60,110 nucleotides of DNA from a bacterium (GCA_046757525.1 JBHHYI010000003.1:1-60110); one strand, 5' to 3'. Positions 1-60,110 are shown, numbered from the stretch's first letter. Notes: a model not told the origin generated them from the letters alone. Made by a program: numbers and translations.

Positions 1-2
1 AT

Positions 3-662
3 GCAACCAGTGCGGAGGAGATTGAAAATCTGGAAGAATATGTGGGCCAGAAGGCCGTGGTGACAAGAGCGATAACTCTAAACAAAAAAGGCAAAGTGCA
101 GTTTCACGGCACCGACTGGGAGGCAGAGGCCTACGAAAACCTTGCGGAAGGCACTGCCGTGGATAAGGCATCCGATCCCTGGGGTGTAAAGGTGACACGG
201 TATGAAGTCAAGAACATCGTGCCGCCGCAGAGCATAAAGGATGCCATGGAAAAGCAGATGCGTGCTGTGCGGGAAAAACGCGCCATGATCGCAGAATCGG
301 AAGGGGACAAACAGGCCAAGATTAACCGGGCAGAGGGGGACAAGCAGGAAGCGATTGCGCGTTCGGAAGGCGAAAAACAGCGACGGATCAACGAAGCGGA
401 AGGCCGAGCGAAAGAAATCGAAAGTGTGGCCGTAGCAACGGCCAATGGCATTCGAGAGATTGCCGAAGCCATCAACCAACAAGGTGGCTTGAACGCGGTA
501 AACATGCGCATCGCCGAACAATACTTGAGTGAATTCGGCAAGCTGGCCAAGGCCAACAATTCCATGATCATTCCTTCAAACCTGTCCGATTTAGCCGGAA
601 TAATCAAGGCGGCGACCTCCGTGATCCAATCTCAAAAGAATAGTCAGGAGGTACAGGCGTAA
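3..662 (+). CDS. Chimeric NfeD-like C-terminus fused in frame to the C-terminal third of an SPFH/band-7 (QmcA/stomatin-like) protein; 5' end lies outside the window
   Basis: The frame is open from the window edge. GQKAVVTRAI..KGKVQFHGTDWEAEA..LAEGTAV matches the NfeD C-terminal OB-fold signature. From about nt 162, DPWGVKVTRYEVKNIVPPQSIKDAMEKQMRAVREKRA plus AEG-x-KQ repeats and the tail match only the distal part of SPFH proteins. The SPFH membrane anchor and core are absent. Confidence 0.6.
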   Translation, partial: ATSAEEIENLEEYVGQKAVVTRAITLNKKGKVQFHGTDWEAEAYENLAEGTAVDKASDPWGVKVTRYEVKNIVPPQSIKDAMEKQMRAVREKRAMIAESEGDKQAKINRAEGDKQEAIARSEGEKQRRINEAEGRAKEIESVAVATANGIREIAEAINQQGGLNAVNMRIAEQYLSEFGKLAKANNSMIIPSNLSDLAGIIKAATSVIQSQKNSQEVQA

Positions 663-696
663 ACTCCAGGTGTGGTAGCAGGCCCACGGCTGATGG

Positions 697-1278
697 CTAC
701 GGGTGTCTGCTTTCCCAGGCACAGACGATGACGTGCGACTCCCGGGGACCGTGCACACCCAGAAACAGTTTCATTTCGATGTCGGCCGTGCGGCTCGGCC
801 CTGAGATGAAGGTCAGGTTGCAGTAGCGCGGATGCTGCTTGTGTATTTCGCGTATTCTCGGTGCGGTTTCGGCCAGAGAAGGTACGATGTGTGCAGCGGG
901 GACAAACGCGATGTGCACGCGCGGCAACGTGGACACGAGACGGTGGCTGTCTTCGGTGGTGACCTCCACGATGGTGCCGGTAAAAGCAATGGCAAATGCA
1001 GCGGTGGAAATCCCCACATCCGCCTGATTGATGGCGTGTGCGATTCCAGGCAAATGGTCGTCAATCGCCACTGTCCCAACGTTCATCCGGGACAAACGCC
1101 GCTGCACTTTCGTCTCCAGGTTCTCTGGCAGCGGAGCCAAAACGGCCGTGCTGCACTCACTGCTCGAAATGATGTCCCCCACATGCTCAACCGCTTGATC
1201 CAGGCTTTCGGCTAAATACACGCAGCCAGCAAGCTTCTCATAGTTCTGTTTGAAAAGAGAATAGTGGTCCGCAGTCAT
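697..1278 (-). CDS. LUD-domain protein (LutC/YkgG family)
   Basis: 193-aa ORF with the C-terminal FISGPSRTADIE..LGVHGPRE motif typical of LUD/DUF162 proteins. Its start overlaps the thiL stop by 4 nt. Confidence 0.7.
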   Translation of the reverse strand: MTADHYSLFKQNYEKLAGCVYLAESLDQAVEHVGDIISSSECSTAVLAPLPENLETKVQRRLSRMNVGTVAIDDHLPGIAHAINQADVGISTAAFAIAFTGTIVEVTTEDSHRLVSTLPRVHIAFVPAAHIVPSLAETAPRIREIHKQHPRYCNLTFISGPSRTADIEMKLFLGVHGPRESHVIVCAWESRHP

Positions 1279-2285
1279 GATCTAAGATGATCGTAGCCTT
1301 TATCCTGGAGCGGAATTCTCTGGCCGGATGTTCGTTTCAAACTAATACCCGCTGGCTCTTCGACGACCTTCCCAATTTGCGTGCAAGCCATGCCAAACTT
1401 TTCTTGAAAAAGCGTTGCCAATTTTTGCCCATCTGTCTCCCGGGCGCTGAAAAGCAACTCAAAGTCCTCGCCGCCGTTCAAGGCATACTCTGAAGAAGTC
1501 TCTCCCAACAACTCAGCAATCGCCCGGGTGTCCTGATCGAGCGGAATGTTCTGTTCAAATAGCACGGCCCCGACTCTGCTACTGGCGCAAATGTGGTGAA
1601 CCTCGGCAGCGAGGCCGTCGCTGATATCGATCATGGCGTGGAGGCTGAACTGTTCGACCAAAAAACGCGCCTCATTCAGCCGGGGCTCGGGCTTCAGGTG
1701 TTTGTGCACCGCGGCCGGAAATTTTTCCACCAGCGAGGCGTCAGCCGCAGTGAGGACTTTCAATCCTGCACAGGCCGCCCCTAACGTGCCGGTGACAAAC
1801 AGGGCATCGCCGACTTTGGCATTGCTGCGACAGGCTACCTGCCGTGCAGCAGCCTGACCGATTACAGCAAGCGAAAGGTAGAGTCGGTCTGGAGCGCGGG
1901 TGGTGTCGCCGCCGATGATAGCCACCTGATATTTGTCCGTCAAAGCCTTCATGCCACGATACAGCTCCTCAACCGATTCTACTTGCAAAGTTCGTGGCAG
2001 CCCTAAGGCGACCAGTACAAAGCTGGGCCAGCCACCCATGGCGGCGATGTCGCTGAGATTCACCGCCATCGCCCGCCAGCCCAGATCGTAAAAGGTAAAA
2101 TAGCTCAGGTTGAAATGCACCCCCTCGATCAGGGTGTCTGTGGAAAGAAGTAGGGTTTGGTCATTCGCGGTTCTCAAGACGGCGCAGTCGTCGCCTATTC
2201 CCGCTATAATATCTTCGGCCGAGACCTGAACGATTTCCTTGATGCGCTGGATCAGGCCAAACTCGCCAAGTTGCTGCAAGTCCAT
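1275..2285 (-). CDS. thiL: Thiamine-monophosphate kinase
   Basis: 336 aa. N-terminal EFGLIQRI..IGDDCAVL..STDTLIEGVHF and the downstream AIR-synthase-like layout are typical of ThiL. Confidence 0.9.
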   Translation of the reverse strand: MDLQQLGEFGLIQRIKEIVQVSAEDIIAGIGDDCAVLRTANDQTLLLSTDTLIEGVHFNLSYFTFYDLGWRAMAVNLSDIAAMGGWPSFVLVALGLPRTLQVESVEELYRGMKALTDKYQVAIIGGDTTRAPDRLYLSLAVIGQAAARQVACRSNAKVGDALFVTGTLGAACAGLKVLTAADASLVEKFPAAVHKHLKPEPRLNEARFLVEQFSLHAMIDISDGLAAEVHHICASSRVGAVLFEQNIPLDQDTRAIAELLGETSSEYALNGGEDFELLFSARETDGQKLATLFQEKFGMACTQIGKVVEEPAGISLKRTSGQRIPLQDKGYDHLRS

Positions 2286-2288
2286 GAA

Positions 2289-2681
2289 TCAGCTAATCCG
2301 AACGAAGACGCGCCGGGTTCTGGGCCCGTCGAATTCGCAAAAGAAGAGAGCCTGCCAGGTTCCCAACAGCAACTGGCCGCCGCGAACCAGCACGGTAACA
2401 GAGGCGCCCATCATGCTGGCTTTGATGTGGGCGGCTGAATTGCCTTCGGCGTGCGCATAGCCATCCTCGAATGGCACCATCTTATTTAGCTCCATGATCA
2501 TGTCTCGCACAACATCCGGGTCGGCCCCTTCGTTTATGGTAATTCCTGCCGTCGTATGTGGGACGTAGACCTGGCAGACGCCATCTTTCACGCCGCTTTC
2601 ACCCACAACTCTTTGCACCGGTTGGGTAATCTTTACGAATTCAACCCGCTCATGGGTCTTTATGGAAAAATCTCTAATCAT
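2289..2681 (-). CDS. YjbQ/UPF0047 family protein (secondary thiamine-phosphate synthase family)
   Basis: Carries the HTTAGITINEGADPDV .. EGNSAAHIKAS .. LLLGTWQALFFCEFDGPR signature. The ATG at 2681 (MIRDFSIKT) is preferred over the ORF-track start at 2699. Confidence 0.85.
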   Translation of the reverse strand: MIRDFSIKTHERVEFVKITQPVQRVVGESGVKDGVCQVYVPHTTAGITINEGADPDVVRDMIMELNKMVPFEDGYAHAEGNSAAHIKASMMGASVTVLVRGGQLLLGTWQALFFCEFDGPRTRRVFVRIS

Positions 2682-3744
2682 CGATGTAATACCTCTCATT
2701 CAAGAAAATGCCAGCGAACTCAATCTTAGGTCGATTGACCAGAAGAAATTCTTTGATCGTTTGGGGGGAGACGAAATAAGCGGTGCCGTAGTCGACCATC
2801 CGTTTGTTTTCCACCACGAGATGCTGAATGTCTTCCACTTGCAGTCTTTGACCTTCGGCGATAGGTTCGGTCACGGTTACGTAATTCAGAACGCTGAAAG
2901 GCACGCTTTTTACCAAACCGACAAAAGCTAACCGCGCTTTTCCCGACTCCTTCCTGATGCAAAACACCGGCCCCCCTGAGAAGCCCTTGCGCACCACTGC
3001 ATCGACGGCCAGGGTGTTCGGATACGGAGACTCGCTGATCCAGCCGCCAGTCATCTGTTTGATTCCTTTGGGATAGCCAAACAAGAATACCCAATCGCCC
3101 CAGCTCAAGCTTTGGTCAAAGCCTAACGGATTGGAGAATTCGATGCCCAGCAAACTGGTGGTCTCAACTTGCAGCACCGCCAAATCGCGACGCTCATCGC
3201 GCACCACCACCCGAGCCCTGGCCCGCCAGCTACTCAAACCCCTGACTGAGATCTTCACTCCCTTGACAATATACCTGGCATAGAGAACGTCCGTGCTCGC
3301 CCCTTCTTCGTCCAAATAATAGAAGTCAATAGTATCTTTCGGGGCAACGAGGTGATTGCTGGTCAGAATGGTGTAGGTGGATCTCAACTTATTGTGTTGG
3401 AGGATGATCCCCCCGCCGGTTTTGCTTTGATCGTCGTATTCCACGCTGATGCCTGCATCGCCATTGGTGGCGTGCAACTTGTACTTGACCGGACTTTGAG
3501 GATCAGGAATGAATTGGCCATTTCGAGTCAAATAATGGTATTTGTGGATCTCATACCTGATTTCTGCAAGAACACCTACGATGGAAGGAGCTACGGACCG
3601 GATATCCACTTTGAGCTCATCAGAAACGAGAGAAACGCCTGTGTGTCTGGCCAGTTTGTGTCCGGCACAACCCGGCAAGACTATTGCAAGCATGCCAACC
3701 AGGTAGCTCCACAGGAAAGGACTTAAATAGCTGCGCGGCCTCAT
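2674..3744 (-). CDS. Trypsin-like (chymotrypsin-fold S1) serine protease, probable lipoprotein
   Basis: Lipobox LPGCAG follows a hydrophobic N-terminus. Catalytic-triad contexts are TSNHLV (His), RRDLAVLQV (Asp) and GFSGGPVF (Ser). Confidence 0.7.
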   Translation of the reverse strand: MRPRSYLSPFLWSYLVGMLAIVLPGCAGHKLARHTGVSLVSDELKVDIRSVAPSIVGVLAEIRYEIHKYHYLTRNGQFIPDPQSPVKYKLHATNGDAGISVEYDDQSKTGGGIILQHNKLRSTYTILTSNHLVAPKDTIDFYYLDEEGASTDVLYARYIVKGVKISVRGLSSWRARARVVVRDERRDLAVLQVETTSLLGIEFSNPLGFDQSLSWGDWVFLFGYPKGIKQMTGGWISESPYPNTLAVDAVVRKGFSGGPVFCIRKESGKARLAFVGLVKSVPFSVLNYVTVTEPIAEGQRLQVEDIQHLVVENKRMVDYGTAYFVSPQTIKEFLLVNRPKIEFAGIFLNERYYIDD

Positions 3745-4175
3745 TTTTTGGTCACGATTTTTGGAATTAGTCTGTGGTTGAACTGAGGCAAATTCTCTTC
3801 CCCCAAACGATTGAGTTCTGCCAGCCCTTGCTCCACGCTTTCCACGATCGCTTCAACGTCGACGCCTAAAAAGGAAGGCTGAAACAGCTTCAGTTTCCAC
3901 AGGGCGTTTTTGAAGTGCTTCTCAGCACCGTGATGAACTTCGCGATCCAGTTGGTGCAGCCCGGCAGCCACTTGAATGAGCCCCTGGAAAAAAATTCTGC
4001 TTCGTTCCGAATGGCGCAGCCAAACGGCTTCCCACGCTTCGTGGGATTCCCAGAATTTGCCGTTATTGAACAATACAATTCCGCGCTCGAAATCTTGCCA
4101 ATCCGAAGCGCTCATTTGCAATTTGTCCAGATGGGAAAAATCCGTTTCCTGGATTCTCTTCTCAACCGTACTCAT
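3741..4175 (-). CDS. DUF309 domain protein
   Basis: FERGIVLFNNGKFWESHEAWEAVW .. FFQGLIQVAAGLH matches the DUF309 signature. The stop overlaps the downstream protease start. Confidence 0.7.
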   Translation of the reverse strand: MSTVEKRIQETDFSHLDKLQMSASDWQDFERGIVLFNNGKFWESHEAWEAVWLRHSERSRIFFQGLIQVAAGLHQLDREVHHGAEKHFKNALWKLKLFQPSFLGVDVEAIVESVEQGLAELNRLGEENLPQFNHRLIPKIVTKK

Positions 4176-4368
4176 GATTAAAACGCTCTGTAATTCAAGA
4201 AGTTGCGATTAGCGGCGGAAGGCATGGCTTTAGCTAATGTTAGGGCTTCGCCTTTTCCCGGGCTGTCCAAGCAAGATCAATACTACCATGCAACAAATAA
4301 TACCGTGCGATTTCAGAAGGTGACCCTCACCTTCACGCCAGATCGTTGGTGGTGAAGACTTCCAACAT

Positions 4369-4437
4369 ACCCCCTGTAAGTCCCCTCGAGAGGAACCCCA
4401 CCCCCCTTGGTCCCCACTTCAGGGGAGTTAGGAGGGT
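4369..4437. repeat. G/C-tract palindromic (REP-like) element
   Basis: Short hairpins CCTC-GA-GAGG and TCCCC-acttca-GGGGA. On the minus strand the motif GAGGGGACTTACAGGGGGT resembles GAGGGGGATTTAGGGGGT at 22550-22567. Confidence 0.3.
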
Positions 4438-4549
4438 GTATGCTTAGAATCTAAACTGGACAGTCGTGCCAATATGTGGTGTTCAAAATGGGACGGAATT
4501 GAAACCTTGCTGAAGTCTTTGACGGATGAATCCGCTACGAATACCCGAC

Positions 4550-4957
4550 TTAGGAGGGTTCTGCCTTCTTCTCCAGGTCGCGACGCCTCGGTCGCACCGG
4601 CTGCTCTTCCTGTACTGGTTCTCGCTGCCACTGCTCTGCGACGATGTTTCGCATGGTCCATTCGGGAGCAATTTCATAAGCTTCCTCGAAGGCAAACATT
4701 TCTATGGTCTCCCAGGGGCAATACTTGGAGCAGAGCGTACATCCTATGCAGCGCGGCAGATCCACCTCTACCAGCTTGTGCACGGTCGCGTTCTCAGGGT
4801 CCGGCCCCGGAACCAGCTCAATGCAGTCCACGGGACAGAAATCTACACAAACCATGCAACCGGTACAGCCACCTTGATTTATGACCGCCAACTGTTTGGG
4901 TCTTCGCTTCACACGTAATTCTGCCGCCTTTTGGTACTTGGCTTCAATTAAGGGCAT
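4550..4957 (-). CDS. 4Fe-4S dicluster ferredoxin-domain protein
   Basis: Two CxxCxxCxxxCP motifs (CTGCMVCVDFCP and CIGCTLCSKYCP). Confidence 0.85.
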   Translation of the reverse strand: MPLIEAKYQKAAELRVKRRPKQLAVINQGGCTGCMVCVDFCPVDCIELVPGPDPENATVHKLVEVDLPRCIGCTLCSKYCPWETIEMFAFEEAYEIAPEWTMRNIVAEQWQREPVQEEQPVRPRRRDLEKKAEPS

Positions 4958-4989
4958 CGAACTTGATCTCCAGGTTGATTCAAAATGGC

Positions 4990-5253
4990 TTATTTGTCCA
5001 GCTTCGTTCTTAGTGCTTTGTAGAGTTCTTGAGCTTCGTTGTACAATTGCTTGCGCTTTTCGAATATCTGCACTTCTGCGCCGAAATTCTCATCCTCCCA
5101 GTAGTCGTCATCTACAAACTCCAGATCCTTGCCGATTAAGGCGAAATGCTCGTGTTTCAGATCAAAATAGGCCCTTTTCACGAACTTGAAATCATTCACC
5201 AACTGAGAGACTTCCCCTAAATCCTGCAAACTGTTGAGCTTCTTGTTCATCAT
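4990..5253 (-). CDS. Hypothetical small acidic protein
   Basis: Only sizeable ORF in this interval. It is co-directional with its neighbours and starts at MMNKKLNSLQ. No motif recognised. Confidence 0.35.
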   Translation of the reverse strand: MMNKKLNSLQDLGEVSQLVNDFKFVKRAYFDLKHEHFALIGKDLEFVDDDYWEDENFGAEVQIFEKRKQLYNEAQELYKALRTKLDK

Positions 5254-5308
5254 GATTTCAAATATAAAACAAATTTTGAAGAAAGGCAATCAATTAATTG
5301 AAAACTAA

Positions 5309-5500
5309 TTCATCTGGTATTTTCCGTTGCACCACTTTCGCGTGTATTTGAATCGCACCATGCAAGCAATTCTGGATTTGCTGGAGTCTAACCAGGCATA
5401 CAAGCATTTCGTTTTCGACAGGCAGACGATCGTTTGGGAAGATTACCTGGAACTGTTCCCACAAGACCCGGAGCGCATTCAAAGGTTGGTATTTGAAGCA
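5309..5500 (+). pseudogene. Remnant of a glycoside hydrolase family 38 (alpha-mannosidase / mannosylglycerate hydrolase-like) N-terminal domain
   Basis: The translation WYFPLHHFRVYLNRTMQAILDLLESNQAYKHFVFDRQTIVWEDYLELFPQDPERIQRLV follows the recalled GH38 N-terminal consensus that comes right after HxHWDREWY (..F..L......L..L......F.LDGQT..LEDYLE..PE....I..LV). An in-frame TAA at 5306-5308 removes the HxHWD part. Similarity fades after about 5500, and the other roughly 900 aa of a normal GH38 are missing. Confidence 0.6.
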
Positions 5501-5578
5501 AATGAACGACCGTGCACAGGCCTTCCTGGAAAAGGCGCTGGAGCCCCTGGCCGTTTACACCTGGGCTTTCGTTTGACC

Positions 5579-7510
5579 TTATTTGATGTACCCCAAGCTG
5601 CGCAACTGCTGTTTTATTTTTTCATCAGAGGGTGAGCTGGTCAACGGTTCGCGAGCCTTGGAGTGGTTGGTTTCGTAGGTAGGAATGAATTTTACCGGAT
5701 GGTCCTGCACGAAGGTGGCACGGAAGGCTTGTTGCAAGACCTTGCCGTCCATATCCTTGCCCACGGGCAGACCTAAGGCGTACAGAATGGTTGGGGTAAT
5801 GTCCAGCACCGAAGCATTTTCAATCTTCGCATTCTTCTTGATTTGTTGGCCGGAGAGAATGATGATGCCTTCAGGGGCAGAGGTGTGATTGCCAGAAACC
5901 CAGAATTCCTCACCGTCTGCGGATTCAAAGCCGTGGTCGCTCAAGACCAGAACCAGGGTATTTTCATCTACCAAATCCAGGAACTTGCCCAAAATCTCGT
6001 CTGTGTAGACGTAGTAATTTGGAATCGTATCTTTGAATCTCGCCAGATTATCCGGCTGAACATCGGTGTAGTCTTGCGGCCGCAACCACCTCCAAAATGC
6101 ATGTTGTACAGGGTCGACACCCTTGAGATACACGGCGAAAACCTGCGGACGGTATTTTTGGTAAAGATACATGCCTAAGTTCATCTTGTTGAGGTCGCGC
6201 AGATAGATCCACCCGAGATGGGACAACGCGGTGGGCACGGTGTTCTCAGGACGCTCGTGTTCATTTTCCACAGGTCTGATCCTTATGGATTCCCGCTGCC
6301 GCAGAACGCTTTGGCGTTCAGAACTGTCCAGGTGCACGAAGCGAAACAGGTCTTGCAAGCGGTCGAACTCACTGCCTGACAGCAACTGCTCTCGTATTTC
6401 TTTAGCCAGGGATTCGGGGTACGTCATGCCCTGGTCCCCGGTAACCGTCTCGTTAACTGTGTCCCACATGTACCTTTCGGACACGATGAATCCGGACACC
6501 TGATCCGCGGGCCAGGACGGCCACCAGCCAATCACTCCGACCGGAACATGGTACTCGTTGCAGATGTTCCAGAAGGCTTTTGTTTGTCTGAGACTGTTGC
6601 TGACCGGGATGGTTTCCAGGCCACAGAAATCTAAGAATTCAGTGGCCCCAAACATCAAAGGATAATAATTCCAGAATGTGGTTGACAGGGTTGGGATTTT
6701 ACGAAAAACGAAATCCATAATGCCATGCTTCTGAAAAGTCTTGCCAGTCGCAATGGACGACCAAATCACCGGGGATTTGGTAGGCTTAAAGGTCTTCAGC
6801 TTACCGGAGACCCCGGAGTGGATCAGGCGGGCAAAATTGGGCACTTTGCCCGCAGCCACCAGGGAATCCAGAACTTGCCAGGTTGCTCCATCCACGCCAA
6901 TGATGACGATTCGAGTAGCGTTCGCTTGTGCCCCGGACCGGCCAGACGCTAAACTCGCTGCCTGGACTTCGTCGGCTTTACTGCGTTTCAGGTGATGTAC
7001 CGCGCTGAAAAAAGCAATCTCCAGGAGGTAAACGCCCACCAGCCAGGGAATCAGAGCTCTTGGTGCTATCCCCCGATTGGGATCTTTCCCGCCTGGAAAA
7101 AATCGCAGCAAGCCAAAAACCAGCAGAGTGGCCGCAGTCATGACCAGGACACAGAGGAGCACCATTCCGGGCGCACGAAATCCCTGAATAAATTTGAGGA
7201 AACTCGGAGTTGCACTGGGATCCAGCCTAATCATTACCAGAAAGGTCGCGGCAACCCAACCCGAAGTGGAAGCCACGACAAACTGTTTGGAGAAGCTCTT
7301 CCTTAACAAGCGGCTGAGAATAAGAATGAGTAGGGAATAAATTAGGCTTGCTGACATCCCCACTAACGCGTACACAAGCGCAGCATAGATTGGCAGAACG
7401 AAAATGTCCGGAAACATCTGGTGTAAGGCAAAAATAGTGTAAGCCCCGGCCGAAATCCCAAAGACAGCACCAACGCCGCAACCCGTCAAGACTGTATTCC
7501 TAAGATGCAT
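5579..7510 (-). CDS. Membrane-anchored alkaline-phosphatase-superfamily enzyme (type I phosphodiesterase/nucleotide pyrophosphatase-like)
   Basis: About 190 aa of multiple hydrophobic helices, followed by the motifs IIGVDGATW .. PTKSPVIWSSIATG .. KHGI and LVLSDHGF. Confidence 0.7.
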   Translation of the reverse strand: MHLRNTVLTGCGVGAVFGISAGAYTIFALHQMFPDIFVLPIYAALVYALVGMSASLIYSLLILILSRLLRKSFSKQFVVASTSGWVAATFLVMIRLDPSATPSFLKFIQGFRAPGMVLLCVLVMTAATLLVFGLLRFFPGGKDPNRGIAPRALIPWLVGVYLLEIAFFSAVHHLKRSKADEVQAASLASGRSGAQANATRIVIIGVDGATWQVLDSLVAAGKVPNFARLIHSGVSGKLKTFKPTKSPVIWSSIATGKTFQKHGIMDFVFRKIPTLSTTFWNYYPLMFGATEFLDFCGLETIPVSNSLRQTKAFWNICNEYHVPVGVIGWWPSWPADQVSGFIVSERYMWDTVNETVTGDQGMTYPESLAKEIREQLLSGSEFDRLQDLFRFVHLDSSERQSVLRQRESIRIRPVENEHERPENTVPTALSHLGWIYLRDLNKMNLGMYLYQKYRPQVFAVYLKGVDPVQHAFWRWLRPQDYTDVQPDNLARFKDTIPNYYVYTDEILGKFLDLVDENTLVLVLSDHGFESADGEEFWVSGNHTSAPEGIIILSGQQIKKNAKIENASVLDITPTILYALGLPVGKDMDGKVLQQAFRATFVQDHPVKFIPTYETNHSKAREPLTSSPSDEKIKQQLRSLGYIK

Positions 7511-7751
7511 ATTTTCCCGATCCCTGTGTGAATAGGTAACAACAAAGTTTTATGCCAGTTCTCATATTATTATCGACGGAAGTAAATATGAGTTAAATAA
7601 GGTTAGCGTTAAAATACTGTACCATCAAAGGGAGTATGTGGGGAAAAGACTACCGGAGTACGGCAGAGGTTGTTGCTGATGAGAGAGGGAGGACCCCGAC
7701 CAAGTGAAAAGGTCCGGGTCTTGAATGAGTTTTAGCCTACGTCAAATCTTC

Positions 7752-8570
7752 TCAGAAGGTTTTGCCATCGGTTCCCACGATCACGTGTGGGATTTTGTGC
7801 AGGTCCCAATCCAAAACCAGGCCTTTGGCGGTTCTCAGTGCGTGCTCTTTCGAGTACAGCTTTTCGACTAAGAAGAGGGCAGGTTCGTAACTGCGCGCAC
7901 CGCCGACGGAGGTGATGAACCTGCCATCCGCGACGAAATTGGCGTCGAAGCGAACACTGACTCGAGGAAACATTTCAGAAAGACGTTTGCGATCAGCCGG
8001 AAAGGTGGTGACCGTGCGCCCGTCTACGGCGCCCGTTGCGGCCAGAGGAAAGGCACCATCGCACACGGTGATCACATACGAGGCCCGGGAGATGGCTCGC
8101 TTGAGCCAGCGCATCAATTCGGCATTTTGCAAATCCGCCGTCATGCTGGTTCCGGTGCTGGGGATGACCAGGATATCGATGGGTGGAACATCTTTAAAAG
8201 AGAAATCGGGAACCATGCGGATGCCTTCGAAAGTCGTGAAGGGCTTACCGTCTGGGGTTACAATAAAGCAGCGAATGTAATTGGTGGAATCGCGGTAGTA
8301 AGAATGCTGCAGCACATCGTACGGGGCCATGAGTTCTGAGTTGTACACCTTATCGACGCAGACGAACCCTGCGTTCAGGATTTGGCCCGTAGGGGAGGCA
8401 GCTTTCTCTGATGGATTCCCATTCTTAGCGAACAATCCCGTCATGGTTAAGGGGTTCAGCGATACAACGATTAACCCAAGTGCAAGGAGTACGCACAAAG
8501 CGATTCTAGTAGGATTGGTGAAAAGAGGACGAAAGTGGTTAATTACTGCTGAGTTGCTCTTAGATTTCAT
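7752..8570 (-). CDS. DJ-1/PfpI family protein with N-terminal signal/anchor
   Basis: VITVCDGAFPLAATG nucleophile-elbow Cys motif. The ATG at 8570 (MKSKSNS) is preferred over the TTG at 8591. Confidence 0.7.
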   Translation of the reverse strand: MKSKSNSAVINHFRPLFTNPTRIALCVLLALGLIVVSLNPLTMTGLFAKNGNPSEKAASPTGQILNAGFVCVDKVYNSELMAPYDVLQHSYYRDSTNYIRCFIVTPDGKPFTTFEGIRMVPDFSFKDVPPIDILVIPSTGTSMTADLQNAELMRWLKRAISRASYVITVCDGAFPLAATGAVDGRTVTTFPADRKRLSEMFPRVSVRFDANFVADGRFITSVGGARSYEPALFLVEKLYSKEHALRTAKGLVLDWDLHKIPHVIVGTDGKTF

Positions 8571-8840
8571 AGCAGGGCCCCTTAAGTGCAAATAATAACG
8601 TTTTCTGAGACCGCCTGCCCACGCTCCAACGGGTTCGCCGTTCAGGAATCGTGCGTAGCGCGGTGTGTCTGCAATGGTTAGTTGGGCTGCCTTCCCTTCA
8701 CTTCAGAGTTGATTGCGACTTCCTGGCAAGGGTGGTCAGAACAATTGCCCCCGCCGCGCGGCCCACAACTGCCGGACTCACAATCAGCCCCAGCGCTGAA
8801 GACTTGTTTACGCTTTTTAGGGGGAGTCTTTGTTTGAAAA

Positions 8841-9053
8841 TTATGCAGCTTCTTGGAGCTTTTTCGTTCTTCTATCCAATGATTGAATTACTTCTTGAAT
8901 TGCGCCCACCTCATGTTTTTCAAAATATACCTCACCACATTGAATGCAAACCCAAGCTGGAATCTCATCAAGAGTCAAATGATAACCTTTTCGATCAATT
9001 TGAAACGGAGCGGACTTACGCTCCATTCTACCTTTGCAGTGAATACACTTCAT
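8841..9053 (-). CDS. YgiT/MqsA-type zinc-finger antitoxin-like protein
   Basis: 70 aa with CxxC ..(x28).. CxxCGE (MKCIHCKG ... WVCIQCGEVYF). It overlaps the upstream DUF4258 gene by 4 nt. Confidence 0.7.
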   Translation of the reverse strand: MKCIHCKGRMERKSAPFQIDRKGYHLTLDEIPAWVCIQCGEVYFEKHEVGAIQEVIQSLDRRTKKLQEAA

Positions 9054-9379
9054 TGTTTTTTCCTTGTTCTAAAATCATCTTTCCATTCAGTTGGATCGGG
9101 AAGATATGCAGTGATAATGGCCAAATAGTCATCTTTGGGTGAACAGACAACATGGATAGGCCGGGCACTTTTTCCAAAACCCAAAATCAGGCAACTGTGT
9201 CCGCGTGCATCTTCAGGATAGTCCTCAATTAATTCTCCAGTTTTAACGACTTCTCGCACCTCAGGTCCAGTTATCATTCTCTCAGGCAGTGACATTTGTC
9301 GAACAGCGTGTGGAAGGAATAGAAGCTTTTTCTCAGCAGGTTTCCGAACCAGAGTGAGTACACCACCTTGATGTGCCAT
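9050..9379 (-). CDS. DUF4258 domain toxin-like protein
   Basis: The pattern HAVRQM..R.I....V..VV.TGELIEDYPEDARGHSCLILG...ARPIHVVC......LAIITAYLPD...W is typical of DUF4258. It is paired with the zinc-finger antitoxin. Confidence 0.7.
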   Translation of the reverse strand: MAHQGGVLTLVRKPAEKKLLFLPHAVRQMSLPERMITGPEVREVVKTGELIEDYPEDARGHSCLILGFGKSARPIHVVCSPKDDYLAIITAYLPDPTEWKDDFRTRKKQ

Positions 9380-10020
9380 AGACTAAATATAATGATAACA
9401 AGACCGCTTTGCAAGATGTAATTCCAAGAATGAATAATCTTTATGAAAAGGAATTTTCCAACTACGGGCATCGCGCCTTCCAACAAGGGCCTGGTCTTCT
9501 TCATTTATTGAATGGCGCCGGCTTTACCCGCAATCCTGCGTTCCAAATCTGCCACCGACTTTTTTGCCAATGCCGCAACGATTTGCTCCTGCGAGCTGTC
9601 AAAATCACGCAACAGCTCTTCCAAAGCAGCGGCCTTCGAGCCATCCTTAAGCGGGCTTGAGCCGCGTTGGTACGGGGCTGCTTTTTGCTCGTTCCAGATG
9701 CGCGGCTCACCCAAAAGATCGAGAATCAAATTGCGCGAAGCTACCATTCCAGTTGCTTATTTGTAATGGCGCAAACGAAATGAATACCGAGTGAATTCGA
9801 AGCGTGAATTCCCTCCTTACCAAAAGGCCTTGTTTCTTAAGGAGGAAATTTACCTTTCGACTTCGCTCAAGAACAAAAAAATCAAGTAGTTTGAATGCTC
9901 ACAAGCTTGGAATGCACGCTGCCAAAGCGAGTCGAAAGGGTTAGCGCCTATTTTTTGAATCTATACTTCCTGATTTTCTTGAATAATTCGTATAAATCGC
10001 TTAATTCACGGAGAAGTCTG

Positions 10021-10476
10021 TCAATCTTTTTCATCTTTCAGTTTTTTTATGTCTACTTTATCTTGATCTGAATTACGCTTTTCCTTGAGCCAAACCAAAT
10101 CCTCTTTTCTTACAACCTTAATCTCTCCTTCTTCTGACTCTGCCGTTAATGCCTTCTCAATAATTTCCCTATGTCTATCCTCATGTCCTAACAAAATATC
10201 CAGAATCAGGTATTCTTCTCCTTCTATTTTTGTGAATCTATGGAGAGTTATATTAGTCCTTTGGAAAGTCCAGGGCTGTGATTTCTCTTCGTAGCCTAAA
10301 TTCAATAGTATCTCTTTTAACCTTTCAAAATCATTCGGGTCCAGAATGATATCAATATCCTTGGTAAACCTTGGCTGATCGTGAAATGCCATTGCGACTC
10401 CACCAACCAAGGCATATCTTAAGTTGTTTTCCTCTATTGCTTTTGCTATCTTAGGAAATTCGTCGAATACATTCAT
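10021..10476 (-). CDS. Nucleotidyltransferase-fold protein (orphan)
   Basis: NLRYALVGGVAMAFHDQPRFTKDIDIIL resembles a minimal nucleotidyltransferase G-G .. DxD core. The gene is low in GC and has no visible partner gene. Confidence 0.5.
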   Translation of the reverse strand: MNVFDEFPKIAKAIEENNLRYALVGGVAMAFHDQPRFTKDIDIILDPNDFERLKEILLNLGYEEKSQPWTFQRTNITLHRFTKIEGEEYLILDILLGHEDRHREIIEKALTAESEEGEIKVVRKEDLVWLKEKRNSDQDKVDIKKLKDEKD

Positions 10477-10589
10477 AATTTAGTTATAATGGACGCTGAC
10501 GACAGGTGTAAGGTCGCTACTCCCATGTTCGGAATAATAGTTAAGCATCAATTCGCAGTCGAGTGTGTTCTCTACTTGCAAGGTATCTT

Positions 10590-11681
10590 TCACAGCACCG
10601 CACAGCTCACCGAAAAAACCGGCGCCAGCCAGTTGGCCAGCAATTGCCAGGAGTCGCCTTCATTGCGACTGTAGAAAATCTGTCCCGTGCTGGTACCGAC
10701 ATAAATGCCACAGGGATCGCAGGTGTCGGCACTCATGGCATGGCGGTAGACGTTCAGGTACGCATGCTGGTTGGGCAAGCCGCGGTCTAACCTCTGCCAG
10801 GTTTCTCCGCGATTCCGACTTCGGTAAACCGCAAACTCAGCATCGACCGGACAGCGAAATTCCGGAGAATCTTCCGGGATCACGTAGATTGTGTCGGGAT
10901 CGTGCGGATGAATCTGCAGCGGGAACCCAAAGCGGGACGGCAGTGCCTCGCAAAGGTCGATCCATTGCCGGCCGCCGTCGTCGCTGCGATAGACCCCGCA
11001 GTGATTCTGCTGGTACAGAACATCCGGCTTGGCCGGGTGCGATTCCATGTGGTGCACGCACTGGCCAACTTCCGGGTACTTTTCCGGGATAAAATCCGCC
11101 AACACACCTTTGTTCCGGGGTTCCCAACTCTTGCCACCGTCGTCGGTACAAAACGCGCCGGCCGCTGAAATCCCAACGTACAGCTTGGCCGGCTCCCCGG
11201 GATGCAGACAAATGCTGTGCACCATCAGACCACCCATGCCCGGGAACCACTTCTCGCGGGTTGGGTGATTGCTCAAGCCAGCGATCTCGGACCAATTCTG
11301 TCCTCTGTCTTCCGACCGGAACAGGGCGCCGGGATCGACGCCGGCATAAAGTACGTCTGGTTCCGCCTCTATTCCGGGGGTCACACACCAGACCCTTTTC
11401 ACCTTCTTATCGGAGCCCTCTGCAAATCGTACCCCCGATTCGGGTTCTTGCCAACTCCGACCAAAATCCTGGCTGATGCGCACATCCGAACCCCACCAGG
11501 TGCTGTTGACACAGGCATAAAGGACAGGGTCCACCCTTGCGTCGAAAACCATGTGGTGAACGTCGGTGCCTTTGAAAAAGGGACCTTGCATCTCCCATTT
11601 TTTGCGGTCCAAATCGCTGCTGAACAAAAAGCCCCCTTTGTGCGTGCCCACCACAAGGTAGACGCGTTGGTCATGACACAT
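10590..11681 (-). CDS. BNR/Asp-box repeat beta-propeller protein (sialidase-fold family)
   Basis: Six S-x-D-x-G-x-x-W boxes (SQDFGRSW, SEDRGQNW, TDDGGKSW, SDDGGRQW, SRNRGETW, SRNEGDSW) at regular spacing. No signal peptide. Confidence 0.8.
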   Translation of the reverse strand: MCHDQRVYLVVGTHKGGFLFSSDLDRKKWEMQGPFFKGTDVHHMVFDARVDPVLYACVNSTWWGSDVRISQDFGRSWQEPESGVRFAEGSDKKVKRVWCVTPGIEAEPDVLYAGVDPGALFRSEDRGQNWSEIAGLSNHPTREKWFPGMGGLMVHSICLHPGEPAKLYVGISAAGAFCTDDGGKSWEPRNKGVLADFIPEKYPEVGQCVHHMESHPAKPDVLYQQNHCGVYRSDDGGRQWIDLCEALPSRFGFPLQIHPHDPDTIYVIPEDSPEFRCPVDAEFAVYRSRNRGETWQRLDRGLPNQHAYLNVYRHAMSADTCDPCGIYVGTSTGQIFYSRNEGDSWQLLANWLAPVFSVSCAVL

Positions 11682-11835
11682 GGTTTTCCTCCTGAATTAC
11701 TTGATTCTATGGATCAGGTAACACGGTCAAGAAGGTGAAATCGGAACAGTCGGAATCGACTCTTGTTCAACCCGGTAGGTAATAAGACCACGTACGTGTC
11801 GATTGGAAATTAGTTTCAAGCACCGCCATTTGCTT

Positions 11836-12585
11836 TCAACCAAAGGCCGCTTTAAGGAACTCCCGCTTCATACGGGCAATATGAGCGATGGAAATCTCTT
11901 TGGGACAAACCGCCTCGCATTCTGCATGATTTGAGCAATCGCCAAAACCTTCCTTGTCCATTTGCTCCACCATGTGGATGACGCGTCTCTTGCGCTCAGG
12001 GTGCCCTTGCGGCAAGAGGGCAAACTGGGAAATCTTTGCTGCCGTGAACAAAGAAGCTGAAGCGTTTGGACAGGCTGCCACACAGGCGCCACATCCGATG
12101 CAGGCTGCGGCATCCATGGCCTGATCGGCAATCTCTTTGGCAATCGGAATGGCGTTTCCATCCGGGGCGCCACCCACGTTCATTGAAATGTACCCTCCAG
12201 CCTGGATGATCCGGTCAAAGGCGCTGCGATCTACCACCAGGTCTTTGATGACGGGCAAGGCCCTGGCCCGCCAGGGTTCCACAGTGATGGTGTCCCCGTC
12301 CCTGAACTTGCGCATGTGAAGCTGGCAGACGGCTGTTGCGTGCTGGGGCCCATGGGCAATACCGTTGATGACCAGACTGCACATGCCGCAGATGCCTTCG
12401 CGGCAATCGTTGTCAAATTCGATTGGCTCATCGCCCTTTTTGATGAGGTCCTCATTGAGCACATCGAGCATTTCGAGAAATGACATGTCAGGCGAAACAT
12501 CTTTTACCGTATAAGGGACCATTTCGCCACAACCTTGGGCATTTTTCTGCCGCCAGATTTTCAAATTTAGGGTCATGTTTTCCAT
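11836..12585 (-). CDS. sdhB: Succinate dehydrogenase/fumarate reductase iron-sulfur subunit
   Basis: Cluster motifs [21 protein letters not shown] and [12 protein letters not shown]. Lies directly downstream of sdhA. Confidence 0.9.
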
Positions 12586-12601
12586 GATCAGCTTCTTCTC
12601 C

Positions 12602-14515
12602 TTACTTATAGCTGCGTTGCGTTAACTTCACGTTTTCAAATTTGAGCTGCTCTTTATTGAGCCTGGGCTCTTTCCCCTCGCCGGTGTATTCCCATGTCGA
12701 CACGTGGGAGAAGTTCTCATCGTCGCGCTGGGCTTCGCCTTCCGGGGTTTGGTACTCTTCGCGGAAATGGGCGCCACACGATTCTTTACGTTCCAGGGCG
12801 TCGCGGGCTAACAACTCACCGAGCTCGAAATAGTCGGCTACGCGACCGGCAAACTCCAAATTCTTGTTCAAGTTGGCGGCATCATCAGGGATGAGAAGAT
12901 TCTGCCAAAATTCCTCCTTGAGCTTTGGAATAGCTTCCAGAGCTTGCTTGAGCCCTTTTTCATTGCGGGACATGCCGACATATTCCCAGATGAGATGACC
13001 GAGTTCGCGGTGAAATTCAAGCACTGTTTTCTTGCCTTTAATGGCTAACAGTTTCTTGATCTGGTTCTTGACCATTTCCTCCGTTTGCTTGAATTCGGGG
13101 GCGTCAGCGCTTCTCCCATTCGGTGCGATCCGGGCCAGATAGTCACCTATGGTGTACGGAATGACAAAATAGCCGTCGGCCAGACCCTGCATGAGAGCAC
13201 TGGCGCCAAGACGATTGGCACCGTGATCGGAGAAATTCGCCTCACCCAGGACGAACAGCCCGGGAATGGTACTCATGAGATTATAATCAACCCACAAACC
13301 GCCCATGACGTAATGCGAGGCCGGATAAATGCGCATCGGCACCACATAGGGATTCTCGCCGGTGATGCGTTCGTACATGTCGAACAGGTTGCCGTATTTG
13401 TCTTTGATCGCCTCGACTCCCACGCGCCTGATGACATCGGCGAAGTCTAAATAGACCGCCAGGCCGGTCTCACCAACCCCGCGGCCTTCGTCGCAGACCA
13501 TTTTGGCGTTGCGCGAAGCCACATCGCGCGGCACCAGGTTGCCAAAACTGGGGTATCTTCTCTCGAGATAGTAATCCCTTTCCTCCTCGGGAATCTGGTT
13601 TGGTGGCCGCGTGTCGCCTTTCTGTTTCGGAACCCACACCCGTCCGTCGTTGCGCAAACTCTCGCTCATCAAGGTCAGTTTGGATTGGTAGGTGCCGTGC
13701 ACGGGAATGCAGGTCGGATGAATTTGTGTAAAACAGGGATTGGCGAAACAGGCACCCCGCTTGTAGCAGCGCCAGGCCGCAGTTGCATTGGAGTTTTTCG
13801 CGTTGGTTGAGAGATAAAAGATATTGCCGTAACCGCCAGTAGCCAAAACCACGGCGTCGCCTGCGTGCGAGTCGATCTGACCGTTTAAGAGATTCCGGGT
13901 CACAATGCCGCACGCCTGGCCATCTTTGACCACCAGGTCCAACATCTCGTGACGCGGATAAAGTGTAACCTTGCCCTGCTCTACCTGGCGCATGAGTGAG
14001 CTGTACGCGCCCAGCAGAAGCTGCTGTCCCGTTTGGCCGCGCGCGTAAAAGGTGCGCGACACCTGGGCACCCCCAAAAGATCGGTTGGCCAGGAGTCCGC
14101 CGTATTCGCGCGCAAACGGCACCCCCTGGGCAACACACTGGTCGATAATGTTGTTGCTGATTTGGGCCAATCGATAAACATTGGCCTCGCGAGAGCGGTA
14201 GTCGCCGCCTTTGACCGTGTCATAAAACAAGCGCCAGATGCTGTCGCCGTCGTTCGGGTAATTCTTAGCGGCATTGATTCCCCCCTGGGCCGCAATGCTG
14301 TGGGCGCGGCGAGGAGAATCCTGAATGCAGAAATTCTTGACGTTGTAACCCAATTCACCAAGGGTCGCGGCCGCAGCGCCCCCGGCCAAACCGGTCCCAA
14401 CCACGATGACGGTGTACTTCCGCTTGTTGGCCGGATTCACCAGTTTGAGCGCAAATCTGTGCTTGTCCCACTTTTCCGCTAATGGACCCTCGGGTACTTT
14501 TGAATCAAGTTTCAT
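12602..14515 (-). CDS. sdhA: Succinate dehydrogenase/fumarate reductase flavoprotein subunit
   Basis: [12 protein letters not shown] dinucleotide fold, [12 protein letters not shown] (FAD-linking His context), and a conserved C-terminal [10 protein letters not shown]. The ATG at 14515 (MKLDSK) sits 2 nt after the sdhC stop and is preferred over the 14542 start. Confidence 0.92.
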
Positions 14516-14517
14516 AA

Positions 14518-15222
14518 TTATGCTCCTGTGAAATAAATCCAAATGGGAATGCCAAGAAAGCCAACAGACAGAACAACTGCCACGATGATACCAATGGAAT
14601 AGATCAGCGGCGTGTAGCGCGGATGATTGACGCCCAGGGACTGAAACGCGCTCCAGAAACCGTGGCGCAAATGAAATCCCAGAAAAATCATGGCGGCAAC
14701 ATACCAGACAACGTAACCAGGCTTTTGAAACACCTCCATCACTAAGCGGTGTAGGTCGCGCATCTGCGTCCCGTTGACGGTAGCAACGTAGCCCTCTTCA
14801 ATGTTGGGTCCGTACTTGAAAGTCCAAAGATGAATGGCGATGAAGACAAAAGTCAGGAGACCCGTGTAAATCATAGTGGTAGAGGACGTGTTCTTTTTGC
14901 TGGGCTTACCTGCGTTGCCGGACTGCTGGTAACCCACTGGACGCGCTTTTTTCTTACCCAGAGCAACGGAAATCCCGGAGAGGACATGAAAAATTAAGAA
15001 GGCCAGCAAGATCAATTCGGCTACGACCAGAATCGACCCGAAGCTGAGGAGAAAATGGGAGTACTCGTTGAAGGGTTCCGGATTCTTGTTGAACAAGAGC
15101 AAATTGCCCGACAGATGTTCAACAAGAAAAACCACCATTGCCAGCCCGGTCAGGGCCATGACTATCTTCTTACCCACGGAATTTGACACGAACTTAGATA
15201 AGGGAAGCATCTTTGGCTCCAA
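14518..15222 (-). CDS. sdhC: Succinate dehydrogenase cytochrome b subunit (b558-type)
   Basis: Five hydrophobic helices with conserved His contexts ([29 protein letters not shown]). Gene order is sdhC-A-B. Confidence 0.75.
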
Positions 15223-15323
15223 TCATTAATTGAAATTGTTACTCTGAAGAAATCAAATGGATAGCATTTTCCGGAGTTGAATATAATGCATTAGATTCTA
15301 AGAATCAAGGAAGATGATGACTT

Positions 15324-15600
15324 TTAGGGCCGTTGATTTCCCAGCCCCATTGGCCCTATCATCGCCCCAATTGCTAACTGACTAACGGCGAGGGAAACAT
15401 TCTCGAAAGCAAGGATGGTACCGTATTAGACGGCTAATTTTTTTGCCTGAAGCAACACTTATTCGCCTCCTCCCAAGATAGGCATCTATGACTCTTTCGT
15501 TTCTGGTAATCTGTTCCGGGAGGCTTTCTGCGATCTTTTGACCATAATTCAGTAAAAGTCATATACTTTTAGAATACGTTTCATTCTTTCCATCTTATTT
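15324..15600 (-). pseudogene. Remnant of a branched-chain-amino-acid-type ABC ATPase gene junction (livG-like 3' end plus livF-like 5' end)
   Basis: The minus-strand translation [27 protein letters not shown] matches the characteristic LivG C-terminus (..G..IAEG.P.E...N..VI.AYLG). In the next frame, [42 protein letters not shown] matches a LivF N-terminus. That N-terminus has an internal TAA and a degraded Walker A (GPNGAGKST becomes GPMGLGNQRP). Nothing else of either gene is present. Confidence 0.55.
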
Positions 15601-15633
15601 GAATCGTCAACTCCGTTGACTTGCTTTGCTGAC

Positions 15634-16256
15634 TTATTCCTTGGCCAATCTTAACACCTCATTTTCAATTTCTTTCGAAATTCGAAAACCCGCTGATTTG
15701 AGTTTACCTAACACCTTTTCCACCGAATCAATAAGTTTTTCTTGTTTGGCTCTCAAAAGAACTCCCAAAAGCCCAGTGAACCTCAATTTCAAATTAGCGG
15801 CCACTTTTCTGGCCTTTTGGTCATCCAGGATTACCAGGCTGTCTTCGATTTCCACCGCAAGGGCAATCGTACTTGCTTCACCCAAATCAATCAGGGTATT
15901 TAAGATTTGCACATATTTCTTGTCCTGTAACAGTTCACCCGATAGCGATCGTTAAGGATATTTATCCTGAACGTAAATTAATAGGGAACATCTGTTCCCG
16001 CAGCAGTCTCGATGGGGATAAATATCCCGACTTAATGTGCGTTCAGCATAGACATACTGAACGATCCATCTACGGCCTGAACTGTTACCTTGTCCTTAAC
16101 CTGTTTTACCTCGATCCAGTTTTCAATGCTTTTACCATACTCTTGGGAGACTCCAGCAGTAATGTAAACTTTTTTATAGAGGTCTCGCAAGATAGATAAC
16201 ATTTGAACGTTGTCTAACGCTATTAGACAACTTGAATCTGCAATGACCTTAGGCAT
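15634..16256 (-). pseudogene. DUF3368 (PIN-like) toxin gene split into two out-of-frame pieces
   Basis: The N-terminal piece 16032-16256 (MPKVIADSSCLIALDNV..ENWIEVKQVK) and the C-terminal piece 15634-15951 (..LIDLGEASTIALAVE..LDDQKARKVA..FTGLLGVLLRAK..GFRISKE) together form one DUF3368 protein. They are in different frames and are separated by a structured insertion. Confidence 0.7.
15952..16064. repeat. Structured insertion inside the DUF3368 gene (MITE-like or other small element)
   Basis: Perfect 12-bp inverted repeat GGATATTTATCC (15956-15967) / GGATAAATATCC (16016-16027). An inner hairpin GGGAAC-atct-GTTCCC lies at 15984-15999. A further hairpin CGTTCAG..CTGAACG lies at 16040-16063. CTGAACG also occurs at 15967-15973. 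Confidence 0.45.
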
Positions 16257-16476
16257 TTTTGAAGTCTTTTTCTATGTCTTCGGCATCATAGTTAAAGATT
16301 GAGACATCGTAATTGCCGAGAAGCTCCATAAAAGTCCGCTTAGAAACCCCGGCTAATTCTGCTGCCTGTCCAAGTGACAGCTTGCCTTCCTCATACAACT
16401 TTGATGCAAGTATGAATTTTATTTCTTTCGTCTCAACATTGACGAAGTCAGGCAAGTGTATCTCCATAGTCTGCAT
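16249..16476 (-). CDS. UPF0175 family antitoxin-like protein
   Basis: ASKLYEEGKLSLGQAAELAGVSKRTFMELLGNYDV is the UPF0175 HTH signature. It overlaps the start of the DUF3368 gene by 8 nt. Confidence 0.75.
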   Translation of the reverse strand: MQTMEIHLPDFVNVETKEIKFILASKLYEEGKLSLGQAAELAGVSKRTFMELLGNYDVSIFNYDAEDIEKDFKNA

Positions 16477-16955
16477 GGCAATCTCTCCTTAAATTTTATC
16501 GAAATAGTAGCCATTCAAAAATAGAGAAAATCAGACTTCAAAGCAAGGAAATAATATAACATGGCCTTCTGAAGAACTGTAAAATTACTTCCATTAAGAA
16601 CTATTACAGTGGAGTGCTAACTAACTTGCGACCAGAGTCTCGCAACTTATAGAGCAAGTGCCTCGGCTTAAAATCGTTTTTCTGGAATGTTCTCTTCCCC
16701 CCAATCCGCTTCTTTCTGCTTTCTTCGTTCCCGACCTTCCTCCCCAGGCGTTGCCAACCCTAAAACAACTCGCATGAAGAAACCTATTACGAATACATTA
16801 GTATTAAAACTGTGTTACATTTTCGATTTTGAGAAAATGTGGCCCTTTCTTTCCTGAACTTAAGAAACTTCACCACAGTTTTCTGCAAATAGGTTTTTAA
16901 GCAAGTTTCTGTAAATTAAGTAAATGGCATGGCGTGTTTTTTCCTGGTGCAGCCG

Positions 16956-16970
16956 TGGCATGCCTTTTGT
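16956..16970 (+). promoter_or_regulatory. Weak sigma-54-like -24/-12 motif upstream of the ECF sigma gene
   Basis: TGGCAT-gcctt-TTGT has consensus spacing (TGGCAC-N5-TTGC) but reads GT instead of GC at -12. It lies 33 nt before the ATG at 17003. Confidence 0.2.
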
Positions 16971-17002
16971 GAGGGAGTCCGACAGGATATCCACATTCCC
17001 GC

Positions 17003-17593
17003 ATGTCGAGCCAACAAACCTTTCAATCGAGACGCCGAAGGATGGATGACGAATACCAGGAACTGGTTCAAGAGATTCGGGCAGGCGACACCCGGGCCTT
17101 TGAAAGCGTTTTCCGGCACTATCAGCCGCGTTTGTTTCGTTTTCTCTGGCATCTGGTGCGCTCATCCGAGGTGGCTGAGGACCTGGTGCAAAGTCTCTTT
17201 TTGAATATCTGGAAAAACCGAAAGCAGTGGCACGTCAACAGTTCGCTCACCACCTACCTCTACCGCGCAGCAAAAAATGCGGCCTTGAATTACCTGCGTT
17301 CCCGGACTGCCCACAGCGCGGTTTGCGCAGACCTGGACCACCTGCCAGACAACGAGACGCGACCGGACCAGGACTACGACCAAAAAGAGTTGCGGGTGTT
17401 GGTGCAACAAGCCATCGATTCGCTGCCTCCGGGCTGCCGCACGGTGTTCGTTCTAAGCCGCTACGAAAATCTAAAATACCAGGACATTGCCGAGGTTTTG
17501 GACATTTCCGTCAAGACGGTCGAAAATCAAATGGGCCGGGCCTTGCGGTTGCTCAGACAAAAACTAACACCCTTCCTTAAACTCACAAAGTAA
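17003..17593 (+). CDS. ECF-type RNA polymerase sigma-70 factor
   Basis: Region 2 (FESVFRHYQPRLFRFLWHLVRSSEVAEDLVQSLFLNIW) and region 4 (FVLSRYENLKYQDIAEVLDISVKTVENQMGRAL) signatures. Confidence 0.9.
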   Translation: MSSQQTFQSRRRRMDDEYQELVQEIRAGDTRAFESVFRHYQPRLFRFLWHLVRSSEVAEDLVQSLFLNIWKNRKQWHVNSSLTTYLYRAAKNAALNYLRSRTAHSAVCADLDHLPDNETRPDQDYDQKELRVLVQQAIDSLPPGCRTVFVLSRYENLKYQDIAEVLDISVKTVENQMGRALRLLRQKLTPFLKLTK

Positions 17594-17595
17594 GA

Positions 17596-17620
17596 GTATT
17601 CTCAGGAATACGTTTTTTTT
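17596..17620 (+). terminator. Rho-independent terminator candidate after the ECF sigma gene
   Basis: GTATTC-tcag-GAATAC stem-loop followed by G and T8. Confidence 0.5.
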
Positions 17621-17697
17621 CAGGCAGAATAGGGGTTTTGCGGTGTCCTGTTGTCTATTAGGTTAGGACAATCAGATTTTAGTAGAGGAGGTTTACC

Positions 17698-18525
17698 GTG
17701 AAAAGAACACTCTCTGTGAATTTGCTGGCTATCTTTTGTCTGACTGGCCTGGCTTTGAAACCAATTTCGCTCCCCGCACAATCCATTTGGCTGAGACGCA
17801 GCCCAGAAAAAACCATTGCTATCGAAGTTCTTAAACCTAACTTCGCCGGAGAATTTAACACCACGTTCTTAACTTCCGCTGCATTTCTGTCAACACGAAT
17901 CCCTTTAAACAAAAAATTAGTTTTTGTCGGTGAGCTGCCTTTTGCCAATGGCGGAATTGATTACCAATTGGGTCGGTTAGCATCCGGAGGCACTGTTGGC
18001 AATCCTTACTTAGGTCTCGAGATTCGACAGCCTACCTCGTCTGTGTTTGCCGAGATTGGGGTTCGACTGCCATTAGCTGCTGAGAACAACTTCGGCGCAG
18101 TCGTAGGAACACGAACGGATTTCGATCGTGCCGATGCGTTCATTGATCATACCTTGACGGTCAATGTGCTGATGAACTACCTCGAGAAAGACGCTTCAAA
18201 CCTTTTCTTCAGATTGCGCCTGGGCGCCGCCTTTTTGAATAACATTCAAGGGCGCCTTGGTACAAGCGTTAACCTCTTGTACAGCGGACAAATCGGCTAT
18301 GAAGTAGACCCATTCAATGTCATCGTAGGACTCTCGGGACGGTGGAATGTGAGCGAGGGTTTTTCTGGCTTTGGTCTGCGCGCGTCTCATCAGTTCGGGG
18401 TAGCGGCCAGTGTGCGTCTCGGGGTTGTTCAACCTGGTCTGCTCTTCAGGTTGCCGGTAGATGAAATTTTGAATGAAGCGGTTGACTACGTGGTCGGGCT
18501 GCATCTCGGTATTGATTGGCGTTGA
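17698..18525 (+). CDS. Secreted hypothetical protein, probable outer-membrane beta-barrel
   Basis: GTG start 8 nt after the GAGGAGG RBS, a signal peptide, alternating-polarity strands, and an aromatic C-terminal end (..HLGIDWR). Confidence 0.5.
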   Translation: MKRTLSVNLLAIFCLTGLALKPISLPAQSIWLRRSPEKTIAIEVLKPNFAGEFNTTFLTSAAFLSTRIPLNKKLVFVGELPFANGGIDYQLGRLASGGTVGNPYLGLEIRQPTSSVFAEIGVRLPLAAENNFGAVVGTRTDFDRADAFIDHTLTVNVLMNYLEKDASNLFFRLRLGAAFLNNIQGRLGTSVNLLYSGQIGYEVDPFNVIVGLSGRWNVSEGFSGFGLRASHQFGVAASVRLGVVQPGLLFRLPVDEILNEAVDYVVGLHLGIDWR

Positions 18526-18678
18526 GCTGAAACCCCCATTGAATGGAAAACGGATTTTGCAGTTTGGCTGCGTTAGAAATCAATAAGAATCTTCGTGAAT
18601 GACAAAAGGACTCGCAGGGCCTTTACAAATAAATCGGTGGCATTCGGTGTTCTTCAGTGTTTAGTGTAATCGGGTTAA

Positions 18679-19674
18679 ATGAGCATGAAAAGACCACATT
18701 CCGAACACAATCTCAATTTGATCGCTAAGATTCTCTCCAACAACGCCATCGAAGCTGAAAAGCGCAAGCTCTCCGGCAAGGATTCCAGAGACTTCGAGGA
18801 GTCTGAGAGAGTCTGGCAGTGGGCGGAACTGGTGCGCCCACCGCAGCCGCCTGAAGCGCAGTGGGCCAAAATCACCCGTTTCATTCAGGAAGAGAAACCC
18901 GCCACCATCCTCGAACTGCCAGCGAGACCCCAACGCAGAACAAGCTTCTACGTGCTGCGCATTGCTGCGGTGCTGCTGCTGGCAATCCTGTCGATTTGGA
19001 CGGTGCGGGCGTTTCTTTTTTCAGAAGTAGCTGTGGCTACACAAAACGGGGAAAGACAGACGGTGCAATTGCCGGACGGTTCTGAAGTCGAATTGAACGC
19101 CGCCAGCCGTTTGACTTACTCAAAGAACTTCGCAAAAAAATCCCGCCGGGTCGCTTTGCAGGGCGAAGCTTTTTTCCAGGTTCGCAAGAATGAGCGCCCG
19201 TTCGTGGTTAGACTGAAAGCGGCGGAGGTGGAAGTCCTGGGTACGTCCTTCAACATTCGGGACCGGGGCGAGGAAACAACCGTGGTGGTTGCGCGCGGCC
19301 AGGTGGCCTTTACAACCCGGGCCAGGCCGGGCAACCGTGTCCTTCTGCACCGGGGAGAGATGAGCCGGATCGTTGAGGGTAGAGAACCGTCGCCACCGCA
19401 GCCGGTCGATCTGGACAACTACCTGGCCTGGCGCCAGGGACGGCTGGAGTTTGAACGCACGCCCCTCGACGAGGTGTTTGCCGAGTTGCAGCGCCAGTTT
19501 GACGTGCAGTTTCACTTCAGCAACCCCAATCTTAATGGACAGACTTTAACCGCATCGTTTCAAAAAGGGCAAAGCCTGGAAGAAATCCTCACCGCCATTT
19601 GCTTAACCCTCAATTGGGAATTTCACCAATCGCAGGACGTGGTTCAAATCGAGAATCCGGGAACGCAGCAATGA
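18679..19674 (+). CDS. FecR-family anti-sigma factor / transmembrane sensor
   Basis: Single TM (VLRIAAVLLLAILSIW) followed by the FecR domain (VQLPDGSEVELNAASRLTY..RRVALQGEAFFQV..PFVV..VEVLGTSFNI). Confidence 0.85.
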   Translation: MSMKRPHSEHNLNLIAKILSNNAIEAEKRKLSGKDSRDFEESERVWQWAELVRPPQPPEAQWAKITRFIQEEKPATILELPARPQRRTSFYVLRIAAVLLLAILSIWTVRAFLFSEVAVATQNGERQTVQLPDGSEVELNAASRLTYSKNFAKKSRRVALQGEAFFQVRKNERPFVVRLKAAEVEVLGTSFNIRDRGEETTVVVARGQVAFTTRARPGNRVLLHRGEMSRIVEGREPSPPQPVDLDNYLAWRQGRLEFERTPLDEVFAELQRQFDVQFHFSNPNLNGQTLTASFQKGQSLEEILTAICLTLNWEFHQSQDVVQIENPGTQQ

Positions 19675-22394
19675 AAAGGGGCTGCCAACTCATTCTGCTT
19701 CTGCTAACGCTGGCGAGTTTGCGCGAGGCGCGGGCTCAAAGCCCTGGCCAGACCGTGGTGCCGCTTTCGAAACAACCTCCCCTGCAGCGAAAAATCACCT
19801 TGCGGCTAAACTCGGTCTCGCTGCGACAGGCTCTGGCGGCCATTGCACACCAGACCGGAATTAAATTCGTTTACCGCGACGACCTGTTGGACAGTCAAGG
19901 AAACATCGACTTGCAGGCCGAAGAAAGACCGATTGCGGACATTCTGGAACAACTGCTGCAAGACTCAAAGATCGGCTTTGTTGCCATTTCGCTGGAGCAG
20001 ATCGTGCTGACCGAAAAGAAGCTCTTGCGACGAAAGTACGGCAGCGTGCGGGGCAAAGTGGTCGACGCCACCACCGGCGAACCGCTGCTCAACGCTAATG
20101 TGGAGGTTGTGGACACGCGCCTGGGTGCGGCCTCCGATTTGGGCGGCTATTTCAGGCTGCGCTTGCCGGCCGGGCAGCACGATCTCAGGGTCTCGGTGAT
20201 CGGCTACCAGGCCGAAATGCGCCACAACGTGAAGGTCGCCGCAGGCAAGACCCGCTATTTGACCTTCCGGTTAAAACCGGCCGTTGTGCGCCTGCCGGAA
20301 GTGCAGGTGACCTCCAGCCGCAGCCAATTGCCGCAACAGTTGCAAGTAGAATCCAGCGTGTTGACGGTCCGGCGGTCACGCTTAACCGCCGTTCCAACCG
20401 TGGGAGAACCGGATTTGTTCAGGACTTTGCAGACCTTGCCGGGCGTCAGTGCCCCAAGCGACGTTTCCAACGAGCTGTTCATCCGCGGCGGCAGTTCGGA
20501 CCAGAATCTGATTCTGCTGGACGGTGCGGTGGTGTACAATCCTTACCATCTTTTTGGCTTTGCCGGCGCCTTCAATCCCGACCTGGTGGAGCAGGTGAAC
20601 CTCTCCCTCGGTGGCTTTTCGGCACGCTACGGCGACCGCCTGAGCTCGGTGATCGACATTCAGACCAAATCGATTTCTCCCAGCGGCATCAGCGGCTACG
20701 GCAACTTTAGTTTAATGAGCTCCAAAGTGACCCTGTTGGGCCGCTTGCACCCCAAAATTCATTGGGTCATGAGTGCGCGCCGGACCTACCATGACCTGGC
20801 GGCCGGCCTTTTTTTCAACCAGGACGTCCCTTACTATTTTTACGACCTCTACGGCAAGCTAACCATCCAACCCAATGCCAGCAACCTCCTGTTTGTCAGT
20901 GGGTTTTTCTCGCGGGACATCTTTTTGGATAAAAGACAAAGCAGGCGTGCGGACATAGACGATCCAACCTATTATCCGAACGAATCTGCCATTCCAAAAG
21001 ATACGGGTTACACCAAACATCTGAAAAATCAATTTATCTGGGACAATCTGATTTTTAGCGCTCACTGGATTCATGAGTTCAGTGCAAAACTGCGTTTCGA
21101 GCTGCAAGCGTCTCAGAGTCGCAATCCCACCAACATTGGTTCAGACAATTATTTTGAGGCCGCTGCGAATGCCTCGCTGGCTACCCAAGAATACGTGAGA
21201 GTCTCCAATCAACGTTCGAACTTCTCGTCGGACTTTCGCACCAACAATAGGATTGTGGATCGAACCATCCGGGGGCATTGGTTCTTGAAGGCCTTCGCGA
21301 AACATCAAATGCGCTTGGGCGGCGGATACAGCAATATCCGCTTGAACTATCGCTGGGAAGAGCTATTCAATGAATTTAACGTAAGCGAATTACAGATTTT
21401 CTTCGATCAGGCGCCGGACAATTTTCAATTTGCGAGAAAGTTAGGCCAATACTACGTGTACGCCGAAGATTTGTGGCAACCCAACCGGCACCTGAGCATT
21501 CGGCCTGGCCTTCGCTTTGAGAAGAGGAGTTTCGTCAAAGGGTGGGCCATTGAACCGCGACTGAATTTAAGCTACCAATTGCAAAGCAACGCGATCCTGA
21601 AGGCCGCGTACGGGCATTTTCACCAGGGACTGGCGACGTCGCTGGAAGAGGGATTCTTGCAGTTGTTGCCGCTACCCTTTCCAACTGAAAGGGGGCTGTT
21701 GCTGGAGAGCGCGGACCATTTCATTCTGGGCCTGCAACTGAAGCGCAAGAGCTGGGAATTTAAGGCGGAAACTTATTACAAGCATTTGAATCATCTGATC
21801 AAAGCGACCGGCGGCCAACCAGAATTCGAACAAGGAACGGGCAAAGCCTACGGGGTAGAACTGGGCGTTAAAAAATTTGGCGACCGGTTGAACCTGGAAG
21901 TCAATTACACCCTCTCCTATGCCAAACGCCATTTCAACCAACTGGACTACTTTACTTCCTTTGACCAGAGGCACAATCTTTCGGCTTTTGGTCGCTACCA
22001 TTTGGGAAAAAACTGGGCCTTCAATTTTCGCTGGGTCGTGGCCACAGGCCGCCCGTTTACCTCGGCTGACATCGAGCATTCTTTGCGCTTCTTCGACCCT
22101 TTGACCGGCGAATGGATTCCATTTGGGGAGTACCCCACTTCCAGTTCAGCGGACTTACGCGCCGTCAAGAATCGGGTGCGCTATCCCATCTACCACCGCT
22201 TAGACATCAGCTTCGTCAAGCGCATTCAAAAACGGGGTTGGGCCTTGCTGCCTTACATTCAAGTCGTCAACGTCTACTTTCGCAGAAACGTTTTCTGGTA
22301 CGATTTCAGCATTGGCAACGATCAAACTTATAAACGCAAAGTCATCCCCATGATGCCCATCGTGCCGACCTTTGGGGTGAGTTTGGAGTTTTGA
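19671..22394 (+). CDS. TonB-dependent receptor/transducer with STN and carboxypeptidase-regulatory-like N-terminal domains
   Basis: The ATG at 19671 overlaps the FecR stop (ATGA). Domain evidence: signal peptide MKRGCQLILLLLTLASLREARAQ; STN (ITLRLNSVSLRQALAAIAHQTGIKFVY); CarbopepD_reg (VRGKVVDATTGEPLLNANV..GYFRL); plug (LFRTLQTLPGVS); and a C-terminal barrel ending in F. Confidence 0.9.
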   Translation: MKRGCQLILLLLTLASLREARAQSPGQTVVPLSKQPPLQRKITLRLNSVSLRQALAAIAHQTGIKFVYRDDLLDSQGNIDLQAEERPIADILEQLLQDSKIGFVAISLEQIVLTEKKLLRRKYGSVRGKVVDATTGEPLLNANVEVVDTRLGAASDLGGYFRLRLPAGQHDLRVSVIGYQAEMRHNVKVAAGKTRYLTFRLKPAVVRLPEVQVTSSRSQLPQQLQVESSVLTVRRSRLTAVPTVGEPDLFRTLQTLPGVSAPSDVSNELFIRGGSSDQNLILLDGAVVYNPYHLFGFAGAFNPDLVEQVNLSLGGFSARYGDRLSSVIDIQTKSISPSGISGYGNFSLMSSKVTLLGRLHPKIHWVMSARRTYHDLAAGLFFNQDVPYYFYDLYGKLTIQPNASNLLFVSGFFSRDIFLDKRQSRRADIDDPTYYPNESAIPKDTGYTKHLKNQFIWDNLIFSAHWIHEFSAKLRFELQASQSRNPTNIGSDNYFEAAANASLATQEYVRVSNQRSNFSSDFRTNNRIVDRTIRGHWFLKAFAKHQMRLGGGYSNIRLNYRWEELFNEFNVSELQIFFDQAPDNFQFARKLGQYYVYAEDLWQPNRHLSIRPGLRFEKRSFVKGWAIEPRLNLSYQLQSNAILKAAYGHFHQGLATSLEEGFLQLLPLPFPTERGLLLESADHFILGLQLKRKSWEFKAETYYKHLNHLIKATGGQPEFEQGTGKAYGVELGVKKFGDRLNLEVNYTLSYAKRHFNQLDYFTSFDQRHNLSAFGRYHLGKNWAFNFRWVVATGRPFTSADIEHSLRFFDPLTGEWIPFGEYPTSSSADLRAVKNRVRYPIYHRLDISFVKRIQKRGWALLPYIQVVNVYFRRNVFWYDFSIGNDQTYKRKVIPMMPIVPTFGVSLEF

Positions 22395-22528
22395 GGTGTT
22401 TGAATAAAAAGGTTCTGAGCTAACTCTAACTTGATTAATTTTGAAAGTTGAGGAAAGGTGTGACTGCAACAAACAGGGTTTCACAAAACGTGACAAATTG
22501 CAGCAAGACTTGTAGAGACGCACCGGCC

Positions 22529-22570
22529 AAATCCCCCTCTCTTGCAAGAGAGGGGGATTTAGGGGGTGAG
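22529..22570. repeat. Perfect 32-bp palindrome plus G-tract, immediately 5' of the DUF559 gene
   Basis: AAATCCCCCTCTCTTGCAAGAGAGGGGGATTT followed by AGGGGGTGAG. Confidence 0.6.
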
Positions 22571-22575
22571 TTCTG

Positions 22576-22932
22576 ATGGACGAGCGCATAAAACAAACGG
22601 TCAGAAAGCTTAGAAAGGAGCAGACAAAAAGCGAGTCAATGTTTTGGCAGGCGGTTCGAAACCGGAAACTAAAGGGCAAGAAATTTCTAAGGCAGCACCC
22701 CATTTGCTTTGAGATAGACGGCAGAACACGATTTTTCATAGAGGACTTTTATTGTCATGAGAAGAGGTTTGTAGTGGAAATAGATGGTAAAATACACTTA
22801 AAGCAAAAAGATTACGATGCGTTGAGAACCCACATCATAAATGTCCTGGGTATGAAAGTGATTCGTTTTAAGAACGAGGAGATTGAGAGGAATTTGGAGG
22901 CGGTGCTCGAGTGCATTGGGGGGCATCTTTAA
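22576..22932 (+). CDS. DUF559 (Vsr-like endonuclease fold) protein
   Basis: LRKEQTKSESMFWQAVRNRKLKGKKFLRQHPI .. DFYCHEKRFVVEIDG..H.....YD..R...L...G.KVIRFKNEEI matches the DUF559 pattern. Confidence 0.8.
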   Translation: MDERIKQTVRKLRKEQTKSESMFWQAVRNRKLKGKKFLRQHPICFEIDGRTRFFIEDFYCHEKRFVVEIDGKIHLKQKDYDALRTHIINVLGMKVIRFKNEEIERNLEAVLECIGGHL

Positions 22933-22945
22933 CTCATCCCCAAGG

Positions 22946-23074
22946 GGCTGTCCAAAGATGGCCACTTTTGTGTCATTCCCGCGGAAGCGGGAATCTATAA
23001 CCTGTTGATTTTTCTGGATTCCTGCTTTCACAGGAATGACAACCCCGGGGGCCTTCTTGACTTTTTGGACAGCC
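22946..23074. repeat. Nested imperfect palindromic element 3' of the DUF559 gene
   Basis: Outer inverted repeat GGCTGTCCAAA (22946-22956) / TTTGGACAGCC (23064-23074). Inner inverted repeat GTCATTCC / GGAATGAC (22972-22979 / 23033-23040). Internal hairpins TCCCGC-ggaa-GCGGGA and ATTCCTG-ctttca-CAGGAAT. The antisense reading gives the DSRFRGND-type pseudo-ORF often produced by such repeats. Confidence 0.55.
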
Positions 23075-23153
23075 GCCTTTCAGGATCGGGCTTAGAGTTA
23101 GGTAAAGGGTGCGGGAGAAACAAACCATTCTAAAAAACATGTTTTGCCCCCAT

Positions 23154-23179
23154 CCCGATTTTGAGAGCTCAAAATCGGG
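23154..23179. promoter_or_regulatory. 26-bp near-perfect palindrome upstream of the lipoprotein/DUF4249 genes
   Basis: CCCGATTTTGAG-ag-CTCAAAATCGGG, about 100 nt upstream of the ATG at 23276. Confidence 0.25.
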
Positions 23180-23275
23180 GTGGTTTGGACAAACACAGAC
23201 CAGTCAGTTTTGCAATTATTTGAAACGTAATAAGTTAACAAATGGGTACAAATTGGGCAAAAGGAGGTCTTTAAA

Positions 23276-23881
23276 ATGAAACCAAAATTCAATCTATTGG
23301 CCTTATGCCTCATCCTGGCCATTCTCGATCTAAGCTGTAGCAATGACTCAGGCATGAGCAGCAACGTCCTGCCTTTCACGGTGTCCGGCCGCCTGGTGCA
23401 GGTCTCCCAACAAGAAATCCCGTCGGATGCCGAGATCGTGGTGGCCTGGGATGTGGGCGGGTCGCCGGATTATGTTTACATCTTCGGCAAGGGCACCATC
23501 GTCAAAAACGCTGGTACCTTTTCTATTTCGTTCGACGGCAACCCGCCCGCACGTGCGCTCACCGGCGGCGTCCTGGGCGTGGGATTCGTACTGATTACCA
23601 ACAAGGGTGCCTTTAGCAACAACGAAGAGTTTACCGAGGTTCCAACGGAGAATATTTTAGGCGCTGCGGCCAATTACGGGGTCATCTTCGTCAACGAGAG
23701 TCCCAACAAAGCGGCTGCTGACATGGAAAGAGATTGGCTGAAATCATTTAAATCAGGGTACAACGTGGGCAAGGGCATTAAGATCCCGGACGATTTCGAC
23801 GGCTTTGAACCCGTGGACCCCACCACGGTAGAGGTGATCATCGATGACCTTGACAACCTCGAGTTTGTTAATTGGACTTAA
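23276..23881 (+). CDS. Hypothetical lipoprotein
   Basis: Signal peptide with lipobox (LAILDLSCSN) and an RBS AAGGAGG upstream. No known domain recognised. Confidence 0.5.
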   Translation: MKPKFNLLALCLILAILDLSCSNDSGMSSNVLPFTVSGRLVQVSQQEIPSDAEIVVAWDVGGSPDYVYIFGKGTIVKNAGTFSISFDGNPPARALTGGVLGVGFVLITNKGAFSNNEEFTEVPTENILGAAANYGVIFVNESPNKAAADMERDWLKSFKSGYNVGKGIKIPDDFDGFEPVDPTTVEVIIDDLDNLEFVNWT

Positions 23882-23900
23882 TCTGAACGAGGTTTTTGAA

Positions 23901-24692
23901 GTGCTGAGAAAACTTACTCTTTTGCTCTTGTTAGCAACCGGTTGCAGTCAAAATCCGGTGGTGGAAACGGACATTAACCAACTGGTGGTGCGCGGCGTCT
24001 TGAGTCCGGAATTCGACCACCAGACCATTTTAGTTGAACAAGGCACAAATATTTTGCTGACCGATGGTCTGAAGCAATCAGAATTAGCCAAACCGGTAGA
24101 AGAAGCCGTTGTGATCGTAAACAGCGACGGCCGGGAAGTCGTGTTTCAAGAAGTAGCACCCGGGGAATATCAGGACATCGCTACCCCCTTGAACGTTGAA
24201 CCGGGGAAGACCTACTCTCTGAGGATTCAAGACAAACAGGGCCATCAGCTCAGTGCAAAAACCACTGTTCCCGGTCATTTTGAAATCGTTTTGCCGATTG
24301 AGGGAGCGAGCTATTTGCCATCGCAACAAATAGAGTTTAAGTGGCAGCCGAGTCCGCATGTTGGGATCTACGCTATCGGGCTGGTGCTACCCGAAGAGTG
24401 CGCCTATAGATTCGATGAGGAAAGGCGACAATTCAACTTTGTTCAAACTACAAAGAATACAGAAACGTCAATCCCATTCGTCAACTCATGTGCTGCCGAC
24501 CAATCTGCGTTGAGATATTGGAGGGTTGTGGCTTACGATTCCGCCTTTGCGGCGTATCAATTCGGTTTCTTTCTTTTCGGCGACAATAGGCCTCGAGATT
24601 CCAATATCGAAGGCGGCCTGGGGGTATTCGGTTCCATGGTTTCGGACTCGGTGACCGTTGTTGCGGTAGACACTTCCTCGGCGTCTGAATGA
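23901..24692 (+). CDS. DUF4249-like lipoprotein
   Basis: GTG start at 23901 gives LRKLTLLLLLATGCSQ (lipobox). The C-terminal NIEGGLGVFGS motif is typical of DUF4249, a family usually adjacent to TonB-dependent receptors. Confidence 0.55.
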   Translation: MLRKLTLLLLLATGCSQNPVVETDINQLVVRGVLSPEFDHQTILVEQGTNILLTDGLKQSELAKPVEEAVVIVNSDGREVVFQEVAPGEYQDIATPLNVEPGKTYSLRIQDKQGHQLSAKTTVPGHFEIVLPIEGASYLPSQQIEFKWQPSPHVGIYAIGLVLPEECAYRFDEERRQFNFVQTTKNTETSIPFVNSCAADQSALRYWRVVAYDSAFAAYQFGFFLFGDNRPRDSNIEGGLGVFGSMVSDSVTVVAVDTSSASE

Positions 24693-24885
24693 TTGAACAG
24701 CTATTCCCCACAAAAAAATTTGCAATACTCCTTGAAAATGATTATCTTTTAAGAAACGCTCCGCTCTTCGTAACGCAAACGTCTCGTTTGCGACGGCATT
24801 TCTTTCATGTAAAAGCACGCCAAGCGTGCACAGAGATTCAGTAGGAAAGCTTTCTCATACAGGGTGATTCAGTCACACGGATTTA

Positions 24886-25470
24886 ATGGAAACAGAAGCC
24901 AATCCGATACAGCTTTTTAAGCAACTCTACGAACAAGTCTTTCAGGCCGATGTGCCTGAATCGTCCGCCATGACCCTGGCGACAGCCACGCCAGGCGGAC
25001 GCCCTTCGGCACGAGTCGTGTTGCTGAAGGGTTTCGACGACCGCGGATTCGTGTTTTACACCAATTTAGCCAGCCGCAAGGCCGTCGACCTGCAAGCCAA
25101 TCCCGTTGCAGCGTTGTGTTTTTATTGGGAGCAGATCCACTACCAGGTGCGCGTCGAAGGGTGGGTTGAACAGGTTACCGATGCGGAAGCCGATGCCTAT
25201 TTTGCTACCAGACCGCGCGGCAGTCAGATCGGCGCCTGGGCTTCCAAACAGAGCGCCAGGCTCGAAAAGCGCGAAGCCTTAGAAGCCCAGATGCAGAAGT
25301 ACACCAAGCGCTTTGAAGGTAAAGAAGTGCCTCGCCCCACTTTCTGGTCTGGCTACCGGCTGGTGCCTGAGCAAATAGAATTCTGGGAACGGAAAGAGAA
25401 TAGATTGCACGCACGTACGTTGTTTGTGCGCCAAAATGAAACCTGGAAAGTTTGCCTGCTTAATCCATAA
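24886..25470 (+). CDS. pdxH: Pyridoxamine 5'-phosphate oxidase
   Basis: RVVLLKGFDDRGFVFYTNLASRK .. YQVRVEG .. RPRGSQIGAWASKQS .. FWSGYRLVPEQIEFWE signature. Confidence 0.9.
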   Translation: METEANPIQLFKQLYEQVFQADVPESSAMTLATATPGGRPSARVVLLKGFDDRGFVFYTNLASRKAVDLQANPVAALCFYWEQIHYQVRVEGWVEQVTDAEADAYFATRPRGSQIGAWASKQSARLEKREALEAQMQKYTKRFEGKEVPRPTFWSGYRLVPEQIEFWERKENRLHARTLFVRQNETWKVCLLNP

Positions 25471-25503
25471 TAATATCAGTTCTTAATTACAAAGGGTTGT
25501 CCG

Positions 25504-26238
25504 ATGAGACTTTCGAAAACGGTACTCCGATTGATTTTTCTATTGGCATCATTGTTATTCGTTCTTATGGCTTCTCCCGCTTTCTCACAAAACCAATCTC
25601 AGCGTCTTTTGGGTGATTTTGAAGAGGGTTGGCATCAGAAGTGGATTGAGCGTAAATTTGCCGATCTGCCAACGCTCTACAAGGTCAGCACCGAAGACAG
25701 CAATTCCGTTCTCATGGCGACCAGCGCAAAGTCCGCCTCGGCGTTGTGGCGCATGTTGGAAATCCACGCCGGCAACATCGGGAAAATCGCCTGGCGTTGG
25801 AAGGTCGAGAGTAGTCTTTCGAAAAAAACGCAGGAAAAAACCAAAATAGGCGATGACTATGCAGCCCGAGTATTTGTGGTGTTTGGACCGCATTACAAAA
25901 GCTGGAAGACCCGCGCGATTTGCTATGTTTGGGCCGCCAAGGAACCCGTGGGAAGTGTTTACAGAAACCCGTATACCAACAGCGTCGCCACCGTCGTGGT
26001 GGAAAGCGGCAACGAACACAAAGATCAATGGATCAGCGAGAAAAGAAACTTCATTGACGACTACAAGAATTTCTTCAGGGGGGCACCCGAAATGGTCACC
26101 GCTGTTGCCATCATGGTCGATACGGAAAACACAGGCCAAAAAGCCACCGCCTGGTTTGATGACCTGGTCCTGGAAGTGGGGAACATTGAGCAAGAACAAC
26201 CCGATACTAAACCGCGGCGTATTATCTTTAATAATTGA
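25504..26238 (+). CDS. DUF3047 domain protein (secreted)
   Basis: Signal peptide, then SASALWRM .. IAWRWKVE .. KIGDDYAARVFVVF, as in DUF3047. Confidence 0.65.
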   Translation: MRLSKTVLRLIFLLASLLFVLMASPAFSQNQSQRLLGDFEEGWHQKWIERKFADLPTLYKVSTEDSNSVLMATSAKSASALWRMLEIHAGNIGKIAWRWKVESSLSKKTQEKTKIGDDYAARVFVVFGPHYKSWKTRAICYVWAAKEPVGSVYRNPYTNSVATVVVESGNEHKDQWISEKRNFIDDYKNFFRGAPEMVTAVAIMVDTENTGQKATAWFDDLVLEVGNIEQEQPDTKPRRIIFNN

Positions 26239-26406
26239 TCGAAGCGACGTCTTCGGCCCTTCAACGCCCGGTGCGGCCCGTCTTCGTGCGGGAGCGACCG
26301 CGCCTCAGCGATTGCTTAAGATTGCAAATCAAAGCTTCGAACCTTGCAGGGTCTTTTGCGTATACCTCAATGAATTGACCTGTTGACTTCTCAATTGGAG
26401 GTTAGA

Positions 26407-26676
26407 ATGGAAATCGCCGCCGTTCTGTTAGTTCTGGCATTTTTCTTGATTTTTTTCAAACTCTTCGCTCTTTTGTTTAAGGCCAGCCTGTTCGTGTTGA
26501 GTATTCCCCTTCAGATCATTGGAGCTCTTTTTGCTGCCGGCCTGGTGCTGTTATTGCTGCCTGTGGCAGTCATCGCAGGAGCCTTTGCCGCTCTCTTTGC
26601 TCCCTTCTTTGTTCTGGGGCCCTTTCTGCCACTCCTACTGGTATTGCTGGGAATCTTCCTGGTGGTAAAGAAGTAG
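26407..26676 (+). CDS. Small hydrophobic membrane protein
   Basis: GGAGG RBS 6 nt before the ATG, three hydrophobic helices and a terminator 60 nt downstream. Confidence 0.55.
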   Translation: MEIAAVLLVLAFFLIFFKLFALLFKASLFVLSIPLQIIGALFAAGLVLLLLPVAVIAGAFAALFAPFFVLGPFLPLLLVLLGIFLVVKK

Positions 26677-26736
26677 ACCGATCAAAAACTTGTTAACAGT
26701 CGGTCTCGTTGACAATCAGACTTTGGCATAAACAAG

Positions 26737-26767
26737 AACGCCGCTGAACGTCACAGCGGCGTTTTTG
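26737..26767 (+). terminator. Rho-independent terminator
   Basis: AACGCCGCTG-aacgtca-CAGCGGCGTT followed by a T-run. Confidence 0.75.
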
Positions 26768-26774
26768 TACTTCA

Positions 26775-26850
26775 AAATAAAAAACCGAGTTTACTACACC
26801 GATTCGGGATTAGGGGAGTTACCGACCTCAGCGTAACTAAACTCGGTGTT
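26775..26850 (-). ncRNA. Candidate small RNA (unclassified)
   Basis: A 10-bp closing stem ACCGAGTTTA (26784-26793) / TAAACTCGGT (26838-26847) encloses the hairpin GTTAC..GTAAC. On the minus strand it is followed by U6. It lies between the independent terminators of the two convergent flanking genes, and a sigma-54-like motif sits just upstream. Confidence 0.3.
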
Positions 26851-26859
26851 TTAATCCTT

Positions 26860-26875
26860 TACAACTTTTGTGCCA
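26860..26875 (-). promoter_or_regulatory. Sigma-54-like -24/-12 motif facing the candidate sRNA
   Basis: The minus strand reads TGGCAC-aaaag-TTGTA, with consensus spacing but GT instead of GC at -12. A 22-bp AT-rich palindrome GCTTTTTAATAAATTAAAAAGC lies at 26914-26935, about 50 nt further upstream. Confidence 0.25.
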
Positions 26876-26985
26876 AAACATTACCCACAACTGAAGCACC
26901 TACACAACTCGTTGCTTTTTAATAAATTAAAAAGCGAACTCAAACCAGGCCGTCCCATTCATGCACAGGTTGCCGGGCTCTGTCA

Positions 26986-27021
26986 TTTCAAAATGAAACC
27001 CTGCCGAGTTTCATTTTGAAA
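26986..27021 (-). terminator. Hairpin terminator candidate for the 362-aa membrane protein gene
   Basis: Perfect 14-bp inverted repeat TTTCAAAATGAAAC / GTTTCATTTTGAAA with an 8-nt loop, 6 nt after the stop codon. Confidence 0.4.
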
Positions 27022-27027
27022 CTTACC

Positions 27028-28116
27028 TCAGGCAGTTCGGACCTGCAACACGTCCGTGTCGGTAAACAACACGTGGTCATGTAGATAGTGCATGAGCAAG
27101 AAGGTCAGAACGGTTATGTAGTACGATTGATCTTTGGATAAACCCACCACGTGCTGCAGAAACATGATGATGGCTACCGTGCTGACCGTAACCGCCACCA
27201 CCGTCAGATAAAAAGCAATCCCGTTGTTGTTCTTTCGAGATATTTTCTTCACGAAGCTTGACGAAATCTCCCCGCGCTCGCTTCGGAGTCTGTTGATGTA
27301 CCAGGTCAAGCCCAGATATTGAAATGAATGCCACGTGTTCATGCCTTGAAAAGCAACGTCCAAGTCATGAAACGTGGGAATCAAGAATGCCGAGAAGGCT
27401 GTAACGTAAATAAGCAAAACCTTAGGCCAAAGGACAGTACCTTCTTTGACTTCTTGCACGGTCTTCTTGGTAAAAAGAACCAGAAAAACTACAAAGATCA
27501 ATACGAATAACATCCAAAACCAATCCCCTCGCAAGACCTCCGGAAACGGCATTTTGTTGCTGCCGATAACAAACGTGCCCCGCACCATCCGCCTAAAAGC
27601 GAGTGGATAAAGACTGGTGAGGACCACGGCATAGTCGATAACACGGGACTTCACAGAAAGCGTTTTGGGACTTTTGGTGTTGTAACATTCCACCAGGTAA
27701 ACGATCTGGTGCAAAACATGGATAGAGGCCCAGAAAAAAAAGACCGTTAGCAGGATAATAAAGTTGCTCAGGCCAAGCCAAATGACGCCGACCGGGATCA
27801 ACAGCGAACCCACCATGATTTTGGGATGGGTTTTGATAAAGGACTTCTCCATCGCGGTGCGGGTAAAAGTGGCATACATGTGAGGCCCACCAACCGCAAC
27901 GGTAACCGCAAGGGCTACAACCGTTCTCACAGCGGCCTGCGAGATTCCCACAAAATTGTGCAGAATCAAATTAAGAACCAGTGGCAAGGCAATAAGAGAG
28001 GCACTCAGGATGATAAAGATCAAGTCCCACTGCTTGTTATAAATCCAATAGTTCCTTTCCGTTCGCAGGTCAGCGGCTTTGGCAGAAACCGCAAAAGAGT
28101 TTGTACTGATACCCAT
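27028..28116 (-). CDS. Polytopic membrane protein of unknown function
   Basis: Strong RBS (AGGAGG) before the ATG at 28116 and about 9 hydrophobic helices. Recurrent His-containing motifs (GGPHMYATFTRT, IHVLHQIVY, WHSFQY, MHYLHDH). Confidence 0.6.
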   Translation of the reverse strand: MGISTNSFAVSAKAADLRTERNYWIYNKQWDLIFIILSASLIALPLVLNLILHNFVGISQAAVRTVVALAVTVAVGGPHMYATFTRTAMEKSFIKTHPKIMVGSLLIPVGVIWLGLSNFIILLTVFFFWASIHVLHQIVYLVECYNTKSPKTLSVKSRVIDYAVVLTSLYPLAFRRMVRGTFVIGSNKMPFPEVLRGDWFWMLFVLIFVVFLVLFTKKTVQEVKEGTVLWPKVLLIYVTAFSAFLIPTFHDLDVAFQGMNTWHSFQYLGLTWYINRLRSERGEISSSFVKKISRKNNNGIAFYLTVVAVTVSTVAIIMFLQHVVGLSKDQSYYITVLTFLLMHYLHDHVLFTDTDVLQVRTA

Positions 28117-28739
28117 GTTTACCTCCTTTCCGTTTTATTTTAAGATCAAATAAATTTCTAATTGAACCGTTGCAAAAGTCGACGCAAGGTATACCCATCA
28201 AGTCGGCACCCGACCGATGAAAAAAATCGACGGCTTGTTTGGTCTTACGCCGGTTGGGCAAAGCAAGCGCATGCTTGAGGGTCTCTGGACAAAATGCCTG
28301 GACCTGGTGTTTTTAGCTTAAATCAGACACACTGGCCGACCATTTTGAGCTGAACCACAACTCATCACGATCTGAACAAATGTGTTTTTGAACAAAAGAG
28401 GAAAGGAAAATGATAAGGATTTAACTCAGTTTTGGACTCTAATTGGCTCCTCCCTCTCCAATCCTGAATCGAATAAAGTTCGAGCAATTTAATAAAATAA
28501 TAATCTTAAAACAAGAATTAATTACAAAAAGTTAAATATTACTCTTCTCTAACAATGCCAACCACTCTCGGTATTCCAGAAGGACTTGTATAATAGAAAT
28601 AAACTTCGACAGCCTTGCTTAGGGAATCAGGGTCGACCATTGATCCTGTGTGGTATTGTTGGAGCTTGGAATTTTCTTACAAAATATGCAAAAGTTGACG
28701 AGTCACACTATTAGAGCCTCCTCTGGTTCGCACCCGGAG

Positions 28740-30476
28740 TTAATTTTGTCTGGTCAAAGCAACGATCTGTGGGGCCGCTGTAGACTCAGAAGGGTAGTAG
28801 AAATGGAGTTCTAAATATTTCCCCCAGGAACCATGCTCGCCTCTCTTCGTTTGAATCTTGAAGGTCCAAATTCTTTCTTCCTCTCGAATATGGCCTGGGA
28901 AGTTCTCAATGGCTTGCTTGGTTTCACCCTCTAACGACAAATACGGTCGGGCTTTAACAACAAAATAATCGGTCAAATCCTGGTCCCGGTATTTTAGCTT
29001 ATAGCGGTAGTATGTCTGTGCAGCCTTCTCAAACCCTCCCTGGACCGCTAAGTCTACGAATTCAATACCCTGGTGTTCCTCCTCGCCTGGGGTAAAGCGA
29101 AAATCGTCTAACGGATTTACTTTTCCGTACCAATAGCGACCCGTTTTGTCACGACGTTCGACAAGGGTCCTGATCACGTACTCTCTGTCCTGCGGGCGCG
29201 CATATTGTCCTGTCTCGACAATGGCACGAATCTGCTCGTCGGTGAACGACATGACAACTTTGGCGCCCCAAAATTCGTCCAATTCGGTAGCCTTTTGAAA
29301 AGCTGGGTTTGGCACAACAAACTTGTAATTGCCAGGATTGAACAGTCTGGATTCGAAATAGCCCACCGACGGGGTTATGATTTTGGGTTCTTTTTCCCAG
29401 GCACGGACCCAAAGACCCAAGGTAAACATTCTCAACGCAATTTTGCCCAAATCGAATCCCCCTTCATGTCCACGCGAGGTAGGTGCGGGCCCGGTGCCAT
29501 CGCTGCCTAAGGAAGAAGCAAGCCCGGTGATATAATGTCGCAGGAACCGTTTGCCATTTTCGGTCACATACAAATCCAGGGTATTGAGCGCCATGGTATC
29601 GAACAAATTCAACCACGCCGCGATCACCTTGTACCCCCGCAGTTCCCGGCGGTGATGATGAGAAATGTGCTCATTGGCGTCGTCCTTGCGAACGCTGTTG
29701 TACCTGAATGGGCCCACCCGTTCTCCGTGTAAAGATTTCGCAGCCAGGGCTCGATAGGTTCCGTCAGGATTGGGCTCTGCCTGGTCCAATATTTTTCCAA
29801 GGTCCTCATATTTCATTGGAACATTGCGGCCCCAACGATTTCTAATCAACACGTGCTCACCAATGCGGAGTTGCTTGGCGTCGATGGCACACAAATAGGT
29901 TTCCGGAGTGTTGTAGCCAGCGCCGTAGACGAACTTTGTCGCGATGATCTCAGCCGCTGTGTTCAATTGCGGGAATCCCCTGGGGTCAAATCGCAGAATA
30001 TAGACATCCTTTCGACGGTCCTTGATGACAAAGCCCGGGGCCTTGCCCACACCTTTCACACTAATAATGGTGAGAAGTCCGCTCAAGTCAGGACCTGATC
30101 CCCGATTTGGACCGCGTTTAAGCGCCTCCAGGCTCATGGGGTGGGCGCCATTGCGATTAGTAAACCAGGACGAATTGGGGACCTCACCCAAGGCATTTAT
30201 GTTCTTAGCTTGCTTGTGGTGATTTGTGAGTTTGCGAACATGCCAGGTAACATTCACAAACTCATCGATCTCATTTCCAAAAATCTTGTCGATGGCGTCC
30301 CCGTAAAAGCTAACTCGATCTTCTTTGGGTTTGGGAATGTTTTCCGTATCGTTCTCTTCTGTGACGAGAGGCCGCCGGACGTAATATTTTCGAGAAGAAC
30401 AATTCAGGCTGAAACACAGGAGTGGCAAAGCTACGACTGCCACCGACCACCTTCTTTGGTTCAGAATCTCCACCAT
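28740..30476 (-). CDS. Large lipoprotein of unknown function
   Basis: The ATG at 30476 lies 1 nt after the Omp85-family stop. Lipobox LLCFSLNCSS. It carries the conserved-looking segment NALGEVPNSSWFTNR. No domain recognised with confidence. Confidence 0.6.
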   Translation of the reverse strand: MVEILNQRRWSVAVVALPLLCFSLNCSSRKYYVRRPLVTEENDTENIPKPKEDRVSFYGDAIDKIFGNEIDEFVNVTWHVRKLTNHHKQAKNINALGEVPNSSWFTNRNGAHPMSLEALKRGPNRGSGPDLSGLLTIISVKGVGKAPGFVIKDRRKDVYILRFDPRGFPQLNTAAEIIATKFVYGAGYNTPETYLCAIDAKQLRIGEHVLIRNRWGRNVPMKYEDLGKILDQAEPNPDGTYRALAAKSLHGERVGPFRYNSVRKDDANEHISHHHRRELRGYKVIAAWLNLFDTMALNTLDLYVTENGKRFLRHYITGLASSLGSDGTGPAPTSRGHEGGFDLGKIALRMFTLGLWVRAWEKEPKIITPSVGYFESRLFNPGNYKFVVPNPAFQKATELDEFWGAKVVMSFTDEQIRAIVETGQYARPQDREYVIRTLVERRDKTGRYWYGKVNPLDDFRFTPGEEEHQGIEFVDLAVQGGFEKAAQTYYRYKLKYRDQDLTDYFVVKARPYLSLEGETKQAIENFPGHIREEERIWTFKIQTKRGEHGSWGKYLELHFYYPSESTAAPQIVALTRQN

Positions 30477-30477
30477 G

Positions 30478-31794
30478 TCAAAGCTTCCGTAAATCTTCAT
30501 TCAGGGAAAAGGAGAAGCGAATTCCTTCGGATCCTCGGGTGATTTCAACGATGGCCACCAAACCTCCTTTCTTTGAATGGAAGCGAAGGCCACCGCCAAT
30601 AGCGTATTTGAAATCGTGCAAACTAAACCGGTCGAACAGGTCGGAAAACACGCGGCCCTCTTCGCCAAAGCCTACGGCGTCCACCACCGGGTAGATCGGA
30701 AACCGGTACTCAAGGCCGACGACCATGGAGTCGTTGTCGCGAAAGCGGCCAGATCGGAAGCCGCGGAACACGTTTCTACCACCCAAACTGCTCAGTCGAA
30801 AAAATGGCGTCTCTCTGTTGTTAAGGCCGTCTGTAATTTCAGTGCGGGCCCTTAACACCAGCACCCGGTTATAAAACAGGTGGACGTAGCGCCGCAGATC
30901 GAGGATGAACTTTCGATAGCCAAATTCGCTACCGCCGAGCTCCTTGGACAGTTCAAACGAAAAGTACGCCTCGCCGCCCCTGGTGGGGTTGCCCGTGCGG
31001 TTTCTGGAATCGCGATAAATGCTGAATACCAGAGAGCCCATTTCAGCCCCAAACAGACCTGGCACCTCGTCTGGCGAAAATACATCCTGGGTCGAAGGGG
31101 TGCTGGAATCTCGCCCTCTGAAGATGTCTACATTGCTGAAAACAAACCCTAAGCTAAAGATGAACTTCTCAATGAGATTGGACAGGATGGCGATCTGCAA
31201 ATTGCTCTCCCGGTGCAGGTAGTTGGTTTCGTCCTGTTCCGGAGCATGGTTTCCGATGCCAAAAAAATCTTCATCAGGGAGTCTTTGATAGAAGCCTTGC
31301 AGCTCCAGTCCGAACTTGGAAGAGAATAGCCGAGGGTCGATTAAGCCACCGGAGAAGAATCTTCGCGACCTGAGGCCAAAAGTTCCGAGCGCGCGAAAGT
31401 CCAAGCCTTGCTTAGAAAAGTTGTCCTGGATGAAGGTCAGGCCGCCGCCCATGGCAGGTGTAAAAACAGGCCGGACCCGTCTGGTGCCGTCTTCGTTCGT
31501 CAGCAAATCCGTGGTTTTGAGCATCAGGGAATGGACATCGAAAAAACCCGCTGTTTTGCTGGCTCCCAAAAACAGCAATTTCAGCGGGAACACAATAATC
31601 TTACCCGGCAAGGCAACCAAATCTTCAACCAGGCTATCGCCTGTGTCGCGTTCCTCAACTGGGATTTGTTCTTTGGGAATCTCTTTGTCTTTTTTTCTTT
31701 CCTGTGCCCAACTGGACCCTAACAGTGAAATGAGCGTGAAGACGGTCAAGAGAATATTCGGTCGCAAAGGCATGGTCAAATGAATCTGGTGCAA
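30478..31794 (-). CDS. Omp85/BamA-family outer-membrane beta-barrel protein without evident POTRA domains
   Basis: Signal peptide, and only about 100 aa before the barrel. Barrel motifs are LGGRNVFRGFRSGRFRD and a C-terminal GGGLRFHS..GLVAIVEITRGSEG.RFSFSL. Confidence 0.7.
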   Translation of the reverse strand: MHQIHLTMPLRPNILLTVFTLISLLGSSWAQERKKDKEIPKEQIPVEERDTGDSLVEDLVALPGKIIVFPLKLLFLGASKTAGFFDVHSLMLKTTDLLTNEDGTRRVRPVFTPAMGGGLTFIQDNFSKQGLDFRALGTFGLRSRRFFSGGLIDPRLFSSKFGLELQGFYQRLPDEDFFGIGNHAPEQDETNYLHRESNLQIAILSNLIEKFIFSLGFVFSNVDIFRGRDSSTPSTQDVFSPDEVPGLFGAEMGSLVFSIYRDSRNRTGNPTRGGEAYFSFELSKELGGSEFGYRKFILDLRRYVHLFYNRVLVLRARTEITDGLNNRETPFFRLSSLGGRNVFRGFRSGRFRDNDSMVVGLEYRFPIYPVVDAVGFGEEGRVFSDLFDRFSLHDFKYAIGGGLRFHSKKGGLVAIVEITRGSEGIRFSFSLNEDLRKL

Positions 31795-32114
31795 ATTTCT
31801 GAAAAAACTGCTGAGGACGACAATAGACGAAAGAAATTATGAACGATCAGTAAACAAGTTAATTTTATTTCAAGAAAATGCAAGCAAATATTTATCTTCA
31901 TTTCTTTTTTGTAAGTCAAATTACATTTGTGTATTGAAATTTCTTTAGCCCTGTCGCCCTGTATCGGTTTTTTCAACCTTAGACAAAATGAGTCGCCGCT
32001 CAGAAACCAGGCCTTTAAAAGGTTGCCTAATTTACAAACAAACAACCACTAAAAGCAAATGAGTCCTGGAGATTTTTCCGATCCGCCGCAGTGGTTTGGC
32101 GACCCGCTTACATT

Positions 32115-32129
32115 TGGTACTATTCTTGC
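32115..32129 (+). promoter_or_regulatory. Sigma-54-type -24/-12 promoter candidate for the 32218-42384 operon
   Basis: TGGTAC-tattc-TTGC has GG and GC at the consensus 12-nt register, with a single mismatch to TGGCAC-N5-TTGC. It lies 90 nt before the first start codon. A hairpin GAGCCGGA..TCCGGCTC sits in the leader. Confidence 0.4.
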
Positions 32130-32217
32130 CTAAGAGGCTGAGCAATTAGCAGTCTGGTGAAATTCACTCAGGCCGTTGGTGGAGCCGGAAGGGAGTCCGG
32201 CTCAAAGTGAAACCTAA

Positions 32218-33957
32218 ATGGGATGCGAGGATTTTATGACAAATAAACCAGGGAGTGGTTTGAAACATCTCGTCACGCGCTTCGTTGCTGCACTTTGCGT
32301 CGTTCACATGGCCTGTACCGCAGCGTGGACCCAAGGGTTAAACGTGTTGAATCCGGCGGACCGAGGCATCCCCTGGACCTCGGAATTCAATCCGGCTGTG
32401 ATTTCATTTCAAGATGCCAAAATCTCCCTGGGTCTGAAGGTGCTGCACCTGGGCTTTGTGCCCGATGCCGCCATCGGTCTGAGTGAAAACCGTTTAAACA
32501 TCAGCCTTCCTTTCTATTTGCCCAACCAGATCGGCGTGGGCCTAGACGTGCGCTATTTTTCCGCTGGTCTGTATTCCGAAGTGGCCGCCGCACTGCTGTT
32601 CAGCAGAGAAATGTTCTACCACTTTTCTTTGGGGACGAAAATTGGTTTGGAGCGCCGCTCCTACAACAAAGACAAGTTCAATGTGGTCGACCCGGACGAC
32701 CCGGTGCTGATTGGAAATCTCGGCGTCAACAGTCTCAATCTCGGCTTTGGCATCTACTGGAATCCAGGCAACCTGGCCTTTGGCGTGGGCGTAGACCATG
32801 CCAACCGCTCCAACATCGGGGTCAAGAGCCGGGCCCTGCTGCCGCAAGAAATTTCTGGTGCAGTCGGTTACAAAATCGGCCTGTTGACACCCACGCTGGT
32901 TGTGCACGCCGACGGCACGCGCACCCGCGTCGGATTTTCCTTGACTGCCGCGCCCACGCAAGCCGGCACCTTCCGATTGGGTTATGAAAGCGGCATGCCG
33001 GTGAAGCTGGAGGCGAGTCTCAACCTTTCTAAAAACAATAACCTGCGTTACGGCATCGACTTGCCTACCGAAGGCACCCGAAAAGCTTCCGTTGGCTCGC
33101 ATGAATTCACCTACAGTCACGTCTTTGCGCGAGAACCCGACATCGCTACCCCCGACCTCTTGCTTTCAACCCGTGAGCTGCGGGTTTTGCAGGAAACCGT
33201 GGTGCGCAGCATGCCGGCAAATCTGGACCTTGAACGCTTGGCTGCGGTTGCGGAACTCACCAACGATTTCGTCTCTCCGGACAGTCGAGCTGAAAATGTC
33301 GTGACGATTTCGGCAGGCGCTCTCAGTCAACACGAAGACCGGGCAGGCCGTCGGGAGCGCTTCACACGGCTTGCGGCGGAGATTTCCAAAATCGTGCAAC
33401 AGAACCCCGATTTGAGACTCCTGCTGCGCACCGATGCCCGTTCAGTGGCAGACGCCCGTCTCTTGAAATATTACCTGCAACGTAAGAACCTGGTGAGCTT
33501 GGACAAGATTCAAATCGTCAAAAGCAGCGCTTCAGGGCCGGCAGACCTTGCCGGGTTCGAACCCGGCCATTTTACCGTGACCCGCAAAAGGCCGCAACTG
33601 TCGGCCAACACTCTGAACATTCGACTGCGCGTGCCTGGTAAAGTGCGCCGCACCAAGAAATGGCAGCTAAAAATATTCGACTCGCGGGGAAAACTGGTCA
33701 ACACTTTTTCCTCTAAAGGCAACCTGCCCGAGATGCTGGTCTGGGACTGGCGGGACCGTCGCGGACATCTGGTGCCCCCTGGCAGGTACGCCTTCCAGGT
33801 GAGGGTTCAGACCAAGAGTGGGAAAATCAAAGTTTCAGATTTACAGCGGGTAACCGTTACGCAGATTCAGCGCACGGTCAAGCTCAAATTCAAAGCCGAA
33901 CCCGTAGAACGAACCAGCGAATCTTTTCGCAAAAGAACAAGCATAAGTGGGCTTTAA
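32218..33957 (+). CDS. Secreted protein: N-terminal beta-barrel-like region (possibly PorP/SprF-like), degenerate OmpA-like segment, C-terminal FlgD-Ig-like domain
   Basis: Signal peptide (alternative ATG at 32236). The first roughly 300 aa have alternating strands ending in aromatic residues. C-terminal WQLKIFDSRGKLV..LVWDWRDRRGHLVPPGRYAFQV is the FlgD-Ig-like pattern. The barrel family assignment is tentative. Confidence 0.5.
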   Translation: MGCEDFMTNKPGSGLKHLVTRFVAALCVVHMACTAAWTQGLNVLNPADRGIPWTSEFNPAVISFQDAKISLGLKVLHLGFVPDAAIGLSENRLNISLPFYLPNQIGVGLDVRYFSAGLYSEVAAALLFSREMFYHFSLGTKIGLERRSYNKDKFNVVDPDDPVLIGNLGVNSLNLGFGIYWNPGNLAFGVGVDHANRSNIGVKSRALLPQEISGAVGYKIGLLTPTLVVHADGTRTRVGFSLTAAPTQAGTFRLGYESGMPVKLEASLNLSKNNNLRYGIDLPTEGTRKASVGSHEFTYSHVFAREPDIATPDLLLSTRELRVLQETVVRSMPANLDLERLAAVAELTNDFVSPDSRAENVVTISAGALSQHEDRAGRRERFTRLAAEISKIVQQNPDLRLLLRTDARSVADARLLKYYLQRKNLVSLDKIQIVKSSASGPADLAGFEPGHFTVTRKRPQLSANTLNIRLRVPGKVRRTKKWQLKIFDSRGKLVNTFSSKGNLPEMLVWDWRDRRGHLVPPGRYAFQVRVQTKSGKIKVSDLQRVTVTQIQRTVKLKFKAEPVERTSESFRKRTSISGL

Positions 33958-33987
33958 ACCAAAACCTCATCAAGAAAACTAAGGAGA

Positions 33988-34902
33988 ATGATTGTGAAGC
34001 CAAACAATCGTAGCTTGCTGAACAAAAGAGGGCTGTTAGCCAGTTTATTTTGCATCTTAGTGCTCATGATTTTCTTGAGCACCACGGCGCAAAGTGTTGG
34101 AAAAAACAAGGGCGCTTCCAATTCCGGGCTTAGAAAGGCCGCTCAAACCGTTCCCACTGAAAATGTGGAGGAAGAATCCGGCCAGCAGGAGATGACAGTT
34201 TGGGACATCATCCAGATGACCGACTGGTTGTTCTGGCCGTTTGTGTTGATCTCTACTGTCGGGGTGCTGCTCATCGTTTTCCGCTCTTTGCTCGAATACC
34301 AGGAGAAAACGCGGGCTCAGAATCTGTTGAATCAACTGGTGCACGTACGCGATATGCGTTCGCTGCAGCGCGCGGTGCACCAAAGTCCCAAGAACCGTGC
34401 CTCGCGATTGTTCAAGCAGATAATTTCTACTTTTAACAAGACCGGACGCGCGGAGCCAATCCGGGAAGAGGCCAATCAGATACTAAATGCAGAACGCGAC
34501 TCCTTTGAAACCTTCAACCGCGTGTTGGGCTTTCTCTCCGACACCGCCGGGGCTCTGGGTTTGTTAGGCACGGTGTGGGGCATCTTTGCAACCTTTCACG
34601 GCGGCAAGCTGGATGGCCCGACGATCTTGCGCGGCATGAGTATTTCGCTGGTGACCACTCTGGTCGGTCTCATCATCAGTTTGATCCTGAACTTTGGCGT
34701 GACCACGGTGTTTGCCATGTTCAACCGACACATTAGCCTACTGTCTTCAAGAGCCGAAGAAGTGCGTCAAGCTTTGCTGAACCTGGAAAAGAATACGCAA
34801 AGACGTCACGTGGAATCCGCCAGAAGAAGGCGTTCGCCCGAGGAAGTGGTTCGCGTCCACGAATATGAAATGGCCGACGACGACAACGGCACCATTCTTT
34901 GA
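33988..34902 (+). CDS. exbB: MotA/TolQ/ExbB proton-channel family protein
   Basis: Three TM helices and the signature DTAGALGLLGTVWGIFATF ... MSISLVTTLVGLIISL. Confidence 0.85.
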   Translation: MIVKPNNRSLLNKRGLLASLFCILVLMIFLSTTAQSVGKNKGASNSGLRKAAQTVPTENVEEESGQQEMTVWDIIQMTDWLFWPFVLISTVGVLLIVFRSLLEYQEKTRAQNLLNQLVHVRDMRSLQRAVHQSPKNRASRLFKQIISTFNKTGRAEPIREEANQILNAERDSFETFNRVLGFLSDTAGALGLLGTVWGIFATFHGGKLDGPTILRGMSISLVTTLVGLIISLILNFGVTTVFAMFNRHISLLSSRAEEVRQALLNLEKNTQRRHVESARRRRSPEEVVRVHEYEMADDDNGTIL

Positions 34903-34928
34903 GCTCCTTCGCAACGCAATCATTGGCC

Positions 34929-35780
34929 ATGAAATACAATACGGTACAACTCAAAAGACTTGCGATTTCACCCGCATTAGGGCTGCTGTTCGCGGCTGGC
35001 ATGACTCTGTTTTTAGCTAAAACTGCTGTCAGCGAAGAACAAGCCTCCAAACAATCGAATGCAGCGGCCACAGTCTGGATTGACGATTCGCAAACTCAGC
35101 TCGTCGAAGGCACCCAATTCGACGTCAACATCCTGATCGGTACCGAATTAGCTCCGGTCACCGGACTTTTTGGACTCAGCTTCGAGCTGCACTATTCCGA
35201 CGACAAGTACTTTGAATTCATCGATCCCGTTGAAGCGGTGTCCGGTGCCTTTCTGGAGCCGGACACCTACACTTTTACCCGACACGAGCCTGAGAACAAG
35301 GTGTTCTTTCTGGCAGTGAGTCGCAAACGGGGGGCAGCGGGCCAAAGCGGGTACGGCCTGGTTCTGAGCTTGACGATCCAACTGAAGCAAGACGTCCCCG
35401 TGGGTTGGCAGACCTGTTTTGAAATCACCAACGTTTCTGCCAACGATTCGGTTGGCGCAAGCATTGCCGTGGAGGCCGGTTCAGAGGTCTGCTTCAATGC
35501 TGAAGAGCCGGCCATCGAGGTGATTCCCAACCCGTTCACGCCCAACGGGGACGGCTCCAACGACGCGGTTGAATTCAAGAGAGAAGGCGGCATCCCGGAG
35601 GATTGGACGATCCTGATCATGGACCGAGCGGGTCGAATCATTCGCCGCTTGACCGGTGGCCAGGACTTCTGGGACGGGCACGACCAGCAAGGACGCCTGA
35701 TGCTGCCCGGCACCTATCTTTACACGGTCAACGACCACAGCCGGCTGGCCAAACGCGGGCTGTTATGGCTGATTCTTTAG
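34929..35780 (+). CDS. Cohesin-like domain protein with CHU_C / T9SS type-B-like C-terminal domain
   Basis: Signal peptide; cohesin-like FDVNILIGTELAPVTGLFGLSFELHYSDDKYFEF; C-terminal NPFTPNGDGSNDAVEF .. ILIMDRAGRII .. WDGHDQQGRLMLPGTYLY. Confidence 0.55.
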   Translation: MKYNTVQLKRLAISPALGLLFAAGMTLFLAKTAVSEEQASKQSNAAATVWIDDSQTQLVEGTQFDVNILIGTELAPVTGLFGLSFELHYSDDKYFEFIDPVEAVSGAFLEPDTYTFTRHEPENKVFFLAVSRKRGAAGQSGYGLVLSLTIQLKQDVPVGWQTCFEITNVSANDSVGASIAVEAGSEVCFNAEEPAIEVIPNPFTPNGDGSNDAVEFKREGGIPEDWTILIMDRAGRIIRRLTGGQDFWDGHDQQGRLMLPGTYLYTVNDHSRLAKRGLLWLIL

Positions 35781-35802
35781 TGGCAACTCATGCGCTTCAA
35801 GC

Positions 35803-38304
35803 ATGGAGGATTTGAACATGAGGAACAATTCTGAATCGATTGCGAAAATGAGAGCTGGCAAGAATCTTTTGAGCAGGTCTCTGAGGCTTCCTTTAATCTG
35901 GCTGGCTGGGCTGCTGCTGATGGGTTTCTCGATCTTGCTGCCTGGAACGAATTCAGTAAAAGCGTGGCCCGGCGGCAACGAGGGTGCAACCCCACAACTG
36001 GCTACGGCCCTGCAATCCGTCAAATTAGAATACAACCAAATTGACGCCTCCGGATTCACCCAAATCGTTTCGTTCGTCACCGTCTCAGATGATTCCGGAC
36101 TCACCATTGGCGGTCTCACCAAAGACAATTTTGAAGTGCGTGAAGATTCGGTGCGGGAATTGCCCATCGACGTGGTGGAGATTTCCAACGCCGCCGAAGG
36201 CGTTACCGTGGCCCTGGTTCTGGACCGCAGCGGCAGCATGCAAGGCCAACCGATCCAGGATGCCAAGACCGCGGCTTCCGGTTTCGTGCAATTGCTGCAG
36301 GACCAGGATCAGGCGGCTTTGGTGAGCTTCAACAATTTTGTCACCACCGATCAGGGTTTCACCAGCGACAAGAACGCGTTGACCGCGGCGATCCAGGCTC
36401 TGCAAGCCTTTGGGGGCACAGCGATTTACGACGCAGTCATTCAAGCTGCCGATCTCATAGAACCGCAGGAAGGCCGAAAGGCGATCATCCTCCTGACCGA
36501 CGGCAAGGACACCAATAGCAAGAATTCTTTCCAGACTGCTTTGAACCGCGCCAAAGAAATCAATGTGCCCGTTTTCACCATTGGCCTGGCGCTCAGCCCG
36601 GGGAGTCCGGAAGAAAACGTGCTGATAACTCTGGCTAACGACACCGGCGGCCGCTATTTTCGCAGTGCCAGCTCCAGCGACTTGCAGGCCATTTATTCTG
36701 CCATTGCCGCGTTGTTGTTTCAACAATACCGCATCACTTACACAACTCACAATCCGACCACCGATGGTTCCTTGCGCCATGTGAAAATCGATGTGCAATA
36801 CCAGGGATTCGCCAGTTACGATACGGCGTCCTACCGGGCCCCGGACCACGTGGTCACCATTGCAGCAACTACTACGGACCAGGTCAACCCGGGCCGGACC
36901 TTTACGATCAACCTGGAAATTCCACCAAGCAGCAAGTTTCTCTTTCACAAAATGAAGAACCTGCACGCTATACTACAATACGATCCTACGTATCTAAAGG
37001 TGAAACAGACCTTTGACCAAAACATCGATGCCGGTGCCTTGTTTGGCGCGGACACCGAACACACCTTGACGTTCAACGTCGACGAGGCCAACGGGGTCAT
37101 TACTTTAGACCTGACCAAAGATCCCAATTCGGGTCTGATTGAGGGACGAGGGCAATTGGCAGCCATCACCTTTGAAGCCGCTGCTGATCTGCCGGACAGC
37201 ACACGGCTGCAGTTCGACATCATCGATCATCTTGCCAGCGATATCAACGACTGGCCTATCGCTACCCGGGTCGAAAATCTCACGCTTTACAGCTACGGCA
37301 ACATCGTCTGGCCCGGAGACACCAATGAAAACGGGAAAGTGGAGCTTACCGACGTCACGGTGCTCGGGGTCTACTGGAATATCGATGGGGACGGACGTCC
37401 CACCGAGCCCGATCCTCTGCGCTGGAAGTCGCAGCTCGCCGGCCATTATCCGGTCAGAGTGGCAGCGCATGCCGACGCCGACGGCAACGGCAACGTGAGC
37501 GAGCAAGATTTGATTCCCATCGGTTTGAATTGGGGCAAAACCACCGATTCCCCGGACACGACCACACAGCCCGTGCTTCTTCCCAAAAGCCAACCGCAAG
37601 GCACTCTAAGCCTGGCAGTTTCGTCCACAGGAGAGTCCGGGGTGTACACCGTGAAGTTGAGGTACGAAAGTTCTCAGCCGGAACAACTGTGTGGTGCCAT
37701 GCTGCGCCTGCGCTACCCCAAAGGCCAACTGGAAATCGCGCAAGTGCAGCCCGGCAAAGACTGGCCGGGGCAGCCCTTGTTTATTTCGTCTAACGACCAG
37801 GCCAGGGCGTTGCTGGCCGCCGGGGTCATGCTCACGGCCGGCTCTCCGCTACTGCGCGGCAGCGGGGAAATCGCCCAATTCGTGGTTCATTCCGACTCGG
37901 AACCCGACTTGCAAGAGCTGATTTTTGAGAAGGTGGGCGTGGTTACACCCGATGGCACCTTACACGAATTGACCGTAGAAAACGCCTCCAATAGCAGCGA
38001 CCAGGCGGCAAAATCCTTTGTCTTGTTTCCGGCCTATCCCAATCCGTTTAATCCCGCGACGCGACTGCGTTTTGCGTTACCTGAGGCCGGCGAAGTAGAG
38101 GTGCACATTTACAATGTGACCGGCCGCCTGGTCGTAAAATCGGAGCGGCAATCGTTCGAAGCTGGCGAACACTCCTGGGGCTGGGATGGCCGGGACCAGA
38201 ACGGCAGTTCTGTGAGCAGCGGCATCTATTTCGTTCGGGTGCTGGCCACCACACCGGATGGCAAAAAATGGAGCAGCCAGCAAAAAATCACCATGATGAA
38301 ATAA
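35803..38304 (+). CDS. VWA-domain surface protein with cohesin-like and dockerin-like modules and a T9SS type-A-like C-terminal domain
   Basis: VWA MIDAS motif (LVLDRSGSMQG .. GGTAIYDA .. ILLTDGKDT). Cohesin-like FTINLEIPPSS..AILQYDPTYLKV. Two EF-hand-like dockerin loops, DTNENGKVELTD and DADGNGNVSEQD. The C-terminal tail is YPNPFNPATRLRFALPEAGEVEVHIYNVTGRLV..WGWDGRDQNG..SGIYFVRV. Confidence 0.7.
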   Translation: MEDLNMRNNSESIAKMRAGKNLLSRSLRLPLIWLAGLLLMGFSILLPGTNSVKAWPGGNEGATPQLATALQSVKLEYNQIDASGFTQIVSFVTVSDDSGLTIGGLTKDNFEVREDSVRELPIDVVEISNAAEGVTVALVLDRSGSMQGQPIQDAKTAASGFVQLLQDQDQAALVSFNNFVTTDQGFTSDKNALTAAIQALQAFGGTAIYDAVIQAADLIEPQEGRKAIILLTDGKDTNSKNSFQTALNRAKEINVPVFTIGLALSPGSPEENVLITLANDTGGRYFRSASSSDLQAIYSAIAALLFQQYRITYTTHNPTTDGSLRHVKIDVQYQGFASYDTASYRAPDHVVTIAATTTDQVNPGRTFTINLEIPPSSKFLFHKMKNLHAILQYDPTYLKVKQTFDQNIDAGALFGADTEHTLTFNVDEANGVITLDLTKDPNSGLIEGRGQLAAITFEAAADLPDSTRLQFDIIDHLASDINDWPIATRVENLTLYSYGNIVWPGDTNENGKVELTDVTVLGVYWNIDGDGRPTEPDPLRWKSQLAGHYPVRVAAHADADGNGNVSEQDLIPIGLNWGKTTDSPDTTTQPVLLPKSQPQGTLSLAVSSTGESGVYTVKLRYESSQPEQLCGAMLRLRYPKGQLEIAQVQPGKDWPGQPLFISSNDQARALLAAGVMLTAGSPLLRGSGEIAQFVVHSDSEPDLQELIFEKVGVVTPDGTLHELTVENASNSSDQAAKSFVLFPAYPNPFNPATRLRFALPEAGEVEVHIYNVTGRLVVKSERQSFEAGEHSWGWDGRDQNGSSVSSGIYFVRVLATTPDGKKWSSQQKITMMK

Positions 38305-38320
38305 ACTAAGGACAGGCATT

Positions 38321-38725
38321 ATGGGCAAAGGCAGTTTGATGATTCGAATGATCGACATCGTGTTTATCCTGCTGTTTGGGTTTATCGCGGTCTCACAAAT
38401 CAGCACGGCCAAATCGATTGAGCCCCCCAAGAGCAGCGAGGCCACCGACGCTGCGCCGGAAGGCACGCGCATCATCATCGTTGGGGTGCAAAAGGACGGT
38501 ACCTTCCCAATTGACGCCGGGGATATCGTGTTCGAGAAACAGAGCAAGTTGCAGGAATATTTGGCGGAAGCCGCTTACCAAGCCCAAAACAGCGGCGAAA
38601 AATTGGGCGTGCGCATTCGCGCAAACTGGGATTCACCGCTGGAATACAGCATGGCCGTGGCCAAAATGTGCAAGCGTCTCGGCATCCCCAAAGGCCTGGA
38701 TGTGGTCAAGATCACTTCGCTTTAG
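38321..38725 (+). CDS. exbD: ExbD/TolR family protein 1
   Basis: N-terminal MIRMIDIVFILLFGFIAVS TM signature and a periplasmic alpha/beta domain. Confidence 0.85.
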   Translation: MGKGSLMIRMIDIVFILLFGFIAVSQISTAKSIEPPKSSEATDAAPEGTRIIIVGVQKDGTFPIDAGDIVFEKQSKLQEYLAEAAYQAQNSGEKLGVRIRANWDSPLEYSMAVAKMCKRLGIPKGLDVVKITSL

Positions 38726-38736
38726 GAGGCAAGCTC

Positions 38737-39132
38737 ATGAACCAGAATCGTTTGATGATTCGCTTGATCGACGTCGCTTTGCTCATATTGCTTGGTTTCA
38801 TTGCCATCAGTCGTCTGAAAACCGAATACGTGGACTTACCCGCGGGTGGGAAAAACGCCCCTGAGATGAATCGAACTCAGAAAGCCACCCTCCATATTTA
38901 CCGCAACAAGTTCATCTTTGTAGACCACGGAAGAAAGAAAAGCCTGAAGAATCTGCCGGATTTGGAAGCTGCGCTGGTGAACCGGAAGAATCGTTACGAA
39001 CGTCGGCACGTGAAGCTGGTCGTCAATATTGAACCGCAAAAGTCCAGCATCATTCAAAATCTAATCGATGTTCTGGATATTTGTCAACGGAACCAAATTG
39101 AAAAGAATCTCGATTATGACAGCTTTAACTGA
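38737..39132 (+). CDS. exbD: ExbD/TolR family protein 2
   Basis: AGGAGG RBS then the ATG at 38737; MNQNRLMIRLIDVALLILLGFIAIS TM signature. Confidence 0.85.
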   Translation: MNQNRLMIRLIDVALLILLGFIAISRLKTEYVDLPAGGKNAPEMNRTQKATLHIYRNKFIFVDHGRKKSLKNLPDLEAALVNRKNRYERRHVKLVVNIEPQKSSIIQNLIDVLDICQRNQIEKNLDYDSFN

Positions 39133-40192
39133 ATACATTTCCAGCAAAGACAACCTGCTACCCATCTCCGCAATGTTGACAGGAGGCTTCCTGCTCCTGA
39201 TTTTCGCGCTGGCACAGATATTGGCCTACACCACCTTCAAACCGGAACCGCTGCAAAAAAAGCTGGAAATCCGCGAACTGGTTAAATTGAGTTTTAAGCC
39301 CAAAGGCACGAAAACGCCGCGCAACAACTTCTTGAAACGAAACAAGAGCCTGGACCGGCCGAAAGCAAAGGTCAGCAAGGTCGAGCAGCCACAGGCGCGA
39401 CCGACGCGACCCACTGTGGACGTGGCGGCGTTGATGCAGGGTTTGCAAAAAAACCAGCTTATTTCCAGGAAAAATTCCACGAACCGCAAATCAGCAAGGC
39501 CAAATGTGCAACAGGTAGCGGCCATCAGCACCAGTCACTCGCGCACCGCCGAGGAGGTCGACCTCAACAGCTTGCTCAGTGACCTGTCCAATCGGCCCTC
39601 CTCGTTTACAGCCGGACGGAAAGCGGTTTCAGGCGGCACGCAAGGTCCCGTGGTAAGCGTAGGCGGGGGCCCCTCAGCCGGCAGCGTTTCCAACGTTGAC
39701 GGCAGCGCCCTTGCCGGGCGGGCAACGGTGCGCACCAGCCGCTCCAGTGGTACGGGCAGCGGCGGCCCCACCATTTCGCTGCCCGCGGGTTCTCCGGACG
39801 GCGGCGATGCTGCCCTCGACTTGCACGCCCTCATCAAATGGATGAAAGAACATCCGGGCGCCATTCCCAAATTGGTGCAGCACGAAATGGGTCACGCAGC
39901 CGGCGACCTCGCTTCGGCTGCAACCTTCAAGGCCAACAATCGAACCTACCACCTCTACCTGTCCTGCAATGAGGTGGAGCTGCTCCTGCGAATCTGTTTA
40001 GTTGAAGAAAACAAATTCACCTTGCTCAAAGATAACGGCATACGTGAAGAAAGCAATTATCTCACCGTTGGAGATGTGGTAAGAAACAACGGAAAAATTC
40101 AATCGCTCATTAGCTCACGGAAAGCTCCAGAACACAAAGCCGCAGCGTTTTACAGTATTTTCTGGAGCTGGTGGCAACAACAACTCCGCTGA
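39116..40192 (+). CDS. Membrane-anchored protein in the TonB position (basic/Pro-rich linker, Ser/Gly-rich region, non-canonical C-terminal domain)
   Basis: The ATG at 39116 overlaps the exbD2 end. It has one TM (AMLTGGFLLLIFALAQILAY), then a K/R/P-rich stretch (KPKGTKTPR..RPKAKVSKVEQPQARPTRP), then a low-complexity S/G region. The last roughly 110 aa lack the TonB_C motifs I know. Confidence 0.45.
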   Translation: MTALTEYISSKDNLLPISAMLTGGFLLLIFALAQILAYTTFKPEPLQKKLEIRELVKLSFKPKGTKTPRNNFLKRNKSLDRPKAKVSKVEQPQARPTRPTVDVAALMQGLQKNQLISRKNSTNRKSARPNVQQVAAISTSHSRTAEEVDLNSLLSDLSNRPSSFTAGRKAVSGGTQGPVVSVGGGPSAGSVSNVDGSALAGRATVRTSRSSGTGSGGPTISLPAGSPDGGDAALDLHALIKWMKEHPGAIPKLVQHEMGHAAGDLASAATFKANNRTYHLYLSCNEVELLLRICLVEENKFTLLKDNGIREESNYLTVGDVVRNNGKIQSLISSRKAPEHKAAAFYSIFWSWWQQQLR

Positions 40193-40266
40193 GTCCGAGG
40201 GTCAGGGTTACCTGCTTTATTTTAGACAACTTAAAACTATTAATCATTAGAATCGAGGAAGGCTCT

Positions 40267-41733
40267 ATGGTAAAAAAACGCCGCACATTCAGTGTATTTT
40301 CACTGGCTTTGTTATTAGCTCTGAGTCTGGGTTGCGCTTCGTCGGGCAAGCGAACCCGTCTGTCCATGCGAGTGCCCCCCGGCCTTGACAGCACCATGGT
40401 GGTCTACTCTTCAAGACTGGCTGACAACAATTTCGTCTCTTCCAAACGAGAGCGCGAGGCCAAACGGGCCGCTGAAGCGGGCAAAGAAAATCTGAACCGG
40501 GTCGATGAGTTTTGGGCTTATTTAGAACAGCGGGTGGGCAAAAGTAGCACTTTGTCCGGCGCAGACCAAGCTCAGTTCGACCGCGAACTGAGCCAGGGTG
40601 CGCAGGCGCTTGCCACCTGGAAGAAACTGACCAAGAATGGCCAGGACGAAAACGCCAGCGAGGCGGCCTGGAATTATTGCCTCCAAGCGCAAAAACATTT
40701 GGAGGAGGCGGTACGGATTAATCCATTTGACAAAAACAGCCGCATGCTCCTGTCGGTTGTCTATTACTACTTGCAGAATATTTTTGGCAAGCAAGGCAAT
40801 TACCAGAAGGCCGTCGACGTCCTCGAACGGCTGGTCCGTATTGAAAAGGGCGAGCACGAACTCTTTCGCCTGTTGGCCGAAAACTACCAGGCCCTGGGCA
40901 AATACGATCTGGCTTTGAACAATTTCAAGAGGGCTTTGGCGGTCCTGATCAAAACCAGCTTCGCGGCCCCGCCCGATACCAGCATGATCTACTACTACAC
41001 GTACGCTCAGGGAGATGTTTACGCGCGCATGTACGACGCGGTGCATGCCATCAAAACGTTCAAGGTGGCCAAATCCATCGCCCGCACCGAGCAAGAAAAG
41101 AGCGATGTGGACAACTACCTAAAATGGATTAGCTGGGACGGGGGTAACATCCGGGCCTCAGAGCAGTGGGACAAGATATTAGCTTTCGAATCCTCCAAGG
41201 ACTACCCGAAAATGGTAAACGCCTGCAAAAAACTGTTGCCGGCACTGACGACGACCAAGGCGAAATTGAACGTGCAACATAAACTGGCGGTGGTCGAGTT
41301 TGAAATCTTAGGCCAACAAGCCCGGGCTGTCGAACGCATGCGCCGGGTTTTTGACCTGCTGCCCAGAAACAAGCTGCGTTCAGGGGACCCACAGATTCAG
41401 CCAATTTTGGACTCCTACGGTGCCATGCTGTACCGATTGGGCGTCGAGGCCATGGAAAAGCAAGACAAGAAAGTGGCGCTGGCTTATTTTAACAAAGCGG
41501 TCTCATTCGATTGGAATCAAATCGGCAAAGCCTATTTTGAGCTGGTCACCTTGTTGTGGAACGATCCGGACCAGGCCATTCAATTCGGCAAGAAAGCTTT
41601 GGCCAGCAATAGCGGACTTTCAAACGAAGAATCGTGCGAATTGATGTCTTTGATGACCAAAGCGCACAAGAGCGCCGGCCGTTACGATGAGGCCAGAAAA
41701 TATTACAACAAGTGGAAACAATGCCAGGAGTAG
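40267..41733 (+). CDS. TPR-repeat lipoprotein
   Basis: MVKKRRTFSVFSLALLLALSLGCASSG lipoprotein signal and several 34-aa TPR-like units (e.g. LLAENYQALGKYDLALNNFKRAL). Confidence 0.7.
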   Translation: MVKKRRTFSVFSLALLLALSLGCASSGKRTRLSMRVPPGLDSTMVVYSSRLADNNFVSSKREREAKRAAEAGKENLNRVDEFWAYLEQRVGKSSTLSGADQAQFDRELSQGAQALATWKKLTKNGQDENASEAAWNYCLQAQKHLEEAVRINPFDKNSRMLLSVVYYYLQNIFGKQGNYQKAVDVLERLVRIEKGEHELFRLLAENYQALGKYDLALNNFKRALAVLIKTSFAAPPDTSMIYYYTYAQGDVYARMYDAVHAIKTFKVAKSIARTEQEKSDVDNYLKWISWDGGNIRASEQWDKILAFESSKDYPKMVNACKKLLPALTTTKAKLNVQHKLAVVEFEILGQQARAVERMRRVFDLLPRNKLRSGDPQIQPILDSYGAMLYRLGVEAMEKQDKKVALAYFNKAVSFDWNQIGKAYFELVTLLWNDPDQAIQFGKKALASNSGLSNEESCELMSLMTKAHKSAGRYDEARKYYNKWKQCQE

Positions 41734-41736
41734 ACC

Positions 41737-42384
41737 ATGACAAAGATCAAGAAATATCGATTGCTTGCGCTATTATCCATCTTAACCTTGTTGCTGTTTC
41801 TCGCTGGCCTGGCGCATGCACAGACGGCGGGCATTTCGGTTGACCAGTCTCTGGTGCAGTCCGTTACGGTGAAAAACAAGAGGTTGGTGAAGTTTTTCAC
41901 GGAAGATTTTATGATTCCTGAGAAACAGGTTGCCTGGCTCAAGATTTACGATCTCAGCGGCGATGGCTTTGGCAACGGCGACCTGGCGCGCACCTTTCCC
42001 GGCGGCAAGATTTATCTGATCACCCCAGGAGAAAAGGCGCAAAGCCTTATGAACAAATGGAGCTTTGGCGGCAACATCAAGTTCACGGCCAACTCGACGG
42101 ATAGTCCCGCGTTGTTTGAACAGGCTCCCGATTCTGTACGCGCCATGGGCGGCATATTTGCTGCACTACTAAAAGGCCTGCGCCGCAACTACAAAGGACT
42201 GCCCATAAAACTTTTTCTCGAACAGAATGACAACGTGACCGCCGTACAAATGTGGGGCTATAATCCCCAATTGATGCAATACCAGCCCGCGCCCGTGGCG
42301 AAAATGCCCGTAGAAAAACCAGTAATGAAATTGATCTACCTGGAAAAAACAGTCGTGGACAGCGTACTTTATACGCCAAAATAG
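41737..42384 (+). CDS. Secreted hypothetical protein (last gene of the operon)
   Basis: Signal peptide ending in LAHAQ; starts 3 nt after the TPR gene stop. No known domain recognised. Confidence 0.5.
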   Translation: MTKIKKYRLLALLSILTLLLFLAGLAHAQTAGISVDQSLVQSVTVKNKRLVKFFTEDFMIPEKQVAWLKIYDLSGDGFGNGDLARTFPGGKIYLITPGEKAQSLMNKWSFGGNIKFTANSTDSPALFEQAPDSVRAMGGIFAALLKGLRRNYKGLPIKLFLEQNDNVTAVQMWGYNPQLMQYQPAPVAKMPVEKPVMKLIYLEKTVVDSVLYTPK

Positions 42385-42410
42385 CGGCAAGTGTAGGCCA
42401 ACAAAATGTC

Positions 42411-43100
42411 TCAAAAATTGGTCGAGGAAAAATTTTGAGTTACGTAAAGGGTGTTGAGGTGTCTAAATTCACTTTCCACGCAGCCCACGCCAAGATATTT
42501 GAAATACGGACTCAAAATATTTTCGCGGTGCGGCGGGCTGTCCATCCAACGTTCTACCAAAGCCGCAGCAAATTCATGATAGGTGTAGGGCACGCCTTGA
42601 TTCCGCCAGACATACCGATGCGCAACAATCTCCACTTGCGCTGGGTTGAAAACGATGGATAGGCGCCTGGTGATGGGATGAATGGCGATGTTTTCCCCGC
42701 CAAAGCCGTTACGTATGCCCACGTGCTGCAGTCGCTTCTTGATAGTTTTGTTGGTTGGGTTTGGCGAGACGTGGTCAAAATATCGCAACTGCACCATCTC
42801 TTCCGAATGCAAACGCGCGGCTTCGTGAAGTCGAAAGTTGTATCGTAGATCGCCCAGTCCCAACCTTTCTCTCTGGTAATTGGTTTCCTTAAAAATCGCC
42901 CAATCCAATAGTTCCAGATTTATCGAGTCAGGCTTGATTTCGGCCGTCTTGATGTACTCTCCTGCGTTCCCTTGCTCAAACTGCTCAAACAGGTCGCGTT
43001 TGTACTTCCACTCCGACCCGCACGAGACCGAAAGAACTGCACCTACCACGATTAAGAGAAACGTAACCCGCTTTGGGGACCATATCGCTGCTTGTGCCAT
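42411..43100 (-). CDS. CAP/SCP (PR-1-like) domain lipoprotein
   Basis: The ATG at 43100 gives MAQAAIWSPKRVTFLLIVVGAVLSVSCGS (lipobox). CAP motifs are LHEAARLHSEEM..YFDH .. GGENIA .. VERWMDSPPHRENIL. Confidence 0.7.
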   Translation of the reverse strand: MAQAAIWSPKRVTFLLIVVGAVLSVSCGSEWKYKRDLFEQFEQGNAGEYIKTAEIKPDSINLELLDWAIFKETNYQRERLGLGDLRYNFRLHEAARLHSEEMVQLRYFDHVSPNPTNKTIKKRLQHVGIRNGFGGENIAIHPITRRLSIVFNPAQVEIVAHRYVWRNQGVPYTYHEFAAALVERWMDSPPHRENILSPYFKYLGVGCVESEFRHLNTLYVTQNFSSTNF

Positions 43101-43587
43101 GGTTCTTCCATATTGCAGAAAAGGCCAATCCGGAACGTGATCCGAATTGCGCCAATAAGTGTTTTCAGTTCTCCAACCGCTGACTACCGGACTAAAGGTC
43201 AAGGAGGTGTCGCCGGAATAGAGTGTGAGATCCCCGTAGGCGCGGTAATCTTTTTCCAGCAAGGTCGTAGTGGCGTTTGGATTGTCCCATGAGGATGACG
43301 TTTTTGCCAGCAAGTTGTTACTTAATATGCTGGACCAGCAAAGCCGCCGCGGCGAGATTTGGCCTGGTGCACCAAGCAGATGAATTCCTGGCCGCAGCCA
43401 TCGACCGTCACCTGCAACAGGTCCCGGCTACTCCGAAAAGCTTCGTCGTATTTACTTCGGAAACACATATTTGAAAGATTTTATTTCAAACGGAGACTGG
43501 ACCGCCAGAGCCATTTCCTGACCCTCAACCGGAGCGTCACTCTCTGGCCACACTCAAAATACAGCCCCTTCTTTAACAGCGCGTTTG

Positions 43588-44229
43588 TCATTCATTCACC
43601 ACTTCTGCATTCTCAACACGTCCCAGCACCTTGCCGCCGTTAGCAAGGTAGACGGTCACTTTGACGTCCCGGTCTTTGACCAGGATATCGCCTTCGACTA
43701 CCGACCCATCCGCTATCGTGATCTGCAGGCGTCGGGTCTCATTTGAACCTCCCTTGTTGTCCTTCACAATAATATCGCCGCCGACGGTGGCTTTCTCCTC
43801 CAGAGTAATGTTGCCGTTGATGGTGGTGATGTCGTCGTCGACCCGGGCGTGGTAAAGTTCGACCTTGCCATTGATTGAATTGATTTCGCCACCTATCTCC
43901 GTTCCTGACTTAGCGGTGATGGAGCCGTTCACAGATTGCACGTCATGTTTTACCTTTGAGTTGCTGCCCAACTTGATGCGCCCATTAACCGTTTGCAGCG
44001 CGCGCACTTGCGAACCACGACCGACGTAGATGTTTCCGTTGACTGAACGACTCTTGCCTTGAATGTCACAATCCTCACCGATGACGATGTTGCCATTGAC
44101 GGTGTTCAGATTCTTGCGAACCGTCTCGCCATCTTCGATTTCGATACTCCTATTCACGCTAACATTGCACGCGGTGCTAACACAAACAGCTATCAACACG
44201 ATTGACTTAACTGGTCGCTGCTGTTTCAT
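43588..44229 (-). CDS. Secreted beta-helical repeat protein (bactofilin/DUF4097-like repeats)
   Basis: Signal peptide, then about 8 repeats built on VNG-x-I (VNGNIVIG, VNGNIYVG, VNGRIKLG, VNGSITAK, INGKVELY, INGNITLE). Confidence 0.5.
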   Translation of the reverse strand: MKQQRPVKSIVLIAVCVSTACNVSVNRSIEIEDGETVRKNLNTVNGNIVIGEDCDIQGKSRSVNGNIYVGRGSQVRALQTVNGRIKLGSNSKVKHDVQSVNGSITAKSGTEIGGEINSINGKVELYHARVDDDITTINGNITLEEKATVGGDIIVKDNKGGSNETRRLQITIADGSVVEGDILVKDRDVKVTVYLANGGKVLGRVENAEVVNE

Positions 44230-44266
44230 GGTTTCACCTCACTTTTTGTTGCGAGTAGATGCTTGG

Positions 44267-44782
44267 TTATTTTGCCGACGACGTGTGGTCATGAAAAATG
44301 CGCCAACCTGCCTCTGTCTTGCGAAAGAGGAGGGTAAAATATCCCCAGGGCTGGTCTTCTCGTCTTTGCAATTCCCACTTGCCAAATACCATAGCGGCGT
44401 CACCGGACAAAACGGAAATGTCGACCTGGCTAAACTTTAATTGCCCCATTGCTGCTTTATCAGGATACCCCCGTTTGTAGCGATCCAGTAAGGTCTGCCA
44501 GCCGTAGGAGACCTGCCCGCCAGAAGCGAACCGCAAGGAATCCGAACGGGCGTATCCCCGCACAAACCCCTCAACATCGCCAGCATTCCACGCTTCAACC
44601 TGTTGCTCCATGACTGCTTTGACCGCTGTCTTGACAGCCCCCACGGAGACCGCTTCGTTTTGCTGACAAGCAGGCAGCAAGGGAAAACTCATGAGGAACA
44701 AGATGAACAGCATCAATTCACTTTTGAGGCGCAGGCAAGAAGCAAAAGCAGGCTTGAGGGATTTGATACACAATGGAATCAC
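44267..44782 (-). CDS. SnoaL-like/DUF4440 (NTF2-fold) protein, probable lipoprotein
   Basis: QQVEAWNAGDVEGF .. GWQTLLDRYKRGYP .. AMVFGKWEL .. GYFTLLFRKTEAGWRIFHDHTS. The GTG at 44782 overlaps the upstream stop; an alternative ATG at 44713 gives the lipobox LLPAC. Confidence 0.65.
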   Translation of the reverse strand: MIPLCIKSLKPAFASCLRLKSELMLFILFLMSFPLLPACQQNEAVSVGAVKTAVKAVMEQQVEAWNAGDVEGFVRGYARSDSLRFASGGQVSYGWQTLLDRYKRGYPDKAAMGQLKFSQVDISVLSGDAAMVFGKWELQRREDQPWGYFTLLFRKTEAGWRIFHDHTSSAK

Positions 44783-45195
44783 CGTTTAAAAAAAGCAAAC
44801 AAAATGCCCAGGATGACACCTACCTGTCCGACCCAGAAGATGAACATCCATTTGATTAAATCAGCCTTGGTTTCGGAGATTTTTGTCGACAATCGGTTGT
44901 CTACCGCAGCAATCTTGGCCGATAATCGGTTGTCTACATTGGCAATTCTTGCCGATAAACTGTTGTCCATTTCTGAAATTCTGTTGTCCATCGCCGAGAT
45001 TCTCAGCGTCAATCTATTTTCCAGGCCCCCTATCTCTTCAGACAACCTTCGTTCAAACTTCTCTTCGACGAATTCCAGAATGTCATTTTTTTGATTTTCC
45101 TGGGATTGATTGATGAGGTCGACCAGTGAGTCCACTGCCTCGTCCCCTAATTTCTCCCTTAAAGGCTTGCCGACGGTTAGAATGGGCATAATCAT
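44779..45195 (-). CDS. DUF1640-like tail-anchored coiled-coil protein
   Basis: 11-aa repeats (RISAMDNRISE / MDNSLSARIAN / VDNRLSAKIAA / VDNRLSTKISE), then ADLIKWMFIFWVGQVGVILGILFAFF as the C-terminal TM. Confidence 0.55.
   Translation of the reverse strand: MIMPILTVGKPLREKLGDEAVDSLVDLINQSQENQKNDILEFVEEKFERRLSEEIGGLENRLTLRISAMDNRISEMDNSLSARIANVDNRLSAKIAAVDNRLSTKISETKADLIKWMFIFWVGQVGVILGILFAFFKR
44888..45019. repeat. Four tandem 33-bp repeats inside the DUF1640-like gene
   Basis: Units at 44888-44920 and 44921-44953 are nearly identical (GAYAATCGGTTGTCTAC..GCAATYCTTGCC). Two more diverged units follow. Confidence 0.8.
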
Positions 45196-45251
45196 CTCCC
45201 TCTTTCACTAATCTTTCTTGAGCAAATAAAAGAAAAATTCAGGTCAAAATC

Positions 45252-45268
45252 AACCGAATGTTTCGGTT
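45252..45268 (-). terminator. Weak terminator candidate after the anti-sigma kinase gene
   Basis: AACCGAA-tgt-TTCGGTT hairpin 9 nt after the stop; on the minus strand it is followed by GATTTTGA. Confidence 0.35.
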
Positions 45269-45276
45269 GGTTCAGG

Positions 45277-45708
45277 TCAGCGATCCAAATGGATGACCAT
45301 GCGAGTAACGTTTCCACCTCTGGGCACTTTCTTGAATTCTACCTCATCCACCAGATTCTTGATGAGGAAGATGCCCCAGCCGCTGATGTCCTGGCCTCCC
45401 AATATCTGTTTCTCTATTTTTGGCACCTTAATCTTCTTTTGCAATCCCTGACCCTCATCCCTGACATTGACTTCGAGACATTCGTTCTTAATCTGCAACG
45501 AAACCAATACCTTGGTGTTTTTCTTCAACCGATTGCCGTGCGCCATGGCGTTGGTACAGGCCTCCCCGACGGCAGTCTTGAGGTCTTCCACCCGGGTGGG
45601 ATGGAAACCCATCATGTTGGCCACGGCTGCAGCCGACTCAATGGCGACTTTTTCGTACCCTATGATAGAGGGAATGTGCAATTCGATTGTTCTCTGAGGA
45701 GCGGCCAT
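45277..45708 (-). CDS. Anti-sigma regulatory factor (RsbW/SpoIIAB-like Ser/Thr kinase, HATPase_c fold)
   Basis: N-box GEACTNAMAHG, G1 box RDEGQG and G2 box GWGIFLIKNL. Confidence 0.8.
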   Translation of the reverse strand: MAAPQRTIELHIPSIIGYEKVAIESAAAVANMMGFHPTRVEDLKTAVGEACTNAMAHGNRLKKNTKVLVSLQIKNECLEVNVRDEGQGLQKKIKVPKIEKQILGGQDISGWGIFLIKNLVDEVEFKKVPRGGNVTRMVIHLDR

Positions 45709-45719
45709 ACTTCTTGAGC

Positions 45720-47222
45720 CTATTTAATCTTTACAATCACCAAAGTGACATCGTCGTGAGAATTGTTTCTTCCACTATAACGATGCATATCGCCCACTAA
45801 TTTCTCCACCATCACCGTTGGTGTGAGTTGGGCGTGCTGTTTAACAGAAGCAAACAACCGGTCAAAGCCATAGGCTTCATAACTTCCATTCATGGCGTCC
45901 ACGATACCGTCCGTGTAAAAGACCAGAAGGTCACCAGATTGCAGCTTAAAGCATAGCTGTTCATAAATGCTGGACTTAACGATTCCCAAAGGAAAGCGGT
46001 CGGATTTCTGAGCCTGGGGCAAAAAGCTAACCTGGCCCTGTCTCCAAACGATGGGTAGGGTTTGGCCGGCATTGGTGTAATAAAGCCGGCGCGATTTTGG
46101 ATCGAATATGCCGTAGAACAACGCGACGAACATATTGCTTTGAATGTCTTTGTTTAAACGGTCGTTGGCCAATTTCAAAACCTGGTCGGTCTTCTGCTTT
46201 TCTTCAGCGGCAAAACGTACGGCACTCATGGCGGCTGTCATGACCATGGCAGCCGATACGCCATGACCAGACACATCGCCGATGACCACACCGAATTTCC
46301 CTCCGTCGAGGTTCAGAAAATCATAAAAATCGCCGCCAACTTCTTTAGCGGGTATGGATTTCGCGCTGATCTGAATACCGGCGACTTCCGGGTAAGTGTC
46401 TGGCAACATCTGGGCCTGCATGTCCCGCGCCACGTTGAATTCGTGCCAGATGCGCGCATTTTCGCGTAACGATTGCACCATGGCGTTAAAAGCCTGCGCC
46501 AGCATGCCGATTTCATCGTGCGTCTTATAGTCAATGGAAACCTCCCAATTCCCTTTTGCGACCTCCTTTGTACTATCGGTGAGCCGCTGCACAGGTTTAA
46601 ACATTTGACGAATTATGAAATAAACCGCTAAAACCCCAACAAAAATAACAAAAAGGAAAACCTGTATTAACGTTTTCCTGAGCGAATCCCGGCTGGCGTA
46701 AACATCCTTTTCATACCCGGTCGCCAGAATCACCCAGTGCCAACGCGCGAAATACTTGAAGTAGCCGATCTTTTTCTCGCCTTTTCTCCCTTTGGCCTTT
46801 GTGTGTTGTCGGTAGTAGGTAAAATTCGTGTAGCCGTTTTTCTTGCCGTGCGCATCGATCTCGTCGAGAAGCTTTTTTATGTGAGGAAATTCATCATTGT
46901 ACAGAGAAACACCAACATCGGTGGGGTGAACGATCAATACGCCTTTGTTAGGACCGTCTTCGTTGCTGATCACAGAAATGTACCCATCCTTGGCAATCTG
47001 GATGGCAGCAATCTCACTCTTCAAGGTATCCAGAGATTCCAGGATGTATTTGCTGTGATGGTCACAGAGCACGAAGGCCTGTTCCGTTTTTGCCACCAGC
47101 AGCTCCCTGGCCAACTTCTTGATCTCGCCCTTTGATTCCTGGTAACCCAGGAAGCCAGCCACGGCAACGGTTACCATAATCTCCAAAACGGCTACGAGAA
47201 TAAGTTTTACTCTAAGGGTCAT
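45720..47222 (-). CDS. SpoIIE/RsbU-type PP2C phosphatase with periplasmic sensor and HAMP domains
   Basis: Two TMs flank a roughly 170-aa sensor. HAMP domain (PVQRLTDSTKEVAKGNWEVSIDYKTHDEIGMLAQAFNAM). PP2C motifs are GGDFYDF, GDVSGHGVSAA and TDGIVDA. Confidence 0.85.
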   Translation of the reverse strand: MTLRVKLILVAVLEIMVTVAVAGFLGYQESKGEIKKLARELLVAKTEQAFVLCDHHSKYILESLDTLKSEIAAIQIAKDGYISVISNEDGPNKGVLIVHPTDVGVSLYNDEFPHIKKLLDEIDAHGKKNGYTNFTYYRQHTKAKGRKGEKKIGYFKYFARWHWVILATGYEKDVYASRDSLRKTLIQVFLFVIFVGVLAVYFIIRQMFKPVQRLTDSTKEVAKGNWEVSIDYKTHDEIGMLAQAFNAMVQSLRENARIWHEFNVARDMQAQMLPDTYPEVAGIQISAKSIPAKEVGGDFYDFLNLDGGKFGVVIGDVSGHGVSAAMVMTAAMSAVRFAAEEKQKTDQVLKLANDRLNKDIQSNMFVALFYGIFDPKSRRLYYTNAGQTLPIVWRQGQVSFLPQAQKSDRFPLGIVKSSIYEQLCFKLQSGDLLVFYTDGIVDAMNGSYEAYGFDRLFASVKQHAQLTPTVMVEKLVGDMHRYSGRNNSHDDVTLVIVKIK

Positions 47223-47250
47223 TGGACGAGGTTAAACAGATGTCTCTGAT

Positions 47251-48897
47251 TTAGGAGCGCTGTTCGATGCCCAGCCTCTCTATTTTCTTCTGCAAGCCCA
47301 AACGACTGATGCCTAATTTGCGGGCGACTTCGCTCTTGTTCCACCGGTACCTCTCCAACGCCTCACAGATCAAGCGGCGTTCCACATCGTCCAGGGCCCC
47401 GCGCAAGGAGTCAGCCGCCGGCTTCTGCAGCACTTTCTGGTGGGCGGCTTCTTGCAGGATGCCGGACGACAGATATTCGGGCTCACTGGCGCTGGCCAAA
47501 GGTTCTGCGTGGGTTATTTTATGGGACAAATCCTCGGGTTGAATGACGGCGTCATCATGGGCTAAGGTAGTCAGCTTTTCAATCTCGTTCTCCAACTCCC
47601 TGATATTGCCGGGCCAGTCGTATTGCGCTAAATACAGCATGGCCTTTGCAGATAACCCTCGGATGTTTGTGCCAATTATCGCTCTATATTTTTTTATAAA
47701 ATGATTCACCAGCAGCGGGATATCGTCACGACGCTCTCGCAAAGGCGGAATGTGCAGCTCCAGAACGCTCAGGCGAAAGAAAAGGTCTTCGCGGAAATTA
47801 CCCTTTTTCATCTCCTGTTCGAGATTTTTGTTGGTGGCAGCAATCACCCGAACGTCCACCGTGGTTTCTTTGGTACCCCCCACTCTGCGAAAACTGCGTT
47901 CTTGCAAGACCCTGAGAATCTTTGCCTGAGAACTGAGCGGCATGTCGCCAATCTCGTCGATAAACAGGGTGCCGCCATCGGCTTGCTCAAAATAGCCGAT
48001 GTGCTTCTTAACGCCGGTAGCGACGCCGGCCTCGATGCCAAAAAGCTCAGACTCCACCAGGTTTTCGGGAATGGCCGTGCTGTTCACCGCTACAAACGGG
48101 TTGTCCTTGCGCGGACTGTGGTAGTGGATGGTTTTGGCAATCAGCTCTTTGCCGGTTCCGGTTTCGCCGTAAATCAGAACGTTGGTGGGGCTTCTCGCTA
48201 CATTCCTGACTTGGTTCATGAGCTTTCGAATGCCAGCGCTCTGCCCGATGATGCGACCCTCGGCATATTCCTTTTGTACTTGCTCGCGCAAAGCGATGTT
48301 CTCGAGCTGCAAGCGCTGCTGCGCGTCTTTAAGCTGTTCGTACAACCTCAAATTCTCCAGCGCCGTGGTGACGTGACTGGCTACCGCTTCTAACAAATCC
48401 TGATCAGCTTGCGAGTAGACCTCGCCCGACAGTTTTTTCCCCAAAAAAATCCCGCCCAGGACATTCTCCCGACCGAGGAATTCCACCCAAACCGAGGTCG
48501 CCTCGGTCAAGTTGCGCTTGTTTTGTTTCCTAACATAATGGATTAAGAACTTTTTCTTGCTTTCGGCAGACCTGGCCTCAAAGCTCGACTGTGCCAGTCT
48601 ATCTTCCAGGGACAAACACACCTGCTTGCCAAAGCCGCGTTCCGCCGCCACCTGCCAGCCATCTTGATTGGAAGCGATGAGCGCCAGGCCGTATTCAACA
48701 CCAAAAGTGCCCATCAAAATCGAAAGCACTTCCTTATAAATGGAAGAGCTGTTGCGACAAGCGTTCAGGGCTTGCGCAATTTCGTACAGCGTTTGCAGGT
48801 GAAAAACCTTTAGCTCCAGCTCCATTTCGTTCCCTGATTCGAGGTGAATGGCATAAGATGTTTTGGTACCAACATCTTTCATGGAATTGTGTGTCAC
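47251..48897 (-). CDS. GAF-domain bacterial enhancer-binding protein (NtrC/Fis family AAA+ activator) with a variant GAFTGA loop
   Basis: Walker A GETGTGKE, ESELFG, FEQADGGTLFIDEIGDM, R-finger region FREDLFFRL and a C-terminal Fis-type HTH (KSEVARKLGISRLGLQKKI). The GAFTGA position reads GVATGV. Confidence 0.85.
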   Translation of the reverse strand: MTHNSMKDVGTKTSYAIHLESGNEMELELKVFHLQTLYEIAQALNACRNSSSIYKEVLSILMGTFGVEYGLALIASNQDGWQVAAERGFGKQVCLSLEDRLAQSSFEARSAESKKKFLIHYVRKQNKRNLTEATSVWVEFLGRENVLGGIFLGKKLSGEVYSQADQDLLEAVASHVTTALENLRLYEQLKDAQQRLQLENIALREQVQKEYAEGRIIGQSAGIRKLMNQVRNVARSPTNVLIYGETGTGKELIAKTIHYHSPRKDNPFVAVNSTAIPENLVESELFGIEAGVATGVKKHIGYFEQADGGTLFIDEIGDMPLSSQAKILRVLQERSFRRVGGTKETTVDVRVIAATNKNLEQEMKKGNFREDLFFRLSVLELHIPPLRERRDDIPLLVNHFIKKYRAIIGTNIRGLSAKAMLYLAQYDWPGNIRELENEIEKLTTLAHDDAVIQPEDLSHKITHAEPLASASEPEYLSSGILQEAAHQKVLQKPAADSLRGALDDVERRLICEALERYRWNKSEVARKLGISRLGLQKKIERLGIEQRS

Positions 48898-48948
48898 TAT
48901 TTAAACGTAGATTAGAAATAAAGGTTTTGCAGAAATACGGCCCAAATG

Positions 48949-48978
48949 AAAAAGGCCATCGTCACCAGATCGATGGCC
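48949..48978 (-). terminator. Rho-independent terminator after the SDR gene
   Basis: GGCCATCG-(9 nt)-CGATGGCC, followed on the minus strand by TTTTT. Confidence 0.7.
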
Positions 48979-49029
48979 TCGTGAAACCCGCCAGATTAAA
49001 ACGATTCCCAAACAAACGGGATGGTACCG

Positions 49030-49839
49030 TTAACCGGTGATGTCTTCACCCCCATCCACTCTGATGACGTTGCCCGTCATCCACGAGTTGCTTTCGTGGC
49101 ACAGAAGCACAATGGCTTTGGCAACGTCTTCGGGCGTGGTGAGGCGTCCCATGGGATTCTTTTCACGCGCGAAAGCTACCATTTCCTCATTGCCGGGAAT
49201 CTTGCGCAAAGCGGGGGTGTCGGTAACCCCGGCCTGAATGGCGTTGACCGTGATGCCTCTGGGTGCTAATTCCAGGGCCAATTGCCGGCAGTGCGATTCC
49301 AGTGCCGCTTTGGCAGCAGAAACCGGCCCATAACTGGCCCAAACGCGATGGCCACCGGAACTGGTCATGGCATAAATGCGACCCCCCTTGCGCATGAGCT
49401 GGTTGAAAAGCAAGGCCTGAGTCCAATAGACCAGGCTGTTGGCCATCACCTCCAGGGTCATGTCCATCTGGGCCTTGGTGAGGGTTTCCTTCGGATCTTC
49501 AGGTATGAAGCGTCGCAAAGTTCCGAAGGCCAGGGAGTGCATGAGCACCCGGATCTGGGAATGCTCACCCGTTCGGCTCACTTCCTCTTTCATCGCAACG
49601 ATGGCCTCCTGGCGCTTTTCAGGATCGGAGGCGTTCATGTTAAAAAACACCGCCTTGCGATCCTGGCTTTGGATTTCTTGCACGATCCTTTCAGCATTTG
49701 GCAACGTTGCCTTTCGGTCTAAATGCACTCCAAAGATATGAAATCCATGTTTGGCCAATTCCACAGCCGTACTTCCTCCGAAGCCACTGGAAGCGCCCAG
49801 AATGAGCGCCCAGTCATTTGCGCTACCAGAATTCCCCAA
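49030..49839 (-). CDS. Short-chain dehydrogenase/reductase (enoyl-ACP-reductase-like)
   Basis: LILGASSGFGGS Rossmann motif; catalytic Y-x3/6-K context (SYGPVSAAKAALE); C-terminal MTGNVIRVDGG. Confidence 0.75.
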   Translation of the reverse strand: MGNSGSANDWALILGASSGFGGSTAVELAKHGFHIFGVHLDRKATLPNAERIVQEIQSQDRKAVFFNMNASDPEKRQEAIVAMKEEVSRTGEHSQIRVLMHSLAFGTLRRFIPEDPKETLTKAQMDMTLEVMANSLVYWTQALLFNQLMRKGGRIYAMTSSGGHRVWASYGPVSAAKAALESHCRQLALELAPRGITVNAIQAGVTDTPALRKIPGNEEMVAFAREKNPMGRLTTPEDVAKAIVLLCHESNSWMTGNVIRVDGGEDITG

Positions 49840-49987
49840 TTTACCCTCCTTAAGTTTTCTGTTGCAGCCTGGCGGCCAATCTGATTACCAAGAGATATGA
49901 ATCTGACGACTAAATAATAACGAGCTTTTGCGAGAATGTCAAGAATTTTCTCCTTTTGCTTCTTGCAAACGCAGCGTTCCCACAGTT

Positions 49988-50632
49988 TCAACAAAAAATC
50001 CATTGCAAGGCGCGAATGTCTTCGATCAGGTAATCCGGTTGCGCCTCTCTCAGAATAGCAGGCTCTCGAAAGCCATAGGTCACGGCGCAGGTGGTCAGAT
50101 GTGCTTGTTTTCCGGCTTCGATGTCGGTGGTGCCGTCGCCAATCATGGCGGCGTCGCCAGGTTTTACTTCCAAACGCCGCAAAACTACCAGGATAGGTTC
50201 AGGGCTGGGCTTCATCGCAACGACCGAGTCGCCCCCTAAGATTAGGTCGAAAAAGGACTCGATTTCCAGACCTCGCATGATTGACCGGCAGAACGACACC
50301 GGTTTGTTGGAGAGGACCGCCAGCTTCTTGTCGCGGAAATGTCTTAGGGTTTCATCGACGCCGGGGTACAACGCGGTGAAGTCCAGCGCGTGCTCGTCAT
50401 AGTGCTTGCGAAACAAGGCAACGGCTTCTTCGACTTTGGCCTGGTGCTCGTTTGGCAACGATCGCTCCATAAGCTTCCGCAATCCATCGCCCACCCCTTG
50501 CATCACGGTGGCAACCTCGAGCGCCGGCAGGCCCAATTGCGCTCGTGCGTAGTTTACCGAGTTGGTGATGTCCTGGCTGGTGTCGACCAGGGTGCCGTCC
50601 AAATCGAATATGAGCAATTCTTTTTTTAACAT
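49988..50632 (-). CDS. HAD-superfamily hydrolase (phosphoglycolate-phosphatase-like)
   Basis: The ATG at 50632 gives MLKKELLIFDLDGTLVDT (motif I). Also LSNK (motif II) and MIGDGTTDIEAG (motifs III/IV). Confidence 0.8.
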   Translation of the reverse strand: MLKKELLIFDLDGTLVDTSQDITNSVNYARAQLGLPALEVATVMQGVGDGLRKLMERSLPNEHQAKVEEAVALFRKHYDEHALDFTALYPGVDETLRHFRDKKLAVLSNKPVSFCRSIMRGLEIESFFDLILGGDSVVAMKPSPEPILVVLRRLEVKPGDAAMIGDGTTDIEAGKQAHLTTCAVTYGFREPAILREAQPDYLIEDIRALQWIFC

Positions 50633-50742
50633 GAATACGAATGCCAGTTCTGAATAAACATCCAAACCCAACAACGTTGGTCGTTCCCGTCCGGCGGTTG
50701 CCAGATTAATAGGGAATCTTGTTCAACTTAAGCCGCAGCTCT

Positions 50743-50860
50743 CGTGCCCAAACTCCAGTTTGGGCACGCACTTGCTCGGGAAGCTCTGCTTCGCGGAGTC
50801 CGAGATGCCTATCGAAGCGAAGCTTCTTTACCAATTGCCTTCCAAAATAAAATTTTGGAA
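50743..50860. repeat. Cluster of extragenic palindromes (REP-like)
   Basis: CGTGCCCAAAC-tcca-GTTTGGGCACG (50743-50768), an imperfect GAAGCT..AGCTTC hairpin (about 50778-50830), and TTCCAAAAT-aaa-ATTTTGGAA (50840-50860). Both ORF-track ORFs here look like repeat artefacts. Confidence 0.5.
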
Positions 50861-50906
50861 CGAATTGAATCCTCCTCTTACTCCGAAAGACGTGCAACAG
50901 AGCGTT

Positions 50907-51668
50907 TCATAAGAGTGTGCCCAGTAAATCCATGCACACCTGTTGGCTCTGTCCATCCTGATCTAACTTCGGATTCCAGGTACTCATGGAAACCGCAACA
51001 ATGTGTCCAGTGCCAGCCAGGTAGTGGAAAACCTCGCGCAACTCAAGCGACGTCGGGCCACCCGGGGCGCGGTAGTTCATGGCGGGCGCCTCCTCCGGGT
51101 TGAGAACATCGGTATCGAAATGAATGTACAAAGGATTGCTTGCAAGAACCTGCTGGAACACCTCATTGACCTCAGGCAAATGGACTACCTCTGACTCTTC
51201 GAGCAAAGCCCGTTCGCCTGGATCCAAATCGCGGGCGTCCGTCAAAATCACTCGAGTCTCGGGGAAGGGAGTAAGCCCTACCGCCTTGACCATGCTTTGT
51301 TCACCGCGCCCGACCAACATGGCCAAGGGCATACCACCGAGAAACCCGCTTGGCGTTGTTTCCCAGGTATTAAAATCGCCGTGGGCATCGAACCAGATCA
51401 TAACTGGATCGAGATCCGCGCGCTGCAAACCGGCTAACACGCCAAGGGTAGAGCAGCAATCGCCAGCAATGCATACGGGGCGCCTGCCCTGGGCCATGGA
51501 CTTGGCCACCAGATCAGCCAAAGACTGGTGTAGCACGGACATGCGTACTTGTGTGCGCGCTTCAGGTAAACTGGCTTTGTTGACACGCCAATCCGGTTTT
51601 GCCAGCGCCTCCAGCTCAGGCATGGTTTCGTCGAGAAAATAAGGCGTTAAAATAGTCTGGTTTTTCAT
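50907..51668 (-). CDS. Arginase/ureohydrolase-family protein with an atypical first metal motif
   Basis: DAHGDFN, HFDTDVLNP and S..W.P..D motifs are present. The GGDHS position reads AGDCCS. Confidence 0.7.
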   Translation of the reverse strand: MKNQTILTPYFLDETMPELEALAKPDWRVNKASLPEARTQVRMSVLHQSLADLVAKSMAQGRRPVCIAGDCCSTLGVLAGLQRADLDPVMIWFDAHGDFNTWETTPSGFLGGMPLAMLVGRGEQSMVKAVGLTPFPETRVILTDARDLDPGERALLEESEVVHLPEVNEVFQQVLASNPLYIHFDTDVLNPEEAPAMNYRAPGGPTSLELREVFHYLAGTGHIVAVSMSTWNPKLDQDGQSQQVCMDLLGTLL

Positions 51669-51925
51669 AACGGACCTTTCTCACGATTAACACCTGGCGA
51701 CTCTTCCGAATTCTGTGTGCCCTGAGATTATCCGAACAAATCGTTGTAGAGCCCTTTCAAGCTCCGAACTTATCTGCAAAAATCCCGTAACTAATGTAGC
51801 AAACCTCTCAAAACAAAGCAAATAAAAATAGACCTTTGTGAAAAAGCGGAGAGTCGAACCTGAACTTTCGCGGATAAAACACTCTTTTGTCTTGCAATGT
51901 TTTGATTTATTTTTAATATTGAAGC

Positions 51926-52771
51926 ATGATTCGATTTCGAAATTTGAGCAAGCGTTTTGGGTCTAATGTCGCCGTGGACGGTCTCACCTTAGAGATCAAA
52001 ACGGGCGAAGTCTTTGGGCTTCTGGGACCGAACGGGGCTGGCAAAACCACCACAGTTAACCTGGCCGTGGGGCTTCTCCAACCGGATGAAGGTTCGGTGG
52101 AATTGAATGGTTCGGGCGCTCCCTCTTCCCCGGAAGTGCGCAAAAAAATCGGCGTGGCGCCCCAGGCCCTGGCTATTTACGACACGCTTTCCGCTGAGGA
52201 GAATCTTAGGTTTTTTGGCGAGATTCAGGGTATGGCGAGAAACCGGCTGGCAAAACGGGTGGCCTGGTCGTTGGACTTCGTGGGTCTTACGGAGCGTGGC
52301 CGCGATCTGGTCAAGACCTTCTCCGGCGGCATGAAACGGCGTCTGAATCTGGCCATCGCTCTGGTACACGATCCGCCGCTCTTGCTCTTAGACGAGCCCA
52401 CGGTAGGCGTCGATCCGCAGTCGCGCAACGCCATTTTTGAAAACATCGAGGCGCTGCAAAAGCAGGGCCGCACCATCGTCTACACCACGCACTATATGGA
52501 AGAAGCGCAACGGCTGTGCGATCGCGTGGGCATCCTCGACCACGGAAAACTGTTGGCGCTCGACACCGTAGAACATCTCATCGCCGCGCACGGTGGTAAG
52601 AGCGTTGTCATCGTAGAAGAGGCAGAAGGCGAAGTGCGAATGGAGACGGATGATCCCATCTCGGAGCTCATGCGCCTGCAACAGAAGGGCAATTGGGTGC
52701 GCTTCCGTGTGGACAGTCCCGACCTGGAACGGGTTTTTCTCAATCTAACCGGCCGACACTTGAGGGATTGA
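51926..52771 (+). CDS. ABC transporter ATP-binding protein
   Basis: Walker A GPNGAGKTT, signature FSGGMKRRL, Walker B LLLLDEPTVGVD. Confidence 0.9.
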   Translation: MIRFRNLSKRFGSNVAVDGLTLEIKTGEVFGLLGPNGAGKTTTVNLAVGLLQPDEGSVELNGSGAPSSPEVRKKIGVAPQALAIYDTLSAEENLRFFGEIQGMARNRLAKRVAWSLDFVGLTERGRDLVKTFSGGMKRRLNLAIALVHDPPLLLLDEPTVGVDPQSRNAIFENIEALQKQGRTIVYTTHYMEEAQRLCDRVGILDHGKLLALDTVEHLIAAHGGKSVVIVEEAEGEVRMETDDPISELMRLQQKGNWVRFRVDSPDLERVFLNLTGRHLRD

Positions 52772-52773
52772 AC

Positions 52774-54045
52774 ATGCAACAAATTATTGCTCTGGCAACA
52801 AAAGACCTGCGTCTCCTGCTGCGCGACAAAGCCGGCTTCTTCTTCACGTTTTTTTTCCCACTCATCTACGCCATCTTTTTTGGCTCGATTTTCTCCGGCA
52901 GCGGTGATGGCAACAGTGCCCTTTCTATTCTGGTCGTAGATCAAGACCAGACCGAACAATCCCAGCAATTCATCGCCACTTTGCAAGCTGCGCCGGAGCT
53001 CGAGGTTCGCGTAGCCAACCGGGAAGAGGCCGAGCAGCTCGTGCGACGCGGCCGCAGCGTCGCTTACGTGGTGCTGACAAAAGGCTTTGGAGAGGCGCGT
53101 CAGCGCGTGTTCTGGGGCGGACCTCCCAAGATTGAACTGGGTGTGGATCCGGCCCGCCGTGCTGAGGCCGGCATGCTGCAAGGGGTGTTGACCAAATACG
53201 CGGCTGAGGGGCTTCAAGACGTCTTCAAGAATCCCGCTAACCTGCACGACCAGGTGGAGCAAGCGTTGCAGGCCTTACAAAACGCAACCGACATGCCCGG
53301 CGAACGGCGCAGCAACCTGATGAGATTTCTCGGCGAGCTGGACGATTTCGTCACTAAAACGCCACCGGACAGCAGCAATGATTTTCAAGGTTTTCAGCCG
53401 TTAGCCATCGAAGAGGCAAAAGTGACTCCAGAAAGCAAAGGCCCCACCAACGCTTTTGCCATCTCCTTCCCCCAGGGCATCATCTGGGGCATCCTCGGTT
53501 GCGCCGCGGCCTTTGGGATTTCGTTCGTGACCGAAAGGAGCAAGGGCACGCTGGTGCGTTTGAGAATAGCGCCCATTAGCCGTGTTCAGATTTTGGCCGG
53601 CAAGGCGCTGGCCTGTTTCGTCACCACCGCGGCGATTTCAACCGTGCTCCTGGTCATCGCCAGGCTCGCGTTCGGTGTGCATCCCAATTCCGTGGTATTG
53701 CTCGCTCTCGCCGTATTTGCCGTCTCCATTGCCTTCGTCGGCATCATGATGTTTCTTTCCGTGGTGGGCAAAACCGAACGCTCAGCCTCCGGCATCGGGT
53801 GGGCGATTTTGTTGTTTATGGCCATGCTCGGCGGTGGCATGCTGCCGCTGTTCATCATGCCCGCCTGGATGCAGAGCGTCAGCCACATCAGCCCGGTCAA
53901 ATGGGCCATTCTGGCCCTGGAAGGCGCCATCTGGCGCAATTTCTCACTGGCAGAAATGCTGCTGCCGTGCGGAATTCTCACGACCGTTGGTTTCGTGTTT
54001 TTCACCGTCGGTGTCCGCGCCTTTCGCTGGACCGAACAAGGGTGA
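52774..54045 (+). CDS. ABC-2 type transporter permease
   Basis: The ATG at 52774 is 2 nt after the ATPase stop. There is an N-terminal TM, a large periplasmic loop, then 5 C-terminal TMs, as in ABC-2 exporters. Confidence 0.8.
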   Translation: MQQIIALATKDLRLLLRDKAGFFFTFFFPLIYAIFFGSIFSGSGDGNSALSILVVDQDQTEQSQQFIATLQAAPELEVRVANREEAEQLVRRGRSVAYVVLTKGFGEARQRVFWGGPPKIELGVDPARRAEAGMLQGVLTKYAAEGLQDVFKNPANLHDQVEQALQALQNATDMPGERRSNLMRFLGELDDFVTKTPPDSSNDFQGFQPLAIEEAKVTPESKGPTNAFAISFPQGIIWGILGCAAAFGISFVTERSKGTLVRLRIAPISRVQILAGKALACFVTTAAISTVLLVIARLAFGVHPNSVVLLALAVFAVSIAFVGIMMFLSVVGKTERSASGIGWAILLFMAMLGGGMLPLFIMPAWMQSVSHISPVKWAILALEGAIWRNFSLAEMLLPCGILTTVGFVFFTVGVRAFRWTEQG

Positions 54046-54070
54046 CGGCTGGGGCAAGGATACTTTTTAG

Positions 54071-54097
54071 ACAGGATTTACAGGATGGACAGGATAA
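54071..54097. repeat. Three 9-bp tandem units ACAGGATNN
   Basis: ACAGGATTT ACAGGATGG ACAGGATAA, in the intergenic region after the ABC-2 permease. Confidence 0.6.
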
Positions 54098-54214
54098 GAA
54101 TTAAGACCTGAAATATTCCTGCCGTAAAACCAAAGCAGGTGGGCCGAGGTGCGAAGCTTAAGGCACATGACTGTCACCGCATCGGCTTGATTGTTTGGTT
54201 AGGTGCCGCTTCTG

Positions 54215-54592
54215 TTATTGGTTGACATACGGATAGATTTCATCAGCAATCCAATAGTTCGTGACGATAATCGCCAACACCATACCCATGAGCCACACCC
54301 ACCTCCGACCGCGACGCCACGCAGTTCGGAAGGATGAAAACTGCAAAGGAACGTCCACAAGATATGCAGCGGAATAGCAGATATTGGCCACTACCCCAAG
54401 GACCACGAGCAATAGGAACGAATTGACATTCAAGGCCGCGCGGAAATGCGGCCAGGTCAGCACAAACCACGCGACAACTACCACCACAAGCACAAGGTTA
54501 TATGGGATGCGGCGCTTTTCCCAATATCGGATCGCTTCAGCGAAACTCTCGCGTAACAGGCTTGGATGCGGTCTATTCGTTTGATTTTTCAA
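54215..54592 (-). CDS. Small membrane protein (3-4 TM), unknown function
   Basis: Hydrophobic helices; its own promoter region contains the shared palindrome. Confidence 0.45.
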   Translation of the reverse strand: MKNQTNRPHPSLLRESFAEAIRYWEKRRIPYNLVLVVVVVAWFVLTWPHFRAALNVNSFLLLVVLGVVANICYSAAYLVDVPLQFSSFRTAWRRGRRWVWLMGMVLAIIVTNYWIADEIYPYVNQ

Positions 54593-54641
54593 CGTCTTTC
54601 TCTTGTTTTTGTGATCGTTGACTCAGTCTTCAATGACGACA

Positions 54642-54658
54642 ACTTTGCGCTGCAAAGT
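54642..54658. promoter_or_regulatory. Palindromic operator candidate ACTTTGC-gct-GCAAAGT
   Basis: Lies 50 nt upstream of the start at 54592 and just downstream of the GNAT-operon terminator. The same half-sites occur at 57062-57078. Confidence 0.45.
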
Positions 54659-54666
54659 CCTCGCGC

Positions 54667-54706
54667 AAAAAAATACGAATCTAAATTAGTGTTGCCAGCA
54701 GATTCG
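54667..54706 (-). terminator. Rho-independent terminator after the GNAT gene
   Basis: The minus strand reads CGAATCT-(17 nt)-AGATTCG followed by TATTTTTTT. Confidence 0.55.
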
Positions 54707-54773
54707 TTTAACTTGCCGATTCGCCTTGCGCAGGTCTTGCACCAGCGATAGTGCCTGCCAGGACGTACCGGCA

Positions 54774-55547
54774 TCAGGTTGCTTGACGCCGTGCTGGTTC
54801 CGGAATGGGCACCCCGATGACGTAGTGACAATCGTGGCGGCTGAGGGTGAATCCGAGCTTTTGCGCCACCCGCAGGCTCGCGGTGTTGTCCGGCGAAGTT
54901 TGCCAGCTTGGCCGTCGACCTCTGCTTTGGATATCGGCGCAGAGCGCGCCGGCGCAGGCCCCGCTCAGCCCCAGGCCGCGAAACTCTGGCTCTGTAACGA
55001 CAGCGATGTCTTCGTACCGCACGCCTACGTAGAAAGTGCAAGCCACCGAGACCAGTCGGCCGTCTGCAAACGCACCCCAGGCATGACCACTCGAGGCCAA
55101 ACCCGCGGGCCCGCCCCAGGTCTTGCAAATCCAGGCCACCTCCGGACTGAGTCCCCAGAGGTGGCAGGTGTCGCCGGATTCGATTTGACGAACCTTCGCA
55201 GTGCGCGGCAGCGAGAAACTTGGCTTTCCCGGCAACTCCATGATCACCCGATGCCACACTTTCAACTCTGGAAAAGCGGCTTTGAGGAGGGGCACAAATG
55301 GTTCTGGCGCTTCCACGAAACCGGCGATCCGATCCTTCAGATCGACGGGTGTCAGAACCTCTGCCTCACCAGCCAGGGAGTAGTTTCCGGCGCTATCCAC
55401 CAGCACCGCTCTGGGATTGGGCCAGCGGTCAACAAAACAAGCACCGTTTCCGGTCTGGATGACGTGCAGCCCAACAAGTGGGCCCGGCCGGTCCGGGACG
55501 AACCACTCCTCAAGAGTTGCCGTTTGACTTGTATTGATCTGCATCAT
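54774..55547 (-). CDS. GNAT-family N-acetyltransferase (two-domain)
   Basis: The C-terminal acetyl-CoA-binding region VVTEPEFRGLGLSGACAGALCADIQSRG .. NTASLRVAQKLGF. Confidence 0.65.
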   Translation of the reverse strand: MMQINTSQTATLEEWFVPDRPGPLVGLHVIQTGNGACFVDRWPNPRAVLVDSAGNYSLAGEAEVLTPVDLKDRIAGFVEAPEPFVPLLKAAFPELKVWHRVIMELPGKPSFSLPRTAKVRQIESGDTCHLWGLSPEVAWICKTWGGPAGLASSGHAWGAFADGRLVSVACTFYVGVRYEDIAVVTEPEFRGLGLSGACAGALCADIQSRGRRPSWQTSPDNTASLRVAQKLGFTLSRHDCHYVIGVPIPEPARRQAT

Positions 55548-55560
55548 GCCGTCAAATCCT

Positions 55561-55941
55561 TCAAGCCCGTGCCGGACTAACCGAAAACAGAGGTTCGGAG
55601 ACTTTCTCTTCTCTATTTGAGATGGCCTCCGCCGCCTGTTTCAGGACCTCTTCTAACGCTTTGAGATATTCGACAAATTGTGCACGCCCGGAATCCGTTA
55701 GAGAAATCGTTGTTTGCGGTTTATTGCCGACAAAATACTTTTTGACGTCGATCACGCCGGCGTCTTGCAGGGTTTTCAGATGGCTGCTCAAATTGCCGAA
55801 CGTGAGCCCGCATTCTTCTTTTAGCTCGTTAAAGGTTAAGCCGCCTGCTGCAGCACTGAGGGCAGAAAGAATGGCCAACCTGCTGGGCTCGTGAAAGATT
55901 CGTTTCAAACCGGCATACAAGTTTTCTTTTTCAGGGGACAT
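55561..55941 (-). CDS. Winged-helix transcriptional regulator (ArsR/HTH_45-like)
   Basis: HEPSRLAILSALSAAAGGLTFNELKEECGLTFGNLSSHLKTLQDAGVIDVKK. Confidence 0.7.
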   Translation of the reverse strand: MSPEKENLYAGLKRIFHEPSRLAILSALSAAAGGLTFNELKEECGLTFGNLSSHLKTLQDAGVIDVKKYFVGNKPQTTISLTDSGRAQFVEYLKALEEVLKQAAEAISNREEKVSEPLFSVSPARA

Positions 55942-56563
55942 AACGGTTATCCTTCATCTTTAACAAATAATTCAAAAGACCCTCATCCTGCAAAATCAGG
56001 GCGCCCAGCCATTCGCCGAAAAAAAAGGCTGTGCCCATGGGCCACGGGTTTAGAAAGGAGGTGTTCGGGGTTAGCAGGTAGCCCGCGCCAAAACAGACGT
56101 AATACGCGCCTGTAACCCAATAGGCTCTCGGCAATACCTGCCGCGAGGCGAGACTCGCCAGACCGTACAAACACATCCACACGCCGAACAGCAACTGCAC
56201 TTGCTCAACCCTGATCAAAATTAGAGTTAAGACCCCGCCCACAAACAGCGCCGGAAAGGCCTCCAACGTCGGTCTGAGCTTGCGAAAGTCGCGTTTTACC
56301 ACCGGGTCAAAGAGAAACCAGTGGAACAAAGCGCCATAGTTCAAAACAAAGCCTATGCTGAACACGGCGCCCCAGCCGTAAATGTGTGCCTCCACCGTTT
56401 TGGGGTAAATGGCAGAAGACATCACGGCGGCGGCAAAAAGTGCAACCGTACCAGAGAGCGCTCGCGCCCTGCCGGAGTACCCTTTGAAGCGCTGCTTGTC
56501 CAGAATCTTCCTCTGCAACTCCCGAACCTGGGCCAGCGCCTCGTGAATGTGACTGGCGATCAT
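55931..56563 (-). CDS. Membrane protein (about 6 TM), unknown function
   Basis: Hydrophobic helices; its stop overlaps the regulator start by 11 nt. Confidence 0.5.
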   Translation of the reverse strand: MIASHIHEALAQVRELQRKILDKQRFKGYSGRARALSGTVALFAAAVMSSAIYPKTVEAHIYGWGAVFSIGFVLNYGALFHWFLFDPVVKRDFRKLRPTLEAFPALFVGGVLTLILIRVEQVQLLFGVWMCLYGLASLASRQVLPRAYWVTGAYYVCFGAGYLLTPNTSFLNPWPMGTAFFFGEWLGALILQDEGLLNYLLKMKDNRYVP

Positions 56564-56581
56564 AGCGTTCCTCAGCCTTGC

Positions 56582-56974
56582 TCAAGCGTGCACAGAGTTG
56601 GGTCGCCGGTTCCACAAATGCAAAATCGTTAGACCACCCTGAGCCACCAAAGCCAAATCAACCATGACGATCCAGTATTCAAAATCGCCAGTGACCACAC
56701 CCATATGAAACGTCCAGACCGCTCCCGCAGCACCTATGACCATGAGACCCATGGCGCCCACCAACAGCAGCCAATCGCTCGTGAAACCTGTCATTTTGGA
56801 TTGGCTGTTTAACCAGGAGAAAACGCCGGTACCCACGACGAAAAGACAGATCAACACCTTAGTGGCAATCCACAGAAATGGACCTTCGTAATCTACTAAC
56901 AGGCTGTGCCCACCAATCAAGATCGCAAAAATTGTGGTGAACCCAGCGGCCAACAACATCAGATACTTTAACAT
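56582..56974 (-). CDS. Membrane protein (4 TM), unknown function
   Basis: Hydrophobic helices; first gene of the unit that contains the winged-helix regulator. Confidence 0.5.
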   Translation of the reverse strand: MLKYLMLLAAGFTTIFAILIGGHSLLVDYEGPFLWIATKVLICLFVVGTGVFSWLNSQSKMTGFTSDWLLLVGAMGLMVIGAAGAVWTFHMGVVTGDFEYWIVMVDLALVAQGGLTILHLWNRRPNSVHA

Positions 56975-57061
56975 TTGCAGCCTCCGCGCATTTGGTTCTG
57001 TATAACAAACTCAACATTAGTTGTCGGACATTTCATTACAGAATATACGATATTAAAAAGT

Positions 57062-57078
57062 ACTTTGCAATGCAAAGT
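57062..57078. promoter_or_regulatory. Palindromic operator candidate ACTTTGC-aat-GCAAAGT
   Basis: Lies 88 nt upstream of the start at 56974 and has the same half-sites as 54642-54658. An alternative reading is a terminator hairpin for the DUF5916 gene, because a T-run follows on the minus strand. Confidence 0.4.
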
Positions 57079-57120
57079 TTCAAAACCTGGATTTTTTTGA
57101 CGCCTGCATGTTCCAATCGC

Positions 57121-59373
57121 TCAATTCAGCAAATCGAACAGACGGCTGTACTTGATGATGAAGCTGCGGTTTTGAATGTCGAAGGCGTTATCGAAAGTGT
57201 CGCGGGTTTCGTTGAACACCACAAACAGTCCCGTGTTGGCGGTTTGCAACCAGCCGAAGCGCAGGTTGGTAGACCAGACATCGTCGCGGTCATTGTATTG
57301 CAGCAACCCCTGCACAAACAGCCTGGGGGAAAACGAATAGGAAATGCGCGCTCGAAAAAGATTGGTGACAAAGCTGCCCACAGGCAAGTCGATATCGTTT
57401 CGACTCAAACTCAGCTCTGTGTTGAACCTTTCTCGCAGTCGTAGACGCAACGCAGGACTCAGAGCAACCCGGTCGCCACCGAAAAAGCCACCGATGTTGG
57501 CAAAAACTCGGAAACTCCACCAGGCGCCACGATTGGTGAAAGCCACAATTTGTGCCTCAACGTGGTCGTAGGTACCGGCTGGCACCGCGATGCCAGGAAA
57601 TATTTCAAACGGCTCCGTGACCCCTTCGCGGGTAAAATTAATGCCTGTGTGAATCTCGTAGCCATTTTTCCATTCCCAATGATTGTCGATGTGCAAAAAG
57701 CCGGTCTCCTGAAAGCCCCGAAAATTCCAGAAGCCGCGGTAGGAGACGTGGGGCCGCAATTCATGCAAGCCTAAAAAGTGATTGGGCCGGTAGCGGTGAA
57801 ATATGAGAAACTCTGGTCTCCGAAATCCTCTCCGGCGTAAGAATCCGACTTCAGGGTTGAAATTGTCTGCCACTTCGGTGTAGGTTGCCAACAGCAGCCA
57901 GGCTTGCGAATTGTACGAAGAACTGACTTGAAAGGCATATTCATCGCCATCGAGGCCGGGTGTGACCGTGCGTGCACCATAGCCAGAGATTTGACCAAAT
58001 TTGCCAATGCCCAAACGACCATCCACAGCGAAGGTGCGATTATAATCGTCCTCCTGCGCCAGGTCACCTGTGGCCTGGCGGTTGACCAGAAGCGCCCCAA
58101 TGGCCGACCGGTTGGGCAGCTCTTTGTTGATGCGAACCACGGTAAAATTGTTGGCGGGAATGGAATCCGCCGCCATTGATTCAGTTTGCATATTCAGCAG
58201 TCCCACATTCAAGCCGGACAGCTTGCCTGAAACGCGCGCACCCGCCACGATCGGCACGGTGCCGCCCGTCTCCGAGATGCCGATTTGGCGACTGAAAAAC
58301 ATCTCTACTTCCCCGGGACTACCCACTGAAAAAAAGCCTGCGTTCTCCAAAAAAAAGGGGCGTTTCTCTGGAAAAAACAAATTAAACCGGTTGAGGTTGA
58401 TTTGCTGCTCATCCACCTCTACCTGGGCAAAGTCTGTGTTGTAGGTGGCATCCAAAGTGAGGCTGGGGGTAAGGCTGTATTTGATGTCGAACCCTGCGTC
58501 GCCATCCCACGCCGTATCTTGCTGCTCCGAAAAATCACGAGCACCTTCACCCAGGGCGTAAGGCATCACCTTTAAATTCTTTTGACTGAGAATCTGCAAG
58601 CCAGTCAGGGTACCGGCTAAAGAGACGCGGTTCAAATTGTACTGTCGCGGCAGCCTTGCCCAGTAGGCTGTCTCCTTGCGCCGGCGAATGTTGCGTTGAA
58701 AATTGATGCCCCAGACCTGATTCTTGCCTTTGCCAAAGCGGAGCGTACGAAACGGAATGGCAAACTCTGCACTCCAGCCAATCCTCGATATTCTCGTCCG
58801 CACCTCCCAGGAACCGTCCCAATTGAGATTGAACCCGCCGCCAGAACCGCCACGCTGGCGTCCCCTGCCGAAACTCCCGCGCCCCTCGTTGGTCACCTGC
58901 GCGTCGTATTCAATGCCAGCAGGATTGGTGCCAAACACAAAGCCGTTCTGCTTGTCGTGGTAGGTGTCGAGGATGACTTGAAAGCTATCGGTATCGTTGA
59001 GAGAGGCATCCCGGCGACTGTCGGAGACGATGATGCGATCAGGTTGGTCGTCGTAACATACTACACCCAGAAACAAAGTGTGAGCCGTGTAAACGACGCG
59101 GACCTCTGTTTTTTCGGTGGCTGGCTCGCCTTCGTCTGGCGTGGTCTGGTAGAAACCTGTGACAGGAGTCGCCTTTTGCCAAACCTCATCATGCAAGACT
59201 TCACCGTCCAAATCGGGTGGCGTTTCTACGTGCAGAGCCTCCGCTATAAAACCAACCTCGCTTAAATCGGCGTGAGAAGAGTCGCCCGCTGCGGTTTCAG
59301 CTTGCAAAAGAGTCGATTCGGATAAAAGCAAAATTAGGAAAAGGTGGATTAGAACGAACTTGAACTGAAGCAA
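57121..59373 (-). CDS. CBM9-like plus DUF5916 outer-membrane protein
   Basis: PPDLDGEVLHDEVWQKATPVTGFYQTTPDEGEPATEKTEVRVVYTAHTLFLGVVCYD is the CBM9-like N-terminus, followed by a long beta-rich region. The TTG at 59373 lies 6 nt after the GGGAGG RBS and gives the signal peptide LQFKFVLIHLFLILLL. It is preferred over the 59484 start. Confidence 0.7.
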   Translation of the reverse strand: MLQFKFVLIHLFLILLLSESTLLQAETAAGDSSHADLSEVGFIAEALHVETPPDLDGEVLHDEVWQKATPVTGFYQTTPDEGEPATEKTEVRVVYTAHTLFLGVVCYDDQPDRIIVSDSRRDASLNDTDSFQVILDTYHDKQNGFVFGTNPAGIEYDAQVTNEGRGSFGRGRQRGGSGGGFNLNWDGSWEVRTRISRIGWSAEFAIPFRTLRFGKGKNQVWGINFQRNIRRRKETAYWARLPRQYNLNRVSLAGTLTGLQILSQKNLKVMPYALGEGARDFSEQQDTAWDGDAGFDIKYSLTPSLTLDATYNTDFAQVEVDEQQINLNRFNLFFPEKRPFFLENAGFFSVGSPGEVEMFFSRQIGISETGGTVPIVAGARVSGKLSGLNVGLLNMQTESMAADSIPANNFTVVRINKELPNRSAIGALLVNRQATGDLAQEDDYNRTFAVDGRLGIGKFGQISGYGARTVTPGLDGDEYAFQVSSSYNSQAWLLLATYTEVADNFNPEVGFLRRRGFRRPEFLIFHRYRPNHFLGLHELRPHVSYRGFWNFRGFQETGFLHIDNHWEWKNGYEIHTGINFTREGVTEPFEIFPGIAVPAGTYDHVEAQIVAFTNRGAWWSFRVFANIGGFFGGDRVALSPALRLRLRERFNTELSLSRNDIDLPVGSFVTNLFRARISYSFSPRLFVQGLLQYNDRDDVWSTNLRFGWLQTANTGLFVVFNETRDTFDNAFDIQNRSFIIKYSRLFDLLN

Positions 59374-59580
59374 CAGATTCCTCCCTTTAGACAAAACTAA
59401 TCCGGGCGCAATATTTGAGGGTTGAACACCGAAATTTCGGAATGCGGTTTCATAGAATAAACAATTTCCAAATATATTTTTCAACCAAAATCTTACCTTA
59501 CAACGTTTTCAGGAAAACTTAAGTTGAATTTTGCTGCGGGTCTTTTAAATTAAGATTTGTAAGCAGGAGGACTCAAACCC

Positions 59581-60110
59581 ATGCGCATCCTGGTGGTGGA
59601 AGACGAAACCAAAGTCGCCCAGGCCCTGAAGAAGGGGCTGGAATCCGAGCACTACCAGGTCACCCTGGCCACCTCAGGCGAAGAGGGGTTTTACCTGATC
59701 AACACCGGGACCTTCGATCTGATCATTCTGGATTTGATGCTGCCGGGTCGGGATGGTCTGGAGATTCTCAGCACGCTGCGAAAACGCGGCGTGCAGACGC
59801 CGGTCCTCATTCTCACCGCCCGGGATGCGGTGGAAGACCGGGTGGCCGGGCTGGACACCGGGGCCGACGACTATCTGATCAAACCCTTCGCCTTTCCTGA
59901 ACTTCTGGCACGCATCCGCGCGCTGCTGAGGCGGGGCCGCCCGGACCAGGTTCTGAGACTCCGTGTGGCGGACCTGGAAATGGACCTCGTGACACGAAAA
60001 GTAAGCCGCCGCGGAACCGTCCTGCAATTGACCGCCAGAGAGTACGAGCTGCTGGAATACCTCATGCGCCACCAGCGACAGGTGGTGTCTCGAGAGATGC
60101 TGGCGCGCGA
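59581..60110 (+). CDS. OmpR-family response regulator (CusR/CopR-like), 3' end outside the window
   Basis: AGGAGG RBS, then MRILVVEDE..DLIILDLMLPGRDG..PVLILTARD..GADDYLIKPF..LTAREYELLEYL. There is no stop before the window end, so it is absent from the ORF track. The antisense ORF 59674-60072 is spurious. Confidence 0.9.
   Translation, partial: MRILVVEDETKVAQALKKGLESEHYQVTLATSGEEGFYLINTGTFDLIILDLMLPGRDGLEILSTLRKRGVQTPVLILTARDAVEDRVAGLDTGADDYLIKPFAFPELLARIRALLRRGRPDQVLRLRVADLEMDLVTRKVSRRGTVLQLTAREYELLEYLMRHQRQVVSREMLAR

Follow-up and report, generated by a model that had tools for sequence, protein, structure and literature searches.

The DNA analysed, hereafter the window (GCA_046757525.1 JBHHYI010000003.1:1-60110; one strand, 60,110 nt, to which all positions refer), holds a cassette of nine co-directional ORFs at 32218-42384, all listed on the + strand (Table 1). 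Start codons were corrected by comparison with homologs. The intergenic gaps from g1 to g9 are 30, -4 or 26, 22, 16, 11, -17, 74 and 3 nt, and the 17-nt overlap of g6 and g7 recurs, at 16-17 nt, in homologous loci. These coordinates agree with a preliminary description of nine co-directional genes that are separated by no more than 74 nt and overlap once; its start, 32115, is out of frame and some 100 nt upstream of the g1 ORF, a trivial error. Its assignments of ExbB, two ExbD proteins, VWA, cohesin, C-terminal sorting domains (CTDs) and TPR were upheld by searches with Pfam and NCBIfam HMMs.

Table 1. Genes of the cassette, with positions in the window.
Gene	Position	Strand	Product	Start or family
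g1	32218..33957	+	PorP/SprF-type outer-membrane beta-barrel (residues ~60-325), extended C-terminally by ~270 residues	database-called start 32236
g2	33988..34902	+	ExbB/TolQ-family stator subunit (ExbB) with an N-terminal signal-like extension	
g3	34899..35780	+	signal peptide, cohesin-like domain, T9SS type-B CTD	start TTG at 34899 or ATG at 34929
g4	35803..38304	+	signal peptide, Ig-like, VWA, cohesin (354-465), dockerin-like, beta-rich region, type-A CTD (745-816)	
g5	38321..38725	+	ExbD/TolR paralog 1, transmembrane Asp kept	ExbD, 45 bits, E 1.4e-11 (Pfam)
g6	38737..39132	+	ExbD/TolR paralog 2, transmembrane Asp kept	ExbD, 44.6 bits, E 1.9e-11 (Pfam); ORF-listing start 38668, homologs support 38737
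g7	39116..40192	+	inner-membrane anchor of TonB/TolA topology: N-terminal transmembrane helix, linker, C-terminal domain	
g8	40267..41733	+	TPR lipoprotein, lipobox LSLGC	TPR families (Pfam)
g9	41737..42384	+	secreted 215-aa protein of unknown fold, always the last frame gene	

The stator subunit g2 was matched by MotA_ExbB (53.8 bits, E 2.2e-14; Pfam) and carries the motif GLLGTVWGI; its top PDB sequence matches were ExbB (6ye4) and TolQ (8odt). Both ExbD paralogs have the transmembrane Asp in every genome, g5 shows the motif R[LM]ID[IV] in all homologs, and the homologs of g6 are 130-135 aa long. The cassette was rated as belonging to the Ton/Tol/Agl-Glt class of 5:2 motor systems; the families and the proton-binding Asp are seen in the sequences, and the 5:2 stoichiometry is taken from known ExbB/TolQ structures.

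The g7 protein has S18-x3-T22 and no His in its transmembrane helix, a disordered G/S/R/K-rich linker of ~190 residues and a highly conserved C-terminal domain of ~125 residues (AF2 pLDDT 85-92; topology alpha-alpha, 6-strand meander, alpha). The protein gave no Pfam or NCBIfam match and its C-terminal domain no PDB fold match at E<0.05; the family comprises 108 close members, and 156 clusters at E<=1e-10. Its earlier designation as TonB-like thus holds for position and topology but not for the C-terminal domain, which lacks the TonB fold. The predicted role of g7 is that of force transducer. By bit score g8 ranks with the best-conserved proteins of the seven-gene frame described below; its E-values run from 1e-164 to 1e-204 among relatives and from 2e-85 to 1e-100 among distant loci. 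Also highly conserved is g9 (64% mean column identity, motif YDLxGDGFGEGD; alignment A5), for which no family above cut-off was found in Pfam or NCBIfam (Vps16_C reached a chance-level 19.4 against 21 bits) and no sequence match in the PDB.

The barrel of g1 was recognised by PorP_SprF (52.6 bits, cut-off 22.3, E 6.5e-14; Pfam) and reached 66 bits with TIGR03519, under the PorP subfamily cut-off of 90.55 (NCBIfam). The extension consists of an alpha/beta domain (residues ~355-430) and a FlgD/CTD-like Ig beta-sandwich (~446-551). The FlgD_ig end scored under the HMM cut-off; Foldseek searches with the AF2 model gave matches to porins and to FlgD (3osv, probability 1.0). In this model, built on an alignment of only 8 sequences, pLDDT was >90 for the Ig domain and <50 for the barrel. 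Comparison by hhalign showed that the Ig domain and the g3 and g4 CTD sandwiches are related (probability 95).

The type-B CTD of g3 was matched by CHU_C (41.6 bits, E 1.4e-10; Pfam) and TIGR04131 (39.9 bits, cut-off 35; NCBIfam). Its N-terminal domain is homologous to the cohesin of g4 (hhalign probability 97.7, E 1.6e-12), and weak Pfam Cohesin matches were found in 7/33 members of the g3 family. In g4, matches were obtained for VWA (80.5 bits; TIGR03436, 126.5 bits), Cohesin (45.1 bits) and the type-A CTD (Por_Secre_tail, 34.7 bits; TIGR04183, 41.3 bits). The MIDAS of the VWA domain is complete (D141, S143, S145, T206, D233), with all residues invariant in alignment A2. Dockerin_1 scored 20.3 bits, just below the Pfam cut-off of 22.9; both motifs of the dockerin-like double Ca-loop (506-517 and 558-569) show no variation among 5 homologs (40-44% identity). 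A second cohesin-like module reported for g4 (residues ~595-740) was not supported (hhalign probability 26). The g4 protein is predicted to be an adhesin head and g3 an anchor or adaptor held by g1, its predicted carrier; this relation, in which g1 is a PorP/SprF-type carrier and g3 its type-B CTD substrate, follows a pairing well established for the T9SS and was missed by the preliminary description.

One sub-lineage encodes a direct fusion of the g4 VWA head with the g3 type-B CTD: L007:10001-11308 joins a counterpart of residues 67-347 of g4 (56% identity, E 5e-98) to one of residues 202-292 of g3 (53% identity, E 7e-34). As judged from sequence, this fusion argues that a pairing of the g3 cohesin with the g4 dockerin stands in, in the window, for the covalent link.

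The nine-gene order recurs in ~25-27 species-level genomes (GTDB scan), with agreement as far as contigs reach, all from uncultured KSB1/Zhuqueibacterota and Calditrichota-type MAGs, and the genes flanking it are unrelated between genomes. The cassette is therefore not a chance insertion; it is genuine, predicted to be an operon, and conserved widely among uncultured bacteria of KSB1/Calditrichota type. A constant frame of seven genes (g1, ExbB, ExbD1, ExbD2, g7, g8 and g9) is accompanied by a cargo that varies in content and position. Type I cargo comprises g3 with 1-2 copies of g4; type II comprises 1-3 proteins that combine VWA with a type-B CTD, and a DUF3344/SdrD_B protein that bears a type-A CTD.

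The frame order g1-ExbB-ExbD-ExbD-g7-g8-g9 is preserved in distant relatives, whose g7 matches have E-values of 1e-27 to 1e-45. At locus L038, the only one with the region upstream of g1 visible (the L043 contig ends within g1), the gene immediately upstream of g1 encodes a type-B CTD adhesin, and at L041 an Ig-like protein again lies between exbB and exbD. The placement of surface-protein genes between exbB and exbD, pointed out previously, recurs, but exbB-exbD-exbD is contiguous in distant relatives. The L037 lineage has a different, canonical ExbB as motor and a g7 transmembrane helix with His as in TonB, and retains the g7 C-terminal domain, g8, g9, g1, g3 and g4. In L040, a tandem pair and one standalone copy of the g7 C-terminal domain adjoin, in an unrelated gene context, a protein with the g1 C-terminal domains.

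The genes might be only inherited together as a mobile block, of which differing flanks would also be expected, or regulated together, with no physical coupling of their products. This was considered very unlikely: no mobility genes flank the cassette, g7, g8 and g9 are essentially restricted to its context, and the seven frame genes stay together in the distant relatives while cargo identity and position change, a pattern suggestive of selection on the combination.

The Ton system, including the Bacteroidota exbB-exbD-exbD-tonB-TPR unit, shares with the cassette ExbB, two heterologous ExbD proteins with the transmembrane Asp, a protein of one membrane pass and a long disordered linker, and a TPR protein, in the same order. 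As one operon holds a motor of ExbB/ExbD type, a protein of TonB topology and a barrel of the outer membrane, a VWA/cohesin surface complex might capture a ligand for motor-driven import through the g1 barrel; in Bacteroidota Sus-like systems, surface capture proteins are coupled to energised barrels. However, no Plug, TonB_dep_Rec or TonB_C domain was found in the cassette, the window's g7 lacks the transmembrane His, the outer-membrane partner is a secretion-system carrier of the PorP/SprF type, and the cargo nested in the operon (VWA, FG-GAP/CARDB, Ig-like) is adhesin-like rather than made of substrate-binding lipoproteins; such uptake was judged highly improbable. A plain uptake Ton system with a chance insertion is excluded by the co-conservation of motor and surface-protein genes together with the missing receptor and TonB C-terminal domain, as the preliminary description had anticipated in setting the locus apart from a plain nutrient-uptake Ton system; the gene-neighbourhood comparison that it had named as a decisive test turned out in its favour.

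Some features recall Tol-Pal. The top NCBIfam matches of g2, g5 and g6 are TolQ (for g2) and TolR and not ExbB/ExbD, all far under cut-off, the topology of g7 is TolA-like, and the transducer is followed by a TPR lipoprotein, an arrangement proposed for the ancestral CpoB (PMC12204202). In a Tol-Pal-like role in envelope maintenance, g2/g5/g6 would act as TolQ/TolR, g7 as a TolA analogue, g8 as a CpoB-like protein and g1 as the outer-membrane partner, mobilised or tethered, with the surface proteins as co-expressed passengers and not the motor's target. A very distant locus (L042), where ExbB-ExbD-g7-g8-g9 adjoin NamZ/NTP-transferase/kinase peptidoglycan-recycling genes and neither carrier nor cargo is visible, fits such a role, and the ancestral function of g7-g8-g9 may have been envelope-related rather than adhesin-related. 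Against it, none of the nine proteins gave a match to a TolB beta-propeller, Pal/OmpA_C or TolA domain III (Pfam, NCBIfam), the g7 domain has no TolA fold, and the partner g1 is of the T9SS carrier type. Moreover, a type-B CTD protein is part of the cargo at every locus that shows the whole cargo region, something for which a housekeeping system would have no need. We regard this role as unlikely.

The Agl-Glt apparatus of Myxococcus xanthus likewise combines TolQ-like and two TolR-like stator proteins, TPR proteins, outer-membrane barrels and membrane-anchored transducers with long disordered periplasmic segments, and exposure of its VWA-domain surface adhesin CglB is coupled to the motor (PMC9946355, PMC11761067). 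No orthology extends past the generic motor and VWA/TPR folds, however: unlike g7, GltG and GltJ end in TonB-CTD-like domains, GltABHK holds CglB, a lipoprotein, whereas g4 would be a T9SS substrate attached through cohesin-dockerin and a type-B CTD, and the cassette lacks cytoplasmic platform genes. The parallel drawn earlier therefore stands for the logic of the parts, as an analogy only. In the vWA 'force transducers' adjoining TPR-tolQ-tolR-tolR genes (Williams-Jones et al. 2025, PMC12204202), the transducer, tethered to the inner membrane, itself ends in the VWA domain; in the cassette the domain of the transducer g7 is another, unclassified one, and g4 combines a cleavable signal peptide with a T9SS CTD, which place it at the cell surface.

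The nearest counterparts of g1 and g3 are T9SS type-B pairs (SprB/SprF of Flavobacterium johnsoniae; PG1035/PorP of Porphyromonas gingivalis), in which the barrel gene likewise adjoins that of the type-B CTD protein. In these, the substrate remains bound on the surface to its dedicated PorP/SprF-like carrier, and SprF is driven mechanically from the periplasmic side through its C-tail (PMC9143113, PMC12635249). The g1 protein has no conserved C-terminal Cys and, instead of the short twin-cysteine tail that links SprF to GldK, a large periplasmic alpha/beta and Ig module; the pair lies in an ExbB/ExbD motor operon and, as far as visible, does not rely on GldLM-GldKN, cohesin-dockerin modules would attach the adhesin head, and the hosts are KSB1/Calditrichota-type bacteria, not Bacteroidota. 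The replaced tail would also suit a motor that does not act on the mature adhesin but supplies the energy for g3 and g4 to be secreted or inserted through or with g1; it would then replace the GldLM/PorLM-PorKN energy chain in this lineage, or else serve a route independent of the T9SS. The cargo carries type-A and type-B CTDs, and in the Bacteroidota T9SS the step that requires energy ejects carrier-substrate complexes from the translocon (PMC12635249). In the same genomes, however, further type-A CTD proteins have their genes outside the cassette and no such motors (a CotH and Por_Secre_tail protein in L003, for instance), which implies a general T9SS. A dedicated export energiser, which overlaps one output of the mechanism favoured below, was accordingly thought improbable.

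As in cellulosomes, the cohesin would lie on a cell-anchored protein and a two-Ca-loop dockerin on the attached one, here a VWA adhesin and not an enzyme, with one cohesin per anchor; a CTD-anchored scaffoldin inferred in Cloacimonadota provides an FCB-group precedent for CTD anchoring (PMC8542988).

The reading we favour, with about even confidence, is that the nine gene products make up a single machine across the envelope, a PMF-driven energy chain reserved for a T9SS type-B carrier-adhesin complex; no published description of such a system was found in the literature. The earlier proposal of an energised adhesin-display system is partly supported: motor and surface genes are linked, being co-conserved across two candidate phyla and more distant relatives, but their interleaving is non-essential. 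In the inner membrane, g2 and a g5/g6 heterodimer would form a Ton/Tol-type 5:2 stator, with g7 beside it through its single transmembrane helix and the disordered linker able to span the periplasm. On the outer membrane's inner side, the g7 domain, aided by g8 and by g9, taken to be periplasmic, may grip the periplasmic extension of g1, as hinted solely by the adjoining g7 and g1 C-terminal domains in L040. At the surface, g1 would hold the g3 CTD according to the established PorP/SprF carrier-substrate rule, and the g3 cohesin would bind the g4 dockerin, a putative pairing supported by the fused lineage, so that the VWA (MIDAS) head is attached to the carrier. Export of g3 and g4 would need the core T9SS (SprA, PorV, GldKLMN). 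Since g4 bears both a cohesin and a dockerin, head-to-tail chains are conceivable. Motor strokes would pull on or displace g1, and thereby extract the carrier-cargo complex from the secretion pore, move it laterally, or put the adhesin under tension for adhesion control or gliding-like traction. We infer an energised-adhesin function, in which the machine probably pulls on or moves the adhesin from inside the cell.

The cluster consists of nine ORFs on the plus strand (32218-42384), as in the preliminary description except for its start: the coordinate assigned there (32115) lies about 100 nt ahead of the first ORF. The genes, named g1 to g9 in order, are separated by -17 to 74 nt, and the g6/g7 overlap of 17 nt in the window measures 16-17 nt in the homologous loci. 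Both flanks are occupied by opposite-strand genes, unrelated to g1-g9. Upstream, two large ORFs (586 and 362 aa) without a Pfam match precede the Omp85-family gene (region 27028-31794, minus strand); at the corresponding position in L001, a homologous locus from a KSB1 genome, a 588-aa transglutaminase-core protein is encoded. About 3 kb downstream of the cassette (45720-48897, minus strand) lies a signalling pair, in which a gene for a Cache/HAMP/SpoIIE (PP2C) membrane phosphatase is followed by one for a GAF-sigma54 activator with HTH_8. A promoter and terminator scan, the models of which do not cover FCB promoters, showed no excess of either in the window, and neither an Rfam nor a tRNA scan of it gave a match.

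Coordinates of the cassette, its flanking genes and the upstream surface-signalling unit
Feature	Position	Strand	Remarks
ECF sigma factor	17003-17593	+	Bacteroidota-style surface-signalling unit (17003-24692)
FecR anti-sigma	18679-19674	+	surface-signalling unit
TonB-dependent receptor (STN, CarboxypepD_reg, Plug)	19599-22394	+	surface-signalling unit
DUF4249 protein	23844-24692	+	surface-signalling unit
Omp85-family gene	30478-31794	-	upstream flank, divergent to g1
g1	32218-33957	+	ORF; start codon set by homologs and database gene calls
g2	33988-34902	+	ORF; start codon set by homologs and database gene calls
g3	34899/34929-35780	+	ORF; two candidate starts
g4	35803-38304	+	ORF; start codon set by homologs and database gene calls
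g5	38321-38725	+	ORF; start codon set by homologs and database gene calls
g6	38737-39132	+	ORF; start codon set by homologs and database gene calls
g7	39116-40192	+	ORF; start codon set by homologs and database gene calls
g8	40267-41733	+	ORF; start codon set by homologs and database gene calls
g9	41737-42384	+	ORF; start codon set by homologs and database gene calls
CAP-domain gene	42411-43313	opposite to cassette	downstream flank

g1 encodes a PorP/SprF-type outer-membrane carrier that bears a large extension. The protein matched Pfam PF11751 (PorP_SprF) with 52.6 bits (cut-off 22.3) and NCBIfam TIGR03519 with 66.1 bits, under the subfamily cut-off of 90.55; its profile found nothing useful among PDB sequences. 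The C-terminal extension (~270 residues) corresponds to the end that is periplasmic in SprF (PMC12635249). An AlphaFold model, built from only 8 sequences, resolved the Ig end and left unresolved the barrel (low confidence, with porin-like barrel matches in Foldseek) and an alpha/beta domain (residues ~355-430, pLDDT 73-85). The Ig end is a beta-sandwich (residues 446-551, nt ~33553-33870, pLDDT >90) that matched FlgD (3osv) with a Foldseek probability of 1.0. By hhalign (probability 95, E ~1e-8) it also shares ancestry with the T9SS CTD sandwiches at the ends of g3 and g4, with the common core W..I.D..G..V...WDG.D..G..V..G.Y. It lacks the PNPF start typical of a CTD and may be a CTD mimic or simply a FlgD-type handle.

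A type-B CTD protein (g3) and a VWA adhesin (g4) with T9SS export signals are the predicted surface proteins of the cassette. g3 matched TIGR04131 (type-B CTD; 39.9 bits, cut-off 35) and PF13585 (CHU_C; 41.6 bits, cut-off 27), the latter also matched by 33/33 members of its family; nothing useful was found for it among PDB sequences. By hhalign (probability 97.7, E 1.6e-12), the N-terminal domain of g3 and the g4 cohesin are homologs, and Pfam Cohesin was touched by 7 of the 33 family members. g4 is composed of a signal peptide, a VWA domain, a cohesin (PF00963, 45.1 bits, cut-off 24.1), a dockerin-like segment and a C-terminal type-A CTD (TIGR04183, 41.3 bits). The MIDAS residues of the VWA domain (D141, S143, S145, T206 and D233) are invariant in the homolog alignment. 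The dockerin-like segment, with an unusually long inter-repeat linker, scored 20.3 bits against PF00404 (cut-off 22.9), and its Ca-loop motifs (DTNxNGxVELxD and DADGSGxVxExD) are invariant in 5 homologs of 40-44% identity. A second cohesin-like region, earlier read into g4, found no support (hhalign probability 26). No contig was returned for g4 by an exact-sequence look-up. Bat/aerotolerance VWA-TPR operons are not known to contain ExbB/ExbD or T9SS modules, and the cassette was not assigned to this class for that reason.

The motor is a stator of the Ton/Tol type in which the proton-binding residues are preserved. A divergent ExbB/TolQ protein, g2, contains a MotA_ExbB domain and the motif GLLGTVWGI (best PDB sequence matches, ExbB 6ye4 and TolQ 8odt), and g5 and g6 are ExbD/TolR paralogs (ExbD1 and ExbD2), the transmembrane Asp of which (R[LM]ID[IV]) is kept in all genomes examined. 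A Zorya-type defence system was ruled out, a PADLOC scan having given only generic MotA/ZorA similarity. Encoded directly after the stator genes is a membrane-anchored, linker-bearing protein, g7, for which neither Pfam nor NCBIfam, TonB_C included, gave a match. Its family has 108 close members, and a profile search of 1.84 billion representative proteins returned 156 clusters at E<=1e-10; Pfam scans of the longer fusion proteins revealed no added domains. The N-terminal transmembrane helix carries S18-x3-T22, with the Ser conserved; the His of the SHLS motif in the TonB helix is absent from the window protein and most homologs, and a His occurs in one sub-lineage only (L037-type loci). A G/S/R/K-rich linker of ~190 residues, predicted to be disordered, leads to a very conserved C-terminal domain of ~125 residues, modelled by AlphaFold (pLDDT 85-92) as a pair of helices followed by an antiparallel meander of six strands and a long helix at the C-terminus. 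Since the topology differs and Foldseek against the PDB returned nothing at E<0.05, no TonB or TolA domain among it, a TonB/TolA fold was ruled out; matches of g7 to scFv linkers among PDB sequences were low-complexity and spurious. The TonB-like call made for g7 was thus borne out in position and topology, and failed for the output domain. g8 is a TPR lipoprotein that matched generic TPR families only (Pfam, NCBIfam). g9 is a secreted protein with no family over the cut-off, one chance-level Pfam match (Vps16_C) and nothing useful among PDB sequences.

The cassette resembles Ton systems in its ExbB (MotA_ExbB domain) and its ExbD with a transmembrane Asp, whereas TonB has a TonB_C domain and g7 does not; no TonB-dependent receptor was found among the nine proteins with Pfam or NCBIfam. 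Ton-like uptake through g1 is therefore very unlikely, as it would have to operate with neither a plug nor TonB_C. The sole TonB-dependent receptor of the window lies 12 kb upstream of the cassette, in an ECF/FecR unit; this is an ordinary TonB-dependent system, from which it follows that the organism also depends on a conventional TonB encoded elsewhere.

Look-ups of g3 homologs showed all nine genes in the window order, between unrelated neighbours, in MAGs of KSB1 and Calditrichaeota. A scan with the g7 profile of one genome per GTDB species gave 27 loci, all from MAGs, labelled KSB1, Zhuqueibacterota, Calditrichaeota or Caldithrix, with a few Cytophagia, Deferribacteres and Phycisphaerae that are probably mis-assignments. 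Implausible labels (Cytophagia, Deferribacteres, Bacteroidetes) were also seen on several further matches, and L026 and L027 are the same 29,941-bp contig in two MAGs (labelled KSB1 and Phycisphaerae), duplicated through binning or labelling. Every ORF of every locus was scored against the nine window proteins. The order g1-ExbB-[cargo]-ExbD-ExbD-g7-g8-g9, on one strand, was found in every locus as far as the contig reaches, the L037 type excepted (g1-g3-g4-small Ig protein-ExbB-g7-g8-g9, with no ExbD nearby and a different, canonical ExbB; Pfam E 3e-35). The recurrence of the exbB-[surface genes]-exbD-exbD order between unrelated flanks rules out a recent chance insertion. Mere co-location of motor and surface genes, with no coupling between them, is a very improbable reading, given that the frame (the cassette less its cargo) has been kept together over deep divergence while the cargo was exchanged.

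The slot between exbB and exbD holds cargo of two types. Type I, that of the window, consists of g3 and one or two copies of g4, some with an extra cohesin. Type II (L007/L017, L022-L025 and L034) consists of one to three VWA proteins with a type-B CTD (~435-476 aa) and a protein of ~657 aa that combines DUF3344 and SdrD_B with a type-A CTD. In one type II VWA protein (L007:10001-11308), the first part matches g4 residues 67-347 (56% identity, E 5e-98) and the next part matches the type-B CTD of g3 (residues 202-292; 53% identity, E 7e-34). One lineage thus has the adhesin head covalently joined to the type-B anchor, and the window lineage has the same two parts split over two proteins, with the cohesin on the anchor (g3) and the dockerin-like segment on the head (g4). 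This fusion in the sister lineage is the best available evidence, and an indirect one, for the predicted binding of the g3 cohesin to the g4 dockerin. As g4 has a dockerin-like segment besides its cohesin, its molecules might also link head to tail into chains, which is speculation.

Several loci have features of their own. In L007 (1-3940), and also in L009, genes for an ECF sigma factor, a zf-HC2 anti-sigma and a 776-aa VIT and VWA protein lie ahead of the type II cassette and may be a dedicated regulatory input for this variant; nothing comparable lies upstream of the window cassette. In L005/L018 (MAG JACKDF01; 7021-8807 and 14207-14383) g1 is split in two ORFs and ExbD1 is a 58-aa call; both genes are intact in L006, a near-identical contig from another assembly, and the damage reflects either an error, of assembly or by frameshift, or gene decay in one of the populations. 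In L001 (684-4457) a TIR-STAND (NACHT/TPR) protein and a DUF433/DUF5615 pair adjoin the cassette; these look like defence or toxin-antitoxin genes, unrelated to it.

The contexts of distant g7-family members were read with HMMs built for the nine families. In L038, a TPR gene and a gene for an FG-GAP/CARDB/Ig protein of 1057 aa with a terminal type-B CTD precede a g1-like gene (E 1e-59), which is followed by ExbB, ExbD, ExbD, g7, g8 (E 2e-85) and g9. L043 has a contiguous g1-ExbB-ExbD-ExbD-g7-g8-g9, its contig beginning inside g1. L041 is again interleaved, with a g1-type C-terminal end, ExbB, a 230-aa Ig-like protein (Big_1/Invasin_D3), ExbD, ExbD and g7. Interleaving is one of at least two arrangements, and the seven frame genes (g1, ExbB, ExbD1, ExbD2, g7, g8 and g9) are, by these comparisons, the conserved unit. 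The genes for the carrier and its type-B substrate share a cassette in every complete locus, and are adjacent in L038. In L040 (10001-15910), with STAND/AAA genes upstream and no ExbB or ExbD nearby, a 1330-aa CarboxypepD_reg protein contains the g7-type C-terminal domain twice in tandem; after it come a g7-type domain of 110 aa on its own and a 439-aa protein with the alpha/beta and Ig domains of the g1 extension. This is a different use of the two domain families, and their co-occurrence outside a motor context hints that the C-terminal domain of g7 and the periplasmic domains of g1 are binding partners.

In the very distant L042 (4106-8857), ExbB, a single ExbD, g7, g8 and a 564-aa protein with the g9 domain as its N-terminal third adjoin genes characteristic of MurNAc/peptidoglycan recycling (NamZ, nucleotidyltransferase and kinase), with no carrier or cargo visible; this may indicate what the g7-g8-g9 module did ancestrally. 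Together with the TolQ/TolR-like best matches of the motor proteins and the presence of a TPR lipoprotein, the L042 context would fit a Tol-Pal-like envelope system with passenger cargo; the CpoB-like TPR protein that follows the transducer in Tol-Pal may have a counterpart in g8, a TPR lipoprotein with generic TPR matches only. We nevertheless hold that reading to be improbable: the TolB beta-propeller and Pal (OmpA_C) domains are absent from the nine proteins (Pfam, NCBIfam), and a surface protein is linked to the frame wherever the cargo region is visible, with a type-B CTD in all but L041 (Ig-like, CTD undetected).

The parallel drawn earlier with the Agl-Glt gliding apparatus and its adhesin CglB (PMC9946355, PMC11761067) stands for the logic of the parts and not for the defining features. 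GltG and GltJ have TonB-CTD-like domains, whereas the g7 C-terminal domain is not TonB-like; CglB is a lipoprotein VWA adhesin, whereas g4, which has a signal peptide and a T9SS CTD, is not a lipoprotein. Agl-Glt also has the GltABHK outer-membrane complex and a cytoplasmic platform, of which no platform genes were found in the window. The resemblance is a functional analogy only. The recently proposed TPR-tolQ-tolR-tolR-vWA loci (PMC12204202) are a further parallel, with the difference that their inner-membrane-tethered transducers consist of a transmembrane helix, a linker and a C-terminal VWA and have an SHLS motif, while g4 is secreted, its homologs having ordinary signal peptides of the cleavable type and a T9SS CTD at the C-terminus.

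Type-B substrates stay bound to their own PorP/SprF-like carrier (PMC9143113; PMC12635249), and SprF is driven mechanically from the periplasm via a C-tail disulfide-bonded to the GldK track (PMC12635249). The cassette is like known T9SS type-B pairs in its PorP/SprF-family carrier, type-B CTD substrate and gene linkage, but the twin-Cys tail that serves the GldK disulfide in SprF is absent, and the g1-family alignment shows no Cys conserved over its last 250 residues. The cassette would work like a hybrid, in part a carrier/adhesin pair of the T9SS type-B kind and in part a 5:2 motor of the Ton/Tol type equipped with a force transducer. We propose that g7, with g8 and g9, would grip the periplasmic module of g1 and link it to the energy source, so that the cassette would be a private energy chain for a single carrier-adhesin complex; the output may be to draw the complex out of the translocon, to shift it laterally or to tension the adhesin. 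A dedicated energiser of export or assembly, which overlaps one of these outputs, is a rather unlikely alternative. No SprA/Sov, PorV or GldK/L/M/N genes were found within the 60-kb window; that the hosts have a T9SS is suggested by the other CTD-bearing proteins in related loci. Whether the motor acts physically on the g1-adhesin complex we regard as evenly balanced. The fuller picture is offered tentatively, as less likely than not: a self-contained PMF-powered surface-adhesin machine, in which the stator would pull directly on a PorP-type carrier via a new class of force-transducer domain (g7 C-terminal domain with g8/g9), a third adhesin-traction or gliding-type kind beside the GldLM-track system of Bacteroidota and the Agl-Glt system of myxobacteria, with interchangeable heads mounted covalently or by cohesin-dockerin.

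The cassette is real and conserved and, as far as can be told, undescribed. The g1-g9 architecture was not found in the literature on PorP, ExbB/ExbD, T9SS/gliding, cohesin/dockerin, VWA, KSB1/Zhuqueibacterota or Caldithrix/Calditrichota; a Fibrobacter cellulose-adhesion proteome paper describes an ordinary TonB/ExbBD cluster, which differs from the cassette, and a KSB1/Zhuqueibacterota genome paper mentions neither secretion nor motility. We place the cassette among the PMF-driven envelope force-transduction systems, with three uncharacterised component families and a modular adhesin cargo.

How inner-membrane motors deliver force to outer-membrane carriers is a central question in T9SS and gliding research, and to our knowledge the only worked example of force delivery to a carrier is SprF disulfide-bonded to the GldK track (2025). 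The cassette would be a genetically compact alternative of seven frame genes and cargo and, because motor, transducer, carrier and adhesin are all named by synteny, modelling and biochemistry can address the coupling directly. Three uncharacterised families (the C-terminal domain of g7, the TPR lipoprotein g8, and g9) are placed in a functional context for the first time; the cassette also extends the diversity of TonB/TolA-like force transducers, and would use cohesin-dockerin modules, the pairing of which is predicted, for mounting an adhesin instead of enzymes. In ecological terms, it points to energised attachment to particles or surfaces in the uncultured lineages KSB1/Zhuqueibacterota and Calditrichota.
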